Shown here: positions 1 through 64,000 of the stretch, piece by piece | How positions within the stretch are numbered: the first letter of the stretch is position 1 | Layout: the number at the start of each line of letters is the position of its first letter | Source of the DNA: Mytilus edulis | Taxonomy: Eukaryota | Assembly (NCBI RefSeq): GCF_963676685.1 | Contig: NC_092355.1 | Coordinates: forward strand, 1,054,001 to 1,118,000 | Length of the DNA stretch: 64,000 bases | Direction of reading: 5' to 3' | The notes under the pieces: model-generated | What the model was told of the DNA's origin: nothing | The model's input: the letters and a program-made list of their open reading frames with translations, nothing else | Database searches by the model: none | Program-made: the position numbers and the translations under genes

Positions 1-1499
1 ATTAGTTTATATGCGTTCGTGCAGCCTGATGATATTTCTAGCATTTGTATCAACACCTACATTGAATATAAATATATTTTATGGAGTAAAAACATCTGCA
101 TGCGATCCTCATTGATCTCACGATTTTCAATAATATATTACATTTACGGAATAAATTCTCAATAGAATTCGAATTAAAATTCTATAGGGTACTATTCGTG
201 TTTTTTTTAAATTGTTCTTTACCCTTAGACTTGAGTAAATAATTAAAGAACATGCAAATTATTTTCTTCAAATGTATAGTAAAGGCAACACATATGTGAA
301 GAGTTTTCGGCGTTATTGAAAGTAAATTAAAAACAAAAATCAAAATATTTTTTACTGATACATTGATCGTGTTCACAATTCATAGTTTGATCGTAATATG
401 ATCTTATATGAAGTATCACACTGCTCATTATATTCATAGATTAATGTTGAACAATGTTTATTGTCGATTTATGAGTTTGACTGTCCCTCTGGTATCTTTC
501 GTTCCTCTTTTTTGAAGAAGATATATTAACTTTTCATTAATTATAGAAATAATTGTTCAATTTTTACTCTGTCATTTTTTCTAATAGCTGCACACTCAAA
601 ATACTTCATATATTAATGTTTCTTCTTGAATTAACAAATCTTGATAATTTTTATTATAATGACAAAAAGACGCAATATCATATAATGAGATGCGTTGCTA
701 ATATAGGGTTTGTTAAATCAAATTGATATGTATTTTCTATTCTTAACGTATCGCGGTCAATTGTGTCGCCAGTAGTTATTGTCAACAAAGATATAATAAT
801 GTTCTTTTAGACAAAAAGGTATGACATGGCGCCAATGTTTTGAATGTATACGATGTAACTGACACTTAACTTCCCTTCTACAAAATGAAAAGTAGTCATT
901 CTGACAACATCTATCATTAAATTGTCTGAATGACTTGTATTAGTGGAACTAAAGGTGGTTTTATCTTTATGTAAACAGGATGTTTTTTTCTCAAACGTTG
1001 TACTTAAGGCAAAATGATATGTGACATTGTTGTGACTATTTAATTGACATTATCAGGATTCGATGCAGACCTCTGTATACTTTTGTTTTAAATATATAGT
1101 TCCTTTGGTTGAAAGAAAATCAAACACCTAGTTTAAAACAGATGGGAATTGATTGATTAATTATTTTTATTTTAAGTTTAGGTGGTATAACTAATGCACT
1201 AGGACAAACAACATCAAACTTGATTTGACAAAGACGTCATATGATCAAGTGAAATGTAACTGGATAAAAAATAGAAAGTTTGTCTTGCAGGAGATCACTT
1301 AGAGAATTTTAACAATGATCCGTAACATCCATAGAACATTAGGAACCTACGTCCAACTATGACAGAACATGGCTCCCATTTACCCTGTATGCCAACTTTT
1401 TCCATGTGAAATCATGAAAATGTTTGTATAAACATTGAACGGCAAAATTTTTCCTATGTGATATATACATTTTCTGACGTAAGACACGTAGAGCAATGC

Positions 1500-1870
1500 A
1501 TGTTTTTTTATTTTATTTTGATAGATGCTTTTGTGCTTTTTTGTTATATTGTTTCTTTTAAAATTGATACACAGTGATGACTGCTGTACCAATATTTTGA
1601 CTATTTTATTTATCATGTCTATTGTTCACGCATCGTTGTAAATATAACGGAATTTGATGAGACTGTCGTACAATTGAGAGGGTTATCGCTATAAAACCAG
1701 GTTCAATCCATCATTTTTCTACATTTGAAAATGCCTGTACCAAGTCAGGAATATGACAGATGTTGTCCATTCGATTGGTATGTGTTTTGTCATTATATTT
1801 CGCCATGTGAGTTGGGACTTTCCGATTGAATTTTCCTCGGAGTTCAGTATTTTTGTGATTTTACTTTTTT
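1500..1870 (+). repeat. Dispersed repeat family with GTACCAAGTCAGGAATATGACAG...GAGTTCAGTATTTTTGTG (also ~2400-2680, 4732-4860, 40200-40510)
   Basis: Several diverged copies within the window. Confidence 0.7.
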
Positions 1871-3399
1871 AAACAACAGTACATACCTCCTATTTAAGTT
1901 TAGGTTTTACTGCCAAAACCAAGAGATACACAAAGATCTATACTTAAATCAACCTAGGGGTTATGAATGCACACGTTATTTTACATCAGAACCGCTGTAC
2001 AACAGTTTGAATAGTTTCATTTTAATGATAAATAGGTGCATGCAGAATAATAATTTTTTCACATATAGATTTGTACAATTCTGCTGTGCTATTGGAATCA
2101 CTGTAATATTTGATTATTGGACATTTGTCAAATACATATATTCTAAATTCTGTTATATTTCAGTCATTATTAAGCAATCAGCACATTGCCTAGTCCAAAT
2201 CTTAAATAAAACAAGATGATCAAGGTGAGTTCAAAACATATAAGTAAAAGGTATATCTTCATAACAAACATTAATAATTGAAAAAGGTGGTAGATTTGTA
2301 TTAACTAAGTAACAAAAGTCAAATCAAAAACAATATCAAATCATAATCAATTGCAACGCTTCCTCAAATCAGTGATCGATATGCCATTTTGTTTTTCTTT
2401 GTTGACGTAGTTTTTTTTTATAGTGATACAGATTATATTACAATATTGACTGCAGTTTGCCTATTTTTGACATCGGTACTCTTTGCGTCTTTGTGTCTAT
2501 TTGCTTCGCAAACATATAGTCGTCAATGTATTGGAATGCCATGTAACTTTCGTAGAAGCGAGTGGTTTAACAGGCTATGAACCAATGATTAATCATTCAG
2601 TTTCTACATAAGGAAATGCATGTACCAAGTCAGGAATAAAACAGTAGATTTTACATTCATTTGTTGTGTTTGAGCTTTTAATTTATTGTCTCAAAGAAAT
2701 GCACTACGATTATTGTGTTCTCGGACCTATTGGTCATTCAATAAGTATAAATGTAGCATTTCAGCGTTACATCTAAGGATTTTTGAGATTCAATTATAAT
2801 GCGTCATAATGCCGTTAACACCTACCGAAATCAAATATTGTTTTTTTCAAATTGTTTTGTTAGTAATAACCTTATCAGACATTGATACCAATTAGCGATG
2901 TGTTAAGTTCAAATTAATGCTGACCACAGTAGCCGATACTTTTTATTTCAGGAACTCAGAACGTGACTACTGACTGTAAATATCACAAAACTATCTACGC
3001 TTAAAACAATATATAATAAACATAACCTTTTCACCGAAGAAAATCCATACAAAAACATGACACATACGGATGAAAGTCACGTAGCGTGAAATATTGTTTG
3101 ATATATGAAGACTTATAACGAGGCGACATTAGCCAAACAAACTTTCAGCGCTCATAAGTTCAAAAGAATGTCATCAACAACAAAAAATTTCATTCGTTGT
3201 GTGTCAATCGTTGAGAACGGATTGTGTTTCAAGATAGAAAAACCTTCAGTATGAAATAGTTTGCTTTTGTTCTCAACTTTTATAAATGTTATGATATGTT
3301 TGTTGCAATGATAATAACCATATGTCAATGTATTGAAAATTTTCATAATTAAAATAACCTCTTTATGACTTATTGTATTTTTTCAATTTAAAACAAGTA

Positions 3400-4678
3400 T
3401 TATTTATTTATCAATATAACCTGTTGTTTATTTATCAATATAACCTATTGTTTATTTATCAATATAACCTATTGTTTATTTATCAATATAACCTATTGTT
3501 TATGTATCAATATAACCTATTGTTTATGTATCAATATAACCTATTGTTTATGTATCAATATAACTTATTGTTTATTTATCAATATAACCTATTGTTTATG
3601 TATCAATATAACCTATTGTTTATTTATCAATATAACCTATTGTTTATGTATCAATATAACCTATTGTTTATGTATCAATATAACTTATTGTTTATGTATC
3701 AATATAACCTATTGTTTATGTATCAATATAACTTATTGTTTATTTATCAATATAACCTATTGTTTATGTATCAATATAACCTATTGTTTATTTATCAATA
3801 TAACCTATTGTTTATTTATCAATATAACCTGTTGTTTATTTATCAATATAACCTATTGTTTATTTATCAATATAACCTATTGTTTATGTATCAATATAAC
3901 CTATTGTTTATGTATCAATATAACCTATTGTTTATTTATCAATATAACCTATTGTTTATTTATCAATATAACCTATTGTTTATGTATCAATATAACTTAT
4001 TGTTTATTTATCAATATAACCTATTGTTTATGTATCAATATAACCTATTGTTTATTTATCAATATAACCTATTGTTTATGTATCAATATAACCTATTGTT
4101 TATGTATCAATATAACCTATTGTTTATTTATCAATATAACCTATTGTTTATTTATCAATATAACCTATTGTTTATGTATCAATATAACTTATTGTTTATT
4201 TATCAATATAACCTATTGTTTATGTATCAATATAACCTATTGTTTATTTATCAATATAACCTATTGTTTATGTATCAATATAACCTATTGTTTATTTATC
4301 AATATAACCTATTGTTTATGTATCAATATAACTTATTGTTTATTTATCAATATAACCTATTGTTTATGTATCAATATAACTTATTGTTTATTTATCAATA
4401 TAACCTATTGTTTATGTATCAATATAACCTATTGTTTATTTATCAATATAACCTATTGTTTATGTATCAATATAACCTATTGTTTATTTATCAATATAAC
4501 CTATTGTTTATGTATCAATATAACTTATTGTTTATTTATCAATATAACCTATTGTTTATGTATCAATATAACTTATTGTTTATTTATCAATATAACCTAT
4601 TGTTTATTTATCAATATAACCTATTGTTTATGTATCAATATAACTTATTGTTTATTTATCAATATAACCTATTGTTTA
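3400..4678. repeat. 24-bp minisatellite, ~53 copies
   Basis: Unit TATCAATATAAC(C/T)TATTGTTTAT(G/T). It explains the 454-aa YQYNLLF(I/M) ORF. Confidence 0.97.
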
Positions 4679-6842
4679 ACATATGGTTAACTGTAGTGAA
4701 TGATACATGTAAATCAATTGTCTTTATTAAAATATGACAGAATATGACAGTTCTTGTCCATTCGTTTTTGATATGTTTTGTCATTTGATTTTGCCATGTG
4801 ATTATGAACTTTCCGATTTGATTTTCCTCTGAGTTCAGTATTTTTGTGATTTTACTTTATTCAAATATATTATTTCAATGGATAAGAAAAAAAATCATCG
4901 ACTGCTGTCTAAAACAAATATTAACTTAACAAAAATTGCAGACTTAAATATTGATTCAATAAAAAAACAAATGTTCACAATAAAGTATTTCGCAAACATT
5001 AAAAAAAATTGACATACATAATTGATTTAAAATTATATCAACAGAATTTGACTTAGAAAAATAAATTGTTCTTTAACTATTTTATAGCAGTAAGAATTTA
5101 TCATTCATCGATGCCAATTAGAGATATGATAAGTTCATGTTTTGCTGACCATGGTAGTCGATGTTTGTTATTTTAGACATTAAAATCACGTTACTCGCTT
5201 TTAGTGGCACATAGCTATATACACTCAATACAATAAATAATAAACGTTACCTTTTCAACGAGGAAAATGACAACCACAACATGAACAAAGAATCGAAAAA
5301 AAATCACATATTTAGACATGATATGATACAGCCTTACAATGATTTTTTATTTATTATGCAGAATTGAAACGAGGCGGTATATACCAAGGAGATATTCAAC
5401 GCTCACGAGTTAAAAAAAATAACAATAAAGCTGTTCAACTAATGAATAAAGCTTTTAGAAAAGCAACCGTATTTTAAATCGGGATAGAGATTAATATATA
5501 ACTCGTAACACTATTTAACTGTTATTAATGTTTTTATCGGTCTTGACAAAGATTTCTAAAAAAATGATATACGTACAAACCTAATGGGACTGGTTATTGA
5601 CAACAATTGTATTTAATTAAATCCGTAGCGCAACTTCAAACAAAGTCTTCAATGATTTTTTTTAAATTACACGCTAGCATTTTCATTTATATAGAAGACG
5701 AATATTCTAAATAGGTGTACAAGATATAGCTCAGACAATGCAACCAATATACAATCTAGCTTTATATAAGACCTGAATGACCTATTTTTCTTTTCCACAT
5801 GGTGTCAAAACAGTATAACCTTCTCTATGTATTAAGTTAGAAAGACATATATCTGTAATAAAGTAGTGGAGGCACATCCCTAGTTTTGTCATGGGAGTGT
5901 TTATTTTAGATAACTATGTTATATTCATATAAGACTATACTAACTAACACTATATTACATTTAGTTGGGAAATTAGGCCATAAACACGAATTAAACACAA
6001 AGAAGGAACTTCTTCATTTTAATCATTTACAAAAGATTCCAAAGATGATTTTCATTATGCTATGATATCTTATTTCGCTTTTTATTTCATGTGAGCTACC
6101 TCTTGGTTCTGCACGTTAACATTTTTAAAGTGAGCTCATGAATCCTTTCACAAATTAATCATATCTAAGTATTAGTGAAACAAGTATCAGTCTAAAATTG
6201 TATATGCCTGTATCACAATATCAAGCGATATCAAAATCTTATTTACTGAATTTATCAAAGATAATCAACAAATGAAGAAAAGTACATCTTGTATGTAGCT
6301 TCATATGACAAGGATTTGGATTGAACTGCCAACATTTCAGTAATCCTACAACACTTCCACTTACTAGTTTTTGGTGGTGTTCCTGTTGTATATTTTTCTA
6401 TGTTGTGTCATGTGTACTATTGTTTTATATGTTTGTCTTTTCATTTTTAGTAATGGTGTTGTCAGTTTATTTTCGATTTATGAGTTTGACTGTCCCTCTG
6501 GTATCTTTCGTCCCTCTATTACAAACAACACACTTGCCTAACAAATATTCATACGAACGATATGACAAAAATTCTAGCAGATAAAAGAAAGATTGCAAAG
6601 AGCAAACCGTACATTAACTTTGTTAGTACAGTAATTTCAAAAGGTGGTGGACAGAATATCAGTTACAATTTAAAATTAACGCAATAATCTTATATCTTCT
6701 CCGAGTATTAACGTTTGCGTTTCTCTGTGCAATAACTTCGATAAATTTCCCTCAATACTATAATTGGTGTAACACTAGTGATTGGCAATAGCTTCACCGT
6801 GAATCTGAGTATTGCAAATAAGACCTGCTAATGTGTCTTTTA

Positions 6843-7340
6843 GATCCTCAATTTTGGATCCTCAATGCTCTTCAACTTTGTACATGTTTGGCTTTATAAA
6901 TATTTTGAGTATCACTGATGAGTCTTATGTAGACGAAACGCGCATCTGGCGTACTAAATTATAATCCTGGTACCTTTGATAACTATTTACACCACTGGGT
7001 CGATGACACTACTGGTGGACGTTTCGTCCCCGAGGGTATCACCAGCCCAGTAGTCAACACTTCGGTGTTGACATGCATATCAATAATGTGGTCATTTTTA
7101 TAAATTTCCTGCTAACATAACTTTGCATTTTTCGAAAAACTAAGGAATTTCTTATCCCAGGCATAGATTACCTTAACCGTATTTGGCACAACCTTTTGAA
7201 ATTTTGGATCCGCAATGCTCTTCAACTTTGTACATGTTTGGCTTTATAAATATTTTGATATGAGCGTCACTGATGAGTCTGATGAAGACGAAACGCACGT
7301 CTGGCGTACTAAGTTATAATCCTGGTACCTTTGATATCTA
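6843..7340 (+). mobile_element. Retrozyme of a second family (~355-nt unit) with hammerheads at 6909-6952 and 7264-7307
   Basis: GCGUCA-CUGAUGA-GUCU..AGAC-GAAACGC(A/G)C(G/A)UC^UGGCGU occurs twice. Absent from the paralogous site near 17535. Confidence 0.82.
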
Positions 7341-8446
7341 TTAACAAAAGTCTAAATTATTCAACTTCCGATCGTTTGTGGACTGGCTATATGTTAAAGC
7401 AGTTCGATCTGAGTATAACTAATCTGTTTCAGTAGATAAATCACACTTTGCTATTCACATCTTTTGAACTTATCAAAAATAATTATCAAAGTGAAGTTAT
7501 GATGTTATCAGTACATTCTGTAACGTGAATTTCGGAAACATTGCGAACTTTTTCAATTAAATAGCAATAACATCAAAATTATTACAATGAACACAAACTG
7601 GGGCTTTACTTATGCCTGGGTTTACACTAATTTACCGCAGATAGGACTCATTCAACACTTGCTGAGAGAACTTTAGCCTAACACCTGTTTAACTTTCAAA
7701 TGTGAATACACTACCATTTTCAATACATATATGTATGCCTACATGTAAAATAAATAACTGTTCATTTAAAAAAAAAACCATACCTATATAATTGACCAAC
7801 ACAGAAACATAAACTAACAATATTGGTCTAAACTATGTACTTTTTATTATTCGTAGAACTATGAGATGGGTAGCTAGCCTAAGTGAAAATGAAAATAATT
7901 GTACTTGTCATTCATTTTAATCATCGTTCATCCATTATATTCAACTGAATGGTAATTTGGAAAAATATGTTGTTAAACTATCGAACTTATGGAGAAATAA
8001 AGATGACTGTTAAATACGTATCTTTCAATATAATTGATGATTAGCCTCTGTTGTATTCTATCTCCATTAACGAGATATGTATTAAAGAAAGTACGGTTAA
8101 AAGCATGGAATTTGCTTTTGAAAATCATTAAATGATATAATGCTATAGCAAAGAAAAGGATTTAAAAAGACACAAGAGAAACATAAAACTTTACTATGGC
8201 AATAAATTGTACAAGAACAAAAAGCTATCGGATTTATTATTGAATTCAAAAAATAATAAAACATAAAAGATTGGTATCAGTATCGCAATTAAAAGAAAGC
8301 AGACACATACATAGTTCATTATCATGTAAATGAAACACTGAAGATTTATGTCTTATTCATTACTAGTAACTATACAACAACCATTAAAGCAACAGGTCAT
8401 TCCTTTGATATGGCAGTGATTAAACCAATACATGTTCATAATTTAA

Positions 8447-8719
8447 GGCGGTACCCAACACGTTGACTAAAATTAATTTGGCTCGTTTAATTTTCATAAA
8501 ATTTTGACAAAATATTAACTGTGACCCTTTGACAAAAATATAAAAATTCCAAAAAAATTGAACCAACCAATTTATCAAAAAATTTACACTGGTTATATAG
8601 CAGTTTGACAAACACTAATTTTGATCATGGAGAAACTTAATATACCCTGAACAACACAACGTAATTAAAACGTTTATCTAATTTTACAGAGTTATCTCCC
8701 TGTAGTGTTAGGTACCACC
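8447..8719. mobile_element. TTAA-target MITE (Kolobok-like), 273 bp; duplicate at 19334-19606
   Basis: TTAA-GGCGGTACCCAACAC...GTGTTAGGTACCACC-TTAA. Absent in the paralog near 29670. Confidence 0.85.
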
Positions 8720-8776
8720 TTAAACACGACCATAGTTTCATGATTACGAATAAAAGATATATCAACACAATACTAA

Positions 8777-8919
8777 ATAATGACACAAAAATCAAATCTC
8801 CCAAAGATGGTTAACTGCGACAACATAATGACACAAAAAACAAATCTCCCAAAGACGGTTAACTGCGACAACATAATGACACAAAAAACAAATATCCCAA
8901 AGACGGTTAACTGCGACAA
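8777..8919. repeat. 48-bp tandem repeat, ~3 copies
   Basis: TAATGACACAAAAAACAAATCTCCCAAAGACGGTTAACTGCGACAACA. Single copy in the paralogous block near 19665. Confidence 0.85.
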
Positions 8920-11323
8920 TCATTGAACATTAGAAACATGTCAGTTTATTTTCGATTTATGAGTTTAATTGTCCCCTTGATATCTTTCGTCCCCCTTTTT
9001 TTAATTTTTCTCCTTACACCAAAATAGTGATTAAACAATTAAACACCTCATCAAATATATATCTTCTGTTTACAACATTAAACGCTAAAGTCAAGTAATA
9101 TCTTTATTTCCCGATATATGATACAAAAACTGCTACTTTGTTTTTGTTGATTATTTTTACACACCACAAATAAATAATGTCGTCATTGAGCAAAAACGAT
9201 AGATGTAAAACAACAACATTAACAGCTCGCCACCTTCGGATTGAACATTTTCTATCTAGTGTCTGGTCATCTTTACATTAGTGTGTTTATATTTTTGTTT
9301 TTATACCATAGTGTTACTTTGAGCATTTCATTTACCAGGATGTATAAAAACACATGTAACACAAGGTTCCTGTCGTTTAACTCCCTTCAATAAGTTTTAT
9401 CAATTTACCATCAAAATCACATTCAACATTTTTTAACGGCTAACTATTTGTAAAGACCTGTCAAAGATAACAGTGACACAACAGTAAATGATATGAATAA
9501 TTCATACTGTTTATGACGTATTGGTTTCATATTAGCGCTATACGTATAAACATCATATTGCAAAAATCAGAAAAGATTAAAGAACATTGTACTAGGCTCG
9601 AAGGAAGATACAATTTATGATTTCTATCATATGATGTTTTTTTTATCCGAATCAATAAAATGAAACTCAAATTAAATTTGAAAACCAATTATCTGATCAG
9701 GTAAAATAGTAATACAATTTTATATTAAGACCATGATTTCTTTATGTCATTTTCCTCTTTCACATGGTGTAATTTCTGCATGTAAATTGAAATTTTTACA
9801 TAAATTTTAGCTTAGAAATATCAATTCAACGAATATACACTCTAACACTGTTGATTGTTTTTGAAACAGGTGCAACCCACCATTTTTTCCTTTAAATCAA
9901 ATAATAGTTTGCATCAAGTCTGAAGATTGTTTTGTCAACAGATTTTCTTTACATTAAAATATATCCTACATGTTGGCCCCTTTTAACGGTGGCTCAACTT
10001 AAACAATAGACAAGAAGAAAGTACAGCTGCAGGTGCATGACATATAAAACACAGTGTATGCGTATTATGATTATTGGGTGCAAAAACATTTTTATTATCT
10101 TTTATAAAACGATCACTACTAATAAAGAAGCGAAGTGGTGCATTAAAATTCATATTCAACCCATGATGTCAGACAACAACTTATAAAACAACTCCAAAAC
10201 CTGAAATTTGAAAAAATAATATCGCAGTTTCCCTATTTCATAAAGCAAGTACTAGATTTGCACCTTGTACACATGATTAGATTTAAGTCGTTTGTGGGCC
10301 TTGTATTGCGGCATGATATACCAAATGTTATACGCATTACTGTATTGTTTTTATTAAATTTTAGTTGTATTTAAAACTTATGTGAGAAAAATAAGAGAAA
10401 CACCAGAGGTCAATTTTGATTATCAAAGACGGACGAGGATAAATATCTTGAAAACAAATCATAATAGCATCAAACATAAGATTTACAACGAGAATTATAA
10501 ATCAATTGAAATAATGCTAAAATAAACAATCCAAAAATTACTTTAGACAAATGGCTGTGATATATTTATTGGTAGTGTTAAAATCAATTTGAAAGTGATT
10601 AATTTTTTCTCAAGAAACCGTTTTGATGGGTGACAAAATTATTGTTACAGTTTTGGAAGATGTCTTTAATACAAATGTGTTTTTATTAATTGCCATGTGT
10701 TCTTTATCTATATTTTTAATTTGCAATAAAGGACTACTAAACAGGGTTTATGTGAATTGGTTAGATTTTTTAAACAGATGCATTGCAGGCATTAATTCAT
10801 TTTTTGATAATTATATTTAAGTGTCGTATTAGGTTCTATAACAAAAACGTTTTAAGAACGGTAAATCATCCATAAACTTTTTTTAAGGTATATATCAAAT
10901 AAACATTTTTAAATAAGGTAGAAATACATGTAGTTTCAGAATCAACTACAGATTTCAAGTATGACAACTTTATTTTACGCTTGATAAGAATGACATTATA
11001 ATTAAAATAATGTCAACGAACTTAAACGTAAAATATACAAAAAACGTATGTCATTAACAACTTACAAATCAAAAGGTTTCAACCAAAAGAATGAGTTGAC
11101 AACTACTTTCTCATTCCTGACTTGGTACAATTATTTTCCTAAGAGAAATATTGTATTTCAATTATGGTTTACCTGTTATAACGTCATCAGGCGCGTGCGC
11201 TAATTAGATGAGTTTCGATGTTTATAGAACAAAAGTTCGTGTTGATGTTCACTTAAATGAACGCAGATTCTTATTTCTGACACCCAAATCAGGCCTTATG
11301 AAATCTGGTATCACGGGGTTATA

Positions 11324-12594
11324 TACTAGACAAAAAAGGAAACGTGACATGCTTATAAGATCATTTAAATTTTTTTAAACACAAAATTGATAACAAAAAT
11401 TTAATGGAATAGTTAGCTAACATGATTTTGAAGAGAACAATAACACATTTTCTTTATTGAAAACAATATTGCACATTTTCAGACAATTTTAAGAGGACGA
11501 GTACAGAATTCGGGTTAACACGTCAATAATTTGTATGACCACCTCTTGCATTTATGACCGCCTGACACCTACGTCGCATGGAATCAATAAGACGTCGAAT
11601 AAAATCTTGAGGGATGTTGTTCCATTCCCTGAAAAGTGCTGTTCGTAGCTGGGTTGATTTTGACTATTTCTGATGCGTCGTCCAAGTTCGTCACAAAGAT
11701 GTTCAATTGGTGATAAATCTGGAAACATTACTGGCCAAGGCAACAAACGAATATGGTTATTCTCCAAAAAGGTCATTGCAATGTGTGCCACGTGACAACG
11801 GGCGTTGTCCTGCTGAAAAATGTGGTTAAAACGATGTCTTCGGAGAAACGGGTGAACAACTAGAGCCAAAATTTCGTCCATATACCTTGTTGCATTTAGG
11901 TTACCAACGATGATTTTGAGCGCGGTGCGTTCCTGGTAGGTAATTCCGCCCCATACCATGATTCCGCCACCACCAAACCGATCTGTTTCCTGCACGCACG
12001 CATACAAAAATCGTTCATTGCGTCTCCGGTAGACCCTGGCTCTGCCGTCGCTAAATTTCAAGTTGAGTTTAGATTCATCGGTAAAAAGAACCTGTCTCCA
12101 TGTTTGCCTATTCCATCGAATCCGTACCCGTGTCTATTGAAGTCGCGCCATCCTGTGATGCTGCGTAAGGATAGGTCCCTTCAATGGACGACAAGCTCTT
12201 AGACCAACTTGACGCAATCGGTTACGAACTGTTTGAGCAGATATTCTGTTGTTATGTCTTCCGTGGGTTTGTCGTGCAGTTTGTGACGCGTTTACAAATC
12301 GATTTCGGAGATGAATAATGCGGATTTGTCTGTATAAACATAACGTCGTTTAACGTGGTCTGCCACTACGAGGGCGATCATTTGTTGTGCCAGTATCTCT
12401 CAGACGAGATTTAAGCCTTCTAGAGACATTAAAATGATTTGCAACCTGTAATTGGGTCATTCCAGTTTTTATAAATGAGTAAATTTTATAGATAAATCAT
12501 TCCGGTTACTAGTTTTAATCATGAAAATATTTGAAATTAAAATATGTGATATTTTCAAATAAAAAACCAATGTTACATTTTTTTTTGCCTAGTA
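11324..12594 (-). mobile_element. Tc1-family DNA transposon (DD34E), inactivated
   Basis: Motifs LFTDES, QDNARCH-x-PDLSPIE with 34-aa spacing. TIRs TACTAG(A/G)CAAAAAA with TA flanks. In-frame TAG upstream of the catalytic domain. Empty site near 44780. Confidence 0.92.
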
Positions 12595-12771
12595 TATATC
12601 CTAGAAAATAAAATATAACTAATATAACCTTTTCATCGATGCAAACAAGACAAAAATAATATTCATAAAAGTCACATGCTGCAGACGGATGAAATCATCA
12701 GGATATTAAGATCAGTGTATCCAAACAGAATTCATTCTACTGCAAGCTCTTACAAAAAGGAAGCATATTGA

Positions 12772-13108
12772 ATACCCGTTTCACAGATGATATCAGATAT
12801 CTTTATTATGTCGTAACTTCACTTTTCACAGATGTGAACTACAGAATTGATTTAGACTATTTACCGAACTTGTAGTAACATAAGCAACAAGACGGGTGCT
12901 ACATGTGGAGGAGGATCTGCTACCCTTCCGAAGCACCTGGCATCACCCCTGTTTTAGGTGGGGTTCGTGCTGCTTAGTCTTTACTTTTCTATGTTGTTTT
13001 TCTGTACTTTTGTTTGTCTGTTTGTCTTTTTATTTTGAGCCACAGTGTTGTCAGTTTATATTCATTCTATGAGTTTGACTGTCCCTGTGGTATCTTTTGT
13101 ACCTCTTA
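12772..13108 (+). repeat. Dispersed repeat family ending GAGTTTGACTGTCCCTCTGGTATCTTTCG (also ~22595-22930; 3' pieces at ~460, 6366, 17346, 27763, 33460)
   Basis: Multiple 5'-truncated copies share one 3' end. Absent at the paralogous site near 32590. Confidence 0.7.
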
Positions 13109-13548
13109 TATAGAAATGAGAAATTTGTGATTTAAAATTCGAGTAAAACTTACAACACAATACAAAAGGGACGAAAAATCGGAAACCATTAATTTTCACC
13201 GATTTGAGTCAAACCTCATCTATAACATACTTAAACGTACATCAAAAATCTATAAGAACTGAGATCGATAATATATATAATCGTTTAGTGTGTATTTGTG
13301 TGTAGATGCTAGCGACATAAACACAATTATAGATAGAAAAAAGAAAGTGAACTCGTGCAATGATTGAAGGTATGTTTAATTTCATGTTAAAGATGAAAAT
13401 TATACGTTTGTACTCGTTTTTAGCCATATAAGAAATATTTCTTGATGATCGAGTCAGTCAATCAAATGATGTATCTTTTTTGTAACTTTCAATGTTGACA
13501 AGTCTTTTCTATTAATTTAACACGTATATTGCATGCGTTTAAATAAAT

Positions 13549-13737
13549 AAGGCCGTTAGTTTTCTCGTTTGAATTGTTTTACCTTGTCTTTTCGGGGCCT
13601 TTTGTAGCTGACTATGCGGTATGGGCTTTGCTCATTGTTGAAGGCCGTACGGTGACCTATAGTTGTAAATGTCTGTGTCATTTTGGTCTTTTGTGGATAG
13701 TTGTGTCATTGGCAATCATACCACATCTTCTTTTTTA
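13549..13737 (+). repeat. Dispersed ~190-bp repeat family (also ~23375-23562, ~36320-36507, inverted at ~26270-26500)
   Basis: GGCCGTTAGTTTTCTCG...GCTGACTATGCGGTATGGG...CATACCACATCTTC recurs in both orientations. Class uncertain; possibly Helentron-derived. Confidence 0.75.
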
Positions 13738-14769
13738 TGTAATCTGTCTCAAGCGAACGGTTCAAAGTAAAGTTCACATGAATCAATAACTTTTAAGTGA
13801 ATACTCCATCATCGATGGTATTTGAATCATTTGTTTGCAAAATTAAACCATACTGGCGATGTTAAAAGCGACATATTATTTAATTTTTTTCATTATATTA
13901 ATTGAATAGAATAATCCTTGTCTCTTTTATATGTTGGTATGCTCATTATTAGTGATAATAACAGTTTCAACACGTTATCAATAACATCAAAGTTGATGAG
14001 CATTACCAACCAAAAATGTACGTTCCAAATACACTTAAGACAACGTAAAAAATATAAAATGTACCTTTACATAAGTCCTGCTAAACGAATTCCGTTTATT
14101 CCTTTTCCACACGGTGACATATCAGTATAAACTCGTCTAGGTTTTACGTTATGGAGACACATATTTGATTGAGATACATGGTGCCATATGTTTATTTGTG
14201 TCATGGGAGTTTTATTCTAGATAACTTTATGTCCATAACGTGTTATGAAGAGTATACGAGATAACAGTTTATTGAAATTCAAAGGAAATTTAGACATTTA
14301 AAACGGATTAAAAACACTTCATAAAACACATTATGAATATAGACTTATTCTGTTCTTGCAGAATGTGCCAAAGAGACAACAATCCGAACAAAGACCAGAA
14401 AATAGCCGCAAACCACCAATGGGTCTTCAACATAGGGAAAAAATCCTACAACCGGAGACGTGATTCGGCTGGTTTCTTAAAAACAAATTTGTACTGGTTT
14501 AGTGATATGGACGTTATACTTAACTCCGTAATATATATATACATTGTATATATATGAACTTAAAGTATAAGACTAACAAAATGACAAAAGGTCAAACTCT
14601 GAACAGAAATCATCCATCATTGTACGACGTGATAAAATCTTACAATCTTTATGATTGATTCAATATACAAATCGGGGCACCAGGTACAAATTCGGAGATT
14701 TCCAAAAAGATTATTTTAGTTTTTTTTAAATTTGATTTTAGATTGAGTTATTAAAAAGGAAAAAAAAAT

Positions 14770-17345
14770 ACATGAAACGACAACAGCATGATGACAAATA
14801 TGATAAAAAGGTAAACAGAGGCAAATCAGCAGATAACTATGCACAATGTAAATTTGAACCACTCCAAATACTGGCCTTGATTGCAAGAGCTTCATAGAGA
14901 TAAACAGATTCTACTCCATATGTTACGCCTCTTTTGCTCATCTAATCACAACGTACAATTAGTCCAATTCGGTTTGTGCTCACCAGAAAAATGAACAAGT
15001 TTTGGGTATTTATTGTAGTTTGTATTTTTGATTTTTAAACCAGTATATGTTTTCTCTTAATTGATGTTTGACTTATGAACAGCAGTATATTACTGTGTTC
15101 GTTTTTTAAAATATTTGTATTCACTTATATTCCCAATTTTATTTATTTTTTCGTATCGGCTAAACTATGGTCAACTTCACAAACCTAATTATGTGTAAAA
15201 TGTTCTAGCAATTTCTGAAAATACTACTAGACATCAACAATGCTGTAATTTGCTGTTAGAAACAAAGAGATGTGCTCCTGGACACATAACACCATTAACA
15301 ATTATCAGTTTATCAGAGGAGAATACGTACTAACATGGAAATGAATATGTTATAAGCCTAGTACATTTGATAACTATTCACACCACTGCTTGTGGATGTT
15401 TCGTTCCCAAGATTATCATCAGCCAAGTGGTCAGCAGTACGATGTTGAATTGAATATCAATTATATGGTAATTTTTATAAATTTCCTGATTGCAAATCTA
15501 TGATTTATTACTAAGAATTTTCTTATCCGAGGCATATATAACCGTATTTTGTTAAACTTTTCAGAATTTTGGTGTGTTAATGCTCTTCCATTTTATTTGT
15601 TAACTTGGTTGGCTTTCTAGCAGTTTTGATCTGAGCGTCAATGGTGAGTCTTGTGTTGACGAAACGCTCGTCTCGCGTATCAAATGATAAGCTTGGTACC
15701 TTTGATAACTATTGGCTCACTGTGAATCATTTTCATTTTAAGTATCTTGAGATAATTATCGGTGTTTCTGCTTTTTTTCATGACCTGAGCTATCTTTGGC
15801 AAACATTTTGGCAAAATATGGTCTTCAATGATTTACATCTGCGTTCTTTATTCATAATTTCAACATTTACATTTGAGGAAGGTCCACTGATTGATTATTT
15901 TACCAAAAATGTACGTAGGGTGTACACAACCTATATTTTGAGTATTTTTTTTCTTTTAATTCTTTTTATATTTGGTTTACTAAGTTAAAATCGACAGTGT
16001 ATAGAACAAATCATCAAAATATATAAGTATTGTTATTTCAGACGTTAAAATCACGTCACTCGCTGTTAGTTGCACATAGCTATACACACTCAAAACAATA
16101 AATAATAAACGTTACCTTTTCACCGAGGAAAATGACAACAACAACATGAACAAAGAATCCAAAAAATATCACATATTTAGACATGATGTGATACAGCCTT
16201 ACAATGCTTTTTTTATTTATTATGCAGCATTAAAGCGAGGCGGTATAGACCAAGGAGATATTCAACGCTCACGAGTTAAAAAAAACAACTGTCAACGCAA
16301 TGACAAGGAAAGATGTGTAAAAACCAAAACAGAGTCACAAAACAGTACTTCAAAACAAAAAAGTATGAACTCCATAAATATTAAGATATCCAGAATTGAC
16401 AACTAATGAATAAAGCTTTTAGAAAAGCAACCGTATTTTAAATCGGGATAGAGATTTATATATAACTCGTAACACTATTTACCTGTTATTAATGTTTTTA
16501 TCGGTCTTGACAAAGATGTCCAAAAAAATGATATACGTACAAACCTAATGGGACTGGTTATTGACAACAATTGAATTTAATTTAATCCGTAGCGCAACTT
16601 CAAACAAAGTCTTCAATGATTTTTTTAATTACACGCTAGCATTTTCATTTATATAGAAGACGAATATTCTAAATAGGTGTACAAGATATAGCTCAGACAA
16701 TGCAACCAATATACAATCTAGCTTTATATAAGACCTGAATGACCTATTTTTCTTTTCCACATGGTGTCAAAACAGTATAACCTTCTCTATGTATTAAGTT
16801 AGAAAGACATATATCTGTAATAAAGTAGTGGAGGCACATCTTTAGTTTTGTCATGGGAGTGTTTATTTTAGATAACTATGTTATATTCATATAAGACTAT
16901 ACTAACTAACACTGTATTACATTTAGTTGGGAAATTAGGCCATAAACACGAATTAAACACAAAGAAGGAACTTCTTCATTTTAATCATTTACAAAAGATT
17001 CCAAAGATGATTTTCATTATGCTATGATATCTTATTTCGCTTTTTATTTCATGTGAGCTACCGTTACCTCTTGGTTCTGCACGTTAACATTTCAAACTGA
17101 GCCTATGTTTCTTTCATATTCATCCGTTCACAAGTTAATCATATATAAGTATTAGTGAAACAAGTATCAGTCTAAAATTGTATATGCCTGTATCACAATA
17201 TCAAGCGATATCGCAATCTTATTTACTGAATTTATCAAAGATAATCAACAAATGAAGAAAAGTACATCTTGTATGTAGCTTCATATGACAAGGATTTGGA
17301 TTGAACTGCCAACATTTCAGTAATCCTACAACACTTACACTTACT
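14770..17345 (+). pseudogene. Degraded Toll-like receptor-like gene (LRRs, LRRCT, TIR); paralogs at ~5090-6590, ~24620-27970, ~32930-33660
   Basis: Hand translation across frameshifts gives LRR-like LQILAL and LTIISLS, LRRCT-like DLFFFSTW..YIC, and TIR-like KDDFHYAMISY (17003) and FKLSLC..HP..SLKLYMPVSQYQAISQ. Confidence 0.5.
15361..15712 (+). mobile_element. Degenerate retrozyme monomer (duplicated at ~25230-25575; further relics at 37752-37905, ~28515-28560 and ~34030-34075)
   Basis: Homologous to 6843-7340. Hammerhead cores are mutated (AUGGUGA, AAGAUGA, CUGGUGA). Confidence 0.7.
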
Positions 17346-18359
17346 AGTTTTTGGTGGGGTTCCTGTTGTTTATTTTTCTATGTGGTGTCATGTGTACTAT
17401 TGTTTTATATGTTTGTCTTTTCATTTTTAGTAATGGCGTTGTCAGTTTATTTTCGATTTATGAGTTTGACTGTCCCTCTGGTATATTTCGTCCCGTGAAT
17501 TCTGAGTATTGCAAATAACACCTGCTAATGTGTCTTTTAACAAAAGTCTAAATTATTCAACTTCCTATCATTGGTGGACTGGCTATATATTAAAGCAGTT
17601 CGATCTGAGTATAACTAATCTGTTTCAGTAGATAAATCACACTTTGCTATTCACATCTTTTGAATTTATCAACAATAATTATCAAAGTGAAGTTATGAGG
17701 TTATCAGTACATTCTATAAGATATACGCTGTCCAGGCTTTCGACACATGAATTAGCAAAAACAATTTGAATATATCAATGAGCTACACTTAAACTTTAAA
17801 TTAACTCATGATAAACACCAGGGTTACATTTTGTCTTTGTTAGACTTTAATTTCAATATTATCAAACTTGTTATATTAATCGAAACGCGAATTTCGGAAA
17901 CATTGCAAACTTTTTCAATTAAATAACAATAACATCAAAATTATTACAATGAACACAGACTGAGGCTTTACTTATGCCTGGGTTTATATTAATGTACAGC
18001 AGACAGGACTCATTCAACACTTGTTGAGAGAACTTTAGCCTAACACCTGTTTAACCTTCAAATGTGAATACACTACCATATGTATGCATACATGTAAAAT
18101 GAATAACTGTTCATTAAAAAAAACAATACCTATATAATTGACCAACACAGAAACATAAACTAACAATATTGATCTTAACTATGTACTTTTTATTATTCGT
18201 AGAACTATGAAATGGGTAGCTAGCCTAAGTGAAAATGAAACTAATTGTACTTGTCATTAATTTTAATCATCGTTCATCCATTATATTCAACTAATTGGTA
18301 ATCCGGAAAAAAATGTTGTTAAACTATCGAACTTATGGAGAAATAAAGATGACTGTTAA

Positions 18360-18897
18360 GGGGGCTCGCGGGTCTAAATCGAAATTTTTATTTAATATAG
18401 GACTTCGCTTTATTTTTCTATAAATGAACTTTATCTTATACTTAAAAGAAAAATGAAATAAAAAAATGGGGTCACCGTTCATTTACGGTCACAATCTGCC
18501 ATCGAAAGAAGCATACATTTTTGTTAATGTCCTTTTTTTCTGTTGAACTAATAGGAGAAACAGAAGTAATATCGAAATAAAAAAAGAACTAAATTACAGA
18601 AATCGCTTAAATTTTACAATTATTTAGTTTATGTACAACTTATTCGAAAACAACAATAAAAAATATAGGTCACCGATGAGTTAAAAAAGATATTTCAATT
18701 TTAATGCCAAAAAATGGCATTTTTGCACCAAAGGGAGATAATTTGGAGCTTTTTCAATGATATCTACATTTTAAAAGTCACCTAGGGCCAACACGAATTG
18801 GTTTTTTGGAAAGATTTTTGTAAAAGGTAATAAATAAAATTTGTAATGAAAAATAAATGTTTAATTTTTTCTGAAAATTTTATACCCGCGAGCCTCC
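18360..18897. mobile_element. TTAA-target MITE (Kolobok-like), 538 bp
   Basis: TTAA-GGGGGCTCGCGGGT...ACCCGCGAGCCTCC-TTAA. Empty site GACTGTTAAATACG near 8005. Confidence 0.88.
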
Positions 18898-20800
18898 TTA
18901 AATACGTATCTTTCAATATAATTGATGATAAGCCTCTGTTGTATTCTATCTCCATTAACGAGATATGTAAGAAAGAAAGTACGGTGAAAAGCATGGAATT
19001 TTCTTTTCAAAATCAATAGGATAATGTAATGCTATAGAAAACAGAACGATTTATAAAAACACCCGAGATTCATAAAACTTTATCAACAATTGTACAAGGC
19101 TTAGAACAAAAAGTTATCGGATTTATCATTGAATTCAAAATAATAAAACATATAAGATTGGTATCAGTATCGCAATTAAAAGAGAGCAGACACATATATA
19201 GCTCATTATCATGTAAATGAAACACTGAAGATATATGTTTTATTTATTACAAGTAACTATACAACAACCATTAAAGCAACAGCTCATTCCTTTGATATGG
19301 CAGTGATTAAACCAATACATGTTCATAATTTCAGGTGGTACACAACACATTGACTAAAATCAATTTGGCTCGTTTAATTTTCATAAAATTTTGACAAAAT
19401 ATTTACTGTGACCCTTTGACAAAAATATAAATATTTCAAAAAAATTGAACCAACCAATTATCAGAAAATTTAAACTGGTTATTAGAGCAGTTTGACAAAC
19501 ACTAATTTTGATCATGGAGAAGCTTAATATTCCCTGAACAACACAACGTAATTAAAACGTTTAGCTAATTTTACAGAGTTATCTCCCTGTAGTGTTAGGT
19601 ACCACCTTAAACACGACCATAGTTTCATGATTACGAATAAGAGATATATCAGCACAATACTAAATAATGACACAAAAAACAAATATTCCAAAGACGGTTA
19701 ACTGCGACAATCATTGAACATTAGAAACGTGTCAGTTTATTTTTGATTTATGAGTTTAATTGTCCCTTTGATATCTTTCATCCCCCTTTTTTAATTATTC
19801 TCCTTACACCAAAATAGTGATTAAACAATTAAAAACATCATCTATTGTATATCTCCTGTTTACAACATTGGACGCTAAAGTCAATTAATATCTTTATTTC
19901 CCGATATATGATATAAAAACTGTTACTTTGTGTTGATCATTTTTACACACAATAATAATGTCATCATTTAGCAAACACGATGGATTTAAAACAACAACAT
20001 TAACAGCTTGCCACCGCGGGATTGACTATATCTAGTGTCTGGTCATGTTTACATTAGTGTGTTTATATATTTGTTTTTGTACCATAGTGTTACTTGTAAT
20101 TTCTTTTTGATAAGCATCCCTTGGTAACATAGGTAATATAACTCGGGAAAAATGTAAAATTTTTCAGTATGACTATAAGATAATACACGTGAGCATTTCA
20201 TTTACCAGAATGTATAAGAACACATGTAACACAAGGTTCCTGTCGTTTAACTCCCTTCAATTTACCATCAAAATCACATTCAAAATTTGTTAACGGCTAA
20301 CTCGTTGTAAAGACCTGTCAAAGATACCAGTGACACAACAGTAAATAATATGAATAATTCAAACTGTTTGTGACGTATTGGTTTCATATTAGCGCTATAC
20401 GTATAAACATCATATTACGAAAATCAGAAAAGATTAAAAAACATTGTACTAGGCTCGAAGGAAGATACAATTTATGATTTCTATTACATGATGTTTTTTT
20501 ATCCGAATCAATAAAATGAAACTCAAATTCAATTTGAAAACCAATTATCTTATCAGGTAAAATAGTAATACAATTTTATGTTAAGACCATGATTTCTTTA
20601 TGTCCTTTTCCTCTTTCACAGGGTGTAATTTCTGCATGTAAATTGAAATTTTTACATAAATTTTAGCTTGGAAATATCAATTCAACGAATATACACTCTA
20701 ACACTGTTGATTGTTTTTGAAGTCAGTATAAAAGGTTAAAATTCATACTGATTAGTATGCATTATGTAGCTAAAATAAAATTAACGGTACCAATTTTCTT

Positions 20801-20844
20801 GCACCAGATGCGCATTTCGACAATACATGTCTCTTCAGTGATGC
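20801..20844 (-). ncRNA. Minimal type I hammerhead ribozyme
   Basis: GCAUCA-CUGAAGA-GACA(UGUAU)UGUC-GAAAU(GCGC)AUC^UGGUGC. Stems I and II pair; palindromic stem III. Confidence 0.85.
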
Positions 20845-21150
20845 TCGTGGTCAAAATATTTGAAATCCAAAGCTTATATAAAAGATGAAGAGCTATAATC
20901 CAAAAGGTACAAAAAGTATAGCCAAATCCATGAAAGGAATCAGAGCTTTGCATGAGGGAGATACATTCCTTAATTTATAATAATTTCTAATATTTTATAA
21001 CAGCAAATTTTAATAACACAAAACATCCGTATTTTCATGCCAGTACCGAAGTACTGGCTACTGGGCTGGTGATACCCTCGGGTACTAATAGTCCACCAGC
21101 AGATGCATCGACCCAGTGGTAGTAATAAAATTAACGGTACCAATTTTCTT

Positions 21151-21194
21151 GCACCAGATGCGCATTTCGACAATACATGTCTCTTCAGTGATGC
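21151..21194 (-). ncRNA. Minimal type I hammerhead ribozyme
   Basis: Identical to 20801-20844. Confidence 0.85.
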
Positions 21195-21641
21195 TTGTGG
21201 CCAAAATATTTAAACTGGGTTATGTGGAAGACATCAATTCCAATATAAACAAATGTAAGTAGAATAACTTGAATTAGGGATGGATTGACATTTTTAGATG
21301 AAGAGATATGCATTGGGATATTTAACATTCATTACAATGTTTTTTTCATGTTAGAAGGATATTTTGCAATTCTAAATTGCCCTAAGTTGTACAAACATGC
21401 ATCATCACAAACTATGAATCTATTTTTGTATAACAAATACTTGTAATTATTACCGTCCAATACATGTATATGAAGGTTGCAAGTTTTCAACAAATGCAAT
21501 TATAAACATTGTTTAAAGTTTTAGTATAGGATATAAGCCGATAACAGCCTGTGGCGTCATACTTATCTATCCAAAACATTATTTAACTTGTCGAAAAGTT
21601 TTAGATAAAGAAGAGGCAATCAAATAATAGTTTGCATCAAG

Positions 21642-22419
21642 TGTGTTCAATTGGTGATAAATCTGGAGACATTGCTGGCCAAGTCAACAAACGAATATGG
21701 TTATTCTCCAAAAAGGTCATTGAAATGTGTGCCACGTGACAACGGGCGTTGTCCTGCTGATAAATGTGGTTAAAACGATGTCTTCGGAGAAACGGGTGAA
21801 CAACTAGAGCCAAAATTTCGTCCCTATACCTTGTTGCATTTAGGTTACCAACGATGATTTTGAGCGCGGTGCGTTCCTGGTAGGTAATTCCGCCCCATAC
21901 CATGATTCCACCACCACCAAACCGATCTGTTTCCTGCATGAACGCATAAAAAAATTGTTCATTGCGTCCCCGGTAGACCCTGGCTCTGCCGTCGCTAAAT
22001 TTCAAATTGAGTTTAGTTAAAAAGAACCTGTCTCCATGTTTGCCTATTCCATCGAATCCGTACCCGTGTCCATTGAAGTCGCGCCATCCTGTGATGCTGC
22101 GTAAGGATAGGTCCCTTCAATGGACGACAAGCTCTTAGACCAACTTGACGCAATCGGTTACGAACTGTTTGAGCAGATATTCTGTTGTTATGTCTTCCGT
22201 GGGTTTGTCGCGCAGTTTGTGACGCGTTTACAAATCGATTTAAGCCTGATAAAAGTCTTTCTAGAGACATTAAAATGATTTGCAACTTGCAATTGGGTCA
22301 TTCCACTTTTTATAAATGAGTAAATGTTATAGATAAATCATTAAGGTCACTAGTTTTTAAATTAATATATGTTATATTTTCAAATAAAAAACCAATGTTA
22401 CATTTTTTTTTGCCTAGTA
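21642..22419 (-). mobile_element. Truncated duplicate of the Tc1 element
   Basis: Same transposase fragments (ORFs 21637-22005 and 22013-22285), same right TIR and flank. The 3' end is deleted. Confidence 0.9.
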
Positions 22420-25400
22420 TATATCCTAGAAAATAAAATATAACTAATATAACCTCTTCATCGATGCAAACAAGACAACAAAAAATTCATAAAAGTCACA
22501 TGCTGCAGACGGATGAAATCATCAGGATATTAAGATTAGTGTATCCAAACAGAAATCATTCTACTCCAAGCTCTTACAAAAAGGAAGCATATTGAATACC
22601 GTTTCACAGATGATATCAGATATGTTCAGTATGTCGTAACTTCACTTTTCACAGATGTGAACAACAGAATTGATTTAGACTATTTACCGAATTTGTAGTA
22701 ACATAAGCAACACGACGGGTGCTACATGTGGAGGAAGATCTGCTACCCTTCCGAAGCACCCGACATCACCCCTTTTTCAGGTGGGGTTCGTGCTGCTTAG
22801 TCTTTAGTTTTCTATGTTGTTTTTTCTGTATTTTTGTTTGTCTGTTTGTCTTTTTATTTTGAGCCACAGTGTTGTCAGTTTATATTCAATCTATGAGTTT
22901 GACTGTCCCTGTGATATCTTTGTACTTCTTATATAGAAATGAGAAATTTGTAATTTAAAATTCGAGTAAAACTAACAACGCAATACAAAAGGGACGAAAA
23001 ATCGGAAACCATTAATTTTCACCGATTTGAGTCAAACCTCATCTATAACATACTTAAACGTTCATCCAAAATCTATAAGGACTGAGATTGATAATATATA
23101 TAATCGTTTAGTGTGTATTTGTGTGCAAATGCTAGCGTCATAAACACAATTATAGATAGAAAAAGATAGTGAACTCGTGCAATGATTGAAGGTATGTTTA
23201 ATTTCACGTTAAAGATGAAAATTATATGTTTGTACTCGTTTTTAGCCATATAAGAAATATTTCTTGATGATCGAATCAGTCAATCAAATGATGTATCTTT
23301 TTTGTAACTTTCAATGTTGACAATTCTTTTCTGTTATTAATTGAAAACGTATAATGCATGCGTTTACATAAATTAGGCCGTTAGTTTTCTCGTGTGAATT
23401 GTTTTACCTTGTCTTATCGGGACCTTTTGTAGCTGACTATGCGGTATGGGCTTTGCTCATTGTTGAAGGCCGTACGGTGACCTATAGTTGTAAATGTCTG
23501 TGTCATTTTGGTCTTTTGTGGATAGTTGTGTCATTGGCAATCATACCACAACTTCTTTTTTATGTAATCTGTCTCAAGCGAACGGTTCAAAGTAATGTTC
23601 ACATGAATTCAATAACTTTTAAGTGAATACTCCATCATCGATGGTATTTGAATCATTTGTTTGCAAAATTAAACCATACTGGCGATGTTAAAAGCGACAT
23701 ATTATTTAACTTTTCATTAGATTAATTGAATAAAATAATCATTGTCTCTTTATATGTTGGTATGCTAGACGGACATTGATTCTACAACATACTCATTATT
23801 AGTGATAGTATCAGTTTCAACACCTTATCAATAACATCAAAGTTGATGAGCATTACCAACCAAAAATGTACGTTCCAATTACACTTAAGACAACGTATCA
23901 AATATAAAATGTACCTTTACATAAGTCCTGCTGAACGAATTCCGTTTACTCCTTTTCCACACGGTGACATATCAGTATAAACTCGTCTAGGTTTTACGTT
24001 AGGGAGACACATATTTGATTGAGATACATGGTGCCATATGTTTATTTGTGTCATGGGAGTTTAATTCTAGATAACTTTGTTATATTTCCATAACGTGTTA
24101 TGAAGAGTATACGAGATAACAGTTTATTGAATTTCAATAAATTTAGACATTTAAAACGGATTAAAAACACTTCATAAAACACATTATGAATATAGACTTA
24201 TTCTGTTCTTGCAGAATGTGTCAAAGAGACAACAATCCGAACAAAGAGCAGAAAATAGCCGCAAATCATAAATGGGTCTTCAACATAGGGAGAAAATCCT
24301 ACAACCGGAGACGTGCTTCAGCTGGTTTCTTAAAAACAAATTTGTACTAGTTTAGTGATATGGACGTGATACTTAACTCCGTAATATCTATATACATTGT
24401 ATATATATGAACTTAAAGTATAAGACTAACAAAATGACAAAAGGTCAAACTCTGAACAGAAATCATCCATCATTCTACGACGTGATAAAATCTTACAATC
24501 TTTCTGACTGATTCAAAATACAAAGCGGGGCACCAAGTACAAATTCGAAGATTTCCAAAAATATTATTTTAGTTTTTTTTAATTTAATTTTAGATTGAGT
24601 TATTAAAAAGGGGGAAAAAATACATGAAACGACAACAGCATGATGACAAATATGATAAAAAGGTAAACAGAGGTAAATCAGCAGATAACTATGCACAATG
24701 TAAAAAACTAAATTATGCGCAAAGTGAACCACTCCAAATACTGGCCTTGATTGCAAGAGCTTCATAGAGATAAACAGATTCTACTCCATATGTTACGCCT
24801 CTTTTGCTCATATAATCACAACGTGAAATAAGACCAATTCGGTTTGTGCTTACCAGAAAAATGAAAATGTTTTGGGTACTTTATTGTAGTTTGTATTTTT
24901 GTTTTTTAACCAGTATATGTTTTCTCTTAATCGATGTTTGACTTATGAACATCAGTGTATCACTGTGTTGGTTTTTTAAATATTTGTATTCACTTATATT
25001 CCGCATTTTATTTATTTTTTCATATCGGCTAAAATATGGTCAATTTCACAAACTTAATTATGTGTAAAATGTTCTTGCAATTTTTGCAAATACTACTAGA
25101 CATCAACAAAGCTGTATTTTGCAGTTAGAAACAAAGATAAGTGCTCCTGGACACATAACACCTTTAACAATTATCAGTTTATCAGAGGAGAATACGTACT
25201 AACATGGAAATGAATATGTTATAAGCCTAGTACATTTGATAACTATTTACACCACTGGGTCGATGCCACTGCTGGTGGGTGTTTCGTACCAAAGATTATC
25301 ATAAGCCAAGTGGTCAGCAGTACGGTGTTGAATTCAATATCAATTATATGGTATTTTTTATAAATTTCCACATTGCAAATTTATGAATTATTACTAAGAA

Positions 25401-27104
25401 TTTTCTTATTTGGTTAAACTTTTCAGAATTTTGGTGTGTTAATGCTCTTCAATTTTATTTGTAAACTTGGTTGGCTTTCTAGCAGTTTTGATCTGAGTGT
25501 CAATGGTGAGTCTTGTGTTGACGAAACGCACGTCTCGCGTATCAAATGATAAGCTTGGTACCTTTGATAACTATTGGCTCACTGTGAATCATTTTCATTT
25601 TAAGTATCTTGAGATAATTATCGGTGTTTCTGATTTTGTTTTTATGACCTGAGCTATCTTTGGCAAACATTTTGGCAAAATGTGGTCTTCAATGATTTAC
25701 ATCTGCGTTCTTTATACATAATTTCAACAGTTACATTTGAGGAAGGTCCACTGATTAATTTATTTTACCAAAAATGTACGTACCCAACCTATATTTTGAG
25801 TATTTTTTTTTCTTTTAATTCTTTTTATATTTGGTTAACTAAGTTAAAATCGACAGTGTATAGAACATATCATCAAAATATATTATTGTTGTTATTTCAG
25901 ACGTGGAAATCGTGACTACTCGCTGTTAGTGGCACATAGCTATATACACTCAAAACAATAAATAATAAACGTTACCTTTTCACCGAAGAAAATGACAACA
26001 ACAACATGAACAAAGAATCGAAAAAATATCACATATTTAGACATGATATGATACAGCCTTACAATGCTTTTTTTATTTATGCAGAATTGAAACGAGGCGG
26101 TATATATCAAGTAGATATTCAACGCTCACGAGTTAAAAAAACAACTGTCAACGCAATGACAAGGAAAGATGTGTAGAAACCAACACAGAGTCACAAAACA
26201 GTACTTCAAAACAAAAATGTATGAACTCCATAACATATTTAGATATCCGGGATTGACAATAATATTAAAAAGAATATGTAGTATGACAACTGTCCACAAA
26301 AGACAAACATGATACAGGCATTAACAACTCTAGGTCACCGTACGGCCGTCAACAATGATCCCATACCGCATAGTCAGCTATAAAAGACCCCAATAAGACA
26401 ATGTAAAACAATTCAAACGAGGAAACTAACGGCCATATTTACATAAAAAAAATGAACGAAAAACAAATATGTAACACATAAACAAACGACAACCACTGAA
26501 CCGCTGTTCAACTAATGTTTAAAGCTTTTAGAAAAGCAACCGTATTGTAACTCGGGATAGAGATTTACATAGAACTCGTGACAATATTTAGGTGTTATTA
26601 ATGTTTTTATCGGTCTTAACAAAGATTTCTAAAAAAGTGATATACGTACGTAACTCGACGTACAAACCTAATGGGACTGGTTATTGACAACAATTGAATT
26701 TGGTTAAATACGTAGCTCGTGTTCAAACAAAGTATTCAATGACGTTTTAAACTACACGCTAGAATTTTCTTCATATGAATGACGAATATTCTAAATAAGC
26801 GTACAAGATATAGCTCAGACAATGCGAACAATATACAATCTAGCTTTATATAAGACCTGAATGACGCATTTTTCGTTTCCACATGGTGTCATAACAGTAA
26901 AGCCTTGTCTATGTATAGAAAGAAATATATCTGTAATAGAGTAGTGGAGTCACCTTTAGTTTTGTCATGGGAGTGTTTACTTTAGATAACTATGTTATAT
27001 TCATATAATACGATACTAACTAACACTGTATTAAATTTCGTAGGAAAATTGGGCTATAAACACGAATTCAAAACAAAGAAGGGACTTCTTAATTTAAATC
27101 ATAT

Positions 27105-27399
27105 ATTCCCGTCAGGGATGAAAATTTCAGGAACTGAATTTTCGGCTCTCCCTTGACACCATTTGCAATTATGTTCTCGAGGAAACGATGATAGTCCGTC
27201 GGAAGGGGACAATAAATGACTGACACGTGTTAATAGAGAGCCATATCTCTTGCACGTTAAAGACATCCTTGTAATTTTCGAAACAGAGCAGGCTAATGCC
27301 GCTATAAGACAGCAATCGCACCCGCAAAGCGGAGAGGGATTAATATAAGTTGCAAAACTTGTTTCCCAATCCATTATAAATAAAAAATGTTTAAACTAA
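27105..27399 (+). mobile_element. 5'-truncated SINE, probably of the Meta-domain type
   Basis: Insertion absent from paralogous blocks. Central TCGGAAGGGGAC..TAAA..GCACGTTAAAGA motif resembles the MetaSINE core; AT-rich tail. Confidence 0.55.
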
Positions 27400-28019
27400 A
27401 TTATCTACAAAAGATTCCAAAGATGATTTTTTTATGCCATAATATCGTATTTCGCGTTTTATGTCATGTACGTGACCTTTACTTCTTGGGTCTGCACTTT
27501 AACATTTTAAAGTGAGCTTAATTTTCTTTTATATGAATCCTTTCACAAATTAATCAAATATAAGAATTGGTGAAACATGTATCAGTCTAACGCTTTCTAT
27601 GTTTGCATCACAATATCAAGCGATTTCTATATTTCATTAAATAAGTTAACAAAGATGATCAACACATGAAGTACATCTTGTGTTTTTTTCTTCATATGCA
27701 AATGAGTTAGGATTGAGCTGCCAACATTTCCGTAAACCTACAACACTTACTCTTACTAGTTTGTAGTGGGGTTCGTGTTTTTTATTCTTTAGTTTTCTAT
27801 GTTGTGTCATGAACACTTTTGTTTTATCTGTTTGTCTTTTTCATTTTTAGCCATGGCATTGTCACTTTTTTTTTCTATTAATGATTTTGATTATCCCTCT
27901 GGTATCTTTCGACACACTTGCTGAAAAAATATTCATGCGAACGATATGACAAAAATGCTAGCAGATAAAACATAGATTTCAAAGAGCAAACCGTACATTA
28001 GCTTTGTTAGTACAGTATT

Positions 28020-30810
28020 TTGGAAAGGTGGTGGACAGAATATCAGTTAGAATTGAAATTTAACACAATACTCTTATCTTTCTCCGAGTATTAACGTTTG
28101 CGTTTCTCTGTGCAATAACTTCGAAAAAAATTCGCCTCAATACCATAATTGGTGTAACACTAGTGATTGGCAATAGCTTCACCGTGAATCTGAGTATTGC
28201 AAATAAAGCCTGATAACGTGTCTTTTAACATAACTCTAAATTATGCAACTTCCGATCGTTGGTGGACTGGCTATCTTTTAAAGCAGTTAGATCTGAGTAT
28301 AACAACTATGTTACAGAAGACAAATCATACTTTGTTATTCACATCTTTTGAATATATCAAAAATAATTATCAAAGTAAAGTTATGAGGTTATCAGTACAT
28401 TCTATATGACGTACGCTGCCCAGGCTTTTGACATATGAATAAGCAGAAATATTGGGATATATCAATGAGCGACACAAAATATTCAAATTAACTCAGGATT
28501 ACATTTTGTCTTTGCGACAGGCACGCGTTTCGTCTACACAAAACTCACCAGTGACGCTCTAATACAAACTATTTCTAAAGAAGCCAAATAAAACATGTCT
28601 CTGATTTGGTTTCCTATCTGATTCAGTCTGAAATATCCTTATAGTGCAATTCATCTGACAATCTTAAGGACGTTTCGACTTGAAGCCCATTGTTGTCAAA
28701 CTAGTTATTACGATCGAAACGCGAATTTTTAAAAAATTGGGATGCAAGTTTGTCTGAAAAAATATAAATAACGTCAACAAAACCACAACAAACACAAATC
28801 GGTGCTTACTTTTTTTCTCCAGTCTACATTATTTTAAAGCAGGACCCATTCGACACTTGGTGAGAAAAACAGCGCAAGTTTCATAAATATTAAACCTTCA
28901 AATGTGAATACACTACCTTATGTCAATGCATATAAGTCTACATAATATGCAGAACTGTTGTTTTTTACCTGTTCCTACATGTTTACTTCATAGATATAAA
29001 TATCAGAAATTGATCAAAACAAAGACATAAGTTTACATATCTATTTTAAGTAAGTACTTTTAATTATTCGTAGAAGATCTGTGAACTATAATATGGGTAG
29101 CTAACCTAAGTGAAAATGAAAATAATTATACTTGTAATTGATTAGAATCATCGTTCATTCATTATATTCAACTAATAAGTATTCATGAAAATATGTTATT
29201 AAACTTTTGAACTTATGGAAACACATAGATGACTATTAAATACGTATTTATCAATGTAACTGATGATTAGCCTCTGTTATGTTTTATTTCCATTCACGAG
29301 GTATGTAAGAAAGTACGGTGAAAAACACGGAAGTTCATTTCCAGAATTCAATAGTATATCTTAATGTTATAGAAAATTGATGGATTCATAAAACACAAGA
29401 GAAACATAAAAGTTTACTATGGCTATAAATTGTACAAGAACAAAAAGCTATCGGATTTATCATTGAATTCAAAAATAATAAAACATATACCATTGGTATC
29501 AGTATCGCAATTAAAAGAAAGCAGATACATAATAAATTATATAGTTTATTATCATGTAAATGAAACACTGAAGATATATGTTTTATTCGTTACTAGTAAC
29601 TATGCAACAACCATTAAAGCAACAGGTCATTCCTTTAATATGGCAGTGATTAAAACAATACATGTTCGTAATATAAACACGACAATAGTTGTATGATTAC
29701 GAATACATGTTCGTGATATAAACACGACATTAGTTATATGATTACGAATACATGTTCGTAATATAAACACGACAATAGTTGTGTATGATTACGAATACAT
29801 GTTCGTAATATAAACATGACAATAGTTGTATGATTACGAATAAGAGATATATCAGCACAAAACTAACTAATGACACAATAATAAACACCTCATCTAATGT
29901 ATATCTCCTGTTTACAACATTGGACGCTAAAGTCAAATAATATCTTTATTTTCCGATATATGATATAAAAACTGCTACTTTGTTTTTGTTGATTATTTTT
30001 ACACACCACAAATAAATAATGTCTTCATTGAGCAAAAACGATAGATGTAAAACAACAACATCAACAGCTCGCCACCTTCGGATTGAATATTTTCTATCTA
30101 GTGTCTGGTCATCTTTACATTCGTGTGTTTATATTTTTGTTTTTAAACCATAGTGTTGCTTGTAATTTCTTATTGATAAGCATCCCTTGATGATAAAGGT
30201 ACAACTGTAAGATATTACACGTAGGGATTTCATTTACCCGATGTATAAGAACAAATGTAACACAAGGTTCTTGTGGTTTAACTCCCTTCACTAAGTTTTA
30301 ACATTTTACCATCAAAATCACATTCAACATTAGTTAATGGCATACACGTCAAATAACTTGTTGTTAAGACCTGTCAAAGATAAAAGTGACAAAACAGTAA
30401 ATAATATGAATAATTCAAACTGTGTGTGTCGTATTGGTATTGTATTAGCACTACTATACGTATAAACATCATATTACAAAAATCAGAAAAGATTATAGAA
30501 CATTGTACTAGGCTCGAAGGAAGATACAATTTATGATGTCAATTACAGGATGTTTTTTTTTATCTGAATCAATAAAATGAAACTCAATTTGAATTGAGAA
30601 AACTAACTATCTTGGCAGCTAAAATAGTAGTACATTTTTGTATTGGGACCATGTTTTCTTTATGCCCTCTTCCTCTGTGTCATGGTGTTATTTCTGCATG
30701 TAAATTGGAAGTTTTACATATTTTAGCTTGAAAAATATCAATTCAACAAATATGCATAATAACGCTTTTGGTTATTTTTGCAGTTAGTATAAAAGGTTAA
30801 AATACATCGA
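28020..30810 (+). pseudogene. Degraded LRR ectodomain (TLR-like); paralogs at ~6640-9870, ~17500-20760, ~33720-34730, ~38050-41950
   Basis: LLKQLDLS (ORF 28197) and LSDLSLNSKIIKHIPLVSVSQL (ORF 29430). Paralog A gives LKLNLKTNYL and LRRCT-like ACKLKFLHKF..DC. Confidence 0.55.
29657..29840. repeat. ~45-bp tandem repeat, ~4 copies
   Basis: AATACATGTTCGTAATATAAACACGACAATAGTTGTATGATTACG repeated. Confidence 0.85.
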
Positions 30811-33800
30811 TGGAAATATTCCGAACCCAAATTGGATACAGATGATACAAAAATATTTTTTATTTAGAGTTACCCCATACATTAAAGTGTTAAATGTTGA
30901 AAACAAAAATTGATTACCAGCATCGAAAAAAAACCGGAATAAAACGTTTGCGCGGAAAAATTTCTGGCTCAGATAAATTAACAAACCCCCCCCCCCCTCC
31001 CTTTTTTTAAAGTTAAGTGGTTGCTTCTTTATAAAAGCCATTCTGATGATTTGCAGTAGTTTAAAAATAATAAAGATGTATCGATTAAGCATTAAATAAC
31101 GTAGGCTAAAGCAGCGTGCTTACAGGCGAAGAATATATATTTTTATTATCATAAATTCAATGCATTACATCGGTACATAGATTGAAGGAGAAGAAGGAAT
31201 GATATATTAGGGATCACTATATTCCTATCTTTTCTGTTTGTTTCAAATGGTATTTCTTCTCCAAGGAGTATTTGGCAAAGTGGGTAATGTTTTATTTAGT
31301 TTTAAGGGTAATTTAACGATTCCGAGATACATGTACTAGACAAACAATACATTTACATCACACTTTTGAAGTAATGCATTTATGATTGAATTGTTGTTTG
31401 AGTAAAGACCAGTGGCAAACATTTCTGTGCAAGTCAAGTCGATTCGGAAAAGCCTTAATTTTCAAATGAATTATGTGTTTGGCAAGATGCTGCTTTGAGT
31501 CTTGATAAGGGCTAAATAATGCTACGTTAAGTGTTAATAATTGTTATAAATATCAATTTTATTCAAAAAGTGTTTCTTCCTTAAATATACACGGTGGAAC
31601 TAATGTTTTAAAGTCCTAGTTTTGGGTACACTTAATCTACACAAGGCCTACATCGAGTATCGACTGCATGTAGACAAAACATGTTTTACACTTCATGTAA
31701 ACATTGAATGTTATCAATGGGAACGTAATTTTGTTTAGTTAACGTGTGAGTTACACTTACACAACACCGAGTTTAGGTGAATGTGAACCCAGCCTAACTT
31801 GAATGAGGGATTGACTGACATGCTTTGACGAAGAGATATGTATTGTCATATTTAACATTTATACGATGTTCTTTTATATTATAAGAAAATTTTGCAATTT
31901 TAAATTGCCCTATGTTGTACAAACATGCATCATCACAAACAATTATTCGATTTATATTTTGTTAACACAAATACATTATAACATTCCAAAACATATACAT
32001 GAATGTTGCAAGTTGTCATAAAAAAAAGAAATTATAAGGAAACCTAAAGATCGTTTAAAGTTTCAGTAAAGGATATCAGCCGATAACAGCATGTGACATT
32101 AGAACTATCCAAATTATATGAATGACATTTCAAATTAAATAATGAAATCGAACTCATAGTAAAATTTAAAAAAAAAAACGAAAGTCCATAAAAACTTACA
32201 AGTAACACGCTATCAACCAATAGGACGAGAGGAAAATATATTTCATATACCTCACTCGGCACAATAATTTTCAAAAAAAAAATACTGGCTTTTTTAAAGT
32301 AACGTCATCAAACACTTGTACCAAGTAGAATTTTATTTACTGTTCATAAGGACAACATTTCATCGTGAAATTCACCTAAAGAAATAACCATTGTTGTTTC
32401 AAACACACAAATCGTGTCTAACGAAAATAAAATACTAATAATATAACCATTTTCACCAATGCAAACACGACAAACAAAAACAAAACTTTGAAAAGTAAAT
32501 TGTTTCAGATGCATGAAATCAGATGGAGATTTAAAATAGTGTATCCAAACAGAAATCATTCTAATGCAAGCTCTTACAAAAAGGAAGCATATAGAAATGA
32601 GAAATTCATAATTCATAATTCGATGGTAACTTACAAAAAAAATTAAAATGGAAACATTTCATTTTAACCGATTTGATACAAATTTGCATACTTCATCTAT
32701 AGCATACTTCAACGTTCATCCAAATTATAAAAACAAGTATAGAAGGCATGAGATCGATAATATATATAAACGTTTCGTGTGTTTTTTTAGTGAAGACGCC
32801 AGCGATATAAACATAAATATAGACATAGAAATATAGTGAACTCGTGCAATATTTGTACGTATGTTTCATTTCTTGTTAAAGTTGAAAGTATAGTGTACGT
32901 ACTAGTTTTTAATCAAATAATAACTTGTAAAGAAATATATCTGTAATAGATAAGTGGTGTCACATCTTTAGTTGTGTCATGGGAGGTTTTACTTCAGATA
33001 ACTATGTTATATTCACATAACATGTTATTAGTAATATACTAACTAACATTGTATTGAATTTCGTTAGAAAATTTGGCAATTAACACGAATTAAAAACAAA
33101 AAAGAAATTTCTTCAGTTTAATCAATTTCAAACGATTTCACGGACGATGTCCATTATGCTATGATATCTAATTTCGCGTTTTATTTCATGTGCGTTACCT
33201 TTACCTCTTGGTTCTGACTTTAACATTTTTAAGTGAGCTCATGAATCCTTTCACAAATAAGTCAAATATAAGTATTGGTAAACATGTATCAGTTTAGAAC
33301 TGTCTATGTCTGCATCACAATATCAAGTGATCTCTACATCTCATTAACTAAAGTTAACAAAGATGATCAACAAACATCTTGTATTTTGCTTCATATAACA
33401 ATGATTTGGATTGAATTGCTAACATTTCTGTAATCCTATAACACTTACACTTACTAGTTTTTGGTGGGATTCCTGTTGTATATTTTTCTATGTTGTGTCA
33501 TGTGTACTATTGTTTTATTTGTTTGTCTTTTCATTTTTAGTAATGGCGTTGTCAGTTTATCTTCGATTTATGAGTTTGATTGTCCCTCTGGTATCTTTCG
33601 TCCCTCTATTACAAACAACACATATTCATACGAACGATATGGCAAAAATGCTAGCAGATAAAATAAAGATTGCCAAGAGCAAATCGTACATTAAGTTTGT
33701 TAGTACAGTATTTAGGTGGTGGACAGAATATCAGTTATAATTAAAACTTAACACAATGTTCTTATCTCTTCTCACAGTATTAACGTTTGCGTTTCTCTGT

Positions 33801-34939
33801 GCAACAATTTCGTAGATAAATTCGCCTCAATACCATAGTTGTTGTTACATTTATTTAGTGATTGACATTAACTTCACCGTAAATTCTGATCATTGCAAAT
33901 AAAACCAGCTAATGTGTCTTTCAACAAATATATGCAACTTCCGATACACTGGTGGACTTGCTATTTATTAAAGTAAGCTACACACAGGCTTCACATTAAC
34001 TCAACATAAACACCAGAATTACATTTTGTCTTTGCGACAGACACGCATTACGTCTACAAACGACTCACTAGTTACCTTCTAATAAAAACAAATTCTAAAA
34101 AAGCCCAATAACACATGTGTCCGATTTATTTTCTTATCAGATTCAGTCTGAAATATCTATATGTTGCATTCTATTTAACAAAATTAGTTAGATTTTAATT
34201 TCATTATTATCAAACAAGTTATATTAGTCGAAACGAGAATTTTGGAAACATTGCGAACTTTATCAATTAAATATCAAAAACATCAAACATATTACCATGA
34301 ACACAAATTGGTGCTTTACTTATGTCCCTGTTTACATTAATTTACAGCAGACAGGACTCATTTAACAATGGCTGAGGGAAAAAAAACTTTAGCTTAACAG
34401 ATGTTTAACCCTTGAATGTGAATACACAACCATTTTAAATACATATATGTATGCATACATGTAAAATGAATAACTGTTCATTAAAAAAAACAATACCTAT
34501 ATAATTGACCAACCAGAAACATAAACTAACAATTTTGATCTAAACTATGTACCTTTAATTATTCCTAGAAGTTTTGTGAACTATGAAATGCGTAGCTAAC
34601 CTAAGTGAAAATGAAAATAATTGTACTTGTCATTAACCATAATCATCGTTCTTCCATTACATTCAACTGTATGGTATTCTTGAAAAATATGCTGTTAAAC
34701 TATTGAACTTATGGAGAAACATAGATGTTAAAACATCAGTGAATACTTTCTCCTGATTAAATAAACGATAATTGAACATTTTCACAAAATACTAATTAGT
34801 TTGTTTTACAATTAATATTTTCACCATTTTGACACTTGGTCTGCATAGATTAAACTGTATCTTTTTACTATATAATTAGGGGAGAAATTCACAGTTAATA
34901 TGTTGATTGAAACAAAAAAAAATATATATGTTTATAATA

Positions 34940-35147
34940 CAGTAATTGTACTTATTTTCCCGATGTATTTATTTTCACGAATTTCGCGGTTGGTTTATTT
35001 TCGCGAAAAAAAAAATACACGCGAATCTTAATAAAACCTTTCAACTGAAAGGCAATAATTATAAAACCGCGAAAATAAATACCCGCGAACGTGTTTGAAA
35101 TATCCCATTCGCGAAAATAAGTACCCGCGAAAAAAGTACAAGTACAG
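34940..35147. mobile_element. TA-target MITE
   Basis: TA-CAGTAATTGTACTT...AAGTACAAGTACAG-TA with internal TTTCGCG/CGCGAAA repeats. Confidence 0.75.
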
Positions 35148-36509
35148 TAAGTATTTAACTTTATCTATAAAATTATGTTTAGAGACAACACAGAGATGAA
35201 TTATAACTTAAAATTTTAATTTAAGAATAGAAGCGAAATTAAATTTGAATAGGTTTCGTGAAATAGTAGGGTGTTCATAAATATAATAGGAAAATTTAAT
35301 CGGAGTGTCCCTAATCATTTGGCAAAATCAGATGACAAAACACATCGAACGAATGGACAATATCTGTCATATTCAAAGGTCTGTTTTCTTATAGTTTCTT
35401 TCTTTGTAAAGTAATTGTACATATGGATATGTATGATGCAAAGGTTTTATATCAAAGACATTTTCACGTAATATGTTATTACTTAAGTCAGAAACATTTG
35501 ACTACTTTTATTATCAGTATGAATGATTGAAAGTCATATTGACAGGTATACATCAAGTAGTCTACTAGTGTTTTTAAGATAAATCCATTTAATAATCATG
35601 ATATTAGAACATAATATCAGCAGGATAACTGGGAGTATGGATCAATTGACATGATTCTGATATTGAGATATGTATTGACACAGTAAACAGTTTTGCCTGG
35701 TAGTATTTTGTGTATTTTAGTAAAACAATTTTTGCATTCTTAAGTGAGTTGTGTTTTTTTAAACACAATTAAAGCTTCATTTAAAATTATTGTGGCTTGT
35801 TATAATAAACTTCAGAAGTCCAAGCTCCTTCTGATGTTCCCTGTTATATTCTACTAATCACTCAGGGGAGCAATTAGTTGTAGAATACATTGTACACGTA
35901 CATGTTTACATCAAATATATATCAAATAATATCACTTTTAAAATATGACAATTCATATGATTTCTAATAGTTGATAAAACATTGCTTTAAATTGTCAAAC
36001 ATACTCTCTTGAACGTATTAAGAAACATTGAGAAAACATTGACCTTTTTTTTTCTTTTGATCAATTATGCAATTGGCTACGTAAATAGAAAAAAAAACAA
36101 TTAAGTCGTTTAGTTAAGCCTTTTTCATCTGATTTTTATAGTTAGTTCTTATGTTGTACTGTTATACCACTGTCCAAGGTTAGGGGTTGGTTGGTATCCC
36201 ACTAGCATGTTTAACCTCGCCACATTATGTATTTATGTGCCTGTTCAAAGTCAGAAGCCTGTAATTCTGTCGTTGTATTTTGTTTATGTGTTATATATTT
36301 AAAAATATAAAAATAAGAATTAGGCCGTTAGTTTTCTCGTTTGAATTGTTTTACATTCGCTCAGGGGCCTTTTATAGCTGACTATTCGGTATGGGCTTTG
36401 CTCATTGTTGATGGCAGAACGGTGACCTATAGTTGTTAATTTCTGTGTCATGTTGGTCTCTTGTGGAGAGTTGTCTCTTTGGCACTCATACCACATCTTC
36501 TTTTTTATA

Positions 36510-37380
36510 ATTATTAAAAAATAGCTCAAGTCAAAATATTCTTCGTCCAAAGTTTTATATCCAAAAACCAAGTGTCTTAGTTTTATCTTAAAATGTATTT
36601 CACTATTCTTAAAAACTTCATTCATTGTATTCCAAACATGTTTTAAATACGGACACAGTATGAAGAAGTGATAATAATATTTTTCTTGTGTACAAAACTT
36701 ACAAAAAATATTGTTTACAATTTTCCACCTGCATAAAAGTTTCTTTGTAGGTAGAATATGTTGTAGTAATTTCCATCTAAAAATTCTAAGTTGATTTTCT
36801 TTGAAATATTGGAATAACAATTTATATAAATTGTTTTGATATAACACATAACCTATATCAAATATACGCAGCCATGTTTAGAGTCCAATTGCTGGTTAAA
36901 ATTTTCTATTTATCAGATACTTATATACAAGTTTCTTTTATATTGAGATTACTTTTTACAGAACTTTTTGATTTTAAGATTGCTGCCCAGTCTTTTGGTA
37001 TTGATTTCTTAACAAAATTAATTTCAGCTATCCAGCTTGATTCCTTTTAGCATATTTAAAATGATGTCTTGGGAAATAAAACCTTTTTCATCTACGATAT
37101 CATTTACATAAATAACATCGCTGTTAATCCAATTTAACACAAAAACAGCTTTATTTTCAAATCCAATTAATAATATTTGGTTTCTTATGTATGTAAATGT
37201 TTCTGTCTTTGTTTTCGTTAGACCTCCACCAGTTAATTTCCAACAGTAAATGATATCTTTATTAAAATCTGGAATGTTCTTAAGGCGTTCGTCTGGCTTA
37301 TCCCCACTGTTTGTTTGAAACACTAACCAGTTAGACCCAAAATTATAAAAATAGTGTTAAGTGCTTTTCTTATTCTTTTG
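36510..37380 (-). pseudogene. 3' fragment of an L1/Tx1-type LINE ORF2 (zf-RVT region)
   Basis: LRIFRWKLLQHILPTKKLL..CKFC..HFFILC..VW, plus an upstream WINSDVIYVNDI segment; frameshifted. Confidence 0.8.
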
Positions 37381-38403
37381 TGATTTGGTTACATACTCCA
37401 ACAAATGCTTTCCCGACATTTATTTATTTGGGCAATGTGAACCAATCCAAATACTGGCTGTGATTGCAGGCGTTTCATAGACACTCATGTAGCGTGACAT
37501 ATTGTCTGATATACGAAGACTTATAACAACACTGCAGATTACAATACGACTTTTAACACTTATTGGTTAAAAAATGCCAACAGCAACACACTAGAATTCA
37601 TTCGTCATGATGTGAGATGTCAATCGTTGAGAACAGATTGTGTTTCAAGATAGAAACTTCACCATGACATGGTTTGCTTTTATTCACAATATGTACAAAT
37701 GTTAGATGTTTTGCAATGATGATAAACTAATTTCCGAGCATTACGATTATACACACAACCATATTTTGGTCCTCAATGCTCTTCAACTTCGTACTTTATT
37801 TGGCCTTTTTTTACTTTTTTGGATTCGAGCGTCAAAGATGAGTCTTTTGTAGACGAAACGCGCGTCTGGCGTATATACCAAATTTAGTCCTGGTATCTAT
37901 GATGTGTATGTTTATAATAGTATTAATTGATTACAGATACGAATCAAAGCAGCACATTCAAATTCCTAAAATCACTTGAATTCCAAATAAGGCAACTTCA
38001 ATATTGTTCTTATTTGTGTTTACATATATGGTTGCTGATATTAGTGTTTGTACAGAATTTAGGAAAAGTGGTTAACAAAATATCAGTTAGAACTGAAAAT
38101 AGATAAAATGTCATTATCTTTTCTCCGAGTATTAACATTTGAGGCTCTCTGTGCAATAGCCTCCAAAATCTAAAATTAATTCGTCTCAGGACCATAATTG
38201 GTGATTAGAAAGTGAGTTTCATACACTGAACCGTCAAACCCCATAAATACAAATAAGACATGATGTGTTCGTTAATTGCGTATAATGGATGAACGATACA
38301 CCGGTGGACCCGCTATCTATTAAACCAATTCGATCTGAGAAAAGCGAAACAAAGGTCTTCAATATAAATAACGTAAACACATATCATAACAAACACAAAT
38401 TGG

Positions 38404-39153
38404 TGCTTACTTTAATGCTCGAGTTTACATTACTTTCCAGCAGGACTCACTGCTTACTTTAATGCTCGAGTTTACATTACTTTCCAGCAGGACTCACTGC
38501 TTACTTTAATGCTCGAGTTTATATTACTTTCCAGCAGGACTCACTGCTTTCTTTAATGCTCGAGTTTATATTACTTTCCAGCAGGACTCACTGCTTACTT
38601 TAATGCTCGAGTTTACATTACTTTCCAGCAGGACTCACTGCTTACTTTAATGCTCGAGTTTATATTACTTTCCAGCAGGACTCACTGCTCACTGTAATGC
38701 TCGAGTTTATATTACTTTCCAGCAGGACTCACTGCTTACTTTAATGCTCGAGTTTACATTACTTTCCAGCAGGACTCACTGCTTACTTTAATGCTCGAGT
38801 TTACATTACTTTCCAGCAGGACTCACTGCTTACTTTAATGCTCGAGTTTACATTACTTTCCAGCAGGACTCACTGCTTACTTTAATGCTCGAGTTTACAT
38901 TACTTTCCAGCAGGACTCACTGCTTACTTTAATGCTCGAGTTTACATTACTTTCCAGCAGGACTCACTGCTTACTTTAATGCTCGAGTTTACATTACTTT
39001 CCAGCAGGACTCACTGCTTACTTTAATGCTCGAGTTTACATTACTTTCCAGCAGGACTCACTGCTTACTTTAATGCTCGAGTTTACATTACTTTCCAGCA
39101 GGACTCACTGCTTACTTTAATGCTCGAGTTTACATTACCTTCCAGCAGGACTC
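38404..39153. repeat. 47-bp minisatellite, ~16 copies
   Basis: Unit TGCTTACTTTAATGCTCGAGTTTACATTACTTTCCAGCAGGACTCAC. Confidence 0.97.
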
Positions 39154-39216
39154 TTTCGACACTGCGTAAATATGAACCTTTATCTAAAAAAAATGTTACA
39201 CCTTCAAATATGAGTA

Positions 39217-39413
39217 CTGTGGATTCATTTACTTTCGTGGGTACCAATTTTCGTGGATTCAGAAAAACTTGCATATTCATGGATATTTAATTTCGTGGTT
39301 TTGCTGAAGTCTGCATACAAACCTATAGAAAAATTATCATTCGTTGAATATTTAATTTCGTGCCCACGAAATCCACGAAAATTGGTATCGAACGAATTAT
39401 AATGAATCCACAG
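39217..39413. mobile_element. TA-target MITE
   Basis: TA-CTGTGGATTCATT...AATGAATCCACAG-TA with internal TTTCGTGG/CCACGAAA repeats. Confidence 0.85.
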
Positions 39414-41033
39414 TATACAACTGTTTGTAAAATTTCTCTGCATAACATGGAGAACTCTTAATTAAATTAAACTGACATATTTGAACATATTTACTACATA
39501 GATATACATATCAGCAATTAATCAAAACAAAGACATAAACTTACATATTTATTATAAGTAAGTACTTTAAATTATTCGTAGAAGTTCTGTGAACTATAAG
39601 ATGGGTATCTAGCATACATGAAAATAGTTATTCTTGTCATTGATTATAATCATCGTTCAACCATTATATTCAACTGAATGGTATTCTGGAAAAAAAATAT
39701 GTTGTTTAAACTTTTGAACGTATGGAGAAATACACATGACTTTTCGATAAGTATCTATCGATATAATTGATGATTAGCCGCTGTTTTGTACTATATTCAT
39801 TGACAATGTATGTAAGAAAGTACAGTGAATAGCATAGAAGTTAACTTCAAAAATTCAATAGGATAATTCAATGTTATAGAAAACAGATGGATCTATAAAA
39901 ACACAATGGAAACACAAACCTTACTATGAATATGAATTGAACAAGAACATAAAACTATCGGATTTTGCATTAAGCATTCGAGTATTATACAGATAAAATA
40001 TAAAACATTGGTGTCAGTTCGGCAATTAAGGCAACCATGATATACCGCTGTTCAAAACATAAAGTTAGCTATCATGTTAATGACACTCTGCAGATATATG
40101 ATTTTATTTTTCATTACTAGCAACTATAATTAGACCATGAATACAATATTTCATAAATTTTCACTTTGGTAGTGGTCGTAATATCAACAAGATTTTGGTC
40201 AAGACATTCGTTTGATGTGTTTGAGCTTTTGATACACGTGTAATTACGTTTTAGTTGAGACTGTCCTATTTGAACTCCTCGGTGTTCAGTATTTTTTGTG
40301 ATTTTAATTGAAGTCACCGTTCCAGATCTGATGGCATTACCTATAATGTGTGTCTTTTTTTTTGTTTTTGTTTTTGTTTGTTTGTTTGGGGGGGGAGGGG
40401 TATACGATTGTTCGATGTGTTTGAGTTTTTAATACATGTGTATTTATCTTTCAGTGGAGACTTTCCTTTTTGAACGCAACGGAGTTCAGTATGTTTTTGA
40501 CATTTTACTTTAAGATACCGTTCCAGATCTAATAGAATTAACGGATATGTGTGTGTACGCAAGCCACTGGAATGTTTTTGTCAACATTTGCAACTCGTTT
40601 TCATTTAGACGGTAACTGTAAAAATTTCTTCACTTACTTTGTCCATATCGCACATGTGAATTTGTTTATAGCCCTCATTTAAAATCTGAGATATTTTCAT
40701 TTATATTGTATTGATATTCGGAAAAGCTCTTTGAAAATGTGTCATAATATATGACTTTTCTATACAATCTTTTTGTTGTACATTTATTTCTTAATGTGAT
40801 AAGTATGTCCCTAGTATGTACACCTTTATGCAATGGTCTTCCAGCAAGCTATACGATTATTTGTTCATATTTTCATCTTTTGACCAGGGTTTTGTCTGTA
40901 TTTGTATTTATACTATTCACTTGATAATAAGGTAATATAACTAGGAAATTAATATGATTTAAATCTCTCTCACAACTGTAATAATTTTAAACAGTGACGT
41001 GACTTACATTTCAAATGTACCTACAACTCTTTA

Positions 41034-41314
41034 GGAGATAACTGTAGTGTATTTTAAGCTCCGACGGCATCAATTGAGGATTTGATGGTCGCAAATTAAG
41101 TTTACTGGCGACGCGTCGGAGCTCAAAATACAATATTGTTATCTCCATTCTAATGAAACTGACAGAAAACAACGTTAAAACATGTATTTAAAATCTGCCA
41201 TATGCCGTCTGCGCTTGCGCGTACGTCCCATAGCATCAATTGTCAATTGATGCCATGTAAGAAAGTGACGTTATCCAATCAAAATGAACATTACAAACGT
41301 TGTTGCATTAGAAT
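41034..41314. mobile_element. Small non-coding element made of two adjacent inverted-repeat pairs
   Basis: 41034-41066 pairs with 41114-41146; 41147-41159 pairs with 41302-41314. Confidence 0.55.
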
Positions 41315-42662
41315 ATCTTATCACTAGAAAAAAACTTTTCCTGTTGAAATACTAGTGTCAAATAATACACGGAAACAGTTCATTCACAAAGATGAATAAA
41401 GAAAAAATGTTTTACAATGTTATTGTTGTTTAAATCCGTTCAATAAATTATACCAATATTCCATGATATTTTATCTAAAATTAGCTAATGGCAAATACGT
41501 AAAATCACTTGATGTTAAAATATGTCAAAGATAAATGAGATAAATCAGTAACTACTATCAATAATGCAAACCGCTTTTTTTTTGTTCTGTTCTCATAGCT
41601 ACTTTATACATATATATATAATTCGTATCTTATGAAAATCAGAAAAAGATTGTAGAACGTCAAATTAAGCTTGAAGGAAGATATAATTTATGATTGCAAT
41701 CAACAAAAACACATTCAAATTGATTTGGAAAACCTATTATCTTATAAGGTGAAATAGCAGTAAACTTTGTATTAGGAAAATGACTTATTGATGCCCTATT
41801 CCTCGTTGTGTAATTTCTGCATCATTATTTTATTGAACGTTTTACATAAATTTAAGACGAAAAACAATTCAACAAATATAAATTTTTTGACTGTTGACAA
41901 TTTCTGAAGTCAGTTTGAAAGGTTAAAATACATAATGGTTAGTATACATCAAATAGTTAACTAGATTATTTAAGAGAAATCTATTTAAAAATAAACAAAC
42001 ATAAGTAGAATAACTTGAAGTATGGATTGATTGACATGAATAGATGAAGAGATTTGCATTTTTAACATTGTTATTCAATTGTTAGTTCATATTTAAGTAA
42101 TATTTCGATATTCAAGTTGCACTGCGTTTTACAGGCATGTATCATAATAATATACTATTATATAATTTATTTTTTGTATTACAGACATATGTAAACATTA
42201 CAGTCCAATACATTCATTTTTCATCAAACGAAATAAAAAGAAGCATACAGAGCTTATGCGAATAGGTTAGATTTTTTAACAGATGCATGCATAGACACTA
42301 TTTCATGTTTTGAAAATTATTGTTAAGTTTCTGTTTGAATTTTTTAAAAAAATGTTTAAAGAAGGATAAACTTCAATAATTGCAAATATCAACTAAAATT
42401 GTTTTAATGAATTATAGAAATATTTACCTAATCAAATACACATTTTCAAAATGACAACGTTTTGTTTTACACCTTATTAGAATGAAATTTGAACCGAAAT
42501 AATATGACGAACTCAAAGGTAAAACATACAAAAGAAGACCCGAAAGTCCTTAAAACCAGAGAAATCAAACGTTATTAACTAATAGAATGAATTGAAAACA
42601 TCTTGATATTCCTGAATCAGTACCATAATTTTCCGTTAATTATGTTTTACCGTAGTAAAATC

Positions 42663-44638
42663 CACTACAAATGGTCAGAGTCTGAATTGACCAGTTTTTG
42701 TGCTCGACCAGTAAAATCGAGCACATATTTTACTCGACTAGTCTCTACATTGTCTCGACTGTACTTAACTGTACTTATGTGTACTCGACTAGGTCTCGAC
42801 TTTACTTAGTTAGTCCGATTCAGTACTTAATGATCTTGGTTTAGTCTAAAATGGTCTTGACCAAGGCTCGACCTGTCTCGACCTGTCTCAACTAGTCTTG
42901 GCCTTCAAATTTAGTTTTGACTGTTGTAAATCAGCCAACCTAACTAAAATAAATATTGATCTTACAAAATCCAAGCTTCATTTGTTGTTTGATTTAATGC
43001 TGTGAAATGAAAGAATTTATTACATAAATTCAGATAGTCATCCCATGTCATTTTGTTCTTTGATGAATTGCTGTAAAATAAAAGATTAAAATTAATCCTG
43101 GTAAAAAAAGCTAGGGTATTTCAATTTGGACAAAATAGAGATAGTACACTTTAATTTTTTTAATAAGTTTTTCAAATCAACTTTGATTTTTTTCAAAATA
43201 TGCAGCTATCTCAGATATATATGAAGCTTACTGAATCCCAAGTCATTTTGTTTTCTGTTGTATTGCTGTCAAATTTAAGAATTAAATTAATCTAAGTAAA
43301 CAAAGCTAGAATTTGTAGTTCGGACAAACAAAAATAAAGTGTACTATCTCTATTTTGTCTGAATTCAAAAGTTATGCTTTTTTTTACCAAGATTAATTTA
43401 ATTCTTAAATTTTACAGCAATACAACAAAAAACAAAATGACCTTAGATTCAGTAAGCTTAATATATATCTAAGATAGCTGTATAGTTTGATGAACATCCA
43501 AGTTAATTTGAAAAAGATATAAAAAAAAATAAAGATTCCTATCTGAATTGAAATAAGAATTTTTAGTTTTACCTATTGTAAAATTAAATTCTCTTATTTC
43601 CCAGCAATAAATCAAACTACTAAAGAAGGTTGCATTTTGTAAGATCAATATTTGATTAAGATGGGCTAATTTACACCAGTCAAAACAAAATGTGAAGGTC
43701 AAGACTATTCGGGACAGGTCGAGACTGGTTAAGACTAGTCGAGACTAGTCGACACAGGTCGAGACAGGTCGAGCCTAGGTCAATACGATTTCTGACTTAA
43801 CCAAGATCATTAAGTACTGAATCAGACTAATTAAGTTAAGTCGAGACCTAGTCGAGTACACTGAAGTAAAGTTAAGTATAGTCGAGACAATGTCGAGACT
43901 AGTCGAGTAAATTATTTACGAGGGTATCACCAGCCCAGTAGCCAGTACTCCGGTACTGGCATGAAAATACGGATTTTTTTGTGTTGTTAAATTTGCTGTT
44001 ACAAAATATTAAAAATTATTATAAATTAAGGAATGTATCTCCCTCATGCACAGCTCTGATTCCTTTCACGGATTTGGCTATACTTTTTGGATTTTTTGGA
44101 TTATAGCTCTTCATCTTTTATATAAGCTTTGGATTTTACATAGTTTGGCCACGAGCATCACTGAAGAGACACGTATTGTCGAAATGCACATCTGGTGCAG
44201 AATAATTGGTACCGTTAATGTTATTACTACCACTGGGTCGATGCCTCTGCTGGTTGACTGTTAGTCCCCGAAGGTATCACCAGCCCAGTAGCCAGTACTC
44301 CGGAACTGGCATGAAAATACTGATTTTTTTGTGTTGTTAAATTTGCTGTTACAAAATATTAAAAATTATTATAAATTAAAGAATGTATCTCCCTCATGCA
44401 CAGCTCTGATTCCTTTCACGGATTTGGCTATACTTTTTGGATTTTTTGGATTATAGCTCTTCATCTTTTATATAAGCTTTGGATTTTACATAGTTTGGCC
44501 ACGAGCATCACTAAAGAGACACGTATTGTCGAAATACGCATCTGGTGCAGAACAATTGGTACCGTTAATGTTATTATGCTCAATTTTATTGGTCGAGCAC
44601 AAAAACTGGTCAATTCAGACTCTGAGCAGTTTGTAGTG
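42663..44638. mobile_element. Non-autonomous CACTA/EnSpm-like foldback element
   Basis: Termini CACTACAAA...TTTGTAGTG, imperfect inverted arms of ~300 bp with many TCGAC/GTCGA subrepeats, flanks ATC/ATT. Confidence 0.75.
43917..44574 (+). mobile_element. Retrozyme (350-nt unit, ~1.9 copies) nested in the CACTA-ended element; hammerheads at 44155-44198 and 44505-44548 (second core mutated)
   Basis: Same family as 20772-21211. Cores CUGAAGA and CUAAAGA are 350 nt apart. Confidence 0.82.
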
Positions 44639-47574
44639 ATTACCAGGAACATACACTAATTATAAATGTAAGGTTTTTTACTATTTATTAGTACAAACGT
44701 CTGTATGATGATCACCTACATGACCATCAATTATAATTTGAGACACCAAAATCGTGTTTAATATCATCTGGTATCACGGGGTTATATTGACGTGCAAATA
44801 AAAATATAATTAATATAACCTCCACACCGATGTAAACAGGACAAACTAAAACAAAACTAAAAAAGTTCACTCGTTTCAGACATAAACAGATTAAAAAAAG
44901 ATGAATAATGAAAATATTGAATCCATTCGAATATAAGATAAACGTCTCGTGTATATTATAGTGTAGACGACATCTAATTAACTATAGTGTTTATCTTCGT
45001 GCGATTTTATTAGGTATGTTATCATTCATGTTAGTGACGAAAAATATATGTTACTTATCGTTTTTAATTGTATAAGAATTATTTGTTTTGGATCGAATCA
45101 GGCAATCTAATAATCTTTTTATTTTGTTCCACTTTCAATGTTAAAACTCGTTTCATGTTAGACATGTAACACTGATGCGTAGTTCGTCTCAAGCGAAAGG
45201 ATAACATTGAAGGTAACATGAATATAAATTCAACTAGGTTGAATCATTCACTTGTTGCATCAACGATTTTTCTTATCTTATTTCAACAAAATTGACCGCA
45301 CTGGCGTTGTTAAAAGCGAAAAATCATTTAGTGTTTCACTAATAATAATGATTGAATACAAATGAATAGATATCTTGTAGCCGGTGCCCATCTGATTATG
45401 TAAACAAACTTATCAGTAATGCCAGTTTTATAATTTTGGTATGCTAAACGGACATTTTGTCTACATCAGACTAAACATAACTGCTTGTATCAATACCTAG
45501 TCAAATACAATGACGTTAAAGAGCATAATACATGTATTAATACACAAATCGTTTCAAATACTAGTACACCCGAAACAGCGTATACATTATAAAATGTATC
45601 TTTACATAGATCCTGCTGACTGAATTCCTTTTATTCCTTTTTTCCACAAGGTGACATATCAGTATAAACTTGTCTATTTATTACGTTAGAGAAATCTATA
45701 TGATAGAGATAAATGGTGTCATATCTTTATTTGTGTCATGGGAGTTTCTATTTCAGATAACTTTGTTATATTTTCATTATGTGATGAGCAATATACTAGA
45801 TATCAGTGTTTTGAATTTCGAAGGAAACTTTGACACTTAGTACAGATTAAAAACACTTTACAAAAACACTTTATGAATGTGTACTCATAATGTTCAACTT
45901 ATAAACAAATCTCTTAAGTACCCAGCTTTTTTCTTAGATTTAATTGAATAACCCGACATCTTAGAATGAATACAAATAATATTAACACAAACAGACATAA
46001 TACATACATTTGATTTTGGATAAAATTGAGAATGAAAATGAAAAATATGTCAAAGAGACAGCAACCTAGTCAAAAAGAAGAAAACGATCGGAAACCATTT
46101 TTGAGTCCTTAACACAGCATGGAAATATCGCACCATCAGGCTTGCTTCAGCTGGTCCCTTAACCCAATTGTGTACTAGTTTAGATAAATGAACGTCATAA
46201 AAAACCGAAATATATATATGAACTAAAATCAAAAATCAGACAAACAAAGGTCAGAGACTGTACAGAAACATTGTTTTTATTATAAGACTGTTCGTTTTAC
46301 AATGTTTTATTGTTTGAAGTTATAAAGTTAAAAATTAACACTTAATACTAAAACATGATAAAATCGTCCAAATATTTTCATCGATTAAAAATGCGAATTC
46401 AGAACAAAATTCTAATTTGGGGAAACACCAAATATCGATGTATTTTTTCTTTTTTGGGGTTGCGTTATAAAAGATGAAAAAGTACATGCAACAACAACAG
46501 CATGATGATAATTATATAAAAATAGGCAGATAGCGGCAAAACAGCAGTCAAATTTATTATTCAATGTAAAGCACTACAACCTGAAAATGTGAACCCCTCC
46601 AAGAACTGACAGTGATTGCATGTGCTTTAGAGAAAAATCAGATCCTTCACCACATGTTACGCACCTCTTTTGCTTATGGTATCACACTCTTAGAGATGAT
46701 TCTATTCGGTAGGTTGCTTACGAGAAATAGAACTGTTTTGGTTTTTGATTTTTTGTATTTTTATTTTTGAAAATACGTAAAGACACACAGAATGTCTACC
46801 ACAGCAAAATACATACTTATTTAAACGATAGAATTTAAACATCCATTACAGAACTTGTCTTAACATTGGTATTTACCTAGATTCATCTTTTTTTTAATTT
46901 TTTCGTATCGGCTAACATATCATCAACTTTACCAACTTAATTATCAGTAAAGATTTTCTAGCAAATTTGTACTTATACTACAAGACATTAATTGAGCTGT
47001 CGTTTGAAGTAAGAAACAAGAAAAGTTCCCCATGACACATAACATCATTAACAATTACAGTTCATCAAAGGGGAAAATATATATTTACTTAGATGATTCT
47101 GTAGCGGGTCAATTGGCGAAAAGGGCAGAAACACATACACCGAAAACTTTGGATATAAAATCCCGAAGTATTAAACTAAAACCTCTGGCAACACCCTTAC
47201 AATGAACTGAAAGAAGGGGTTCTTGATACTGACAGCAAACAATTCATATTTAAAGTTGCAAATACTTTATTTCTGACAAAAGTATATATATATAGCATAA
47301 CAATAACATAACAGTGGCATATATTTGAGATCACAATTTTAGTCAAGCTCAAGACCAATAAGAAAAACAACTTGCAAATTTATCAATAATAAGTACACCT
47401 TTAAGTGAATTTCCAGACAACTATTGCCTAGGGTATCTTTTCAAAGGTTGATCAAAAATACTAAAACTACTCATAAAGAGTATAACTACTGTAACATTAA
47501 CTGCTATGATGTTCTCTCGTTTGTTGAGAATAAGAGCAGATATGGACAAAAATATTATATGTACTCATGTATCC

Positions 47575-47737
47575 AAGTACATCTGACCTCACAGAACAAA
47601 ATAATGGGTATTTATGTATTAAAAGTACATCTGACCTCACAGAACAAAATAATGGGTATTTATGTATTAAAAGTACATCTGACCTCACAGAACAAAATAA
47701 TGGGTATTTATGTATTAAAAGTACATCTGACCTCACG
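47575..47737. repeat. 48-bp tandem repeat (~3.4 copies) inside the LTR; also at 58386-58548
   Basis: Unit AAGTACATCTGACCTCACAGAACAAAATAATGGGTATTTATGTATTAA. Confidence 0.9.
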
Positions 47738-48783
47738 CTAATTATACTGGGACATAAATCATGAAAATGAATATTATAATTGTAAGAACTAGAATTTTGC
47801 TTAAACAGTGTAATTGCTTCCACAGGCTAACACTATAGTCTAGATTTCCAAACTTGGTTATTACAAAGTTTACTTATGGGCAATTATGCGACTTATTGAA
47901 AGCTTTTAATGATGGCAAGAATTTAGTAGAGACTTTGTATTAGCTTCCTTTTACTAAAAACGTAAGTCTCACAATTATGATAGAGTTTAGCAAAGACTTT
48001 GTATTAGCTTCCTTTTACTAAAAACGTAAGTCTCATGTTCCCCTGACCTTTATTCTTAACAGTGAACTTTAGTGAAGTTAAAATCAAGAACTATAATTTT
48101 ATTGCAATAATGTTTGTTGAGACATTGTTTTAGTATCCTTTGGCTAAAAACGATTGTCTCAAAAGTGATCAGAAGAAAATGACAAGATATGGCAAGTAGT
48201 ACAATCATCTATTTTACTAACAATGTTCCTTTAAAGTTTTGACTGACTATACATGTATAGATATTTGATTACAAAATGATGACTTGTATTATTGTACAAA
48301 ATGATTGGCTAACTGTTTTAGTCTTTTAACCAAAAATATGGAAGATTTGTACTAGTTTCCTTCACTAGTAATGTGTATTTCTATGTTTATCTCATTGTCT
48401 GAAAACCCTATTAGAACCCTTAATTGTGCAAAAGACTTAAATTTACTGAATCACCCTTTATAAGTGACATGAAAATTCTATATAAGTATTGTCAAAATTG
48501 TTCCGTTAAGTTACATGAAAACTTCAGACAGTGATTCGGCAAAAAGTATTATTAACGTACGAAATTTCTCATCAGAAAAATATGTATACGTAAATTCTAT
48601 GGTTTATGTATTGTAATTCAATTTAAACCATTATTATTAAACAATGACAAATTCTCATAATTTTCCTAGATTCCTCAAGTTTTCCGTGAAATTTTGGTAA
48701 AATATTTGCGTAAATCGTTTTTAAACAATTATGTGCACTTTAAAATGTTAAAAACTTTACAAAAAGTAAAGTAAATCTATTAT

Positions 48784-48962
48784 TCTTACTTTCAAAAGAA
48801 TATCTCCTTATTATTTTATCAACGTCTTAGCCAGAATGACGTCAGACTCGCGTTTTGGGGTTTTATACTTGTACTTAAAAATTGTGCAAGTTTTGTGCAT
48901 TTTCCGTGCAGTTTCTGTGCGATTTTCTACCGCGCAACTGCAAGATTGGACAGTAAACCAAT
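48784..48962 (-). promoter_or_regulatory. LTR core promoter: CCAAT motifs, TATAAAA at -30, Inr TCATTC (+1 = 48837) overlapping a CRE palindrome, splice donor GTAAGA at +49
   Basis: TATAAAA begins at 48867, exactly 30 nt upstream of the A of TCATTC. TGACGTCA at 48837-48844. CCAAT motifs near 48945-48962. Confidence 0.6.
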
Positions 48963-49670
48963 GGAAATCATTTGCGGCATTTCTCACTTCGGCCGTTATG
49001 AAATGTTTATATTTATTAAATAGATATACAAAAATCATTCTCAGCGACTTTATATTTGCTAAAATGTTTGTTCCGTAAATAGAATATAATAATAAAATTT
49101 CTTTCGATTGAGCTAAAAATACTCGTGACCTTCCGTAATCGTTCGACCAATGAAAACGCTTCATTACCGTTAACTGAAGATGGCGCTGAAAGGAAGCCAG
49201 GTGCTTGTCTGTCAACGAATTTCGACAAGTTATGTAGTTAAACAAAATGTTCTGACATAAAACTTGTAATTCCCTATACCGAAATGACTTGAGGAAACTG
49301 TACAGATAAGTAAGTTCACATGACACAATCAAAAAATGTACATACGAGTAAAAACAACACTCGGTTCAATGAAAGTAAATAAATACGGGGATCGTCTCAT
49401 AACAGTAAATAACAGATTCCATAGTAAACAGTAGATACAATATTCTATAATAAAATGACTGCATTATAACCTATTCTGCCAGTTATTAGTTATTTGAATC
49501 TGAATAAAAATTATAGAAATAATCCTGAAAAGGGAATGCACTGATTCTATCTTTGTCTCTGAATAAGTAGAGTGAAATTTAGAATTGAACAGCATACAAT
49601 TATACACATTTGAAGTTTTAAGAAAAGTAGTTATTATAAGTACAATTGATAAATGGTACCCGTCACATTA

Positions 49671-49680
49671 CCCCCCTTTT
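49671..49680 (-). other. Polypurine tract of copy 1
   Basis: AAAAGGGGGG, then TAA, immediately before the TG of the 3' LTR. Repeated at 60482-60491. Confidence 0.9.
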
Positions 49681-49973
49681 AGAATTTGTGTCCCTACAAA
49701 TTGGTTATGATAATCAATAAATAAAAGAATTTGAAAACCATAAGAACAATATGATATAATGGTACTAAATGTACACGTAAAGTTTTCTCCAATTTGAATT
49801 TCATAAAACAAAAAAATCAATTACTACCAGACTTTTTGTTTGAATTTAAAAACCAATTTTTCTATATTTACTCTATCCTAAATATATTCAATTAAATACC
49901 TAATTATATAAATAATCATTATTCATGTACAAACAAAATCACAAGAAAGAAAAATATATAACACAAATACAGT

Positions 49974-51059
49974 TCAGGTTCTTTTGGTATATCTTGGCAT
50001 GGGTGTAATACTCCTTCTTTGGGCTGGCCGGTAAGGAGAATATCTGTTCCTGTTGTAGTGACGGGCTGGAGAGGCATTCCTTTGTCTGTTCTCTGTGTTT
50101 TGACCTCGAACTACAGACCGTAGTCCGGTCACCTGACTAGTCAGTCGTACAATTTCCTTCTGCATGTTTTCCATGTTAGTTGTCATAGTACTGGTAAAGT
50201 TTGTAAATTTTTTTGTTAGTTCCTCCAACAAAACCTTATGGGAGCATGTGCTTGAAGATGATGATGATGATGATGAAGAGGATGAAGATTTTCTTTCAGA
50301 ATTATTTGTTGGAACCATGTTCCATTCTTCAGCTGGATGTGTGTTTGTGGTGATGGTAGTAGTTGTCTGCTCGAACACAAACTCGTCTGGCTGTGACTGT
50401 TGCTCTTCCTCCAGCTCTTCCAGTTCTCTTTCGCGGGCTATGATTTTCCTTATAGGGGAGGAGAGTGGTGTACCCACTGGTTCAGGTCTTTCCTCCACCA
50501 CTTCTGCTTCCTGCACTACATCTACCACTATTTCCTCCACCACTTCTGCTTCCTGCACTACATCTACCACGATTTCCTCCACCACTTCTGCTTGCTGAAC
50601 AACGTCTACCACTTCTGCTTCCTGCACTACTTCAACCCGACATACTGCCTCAGCTGGTTGTACCACAGGAGTTGGACCAAATGTTGGAGTATATCCTCTG
50701 GTCCTTATCAACGATTCACCGCGGGTCATCTTCTCTAGGTCTAAACCTATTACGGATCGGTATGGTAAGGGACTCTTTTTGATATATGCTCGGTCTCCCT
50801 GGTACTGACCCCTATTGATCATCTCTTCCTTCTGTATCTGGTGGGGTCGGAAGTACTGGCCATGCTTTATCATCTCGCTTTCCTTGCCACATCGGAAAAG
50901 GCATAAGGTGCAATAATATGGCACTACTTCTAAAGGCACATGTAGTTTCCAGATGTGGCCTTCAACACGGTGTTTTTGACCAATGTAACCATCTTGGTCA
51001 ATACATTTGAGGCAGCGATATAACCTTCGGATTTGTTTGTTGTTTAGATTGTCTGACAT
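49974..51059 (-). CDS. ORF3: 361-aa protein with two C2H2-like zinc fingers, acidic Val/Glu repeats, poly-Ser, coiled-coil-like segment and Arg-rich C-terminus
   Basis: C-x2-C-x15-H-x4-H and C-x2-C-x12-H-x6-H. ATG at 51059 follows the acceptor TTTTTATTGCAG|A. A long open frame within AT-rich flanks. Confidence 0.85.
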   Translation of the reverse strand: MSDNLNNKQIRRLYRCLKCIDQDGYIGQKHRVEGHIWKLHVPLEVVPYYCTLCLFRCGKESEMIKHGQYFRPHQIQKEEMINRGQYQGDRAYIKKSPLPYRSVIGLDLEKMTRGESLIRTRGYTPTFGPTPVVQPAEAVCRVEVVQEAEVVDVVQQAEVVEEIVVDVVQEAEVVEEIVVDVVQEAEVVEERPEPVGTPLSSPIRKIIARERELEELEEEQQSQPDEFVFEQTTTTITTNTHPAEEWNMVPTNNSERKSSSSSSSSSSSSSTCSHKVLLEELTKKFTNFTSTMTTNMENMQKEIVRLTSQVTGLRSVVRGQNTENRQRNASPARHYNRNRYSPYRPAQRRSITPMPRYTKRT

Positions 51060-51823
51060 TCTGCAATAAAAATAAAAATATAAAGTATGTTGCCAGTGGC
51101 ATTGCACTTTATAAAGAGCTAGACCAAAACATATAAGGTTCCAACTTTGGTTCCTTCTGTTAAGGTTGAAGTTTTTCCTACATTGATAATTTATTTATTT
51201 TATAAGTATGTTAAAATTCAGCATAGCACAGCATTATTTTTATTTGGTACCACACGACTTTACAAAATAAAACAAATTGTACTAAATCTTGCCACTTATT
51301 GTCATTTTTACCTAAATTCTTAATACACCCCATTTATGTTAAGGCCTGAGAGATTATTATATTAAACGCATTTCCGTTTTGTGACAGCAACTCAAAGACA
51401 GAAAACAAATTATTAAATGACAAATTAGGAAGTATCCTAGCGTTTATTTTATTTTTACAAAGGCTGGTATTAACACACTAATTCAAATAGTGTGTACATA
51501 ACTATATACAAAGAAAAACTAAGTACCTAATGTTCCCAAATTATATTATTGGGAGACTATCCTTAACAAAAAAAAAAACATCATTTAATCCTACATTCAA
51601 TTAAAACTAAAAGATTAACTTGAGTACAATCTTGAGCTTGACTATTCCTTATCACATTTAAATTTTATGTACAACTTTATCAGTTTATTTACATTTGGAA
51701 AGAAACATTTTGAAAACATACAAAATGTACACACATAAAAAGAAACAATCATGTAAAATACTTGATCAATACAAGTATAAACATATAACTTATGTCGTAC
51801 ATGTACATGTATAGCATTTAATA

Positions 51824-54800
51824 TCATTTATTCTGAGTTTCAACTTGTTTAATCCATTTTTGGGTGCTAGTCCCTTTATATGGCTTTAGTTTGTTATGGT
51901 TGACCACTTTTTTGGTTCCTTTTGCATCTATCTGTATTTGATAATTTAGGTCATTGTATCTGTTTACTATCAGACATGGACCCAAAAATAAAGGTTGTAA
52001 CTTGAAACAACTTCCTTCTCTCCTTGTTTCGTTTAGGTACCACACTTTGTCAAACTTTTGGTATTGGACAAGGTTGGCTTTGACATCATAGTGATCTTTT
52101 CTTTTTCTAAGGTTAACTTCCAAATGTTTTCTGGCTACTTGATGGGCTTTCTGTAATCTCTCTCGTACTTTAAGCGCATGGTTTCCCCATGTTCCCTGTT
52201 CAGTTTCTGAAACAAATTCTGTTCCTTCTCTAGTTAGCTCATAGGGAAAACGAATTTCTCTGCCTAACATCATTACATTGGGAGTTAAACTAGTCGTATC
52301 ATGTGGACAAGCTCTATATGCACTCGCAAGGCATCCAAGATTAAGATCCCAGTTCGTCTGCTCTCCTCTCAAATAAGATTTTATCATAGAAACCAAAGTT
52401 CTGTTAAAACGTTCAACTTGACCATTGCACTTTGGATTACGGGGGCTTGTCCTTGTCTTGCGTATATCTAATATACTACACAATTCTTGGAAAATGTCGC
52501 TTTCGTAATTCCGACCTTGATCAGAATGTATGGCCAAAGGGAAACCAAAACGACAAATTACATCATTCAAGATAATATTAGCGCATGTTGTAGCTGTTTG
52601 GTCAGGAACTGGAAATACTTCAACCCATTTAGTAAAGTAATCCGTAACTGTTAAGATGTACCGATTATTCCTGGGAGTAAGCGGCAATGGCCCAAGGAGA
52701 TCAGTTGCAAGTCTGTCGAGGGGCCCTCCAACTGGCATTTTTCCCAACGGAGCCCTCAATAATTTTTGAGGAGGTTTGTTGGCCCCACAAATGTCACATT
52801 GGCTTATCCAAATTTGTATGTCTTCTTTCATCTCGTACCAGTAATACCGTTGACCTAATTTTTCCTTTGTTTTGTTTTTGCCTAGATGTCCTGACAAAAT
52901 TGAGTTGTGCATGTTATTTAGTACTTCCTTTTTCATCTTGTCTGGAACTAAGAATTGTCTGTAGTCTCCTGAACCATCTCTTCGGCTGTACTGCTTAAAC
53001 AGCAGACCATCTTTCTTAACAACTGATTCCCATAGGTGCCAGTAGTGTCTGGTAGCAGCACTGTATTTTTCTAATTCTTTTGAATTAGGTCGAGTGTCAC
53101 CTTCCTTCCACTGTAAGAGAGGTCCGATATCTGAGTCATCTTCCTGTAGTTTTAATAATTCTTCTTTTGAGTGTCCATTACTCCATGTTGTCCATATATT
53201 ATCATCTGAAGTCTGTTGTCTTGTTTTTACTGCACAAATCTGTATAGGTTCTCCACCATCTTTGTTTTTAGTTGGATCTTCAATATTTTCCTCATGGATT
53301 TCTGGCGATAGCAATCTTGTACTCTGCATTTCTATGGCACGATTTCGACACTTCTTACAGGGACCACATTTTAGGTACTCCAAATTGTCTACATCCGCAC
53401 ACTCACAATCTTTTGGATTATAACATCTAGACAAAGCATCAGCATTCCCATGTTTACTACCGGGGCGATATTCAATGGAGAAATCGAAATTGGATAGAAT
53501 TTCTAACCATCTAGCTATTCGACCTTTAGGCTCTTTCATGCTAAAAAGCCATATCAATGCCTGGTGATCAGTACGTACACAGAATTTACGTCCTAGCAGA
53601 TACTGCCTGTAGTATTCAATAAAGTAGCGTACTGCTAAAAGCTCTTTGTCCGTTATACAGTAGTTGCGCTCTGCCTTATTAAGGGTACGACTACCATAGG
53701 CTATAACTTTCAATGTACCATCCTGTATCTGACTTAACACTGCTCCAATAGCTGTGTCACATGCATCTGTGTCCAAATAGTATTCACCTTCATCTCTGGG
53801 AAAAGCCATAATATCTGTACTAGTGAAAGCTTGTTTTAGTTTCTCAAAAGCAATTTGGCATTCCTTTGTCCACTCAAATGACTTAGATTTCTTGGTCAGG
53901 TCAGTTAAGGGTTTTACCATGGCTGACAAGTCCTTAATAAAACGTCTGTAGTAGCTACCCATGCCTAAAAGTTGTCGTACTTCAGTGACGGTTGTTGGTA
54001 CAGGCCAAGATAAAATTTTTGCTGTATTGTCCGGATTTGGACGAATTCCTTCATCCGAAACCACATGACCTAGAAAAGTGACCTCTGACTTCAGGAGTTC
54101 ACATTTCTCTGGTTTTAATTTCAACCCCGATTCCAAAATTCTGTTTAAAACTGTATCTAGCCTTGACATGTGTTCTTCGAAACCGTTACTAAATACAATG
54201 ATATCGTCTAGATAAATTAGACAAATTTGCCATTGAAGCCCATGAAGTACAAGTTCCATCAATCGTTGACAAGTAGCTGGACCATTGCAGACTCCAAATG
54301 GCATCGTCTTGAACTCATACAGACCATATTTGGTTACGAATGCTGTCTTGGAAATATCATCTTTCTTCATGGGAATTTGGTGATATCCACTGGTCAAATC
54401 GAAGGTCGACATCAAGGTGGCGCCACCTACGGCATCCAGACAGTCTTGTATTCTCGGAATAGGAAATGAGTCCAGCCGAGTAAGGGCGTTCAAAAATCTG
54501 TAGTCACAGCACGGGCGAATCTTCCCGTTTTTCTTGACCACTAGCTGTAATGGACTTCCCCAAGGTGAATTTGACTTTTGTATGATCCCTTGATCTAACA
54601 TTTGTGTTATGGCTTTCCTCTCGTCATTGGCAAAAGCAAGTGGAACTCTTCGTGGTGGTTGTTTAACTGGCTTGGCTTCACCGGTGTCAATTGTATGTTC
54701 CACTAGGTGTGTCAGCCCTAGGTCTGTATCATTTACTGAAAATGCTGCCGAATATTTTTGCAAAAGACTAACTATAGCCTCCTGTTCATCTTCTGGACGG

Positions 54801-56107
54801 TTGTTCGCTGCATCATCATATAAAGAACGTAAATGTGTAGGTACGACTCCACTTTTCCCTCCGTCAGTTGTTCCTTTATTTGCTAGACTTCTTATTATTC
54901 CCTCATTTGTCTGCCATGTGACAGGTTTGGAACCTGTTAATTTTATTCGTCGGACAGAGTTGAAGTTCTGTGACTCCTCACTGTCTTCCTGTGAAAATAG
55001 CGTAATTGGATCAGTATTTAATTTTTCTGCAATTCCAATAACTGCATCTTGATTCAGCTTTACCTCTTGATCAAAAGGATTCATGAGTCTGACCTTATTA
55101 GTCACTTCTTCTCCAATTTCAACAAGACAGGCGGCCATTACTAATGGATAGGTATCTTCAAATTGTGGGCAAGGTTCTATTAAGTAGTCTTGTGGACAGT
55201 TGTGTAAATCTTTGTCGAAACGGTCAACAAAAACATCAATAAGTATCTCACTTCTTGGCTGTATGACATAATGATCAGCTGATCTAACTTTTCTTATTGG
55301 TTCCGTCTGTCCAACTTGGATACATGGGATAGTGGTACTATTAAGCAAGATAACTCCTTCTGTTAATTTTATATCAGCTGGGCCTTGATCTCCTTTCATT
55401 AGGATATCTAAACCTAAGAGAGCTTCATCTTCTATCTCAGCAACTATGAGTTCCTTTTCTAAGGCCAACTCACCCAGTGTCAAGTTAAAAACAGCTTTTC
55501 CTAACTCTTTCAATGGTTGTCCGTCAGCACTAGCCAAAGAACTAGATTTTTGAAGTTTTGGTCTTTTTGATGAAAGTATTTTTCTGAATGTTTTAGTCGA
55601 AATAACAGTTCGTGTAGCTCCAGTATCAGCAGTAAATGTAACATCAATTCCTTCAATACTTCCTTGGATATATACTCCTTCACATCTCAAAACTTGTCTT
55701 CCAATAATATGAGTTTCAACTGGTGGAAATCTTTGAACATCATCTAGGCCTTCAGACGATTTCATCGATACTTCCGCAGTACAAGTGCCAGCAGGACTAT
55801 CACCTCTATGCAAGGGTGAATACTCAACCTCCTGTTCACTCTTGTGACTCAGTGGAGGACTATCACCTCTAATCAAGGGTGAATGCTCAACCTCCTCATT
55901 TATTCTTACTGGTTTCAAAACATGACAACTATCAATATCAATTTTATCTAGACCCCCCTTTTTTGTACTTAAACTTTTATTCTCAGAAATTAAACTGCTA
56001 TTTTGACCTTTAACATCATTCAAATTTTGACCTTTAACATCATTCAAATTTTGACCTTTAACATCTAAAACTGTATGGGTCACCTCCCGGTCATCAGAGA
56101 TGCCCAC
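51824..56107 (-). CDS. pol: Pol polyprotein: aspartic protease, reverse transcriptase, RNase H, integrase; reached by -1 frameshift
   Basis: ADTGA (PR), YLDD (RT), DTDAC..KELLAV..TDH (RH), H-H-C-C and D,D,E (DLLGP/SDQG/VER) integrase, GPY/F-like LFLGPC. Uninterrupted 1427-codon frame; no chromodomain. Confidence 0.97.
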   Translation of the reverse strand: MGISDDREVTHTVLDVKGQNLNDVKGQNLNDVKGQNSSLISENKSLSTKKGGLDKIDIDSCHVLKPVRINEEVEHSPLIRGDSPPLSHKSEQEVEYSPLHRGDSPAGTCTAEVSMKSSEGLDDVQRFPPVETHIIGRQVLRCEGVYIQGSIEGIDVTFTADTGATRTVISTKTFRKILSSKRPKLQKSSSLASADGQPLKELGKAVFNLTLGELALEKELIVAEIEDEALLGLDILMKGDQGPADIKLTEGVILLNSTTIPCIQVGQTEPIRKVRSADHYVIQPRSEILIDVFVDRFDKDLHNCPQDYLIEPCPQFEDTYPLVMAACLVEIGEEVTNKVRLMNPFDQEVKLNQDAVIGIAEKLNTDPITLFSQEDSEESQNFNSVRRIKLTGSKPVTWQTNEGIIRSLANKGTTDGGKSGVVPTHLRSLYDDAANNRPEDEQEAIVSLLQKYSAAFSVNDTDLGLTHLVEHTIDTGEAKPVKQPPRRVPLAFANDERKAITQMLDQGIIQKSNSPWGSPLQLVVKKNGKIRPCCDYRFLNALTRLDSFPIPRIQDCLDAVGGATLMSTFDLTSGYHQIPMKKDDISKTAFVTKYGLYEFKTMPFGVCNGPATCQRLMELVLHGLQWQICLIYLDDIIVFSNGFEEHMSRLDTVLNRILESGLKLKPEKCELLKSEVTFLGHVVSDEGIRPNPDNTAKILSWPVPTTVTEVRQLLGMGSYYRRFIKDLSAMVKPLTDLTKKSKSFEWTKECQIAFEKLKQAFTSTDIMAFPRDEGEYYLDTDACDTAIGAVLSQIQDGTLKVIAYGSRTLNKAERNYCITDKELLAVRYFIEYYRQYLLGRKFCVRTDHQALIWLFSMKEPKGRIARWLEILSNFDFSIEYRPGSKHGNADALSRCYNPKDCECADVDNLEYLKCGPCKKCRNRAIEMQSTRLLSPEIHEENIEDPTKNKDGGEPIQICAVKTRQQTSDDNIWTTWSNGHSKEELLKLQEDDSDIGPLLQWKEGDTRPNSKELEKYSAATRHYWHLWESVVKKDGLLFKQYSRRDGSGDYRQFLVPDKMKKEVLNNMHNSILSGHLGKNKTKEKLGQRYYWYEMKEDIQIWISQCDICGANKPPQKLLRAPLGKMPVGGPLDRLATDLLGPLPLTPRNNRYILTVTDYFTKWVEVFPVPDQTATTCANIILNDVICRFGFPLAIHSDQGRNYESDIFQELCSILDIRKTRTSPRNPKCNGQVERFNRTLVSMIKSYLRGEQTNWDLNLGCLASAYRACPHDTTSLTPNVMMLGREIRFPYELTREGTEFVSETEQGTWGNHALKVRERLQKAHQVARKHLEVNLRKRKDHYDVKANLVQYQKFDKVWYLNETRREGSCFKLQPLFLGPCLIVNRYNDLNYQIQIDAKGTKKVVNHNKLKPYKGTSTQKWIKQVETQNK

Positions 56108-56119
56108 CCTTAGTTTAAT
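56076..56119 (-). promoter_or_regulatory. Putative -1 ribosomal frameshift signal
   Basis: A-UUA-AAC directly before the gag UAA, a 6-nt spacer, then hairpin UGGG-CAUCUC...GAGGUG-A-CCCA. pol is in the -1 frame with ~11 codons of overlap. Confidence 0.7.
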
Positions 56120-57819
56120 GGAAAGCCTGGTGGTGGTACCCCCATATTAGGGTTGGGACCAAGGTTACCGTTATTTTGTCCCCATTGTGGTTTAAAGTTA
56201 TTGTTTTTTGAAGGAAATCTGTCTGCAACTCTATCTGGATTTGCGAAACAATTTCTCGCAAAATGTCCCGGTTGTCCACAGTAATAGCATAATCCATTCT
56301 GTCTTGGACCCTTATGTTGGCCATCATTGGATTGAAATGGAGTCTGACTGGTTCCTGGTCTACCATATGTCTTATGCTGTAATTCTTGCTTTTTGTCTTC
56401 AAACATCTTGTTAAATAAAGATTGCAAATCCCCTTCTTTAATAGTTAGACTTTTATTTTTGTCTTCAATCTGGCTTTCAACAGACGTTTTCTCCGCTCCC
56501 TGGTAATTGTCGGACTTTTTGTCATTATCCTTTCTAGTAATGTTTTCATTCTTTTGTCCTCCTTTCACTTGTCGTACTGCCTTCTTATTATTTTCTTCTC
56601 CTTGATTCGGATTTTTCATGGTCTCTACGTATGTAATGACTTCTTGTACTGCTTCTTCTATGGTTTCAGGATCTTTGTTTAATTCTATATGAATACGGGC
56701 CTTATAATCTATGAGTCCCAAGAGAAATCTCTGTAGTAGATCTTCTTGGCGTGTACTTGCATATCTGTTTTTGTAGGCTTTGTCATATAGCCTTTTTAAC
56801 TCTGCTGCAAATTTTTCTGGTGTCTCTCCGTTTAACTGTTTTCTTCTACTAAATTGAAGCCGGTATGTTCTGGTGGTCTCTATGACTCCAAATCTATTTT
56901 TTAGATCTTGTACCAACTTTTTGTAGTTCCTGATAGTCTTCTTTGGCAATTGATCAAACGTGAAGTCTCCAGCGTCTCCTTGTAACCTGGGTAACAACTC
57001 TTGAAGTCTATCTTCCTCATTCCAAGATTTAAGTTTTGCAACTGCTTCGAATCGATTGAACCAGACCTCCCACTTCTCTTGACCAGTAAAAGATGGAAGC
57101 TTGACATTATGTGAACTTGACTTCTGTTTTGACTGTGTTATTCTATTGGTAGATACACTACAATCAGAATCCACAGGTTCATGGCAATCTTCCTCTGAGC
57201 TGGAATCACTGGAGTAACTACTCTGTATGCTTGACTTTCTAGTTGTCTTACATGTTGAGGTACTTTTTACATGTCTTGGTTTTCTCCTATGTGGTGGTTC
57301 TGTATTTGATTTGATAGTATCTGTACTGGATGGTTGAGCGATAACATTGCTACTAAAAGCAGCTTGTATCGCAAAAATAACCTGGGTAGTCATATCTTGT
57401 ATGGCATTCTTAAGTGTACCATAAATGCCGGTATGTTCATTGGGTGACAGAGGACGTGTCTCCTGCACCAAATTTTCTTTCTGAGGACGTGTCTCTTGCA
57501 CCAAATTTTCTTTCTGTAATTTATTACTCTTTTGTCTCTTGTTGTATAACCTCGAACTTCGTCGTAAATCTAAAGTCTGAAAATTCTTTTGTATCCCACT
57601 AGTACTTGGTGTACTCTGTGGTAAATTCCTGGTGTTTGTAACCATAGTCTGTTCAGCTTGCTCGATTTCTGAGTCGGACAGATCGGTATAGCCAGTAGCC
57701 TCTGTCTCTGTAGTATCATTCTGTCCGGTCTGATAATCATCAGTGTCGTCTGTAATGATTTCTCTTCCACTTTCATCTCCACTACCTACTGGTGGTATAT
57801 GTGTTCTTTTTTTCACCAT
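56110..57819 (-). CDS. gag: Gag polyprotein (569 aa from first ATG), capsid-like domain plus CCHC zinc knuckle
   Basis: Motifs VKLPSFTGQEKWEVWFNRFE and CYYCGQPGHFARNC. First ATG at 57819; the ORF track starts at an upstream GTG. Confidence 0.93.
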   Translation of the reverse strand: MVKKRTHIPPVGSGDESGREIITDDTDDYQTGQNDTTETEATGYTDLSDSEIEQAEQTMVTNTRNLPQSTPSTSGIQKNFQTLDLRRSSRLYNKRQKSNKLQKENLVQETRPQKENLVQETRPLSPNEHTGIYGTLKNAIQDMTTQVIFAIQAAFSSNVIAQPSSTDTIKSNTEPPHRRKPRHVKSTSTCKTTRKSSIQSSYSSDSSSEEDCHEPVDSDCSVSTNRITQSKQKSSSHNVKLPSFTGQEKWEVWFNRFEAVAKLKSWNEEDRLQELLPRLQGDAGDFTFDQLPKKTIRNYKKLVQDLKNRFGVIETTRTYRLQFSRRKQLNGETPEKFAAELKRLYDKAYKNRYASTRQEDLLQRFLLGLIDYKARIHIELNKDPETIEEAVQEVITYVETMKNPNQGEENNKKAVRQVKGGQKNENITRKDNDKKSDNYQGAEKTSVESQIEDKNKSLTIKEGDLQSLFNKMFEDKKQELQHKTYGRPGTSQTPFQSNDGQHKGPRQNGLCYYCGQPGHFARNCFANPDRVADRFPSKNNNFKPQWGQNNGNLGPNPNMGVPPPGFPLN

Positions 57820-57883
57820 TACTGCTACTGCTCGTACTACCACTTAAAGGGTACGTATCACTAGATCCACTCAATAAATGAAT

Positions 57884-57903
57884 GAATCCCACCGAGGATG
57901 CCA
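57884..57903 (-). other. Primer binding site (TGGCATCCTCGGTGGGATTC), tRNA-Leu-like and imperfect
   Basis: TGG-initiated motif 7 nt downstream of the LTR end. CGGTGGGATTC is complementary to the 3' region of tRNA-Leu(AAG/UAG) as I recall it. Confidence 0.7.
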
Positions 57904-57910
57904 GAAAATA

Positions 57911-60478
57911 TGTAGCGGGTCAATTGGCGAAAAGGGCAGAAACACATACACCGAAAACTTTGGATATAAAATCCCGAAGTATTAAACTAAAACCTCTGGC
58001 AACACCCTTACAATGAACTGAAAGAAGGGGTTCTTGATACTGACAGCAAACAATTCATATTTAAAGTTGCAAATACTTTATTTCTGACAAAAGTATATAT
58101 ATATAGCATAACAATAACATAACAGTGGCATATATTTGAGATCACAATTTTAGTCAAGCTCAAGACCAATAAGAAAAACAACTTGCAAATTTATCAATAA
58201 TAAGTACACCTTTAAGTGAATTTCCAGACAACTATTGCCTAGGGTATCTTTTCAAAGGTTGATCAAAAATACTAAAACTACTCATAAAGAGTATAACTAC
58301 TGTAACATTAACTGCTATGATGTTCTCTCGTTTGTTGAGAATAAGAGCAGATATGGACAAAAATATTATATGTACTCATGTATCCAAGTACATCTGACCT
58401 CACAGAACAAAATAATGGGTATTTATGTATTAAAAGTACATCTGACCTCACAGAACAAAATAATGGGTATTTATGTATTAAAAGTACATCTGACCTCACA
58501 GAACAAAATAATGGGTATTTATGTATTAAAAGTACATCTGACCTCACGCTAATTATACTGGGACATAAATCATGAAAATGAATATTATAATTGTAAGAAC
58601 TAGAATTTTGCTTAAACAGTGTAATTGCTTCCACAGGCTAACACTATAGTCTAGATTTCCAAACTTGGTTATTACAAAGTTTACTTATGGGCAATTATGC
58701 GACTTATTGAAAGCTTTTAATGATGGCAAGAATTTAGTAGAGACTTTGTATTAGCTTCCTTTTACTAAAAACGTAAGTCTCACAATTATGATAGAGTTTA
58801 GCAAAGACTTTGTATTAGCTTCCTTTTACTAAAAACGTAAGTCTCATGTTCCCCTGACCTTTATTCTTAACAGTGAACTTTAGTGAAGTTAAAATCAAGA
58901 ACTATAATTTTATTGCAATAATGTTTGTTGAGACATTGTTTTAGTATCCTTTGGCTAAAAACGATTGTCTCAAAAGTGACCAGAAGAAAATGACAAGATA
59001 TGGCAAGTAGTACAATCATCTATTTTACTAACAATGTTCCTTTAAAGTTTTGACTGACTATACATGTATAGATATTTGATTACAAAATGATGACTTGTAT
59101 TATTGTACAAAATGATTGGCTAACTGTTTTAGTCTTTTAACCAAAAATATGGAAGATTTGTACTAGTTTCCTTCACTAGTAATGTGTATTTCTATGTTTA
59201 TCTCATTGTCTGAAAACCCTATTAGAACCCTTAATTGTGCAAAAGACTTAAATTTACTGAATCACCCTTTATAAGTGACATGAAAATTCTATATAAGTAT
59301 TGTCAAAATTGTTCCGTTAAGTTACATGAAAACTTCAGACAGTGATTCGGCAAAAAGTATTATTAACGTACGAAATTTCTCATCAGAAAAATATGTATAC
59401 GTAAATTCTATGGTTTATGTATTGTAATTCAATTTAAACCATTATTATTAAACAATGACAAATTCTCATAATTTTCCTAGATTCCTCAAGTTTTCCGTGA
59501 AATTTTGGTAAAATATTTGCGTAAATCGTTTTTAAACAATTATGTGCACTTTAAAATGTTAAAAACTTTACAAAAAGTAAAGTAAATCTATTATTCTTAC
59601 TTTCAAAAGAATATCTCCTTATTATTTTATCAACGTCTTAGCCAGAATGACGTCAGACTCGCGTTTTGGGGTTTTGTACTTGTACTTAAAAATTGTGCAA
59701 GTTTTGTGCATTTTCCGTGCAGTTTCTGTGCGATTTTCTACCGCGCAACTGCAAGATTGGACAGTAAACCAATGGAAATCATTTGCGGCATTTCTCACTT
59801 CGGCCGTTATGAAATGTTTATATTTATTAAATAGATATACAAAAATCATTCTCAGCGACTTTATATTTGCTAAAATGTTTGTTCCGTAAATAGAATATAA
59901 TAATAAAATTTCTTTCGATTGAGCTAAAAATACTCGTGACCTTCCGTAATCGTTCGACCAATGAAAACGCTTCATTACCGTTAACTGAAGATGGCGCTGA
60001 AAGGAAGCCAGGTGCTTGTCTGTCAACGAATTTCGACAAGTTATGTAGTTAAACAAAATGTTCTGACATAAAACTTGTAATTCCCTATACCGAAATGACT
60101 TGAGGAAACTGTACAGATAAGTAAGTTCACATGACACAATCAAAAAATGTACATACGAGTAAAAACAACACTCGGTTCAATGAAAGTAAATAAATACGGG
60201 GATCGTCTCATAACAGTAAATAACAGATTCCATAGTAAACAGTAGATACAATATTCTATAATAAAATGACTGCATTATAACCTATTCTGCCAGTTATTAG
60301 TTATTTGAATCTGAATAAAAATTATAGAAATAATCCTGAAAAGGGAATGCACTGATTCTATCTTTGTCTCTGAATAAGTAGAGTGAACTTTAGAATTGAA
60401 CAGCATACAATTATACACATTTGAAGTTTTAAGAAAAGTAGTTATTATAAGTACAATTGATAAATGGTACCCGTCACA
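57911..60478 (-). repeat. Shared LTR: 5' LTR of copy 1 and 3' LTR of copy 2
   Basis: Flanked by the copy 1 PBS on one side and the copy 2 PPT on the other. I found only 3 substitutions versus 47100-49667 by eye. Confidence 0.95.
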
Positions 60479-60784
60479 TTACCCCCCTTTTAGAATTTGT
60501 GTCCCTACAAATTGGTTATGATAATCAATAAATAAAAGAATTTGAAAACCATAAGAACAATATGATATAATGGTACTAAATGTACACGTAAAGTTTTCTC
60601 CAATTTGAATTTCATAAAACAAAAAAATCAATTACTACCAGACTTTTTGTTTGAATTTAAAAACCAATTTTTCTATATTTACTCTATCCTAAATATATTC
60701 AATTAAATACCTAATTATATAAATAATCATTATTCATGTACAAACAAAATCACAAGAAAGAAAAATATATAACACAAATACAGT

Positions 60785-61870
60785 TCAGGTTCTTTTGGTA
60801 TATCTTGGCATGGGTGTAATACTCCTTCTTTGGGCTGGCCGGTAAGGAGAATATCTGTTCCTGTTGTAGTGACGGGCTGGAGAGGCATTCCTTTGTCTGT
60901 TCTCTGTGTTTTGACCTCGAACTACAGACCGTAGTCCGGTCACCTGACTAGTCAGTCGTACAATTTCCTTCTGCATGTTTTCCATGTTAGTTGTCATAGT
61001 ACTGGTAAAGTTTGTAAATTTTTTTGTTAGTTCCTCCAACAAAACCTTATGGGAGCATGTGCTTGAAGATGATGATGATGATGATGAAGAGGATGAAGAT
61101 TTTCTTTCAGAATTATTTGTTGGAACCATGTTCCATTCTTCAGCTGGATGTGTGTTTGTGGTGATGGTAGTAGTTGTCTGCTCGAACACAAACTCGTCTG
61201 GCTGTGACTGTTGCTCTTCCTCCAGCTCTTCCAGTTCTCTTTCGCGGGCTATGATTTTCCTTATAGGGGAGGAGAGTGGTGTACCCACTGGTTCAGGTCT
61301 TTCCTCCACCACTTCTGCTTCCTGCACTACATCTACCACTATTTCCTCCACCACTTCTGCTTCCTGCACTACATCTACCACGATTTCCTCCACCACTTCT
61401 GCTTGCTGAACAACGTCTACCACTTCTGCTTCCTGCACTACTTCAACCCGACATACTGCCTCAGCTGGTTGTACCACAGGAGTTGGACCAAATGTTGGAG
61501 TATATCCTCTGGTCCTTATCAACGATTCACCGCGGGTCATCTTCTCTAGGTCTAAACCTATTACGGATCGGTATGGTAAGGGACTCTTTTTGATATATGC
61601 TCGGTCTCCCTGGTACTGACCCCTATTGATCATCTCTTCCTTCTGTATCTGGTGGGGTCGGAAGTACTGGCCATGCTTTATCATCTCGCTTTCCTTGCCA
61701 CATCGGAAAAGGCATAAGGTGCAATAATATGGCACTACTTCTAAAGGCACATGTAGTTTCCAGATGTGGCCTTCAACACGGTGTTTTTGACCAATGTAAC
61801 CATCTTGGTCAATACATTTGAGGCAGCGATATAACCTTCGGATTTGTTTGTTGTTTAGATTGTCTGACAT
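60785..61870 (-). CDS. ORF3 of copy 2 (same translation as copy 1)
   Basis: Identical translation to 49974-51059, with the same splice acceptor upstream. Confidence 0.85.
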   Translation of the reverse strand: MSDNLNNKQIRRLYRCLKCIDQDGYIGQKHRVEGHIWKLHVPLEVVPYYCTLCLFRCGKESEMIKHGQYFRPHQIQKEEMINRGQYQGDRAYIKKSPLPYRSVIGLDLEKMTRGESLIRTRGYTPTFGPTPVVQPAEAVCRVEVVQEAEVVDVVQQAEVVEEIVVDVVQEAEVVEEIVVDVVQEAEVVEERPEPVGTPLSSPIRKIIARERELEELEEEQQSQPDEFVFEQTTTTITTNTHPAEEWNMVPTNNSERKSSSSSSSSSSSSSTCSHKVLLEELTKKFTNFTSTMTTNMENMQKEIVRLTSQVTGLRSVVRGQNTENRQRNASPARHYNRNRYSPYRPAQRRSITPMPRYTKRT

Positions 61871-62634
61871 TCTGCAATAAAAATAAAAATATAAAGTATG
61901 TTGCCAGTGGCATTGCACTTTATAAAGAGCTAGACCAAAACATATAAGGTTCCAACTTTGGTTCCTTCTGTTAAGGTTGAAGTTTTTCCTACATTGATAA
62001 TTTATTTATTTTATAAGTATGTTAAAATTCAGCATAGCACAGCATTATTTTTATTTGGTACCACACGACTTTACAAAATAAAACAAATTGTACTAAATCT
62101 TGCCACTTATTGTCATTTTTACCTAAATTCTTAATACACCCCATTTATGTTAAGGCCTGAGAGATTATTATATTAAACGCAGTTCCGTTTTGTGACAGCA
62201 ACTCAAAGACAGAAAACAAATTATTAAATGACAAATTAGGAAGTATCCTAGCGTTTATTTTATTTTTACAAAGGCTGGTATTAACACACTAATTCAAATA
62301 GTGTGTACATAACTATATACAAAGAAAAACTAAGTACCTAATGTTCCCAAATTATATTATTGGGAGACTATCCTTAACAAAAAAAACAACATCATTTAAT
62401 CCTACATTCAATTAAAACTAAAAGATTAACTTGAGTACAATCTTGAGCTTGACTATTCCTTATCACATTTAAATTTTATGTACAACTTTATCAGTTTATT
62501 TACATTTGGAAAGAAACATTTTGAAAACATACAAAATGTACACACATAAAAAGAAACAATCATGTAAAATACTTGATCAATACAAGTATAAACATATAAC
62601 TTATGTCGTACATGTACATGTATAGCATTTAATA

Positions 62635-64000
62635 TCATTTATTCTGAGTTTCAACTTGTTTAATCCATTTTTGGGTGCTAGTCCCTTTATATGGCTTTAG
62701 TTTGTTATGGTTGACCACTTTTTTGGTTCCTTTTGCATCTATCTGTATTTGATAATTTAGGTCATTGTATCTGTTTACTATCAGACATGGACCCAAAAAT
62801 AAAGGTTGTAACTTGAAACAACTTCCTTCTCTCCTTGTTTCGTTTAGGTACCACACTTTGTCAAACTTTTGGTATTGGACAAGGTTGGCTTTGACATCAT
62901 AGTGATCTTTTCTTTTTCTAAGGTTAACTTCCAAATGTTTTCTGGCTACTTGATGGGCTTTCTGTAATCTCTCTCGTACTTTAAGCGCATGGTTTCCCCA
63001 TGTTCCCTGTTCAGTTTCTGAAACAAATTCTGTTCCTTCTCTAGTTAGCTCATAGGGAAAACGAATTTCTCTGCCTAACATCATTACATTGGGAGTTAAA
63101 CTAGTCGTATCATGTGGACAAGCTCTATATGCACTCGCAAGGCATCCAAGATTAAGATCCCAGTTCGTCTGCTCTCCTCTCAAATAAGATTTTATCATAG
63201 AAACCAAAGTTCTGTTAAAACGTTCAACTTGACCATTGCACTTTGGATTACGGGGGCTTGTCCTTGTCTTGCGTATATCTAATATACTACACAATTCTTG
63301 GAAAATGTCGCTTTCGTAATTCCGACCTTGATCAGAATGTATGGCCAAAGGGAAACCAAAACGACAAATTACATCATTCAAGATAATATTAGCGCATGTT
63401 GTAGCTGTTTGGTCAGGAACTGGAAATACTTCAACCCATTTAGTAAAGTAATCCGTAACTGTTAAGATGTACCGATTATTCCTGGGAGTAAGCGGCAATG
63501 GCCCAAGGAGATCAGTTGCAAGTCTGTCGAGGGGCCCTCCAACTGGCATTTTTCCCAACGGAGCCCTCAATAATTTTTGAGGAGGTTTGTTGGCCCCACA
63601 AATGTCACATTGGCTTATCCAAATTTGTATGTCTTCTTTCATCTCGTACCAGTAATACCGTTGACCTAATTTTTCCTTTGTTTTGTTTTTGCCTAGATGT
63701 CCTCACAAAATGGAGTTGTGCATGTTATTTAGTACTTCCTTTTTCATCTTGTCTGGAACTAAGAATTGTCTGTAGTCTCCTGAACCATCTCTTCGGCTGT
63801 ACTGCTTAAACAGCAGACCATCTTTCTTAACAACTGATTCCCATAGGTGCCAGTAGTGTCTGGTAGCAGCACTGTATTTTTCTAATTCTTTTGAATTAGG
63901 TCGAGTGTCACCTTCCTTCCACTGTAAGAGAGGTCCGATATCTGAGTCATCTTCCTGTAGTTTTAATAATTCTTCTTTTGAGTGTCCATTACTCCATGTT
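62635..64000 (-). pseudogene. pol: pol 3' part of copy 2 (integrase) with in-frame TGA at 63703-63705
   Basis: TCA (Ser) at 52892-52894 in copy 1 is TGA here, between the two His residues of the HHCC motif. Confidence 0.85.

Follow-up and report, generated by a model that had tools for sequence, protein, structure and literature searches.

A Gypsy retrotransposon of the mussel Mytilus edulis carries, between pol and its 3' LTR, a gene for a zinc-finger protein, and the question raised by this locus is what a gene of that kind in the env position could do for the element. According to PMC10309623, most ORFs in this position are without an assigned function, and the nuclear export of genomic RNA and the evasion of silencing have been solved for very few LTR elements. 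A first-pass annotation of the window, by which we mean the whole stretch of 64,000 nucleotides that was analysed, C12:1054001-1118000, had described a 361-aa sense-strand ORF between pol and the polypurine tract, beginning one nucleotide after a splice acceptor. The ORF is present as described. Hereafter called ORF3, it occupies with its stop codon positions 51059-49974 of the minus strand (the sense strand of the element), begins 764 nt after the pol stop and ends about 300 nt before the polypurine tract; an identical second copy is located 10811 bp upstream at 61870-60785 (-). The element around it consists of the following parts.

47096..47099, minus strand: 4-bp target-site duplication, with its partner beyond the window
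47100..49667, minus strand: 3' LTR of 2568 bp, TG...CA
49671..49680 (copy 60482-60491), minus strand: polypurine tract
51824..56146, minus strand: pol frame of 1440 aa, protease-RT-RNase H-integrase, in the -1 frame relative to gag (Pfam)
56110..57819, minus strand: gag of 569 aa, with PNMA-like capsid region and CCHC knuckle (Pfam)
57886..57903, minus strand: primer-binding site of 18 nt, complementary to the 3' end of tRNA-Arg(TCT)
57911..60478, minus strand: middle LTR, common to both tandem units

By all features tested the element is a Gypsy element. Pfam places protease, followed by RT, RNase H and lastly integrase, in pol, with the capsid-like region and CCHC knuckle of gag upstream, and finds no chromodomain in the integrase; the LTRs bounded by TG...CA, the tRNA primer site, the polypurine tract and the target-site duplication are those of Ty3/Gypsy (Metaviridae). 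Its LTRs (2568 bp) are 99.9% identical to one another, and the element carrying ORF3 is intact and young. Inside the 4-bp duplication the locus is built as LTR-internal-LTR-internal-LTR; its end, near 71289, is past the window. Duplications of 4 bp also flank two further close copies of the element. It probably belongs to one of the RT-defined mollusc Gypsy clades (MolGy1-16, C-clade and AB-clade) named in PMC6238403; these clades are defined by RT/RNase H, and the words 'ORF' and 'zinc' are absent from the main text of that paper.

The protein encoded by ORF3 is divided as follows.

49974..51059, minus strand: ORF3, 361 aa, with double Cys2His2 domain, acidic/Ser-Thr linker, long helix and Arg-rich tail
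60785..61870, minus strand: second copy of ORF3 in the upstream tandem unit, identical in sequence
50685..51059, minus strand: residues 1-125, conserved compact domain (alignment; model pLDDT 92, pTM 0.80)
51014-50940, minus strand: finger 1 ligands C16, C19, H35 and H40, within residues 1-125
50912-50841, minus strand: finger 2 ligands C50, C53, H66 and H73, within residues 1-125
50489..50613, minus strand: 42-nt tandem repeat, 3.0 copies, coding the acidic Val/Glu repeats
50079..50240, minus strand: residues 274-327, a single long predicted helix, coiled-coil-like (pLDDT about 90 over 281-320)
49977..50078, minus strand: residues 328-361, Arg/Ser/Pro-rich basic tail

The two C2H2-like fingers have the spacings that had been claimed for them, C16-x2-C19-x15-H35-x4-H40 and C50-x2-C53-x12-H66-x6-H73, and the acidic repeats, the poly-Ser stretch, the heptad-like segment and the Arg/Ser/Pro-rich tail could all be confirmed. 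In the structure model of residues 1-125 (pLDDT 92, pTM 0.80) both fingers and a C-terminal extension are packed as one domain; beyond it the full-length model shows disorder, a helix at 202-220 and the long helix at 274-327, with a mostly disordered middle and no second globular domain. Charge is unevenly distributed, with 19 D/E against 2 K/R in the linker (residues 126-200), and 9 K/R and zero D/E among the 34 residues of the tail. The 42-nt repeat varies in copy number among copies of the element, being longer in the copy at C12:1.95 Mb and shortened by a 15-nt in-frame deletion in sequencing runs X1 and X3.

This layout recurs in other members of the family. Among 149 homologues examined, 66 are full-length-like; a heptad score of at least 6 is found in 46 of these 66, and in 45 of those 46 the heptad-rich helix lies in the final 130 residues, a heptad pattern that by sequence is indistinguishable from an export signal. 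When residues 262-330 of ORF3 were predicted as a two-copy complex, the score was 0.31 against a mark of 0.32. The Arg fraction is 0.147 in the tails of the 66 homologues versus 0.038 in their middle parts. The motif R-x-PY, which we take to be import-signal-like, occurs in 10 of the 66 tails (2.7 expected), and as it is present in just these 10 it is not a family-wide motif of ORF3.

One candidate for a gene in this position is Env, and it was rejected. The hydropathy of ORF3 in a 19-residue window reaches a maximum of 1.27, neither a membrane segment nor a signal peptide-like stretch is seen in the protein sequence, the model consists of fingers, disorder and helix, and a membrane-like segment occurs in one of the 66 full-length-like homologues, all of which bears out the earlier view that ORF3 is not Env. 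Errantivirus env and the sORF2 fusogens of the MDG1 group are, like ORF3, accessory genes of Gypsy elements, and env is spliced to a 3' ORF; they are, however, membrane proteins for cell-to-cell spread, whereas ORF3 is without a membrane segment (PMC13524379, PMC11952523). Errantiviruses are recognized by a membrane fusion glycoprotein as third ORF, with signal peptide, membrane anchor and an F or gB fold; ORF3 is not such a protein, and therefore the element is not an errantivirus.

Is ORF3 then a gene of the element, or a piece of host sequence that one copy happened to acquire? Within the M. edulis genome, 101 candidates turned up with residues 1-120 as query, and 47 of them match. Ten diverged loci were inspected in full: in seven, gag or pol is directly upstream of the ORF3 domain, in most cases together with an LTR pair; another has pol alone, and nearby pol is absent from the remaining two. 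An integrase end lies within 1.5 kb in 16 of the best 30 loci, and the 14 from which it is absent look like fragments. Sampling in the converse direction covered 40 of 150 listed integrase matches (from 1886 candidates) and 18 earlier stretches, and a pol tree of 39 elements was built from rows of this genome by a quick, midpoint-rooted method that omits the 19 of 58 stretches lacking a long RT or integrase match. In this tree the ORF3 domain follows integrase in 7/7 elements of the window's pol clade (support 100) and in 5/5 elements of a second clade (support 100), and matches of the ORF3 profile downstream of integrase reach RT identities as low as 50%. A third gene is present in 31 of the 39 elements, if remnants and third ORFs of another zinc-finger type or of TatD type are included; neighbouring clades carry different zinc-finger ORF3s, one of which is fused to a TatD nuclease. 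Among diverged families identity is 25-42% for ORF3 versus 50-76% for RT. ORF3 is thus a gene of the clade, inherited with pol, and not the oddity of one element. The initial description of a single element was sound as to the reality of ORF3 but too narrow, for ORF3 is one type within a wide class of zinc-finger ORF3s in mussel Gypsy clades.

Beyond this genome, 311 protein clusters (at 50% identity) match ORF3 at E 0.001. Across 152 aligned ORF3-type proteins the eight zinc ligands are conserved at 95-99%, and in 146 of them the start of the domain is at most 40 residues away from the N-terminus. Named eukaryotic members among 30 looked-up clusters come from Mytilus, Potamilus, Dreissena and the snail Gigantopelta, the closest named homologues being those of Mytilus edulis and M. 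coruscus. In the 90% protein set one profile search, covering long proteins only, yielded 0 proteins and another yielded 4. No relative was found among viral contigs, and scans of metagenomes and prokaryotes located 0, 4 and 1 loci; two of these five (L135 and L136) have integrase followed by a broken finger region, the other three are without pol, and it is in these two metagenome contigs only that genomic context outside Mytilus was seen.

Selection was measured as dN/dS, chosen beforehand as a test, and it is far below 1. In nine comparisons with the window copy it is 0.02-0.25 for residues 1-125 and, for the same nine copies, 0.19-0.31 for residues 196-361, the comparisons not being independent since the window copy is common to all. 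For ORF3 pairs within two further families the values are about 0.14-0.5, from few changes, and in run X1 seven of the eight listed ORF3 differences are silent; between diverged families dS is saturated. ORF3 is under purifying selection. With its ligands conserved at 95-99%, this shows that ORF3 is not a chance ORF, and that explanation was rejected.

A passively carried recent host exon, or an envelope-like fusogen, could be suspected from the 14 loci without a nearby integrase end and from some database gene models in which the ORF3 domain is joined to host domains. It is nevertheless a very improbable explanation and largely refuted, as the domain keeps the same position even between clades with an RT identity of only 50%, dN/dS is low, no host family is matched in Pfam, and a membrane-like segment is confined to the single homologue already mentioned. 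The recent host exon was accordingly rejected, and homologues between pol and LTR in diverged families uphold the view of the first-pass annotation that the gene is element-encoded. ORF3 represents a real and conserved accessory gene family with a putative function.

How ORF3 would be expressed is indicated by its splice signals.

51061..51085, minus strand: ORF3 splice acceptor, with pyrimidine tract and AG at 51062-51061
61872..61896, minus strand: splice acceptor of the second ORF3
59595..59603, minus strand: candidate splice donor AAA/GTAAGA, with GT at 59600-59599 and a copy at 48789-48788

The acceptor AG is followed by a single A and then by the ATG of ORF3, and in three families besides that of the window the acceptor AG abuts the ORF3 ATG. 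An acceptor is found within 12 nt of a start ATG in 18 of 25 third ORFs (16 of 25 if the first ATG alone is counted), while control ATGs have one in 14/263 and 250/4600 cases, about 5%. The candidate donor lies 78-88 nt past the TATA box in three diverged families whose LTRs are barely alignable, and the donor near 59600 is likely the element's own; the intron from there to 51061 would measure about 8.5 kb.

Four of 24 listed public sequencing runs (X1, X3, X21 and X24) were examined for junctions. Among the runs listed none is on file as RNA, which counts neither way. In run X1, whose RNA status is a guess, a contig leaves the element exactly at the ORF3 acceptor 51061 and continues into at least 255 foreign letters; depth in this run is 50-119 over ORF3 versus 4-20 over gag-pol, and the bin just upstream is at 0. 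The end of the foreign exon matches the end of the LTR of another Gypsy family, followed by GTAAGT in 10 of the 10 genomic places listed, and the pattern of this end has 13 matches versus 0 for the reversed-pattern control; the last 20 nt match, and the full 30-nt end has no match in the M. edulis genome at 2 mismatches. The donor of another element joined exactly to the ORF3 acceptor indicates that the acceptor works, on the evidence of this one contig. The element's own donor-acceptor junction was not seen, the X3 contigs being unspliced through the acceptor and the junction being absent among the few reads of X21 (46) and X24 (3). Of the spliced expression proposed at the outset, the use of the acceptor is therefore borne out and the junction of the element itself is not. 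ORF3 is an element-encoded, selected, non-Env gene with a usable acceptor. Contigs of X1 and X3 also point to spliced antisense transcripts from the LTR.

With strong splice sites on either side of gag and pol, a donor close to the cap and an acceptor past pol, ORF3 mRNA would be the default product, and the problem arises of how the unspliced RNA is exported. In Cer1, a Gypsy element of C. elegans, the export problem set by strong donor and acceptor is solved by the element's own export factor CERV, a nuclear protein whose spliced mRNA uses an ORF in the env position (PMC10309623). In HTLV-1, a stem-loop in the 3' LTR, the RexRE, is used by Rex for export (PMC12789967). On account of the export problem and of the CERV and Rex precedents we tentatively favour the reading of ORF3 as an RNA-binding regulator that would help unspliced genomic RNA to escape splicing and leave the nucleus. 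According to this model, transcription would start in the LTR past the TATA box, and a short non-coding first exon with its donor near 59600 would be spliced over gag and pol to the acceptor, yielding ORF3 mRNA by default. The basic tail would take ORF3 into the nucleus, where the long helix may oligomerise the protein and the compact double finger may bind element RNA, the hairpins of the LTR R region being the candidate site; transcripts so bound would avoid splicing and be exported as full-length genomic and gag-pol RNA. ORF3 would then work like Cer1 CERV or HTLV-1 Rex while being a member of neither family, and its probable role would be to give the element control over its RNA, in the manner of complex retroviruses. 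Weighing against this RNA-binding regulator are the own junction missing from X3, X21 and X24, and the 8 of 39 related elements that are without a trace of ORF3, several of which have long open gag-pol frames.

The LTR offers a promoter, a polyadenylation signal and a possible RNA target.

48861..48867, minus strand: candidate TATA box of the LTR promoter, predicted from a layout common to three diverged families
47266..47271 (copy 58077-58082), minus strand: candidate polyadenylation signal near the LTR end, in like context in three families
59144..59197 (3' LTR 48333-48386), minus strand: hairpin copy 1, in the presumed R region
58922..58976 (3' LTR 48111-48165), minus strand: hairpin copy 2, a weak match (E 0.49)
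58732..58850 (3' LTR 47985-48039 and 47921-47975), minus strand: hairpin copies 3 and 4

The motif TGACGTCA follows the candidate TATA box at about 48844, and a similar motif after the TATA box recurs in three diverged families; the middle LTR differs by one base in the TATA/TGACGTCA area, at 59676. The position of the candidate polyadenylation signal suggests an R region of about 1.6 kb. Three diverged families repeat the hairpin between the candidate donor and the conserved poly(A) signal, and the pattern occurs 1-6 times per LTR versus 0.08-0.17 expected. A covariance model built from 10 copies was run over 804 kb from 93 sources and gave 111 matches. All are on the sense strand, the strand on which the model was built, and at LTR positions of the Arg-primer subclade, LTR limits having been checked for not every broken copy. 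Over 66 distinct rows pairing in the inner helix reaches 97%, both partners have changed at 4 of its 6 pairs, and covariation is 0.278 versus 0.160 when shuffled and at most 0.106 when slid, counts that are inflated because the copies are related. Folding of single copies is moderate, with z from -1.3 to -2.5, and is matched by that of the opposite strand; wobble counts of 35 G-U versus 23 A-C do not fix the strand. The motif was not found in more distant domain-bearing families, which use other primers, and Rfam over 47000-58000 gave one chance match. Confinement of the hairpin to the Arg-primer subclade, with its strand not fixed, counts against the RNA-regulator reading.

The same hairpins might serve Gag or ORF3 as a signal for packaging or dimerisation, and ORF3 could be an accessory of the particle or of integration, serving in hairpin-based RNA packaging or as a chromatin tether or nuclear-entry factor with the pre-integration complex. 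A basic tail and an oligomerising helix would suit a tether, and the integrase is without a chromodomain. We consider this quite improbable, since the spliced RNA would carry the hairpins too, at its 3' end, where a packaging signal would be poorly placed, and a separate spliced mRNA is typical of regulators such as Rev, Rex and Rem (PMC12789967).

Whether the fingers would bind RNA or DNA was approached through known folds and families. Pfam has no family for ORF3, and its matches among 103 members (REST-like 7, ZNF462-like 7, JAZ 6, zf-met 4, zf-C2H2 2) favour neither the RNA- nor the DNA-binding type of finger. Foldseek against the PDB and viral models returned nothing at E 0.001, VIA-align none at Z 5, and the best-matching Atlas clusters are unnamed. 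The structural matches that VIA-align does give are weak (Z 2-3.6), and its top two rows are conventional tandem C2H2 arrays, both of which tell against an RNA regulator. Finger 2, with a long helix and wide His-His spacing (x6), overlays the fingers of TUT1, JAZ, U1/U11 snRNP and tRNA dimethylallyltransferase over 38-40 residues at rmsd 2.1-2.8 and Z 2-3, and in these overlays it is tied with DNA-binding fingers. We take the overlaid fingers to be of the RNA-binding U1/matrin/JAZ type, and these overlays and the long helix of finger 2 were counted for the RNA-binding reading.

Proteins that activate transcription from the LTR are known, foamy-virus Tas being an example. A DNA-binding LTR transactivator, with its fingers on LTR DNA (maybe on the inverted-repeat motif as a dimer) and its acidic linker as the activating part, is a rather unlikely reading of ORF3. 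C2H2 fingers are usually DNA-binding, the best PDB sequence matches are fingers of CTCF, Ikaros and MBP-1 (E 5e-4 to 1e-3), the linker is strongly acidic, the repeated LTR motif, as an inverted repeat, would be readable by a dimer, and finger 1 has conserved basic residues (K/R29, R31 and K38). ORF3 is, however, not a classical Krueppel-type C2H2 array, its spacings being x15/x4 and x12/x6 and the canonical linker being absent, and against DNA-binding arrays the finger pair as a unit has a TM-score of at most 0.31 with no overlay. Classical fingers contact bases through certain helix positions, and in finger 2 of the 152 aligned proteins these vary and are often acidic. The both-side changes of the LTR motif, moreover, preserve pairing and not sequence, and the motif lies 400-900 nt past the presumed start.

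Another reading, which we regard as unlikely, is that of an anti-silencing factor that would bind dsRNA, hairpin RNA or element chromatin and shield the element against piRNA or siRNA. It is in keeping with the weak resemblance between finger 2 and the JAZ finger, which binds dsRNA, with the antisense LTR transcripts suggested by X1 and X3 as a source of dsRNA, with the fast divergence of ORF3 relative to RT, which fits conflict, and with sister clades in which the fingers are joined to other modules, including the TatD nuclease. Purifying selection throughout all comparisons speaks against it, and structure searches found no enzyme or known silencing-suppressor fold in ORF3.

Returning to the RNA-binding regulator, its nearest precedents differ from ORF3 in build. 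Both CERV and ORF3 are encoded by an ORF that follows pol and precedes the 3' LTR, but the function of CERV was shown by mutants whereas that of ORF3 is inferred; CERV has 517 aa and exons in common with gag, while ORF3 has 361 aa and its own ATG directly after the acceptor. CERV has H, M (C4 loop) and G-protein-like domains and ORF3 two Cys2His2 fingers, a distinction drawn by description and not by alignment, and homologues of CERV are confined to nematodes (PMC10309623). Rex/RexRE of HTLV-1, Rem/RmRE of MMTV and Rev/RRE of HIV-1 likewise involve a regulator made from spliced mRNA and having an Arg-rich segment, and with its candidate LTR stem-loop the ORF3 element resembles systems of the Rex/RexRE type, binding and export by ORF3 being predicted (PMC12789967). 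HTLV-1, MMTV and HIV-1 are retroviruses with env, whereas the ORF3 element is without it. Rev, Rex and Rem bind RNA through Arg-rich motifs and are not known to use zinc fingers, and export systems of this kind are further marked by a CRM1-dependent export signal.

Third ORFs other than Env are known from LTR elements of plants. LTR retrotransposons of bdelloid rotifers also have non-Env ORF3s in the env position, typically expressed from spliced messages, and their nuclease-type ORF3 is DEDDy, whereas that of the mussel sister clade is TatD (PMC5408684). The rotifer ORF3s are GDSL esterases, DEDDy exonucleases or membrane proteins, and the words 'zinc' and 'finger' are absent from the main text (PMC5408684). 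In the literature searched, which did not extend to Repbase or most subscription journals, we found no account of mollusc Gypsy elements having a third ORF of the zinc-finger or TatD type, and word searches of the available parts of PMC6238403, PMC8556966, PMC10294476, PMC12440569, PMC13524379, PMC11952523 and PMC2774666 gave no such ORF. The ORF3 family is apparently undescribed, though a Repbase note on such ORFs is possible. As for the 'complex' LTR retrotransposon that had been proposed, complex elements are already known from Cer1 and its CERV (PMC10309623), so that it is not unprecedented, and what stands is that ORF3 matches no family described in Pfam; the zinc-finger ORF3 variant appears to be new.

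A broader reading, possible but doubtful, is that many mollusc Gypsy elements are complex in this sense, with a spliced third gene in which an N-terminal zinc-finger module would serve as the address and the effectors (helix and Arg tail, TatD, others) would be swappable, the fingers in the present subclade reading the hairpin array of the LTR RNA. If this were true, a switch like Rex/RexRE would have evolved independently on zinc fingers, with both the protein and its target visible in sequence. With the family (311 clusters), the splice signals and a candidate RNA target defined, a single small domain and a short RNA are enough to put the question of RNA export and silencing to the test. For annotation there is also a warning, in that pieces of ORF3 enter bivalve gene models as 'C2H2-type domain-containing proteins'.

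Third ORFs with zinc fingers, lying after integrase in the env position, are found in further Gypsy clades besides those that carry ORF3, the 361-aa double Cys2His2 zinc-finger gene between pol and the polypurine tract. These ORFs are on the sense strand, encode 170–580 aa and carry differing C2H2-like fingers at the N-terminus; in many of them a splice acceptor lies immediately 5' of the ATG. Their C-terminal parts are specific to each clade and have no Pfam match. Two of the elements, L122 and L128, are near-identical in RT and integrase, yet L128 has a 570-aa zinc-finger ORF3 of which L122 shows no trace. In a sister Gypsy clade (support 100 in a quick, midpoint-rooted RT/integrase tree of 39 elements) the third ORF has at its C-terminal end a DNase domain related to TatD (E 1e-29 to 1e-39 in Pfam), preceded in some members by zinc-finger-like motifs; in the literature searched, we found no report of TatD in any retrotransposon.

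Third ORFs of other Gypsy elements (L-numbers are individual genomic loci)
L098, L099, L104, L106, L108, L116, L118, L123, L128, L130, L132, sense, 0.6–1.5 kb past integrase: finger third ORFs
L124:1492-3462 (-): TatD third ORF, Pfam
L125:2068-3414 (-): TatD third ORF, Pfam
L127:1686-3653 (-): TatD third ORF, Pfam
L129:4248-5948 (+): TatD third ORF, Pfam

Five ORF3 homologues (P0171, P0174, P0182, P0069, and P0088) are assigned to bacterial bins of Candidatus Thiodiazotropha and Sedimenticola, where the contigs are short, and they probably represent host DNA inside symbiont bins. In the mussel genome, two diverged ORF3 finger regions lie 1.5–2.3 kb apart on the same strand at each of two loci; each pair may be an old element that carries two third genes, or may reflect the nesting of one copy in another.

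Paired ORF3 finger regions
G000:C1:40.978-40.981 Mb, same strand: L007/L026
G000:C1:85.702-85.704 Mb, same strand: L012/L028

The window element itself is a very young tandem array of the order LTR-internal-LTR-internal-LTR, 99.9% identical and enclosed by one 4-bp target duplication, and it probably arose by recombination between LTRs. One contig of run X1, presumably RNA, joins the LTR end to the integrase end and skips 5895 nt, with a short side of only 30 letters; it is possibly a deleted, non-autonomous copy retaining ORF3. Contigs of X1 and of a second run, X3, exit the LTR at an antisense-strand GTAAGT donor, and the two foreign sequences that follow differ from each other; the likely source is antisense transcription from the LTR with splicing into neighbouring host DNA. 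In an unrelated Gypsy family, a strong splice donor precedes the LTR end by about 20 nt in 10 of the 10 places listed. In X1 an exon of this family's LTR is joined to ORF3, and therefore ORF3 can be expressed from another element's promoter.

LTR features
Window 47100 to beyond 64000 (end ~71289): tandem Gypsy array
Window 52017/57913: X1 contig join
Window 60121, copy at 49310 (+): antisense LTR donor GTAAGT, X1 and X3 contigs
L064-L069, L077-L082 (e.g., G000:C1:101447712, C7:74915512): unrelated family, donor near LTR end

Other repeats were also observed. Positions 1-46000 of the window contain segmental repeats of ~10–11 kb that include Tc1/mariner-like transposase remnants, and elsewhere in the genome tRNA-Arg(TCT) genes alternate with tRNA-Lys(TTT) genes in a long tandem array with a period of ~1214 bp.

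Other repeats
Window 11552-12133, 21637-22116: Tc1/mariner-like transposase remnants
Window ~3230-4800: 24-nt satellite
Window ~38260-39310: 47-nt satellite
G000:C4:50.72-50.79 Mb (L087): tRNA-Arg(TCT)/tRNA-Lys(TTT) array

Follow-up and report, generated by a model that had tools for sequence, protein, structure and literature searches.

How identical LTRs pass over the 5' poly(A) site yet make use of the 3' one is known for a few retroviruses, and the same question is raised by a retrotransposon of the mussel Mytilus edulis. In the window (the whole analysed stretch of 64,000 nucleotides, positions 1,054,001 to 1,118,000 of NC_092355.1), one LTR was predicted to carry on its minus strand a promoter, a splice donor, a poly(A) signal and an acceptor. 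Does such an LTR contain an intron, does its single donor feed both gag-pol and a third open reading frame (ORF3), and how would the transcript get past the poly(A) signal of the 5' LTR?

The LTR under study is the middle one of three in a tandem and is shared by two internal copies; the LTR-internal-LTR-internal-LTR array lies on the minus strand with a period of 10,811 nt, and its third LTR is outside the window (Table 1). All three LTRs are 2,568 bp long, are bounded by TG...CA and differ from one another at 3-4 sites, and the two internal copies show 5 differences over 8,243 nt. The array is flanked by the 4-bp target duplication GAAT, and a 4-bp target-site duplication is found at all five insertions of the family that were examined (the array and four others). 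The array is a very recent Ty3/Gypsy insertion. LTRs with a target duplication, primer binding site, polypurine tract and gene order identify the element as a Ty3/Gypsy LTR retrotransposon (Metaviridae): gag precedes protease, reverse transcriptase (RT), RNase H and integrase in the Ty3/Gypsy order (Pfam), and pol overlaps gag in the -1 frame. The gag, pol and ORF3 frames are all open in copy 1, and pol of copy 2 carries one stop. Across the RT region the element is identical to a database protein assigned to Mytilus edulis. No envelope family match was obtained, ORF3 being the only open reading frame between pol and the LTR, and because there is no env gene the element does not belong to the spumaretroviruses.

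Table 1. Features of the array and of its middle LTR, in window coordinates (a slash marks a splice site)
Feature	Position	Strand	Remarks
Middle LTR	57911..60478	-	serves internal copy 1 as 5' LTR and internal copy 2 as 3' LTR
3' LTR	47100..49667	-	3 differences from middle LTR; TATAAAA at 48867-48861; GAAT shared with outer LTR beyond window
Primer binding site	57884..57903	-	complementary to host tRNA-Arg(TCT) genes; 7 nt past LTR
gag	56110..57819	-	569 aa; PNMA-like capsid region, CCHC knuckle; ATG 57819
pol	51824..56146	-	protease, RT, RNase H, integrase; open in copy 1
ORF3	49974..51059	-	361 aa; ATG 51059
Polypurine tract	49670..49680	-	precedes 3' LTR
Internal copy 2, 3' part	60479..64000	-	second ORF3 (61870-60785) and pol end; extends past window
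Inverted CCAAT boxes (ATTGG), two	59962-59958, 59773-59769	-	in CpG-richer stretch (59769..59962) ending at cassette
TATA position, -30	59672..59678	-	TACAAAA in middle LTR
TGACGTCA	59645..59655	-	overlaps Inr TCATTC; predicted +1 is A at 59648
Predicted 48-nt first exon	59601..59648	-	no ATG
Predicted major splice donor AAA/GTAAGA	59594..59600	-	G is 59600
Proposed intron	58018..59600	-	1,583 nt, AT-rich, 23 ATGs
(TA)n run	58094..58105	-	TATA box if R is short
Likely poly(A) signal AATAAA	58077..58082	-
Proposed U5 acceptor CCCCTTCTTTCAG	58018..58031	-	ends 58018; ordinary score
ORF3 splice acceptor TTTTTATTGCAG	51061..51080	-	ends 51061; used in X1

Every motif of the original prediction is present on the minus strand of the LTR at the place assigned to it, and comparison with other copies refines the picture. 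The CCAAT box at 59760-59756 exists but is missing from 6 of 10 LTR copies; it is the inverted boxes, not this plus-sense one, that recur in other families. At the TATA position the middle LTR deviates with TACAAAA, whereas TATAAAA stands in both sister LTRs and in 11 of the 12 copies of the family. The initiator was found with A+1 at 59648, overlapped by TGACGTCA, presumably a CRE-like palindrome, and the donor predicted at +49 follows a 48-nt exon. This start would leave 830 nt for U3 and about 1,590 nt for R, close to the predicted ~830 nt and ~1.6 kb.

Relatives of ORF3 mark further element families in the Mytilus genome, among them C9a (LTR of 2.0 kb) and C2 (2.8-2.9 kb), whose RTs are about 75% identical to that of the window element. 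The LTRs of the three are barely alignable, and a 28-nt match around AATAAA is shared by two of them only. A cassette of TATA, AAAACGC, ACGTCA(C/T)T and, 48-55 nt further on, GTAAG nevertheless occurs at LTR position 830-970 in three of the five families scored; in C9a and C2, AAA/GTAAG lies 54-55 nt after ACGTCA(C/T)T, at LTR position 940-1,020. Dinucleotide shuffling of the three LTRs produced a TATA-Inr-GTAAG cassette 8, 3 and 6 times per 1,000 shuffles, with spacing ranges that were set after the three cases had been seen. In the three families, 12/12, 17/19 and 8/10 copies retain GTAAG; within families, conservation of the donor does not clearly exceed that of its flanks. CpG peaks end at the cassette in the LTRs that bear it. 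Two of the five families scored lack the cassette: C1d, and the non-autonomous family X, which encodes gag and protease. A looser AAG/GTA(A/C)A follows a TATA/Inr-like site by 70-110 nt in C1d and in a sixth family. Conservation of a promoter-donor cassette across such diverged families favours a long R, and transcription probably starts near 59648. In L313, an element of another host with a complete LTR end, the best TATA lies only ~290 nt before AATAAA, the interval holds no canonical donor, and GTAAG occurs as a donor farther upstream; given L313, the long-R layout may not be universal.

The 3' end of the transcript is more firmly placed. The original prediction took the AATAAA at 58082 as the poly(A) signal, and this choice is supported by an X4 contig that ends at 58086 and by the conserved place of the signal: in each of the five families scored, 158-225 nt separate the last AATAAA from the end of the LTR. 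X1 and X4 are sets of assembled contigs guessed to be RNA, and X21 and X24 are raw RNA reads. Depth in X4 is 56 over 60121-58518 and 40 over 58415-58086 and then falls to about 2, a drop that fits 3'-end formation at this AATAAA, which is probably where the 3' end is made. Two further AATAAA at 58914 and 58865 (span 58860..58914, minus strand), absent from the original prediction, lie within the proposed intron and are read through in RNA contigs. The same interval carries internal duplications (a 48-nt unit repeated ~3.5 times at about 58547-58360 and a ~64-nt unit repeated twice at 58846-58729), and copies differ by indels mostly in this stretch from donor to poly(A) signal.

Neither of the two predicted joints, 59601->58017 and 59601->51060, was found in X1, X4, X21 or X24, a search of low power because assembled contigs drop minor branches and most LTR RNA appears not to start in the LTR. 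X21 and X24 contributed only 46 and 3 reads, from diverged relatives. Record 7 of X1 (59321-60122) and record 15 of X4 span the donor at 59600 unbroken, and U3 is as deep as R, with no depth step at 59648, so that most LTR RNA here appears to come from upstream and not from the LTR promoter. A joint 57913->52017 in X1 was rejected as a splice, for it begins at the LTR end and has no donor; it was read as an internally deleted copy.

The acceptor in front of ORF3 is better documented. In X1, depth is ~60 across ORF3 against 1.2 just upstream, and the contig stops at 51061. A second X1 contig joins 51061 to foreign sequence that ends exactly at a perfect donor, CACG/GTAAGT; this donor is present in 11 of 12 pattern matches, and the partner sequence occurs as pairs of a 200-bp LTR from an unrelated family. 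The 30-nt loose end has no match with at most 2 mismatches in the genome or the window, and its junction-proximal 17 nt lead to the foreign short-LTR family. A joint at a perfect foreign donor shows that X1 contains spliced RNA and that the ORF3 acceptor is functional. For the predicted splice from 59601 to 51060, the acceptor is thus confirmed in use, while the donor seen is a foreign one; moreover, the X1 ORF3 contig starts at G 51061, whereas a leader junction would give A 51060. In X4 the acceptor is crossed unspliced at depth 14.

Other families and other hosts point to the same site. A pyrimidine-rich YAG stands 0-1 nt before the ORF3 ATG in five mussel families and 0-30 nt before an in-frame ATG in all ten ORF3-bearing loci from other hosts, which came from an RT scan of metagenomes (86 loci, mostly with truncated LTRs, 10 of them with ORF3). 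The acceptor scores of these loci range from 12 to 16 with a median of 15, background windows scoring mostly 10-13. An ORF3 query against metagenomes gave no match, and no retro-copy of a spliced ORF3 mRNA was present among the loci examined. The acceptor before the ORF3 ATG is the strongest comparative signal. An ORF3 mRNA is almost certainly made by splicing at 51060, and a joint with the 59601 leader is rather favoured.

The observations are best accommodated by a foamy-like LTR with a long R, a donor at 59600 and an ORF3 message spliced from the leader, a model that as a whole is given a probability of roughly 0.5. Transcription would start near 59648 and cleavage would occur near 58055, leaving an R of about 1.6 kb that holds the donor upstream of the poly(A) signal. 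The main job of the donor would be env-style, joining the ATG-free 48-nt leader to 51060 in the ORF3 mRNA. U1 bound to this donor, which is close to the cap in the 5' LTR, would weaken the poly(A) site there and let unspliced genomic RNA pass; in the 3' LTR, the same donor would lie 2.3 kb into the last exon and be ignored, and the RNA would be polyadenylated. A splice to 58017 would shorten the gag leader and cut its upstream ATGs from 24 to 1; this is the weakest step. ORF3 would in turn regulate the element, export or splicing control and transactivation being rated about equal. The claim that splicing bypasses the 5' poly(A) signal survives in part, as it could rescue a gag-pol mRNA but cannot protect the unspliced genome. 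The genome stays unspliced and must therefore pass the 5' poly(A) site otherwise, by U1-type suppression or leakiness.

A stronger role for the intron is conceivable: the splice 59601->58017 would be regular and make the gag-pol mRNA, and unspliced RNA would be the genome, exported by ORF3. The gag leader is 1,829 nt long with 24 ATGs when unspliced and would be 246 nt long with 1 ATG after the splice, which agrees with such a role, as do the reductions from 14 to 1 and from 8 to 0 in two other families. The acceptor lies 198 nt before the gag ATG, matching the predicted ~200 nt. In keeping with a regular splice, a YAG with a pyrimidine tract follows the last AATAAA by 35-65 nt in all five families, with scores of 12, 13, 16, 13 and 14. 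On this simple score the acceptor at 58018 is not above chance, because its value of 12 is matched by 25 of the 138 AGs in the LTR; among 143 AATAAA sites taken as controls, 57, 35, 18 and 3 have an AG 20-80 nt downstream that scores at least 12, 13, 14 and 16, respectively. The 161 nt before the acceptor form the least variable segment of the LTR (0-3 substitutions and no indels in 6 copies), a point in favour of a regular splice; a U-rich element downstream of the poly(A) site, however, mimics an acceptor and could explain this conservation, and the 58018 acceptor could be just such an element. An X1 contig of depth 30 also runs unspliced across AATAAA and 58018 into an internally deleted copy. 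A spliced RNA would keep the primer binding site and 48 nt of R, so that intron-less LTRs are expected if it was ever copied; none was seen among 14 matches to the U5 end or among 41 copies aligned over the donor, these being drawn from 12/16, 21/22 and 10/11 matches from which partial and duplicate pieces were left out. That the splice 59601->58017 takes place at all is a tentative proposal, and that it is the regular route to gag-pol is unlikely. A candidate acceptor after the primer binding site (GGATCYAG) was discarded, as its pyrimidine tract is poor and family X lacks the AG; it is more likely a hairpin with the primer binding site.

The extent of R and the origin of the ORF3 message could each be read differently. 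If the (TA)n run at 58105-58094 served as the TATA box, transcription would start just past AATAAA, U3 would measure about 2.4 kb and hold enhancer repeats, and the cassette would be an enhancer/CRE module or a second promoter. A short R agrees with four families (that of the window element, C2, C1d and X) in which a TATA-like run precedes the last AATAAA by no more than ~40 nt. AATAAA in U3 with a short R is known from RSV and MMTV (PMC3694450), and the even RNA depth from U3 to 58086 fits a 3'-LTR transcript under either model. Such a start is nonetheless improbable, as C9a has no TATA-like run near its AATAAA (the nearest is about 170 nt away), the conserved TATA-30-Inr-50-GTAAG spacing would go unexplained and the ORF3 acceptor would be left without a donor; an X1 contig linking the LTR from 58415 to the internal region also speaks against it, weakly, since contigs may be chimeric. 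It is quite improbable that most ORF3 mRNA stems from foreign LTRs, host exons or the pol-ORF3 spacer, through other donors or an internal promoter, and that the LTR donor is minor. The sole junction seen does have a foreign LTR donor, and near 51250, before ORF3 begins, X4 loses depth, from 14 to 3. The nested foreign LTR, however, is a one-off absent from the window copy, and an acceptor kept at the ATG throughout the clade needs a native donor, for which 59600 is the sole conserved candidate.

The protein itself suggests what the spliced message may serve. ORF3 has two C2H2-like fingers (C16 C19 H35 H40 and C50 C53 H66 H73), an acidic repeat linker, a predicted coiled coil at 273-327 and an Arg/Ser/Pro/Tyr-rich tail; the predicted structure is confident at residues 11-120 and in the helix 273-327, the acidic linker and the tail being disordered. 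The eight Cys/His ligands are kept in 90-100% of 62 aligned rows, at a spacing longer than that of classical C2H2 fingers. Relatives fall into 290 clusters at 50% identity, the named ones coming from Mytilus, the clam Mercenaria and the gastropod Gigantopelta. Searches of Pfam (sub-threshold), PDB profiles (best E 1.6e-5) and Foldseek (E 0.49) gave weak C2H2 similarity only, and PDB sequences, VIA-align and the ESM Atlas likewise returned nothing beyond weak resemblance to C2H2 fingers and generic coiled coils. The tail has 11 Arg in its last 45 residues, and tails of 69 full-length matches are 17% Arg and often RS-like; 11 of these 69 contain R-x(1-5)-PY, presumably a PY-NLS-like motif, against a shuffled mean of 2.1, which is too sparse to define the family. 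Matches of a loose regular expression for a leucine-rich export signal fall only inside the folded finger domain. With this anatomy, ORF3 probably acts in the nucleus as an oligomer that binds nucleic acid and regulates the element. By analogy, a role in RNA export or splicing control is possible, and one as a promoter transactivator equally so, fingers with an acidic linker fitting a Tas-like transactivator as well as an export factor; some other function is a little less likely. Like Rev, Rex and CERV, ORF3 is made from spliced RNA, as the X1 joint indicates.

The element class, env-type splicing and a donor inside R, as in foamy viruses, are already known. A literature search of incomplete coverage yielded no description of this lineage, of its ORF3 or of an intron within the LTR of an LTR retrotransposon. 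The mollusc C-clade and MolGy1-16 are also bivalve Gypsy elements, and the main text describing them lacks the terms 'long LTR', 'additional ORF' and 'PBS' (PMC6238403). In the literature searched, ORF3 thus represents an accessory-protein family without a description found and without a Pfam model.

In Drosophila gypsy, env is translated from a spliced message. More generally, spliced ORF3 messages are typical of LTR elements, and the mussel ORF3 shares with the env-type cases an acceptor directly before the start codon (PMC5408684). The mussel donor, by contrast, is predicted in the LTR rather than after the primer binding site, and the protein belongs to none of the env, DEDDy, GDSL and TM types. 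A Gypsy ORF in the ORF3 position is also found in the C. elegans element Cer1, whose CERV protein is made from spliced RNA and acts as a genome-export factor (PMC10309623). CERV has exons in common with gag, carries a C4 finger together with a G-protein-like domain and, according to the same text, lacks homologues outside nematodes (PMC10309623), whereas the mussel ORF3 starts at an ATG of its own and combines two C2H2-like fingers with an Arg/RS tail.

The closest parallel is offered by foamy viruses, in which a donor in R upstream of the poly(A) signal suppresses that signal in a U1-dependent manner, a layout called unique in the text available (PMC3694450). The mussel element resembles them in a predicted donor in R before the poly(A) signal, in LTRs that both carry both sites and in a putative regulatory gene 3' of pol, and a poly(A) signal downstream of the donor is indeed found (AATAAA 58082, with X4, guessed to be RNA, and five of five families). 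It differs in the size of R, 193 nt in PFV and about 1,590 nt as predicted here, and in having no env; U1 suppression has been shown in foamy viruses and is proposed in the mussel. Donor and AATAAA are less than 200 nt apart in foamy viruses and 1.5 kb apart in the mussel LTR, a distance that counts against a foamy-type model. An acceptor inside U5 is not described for foamy viruses in the accessible text (PMC3694450).

It is a bold and rather unlikely proposition that a widespread invertebrate Gypsy lineage independently evolved a complex-retrovirus programme, in which an LTR intron would hold the poly(A) signal, one donor would choose between genome, gag-pol and ORF3, and ORF3 would shift this choice or export the genome. 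Young copies, one fully open internal copy and expressed relatives make the favoured long-R model testable with existing mussel RNA data. If it is true, the length of R would challenge models of strong-stop transfer and of how far U1 protection reaches, and ORF3 would join Cer1 CERV as a second candidate among LTR-retrotransposon proteins for a Rev- or Tas-like role. A Gypsy element with a foamy layout and an R ~8 times longer would then represent an independent solution to the one found in foamy viruses.

Downstream of the tRNA-Arg primer binding site (PBS), the GGATCYAGTGATACG-type motif lies 20-30 nt from the PBS, is conserved in all families as well as in other hosts and is able to pair with the PBS end, with which it may form a putative hairpin for primer activation or dimerization. 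Further along the element, pol overlaps gag in the -1 frame; the gag stop codon has A TTA AAC immediately 5' and a G-rich stretch 3', and the overlap is, as judged from sequence, a likely candidate frameshift site.

The same tRNA-Arg PBS is found in a young non-autonomous family (L117-L128 and L132-L136, drawn from 10 PBS matches, of which 8 were fetched), with LTRs of 1.9 kb, identical up to 100%. Its coding part consists of gag and protease only. In the host genome, tRNA-Arg(TCT) and tRNA-Lys(TTT) genes alternate in a long tandem array with a period of ~1.2 kb (G000:C4:50724199 onward, L099-L116).

An unrelated Gypsy family (L137-L147, e.g. G000:C1:53511790 and C7:74915514) has LTRs of 200 bp, and at 24 nt from the end of the LTR these contain a perfect splice donor. 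In run X1, a set of assembled contigs presumed to be RNA, this donor was joined by splicing to ORF3 of the window element. The 3' ORF of this family is GC-rich and, by eye, TatD-like. An extra ORF, likewise TatD-like by eye, is carried by the 3' end of a different retroelement inserted adjoining an LTR of the related ORF3-bearing C2 family (L129, G000:C2:53352400-53354500).

Features of the window
Feature	Position
Segmental repeats, ~10 kb each, 3-4 diverged copies	5000-41000
24-nt minisatellite	3230-4800
47-nt minisatellite	38260-39310
Nested inverted repeats	42700-44600
gag/pol overlap	56146-56110
GGATCYAGTGATACG-type motif	57884-57850
U3 differing in expressed copies	60122-60339

The segmental repeats are likely a tandem host gene cluster. 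The X1 joint 57913->52017 (depth 30), in which the LTR end runs directly into the integrase tail, with the pol 3' end retained, is interpreted as an expressed, internally deleted copy. In both X1 and X4, expressed copies differ from the window in their U3 sequence, and the loose ends there look like the end of a MITE/Helentron common in bivalves.
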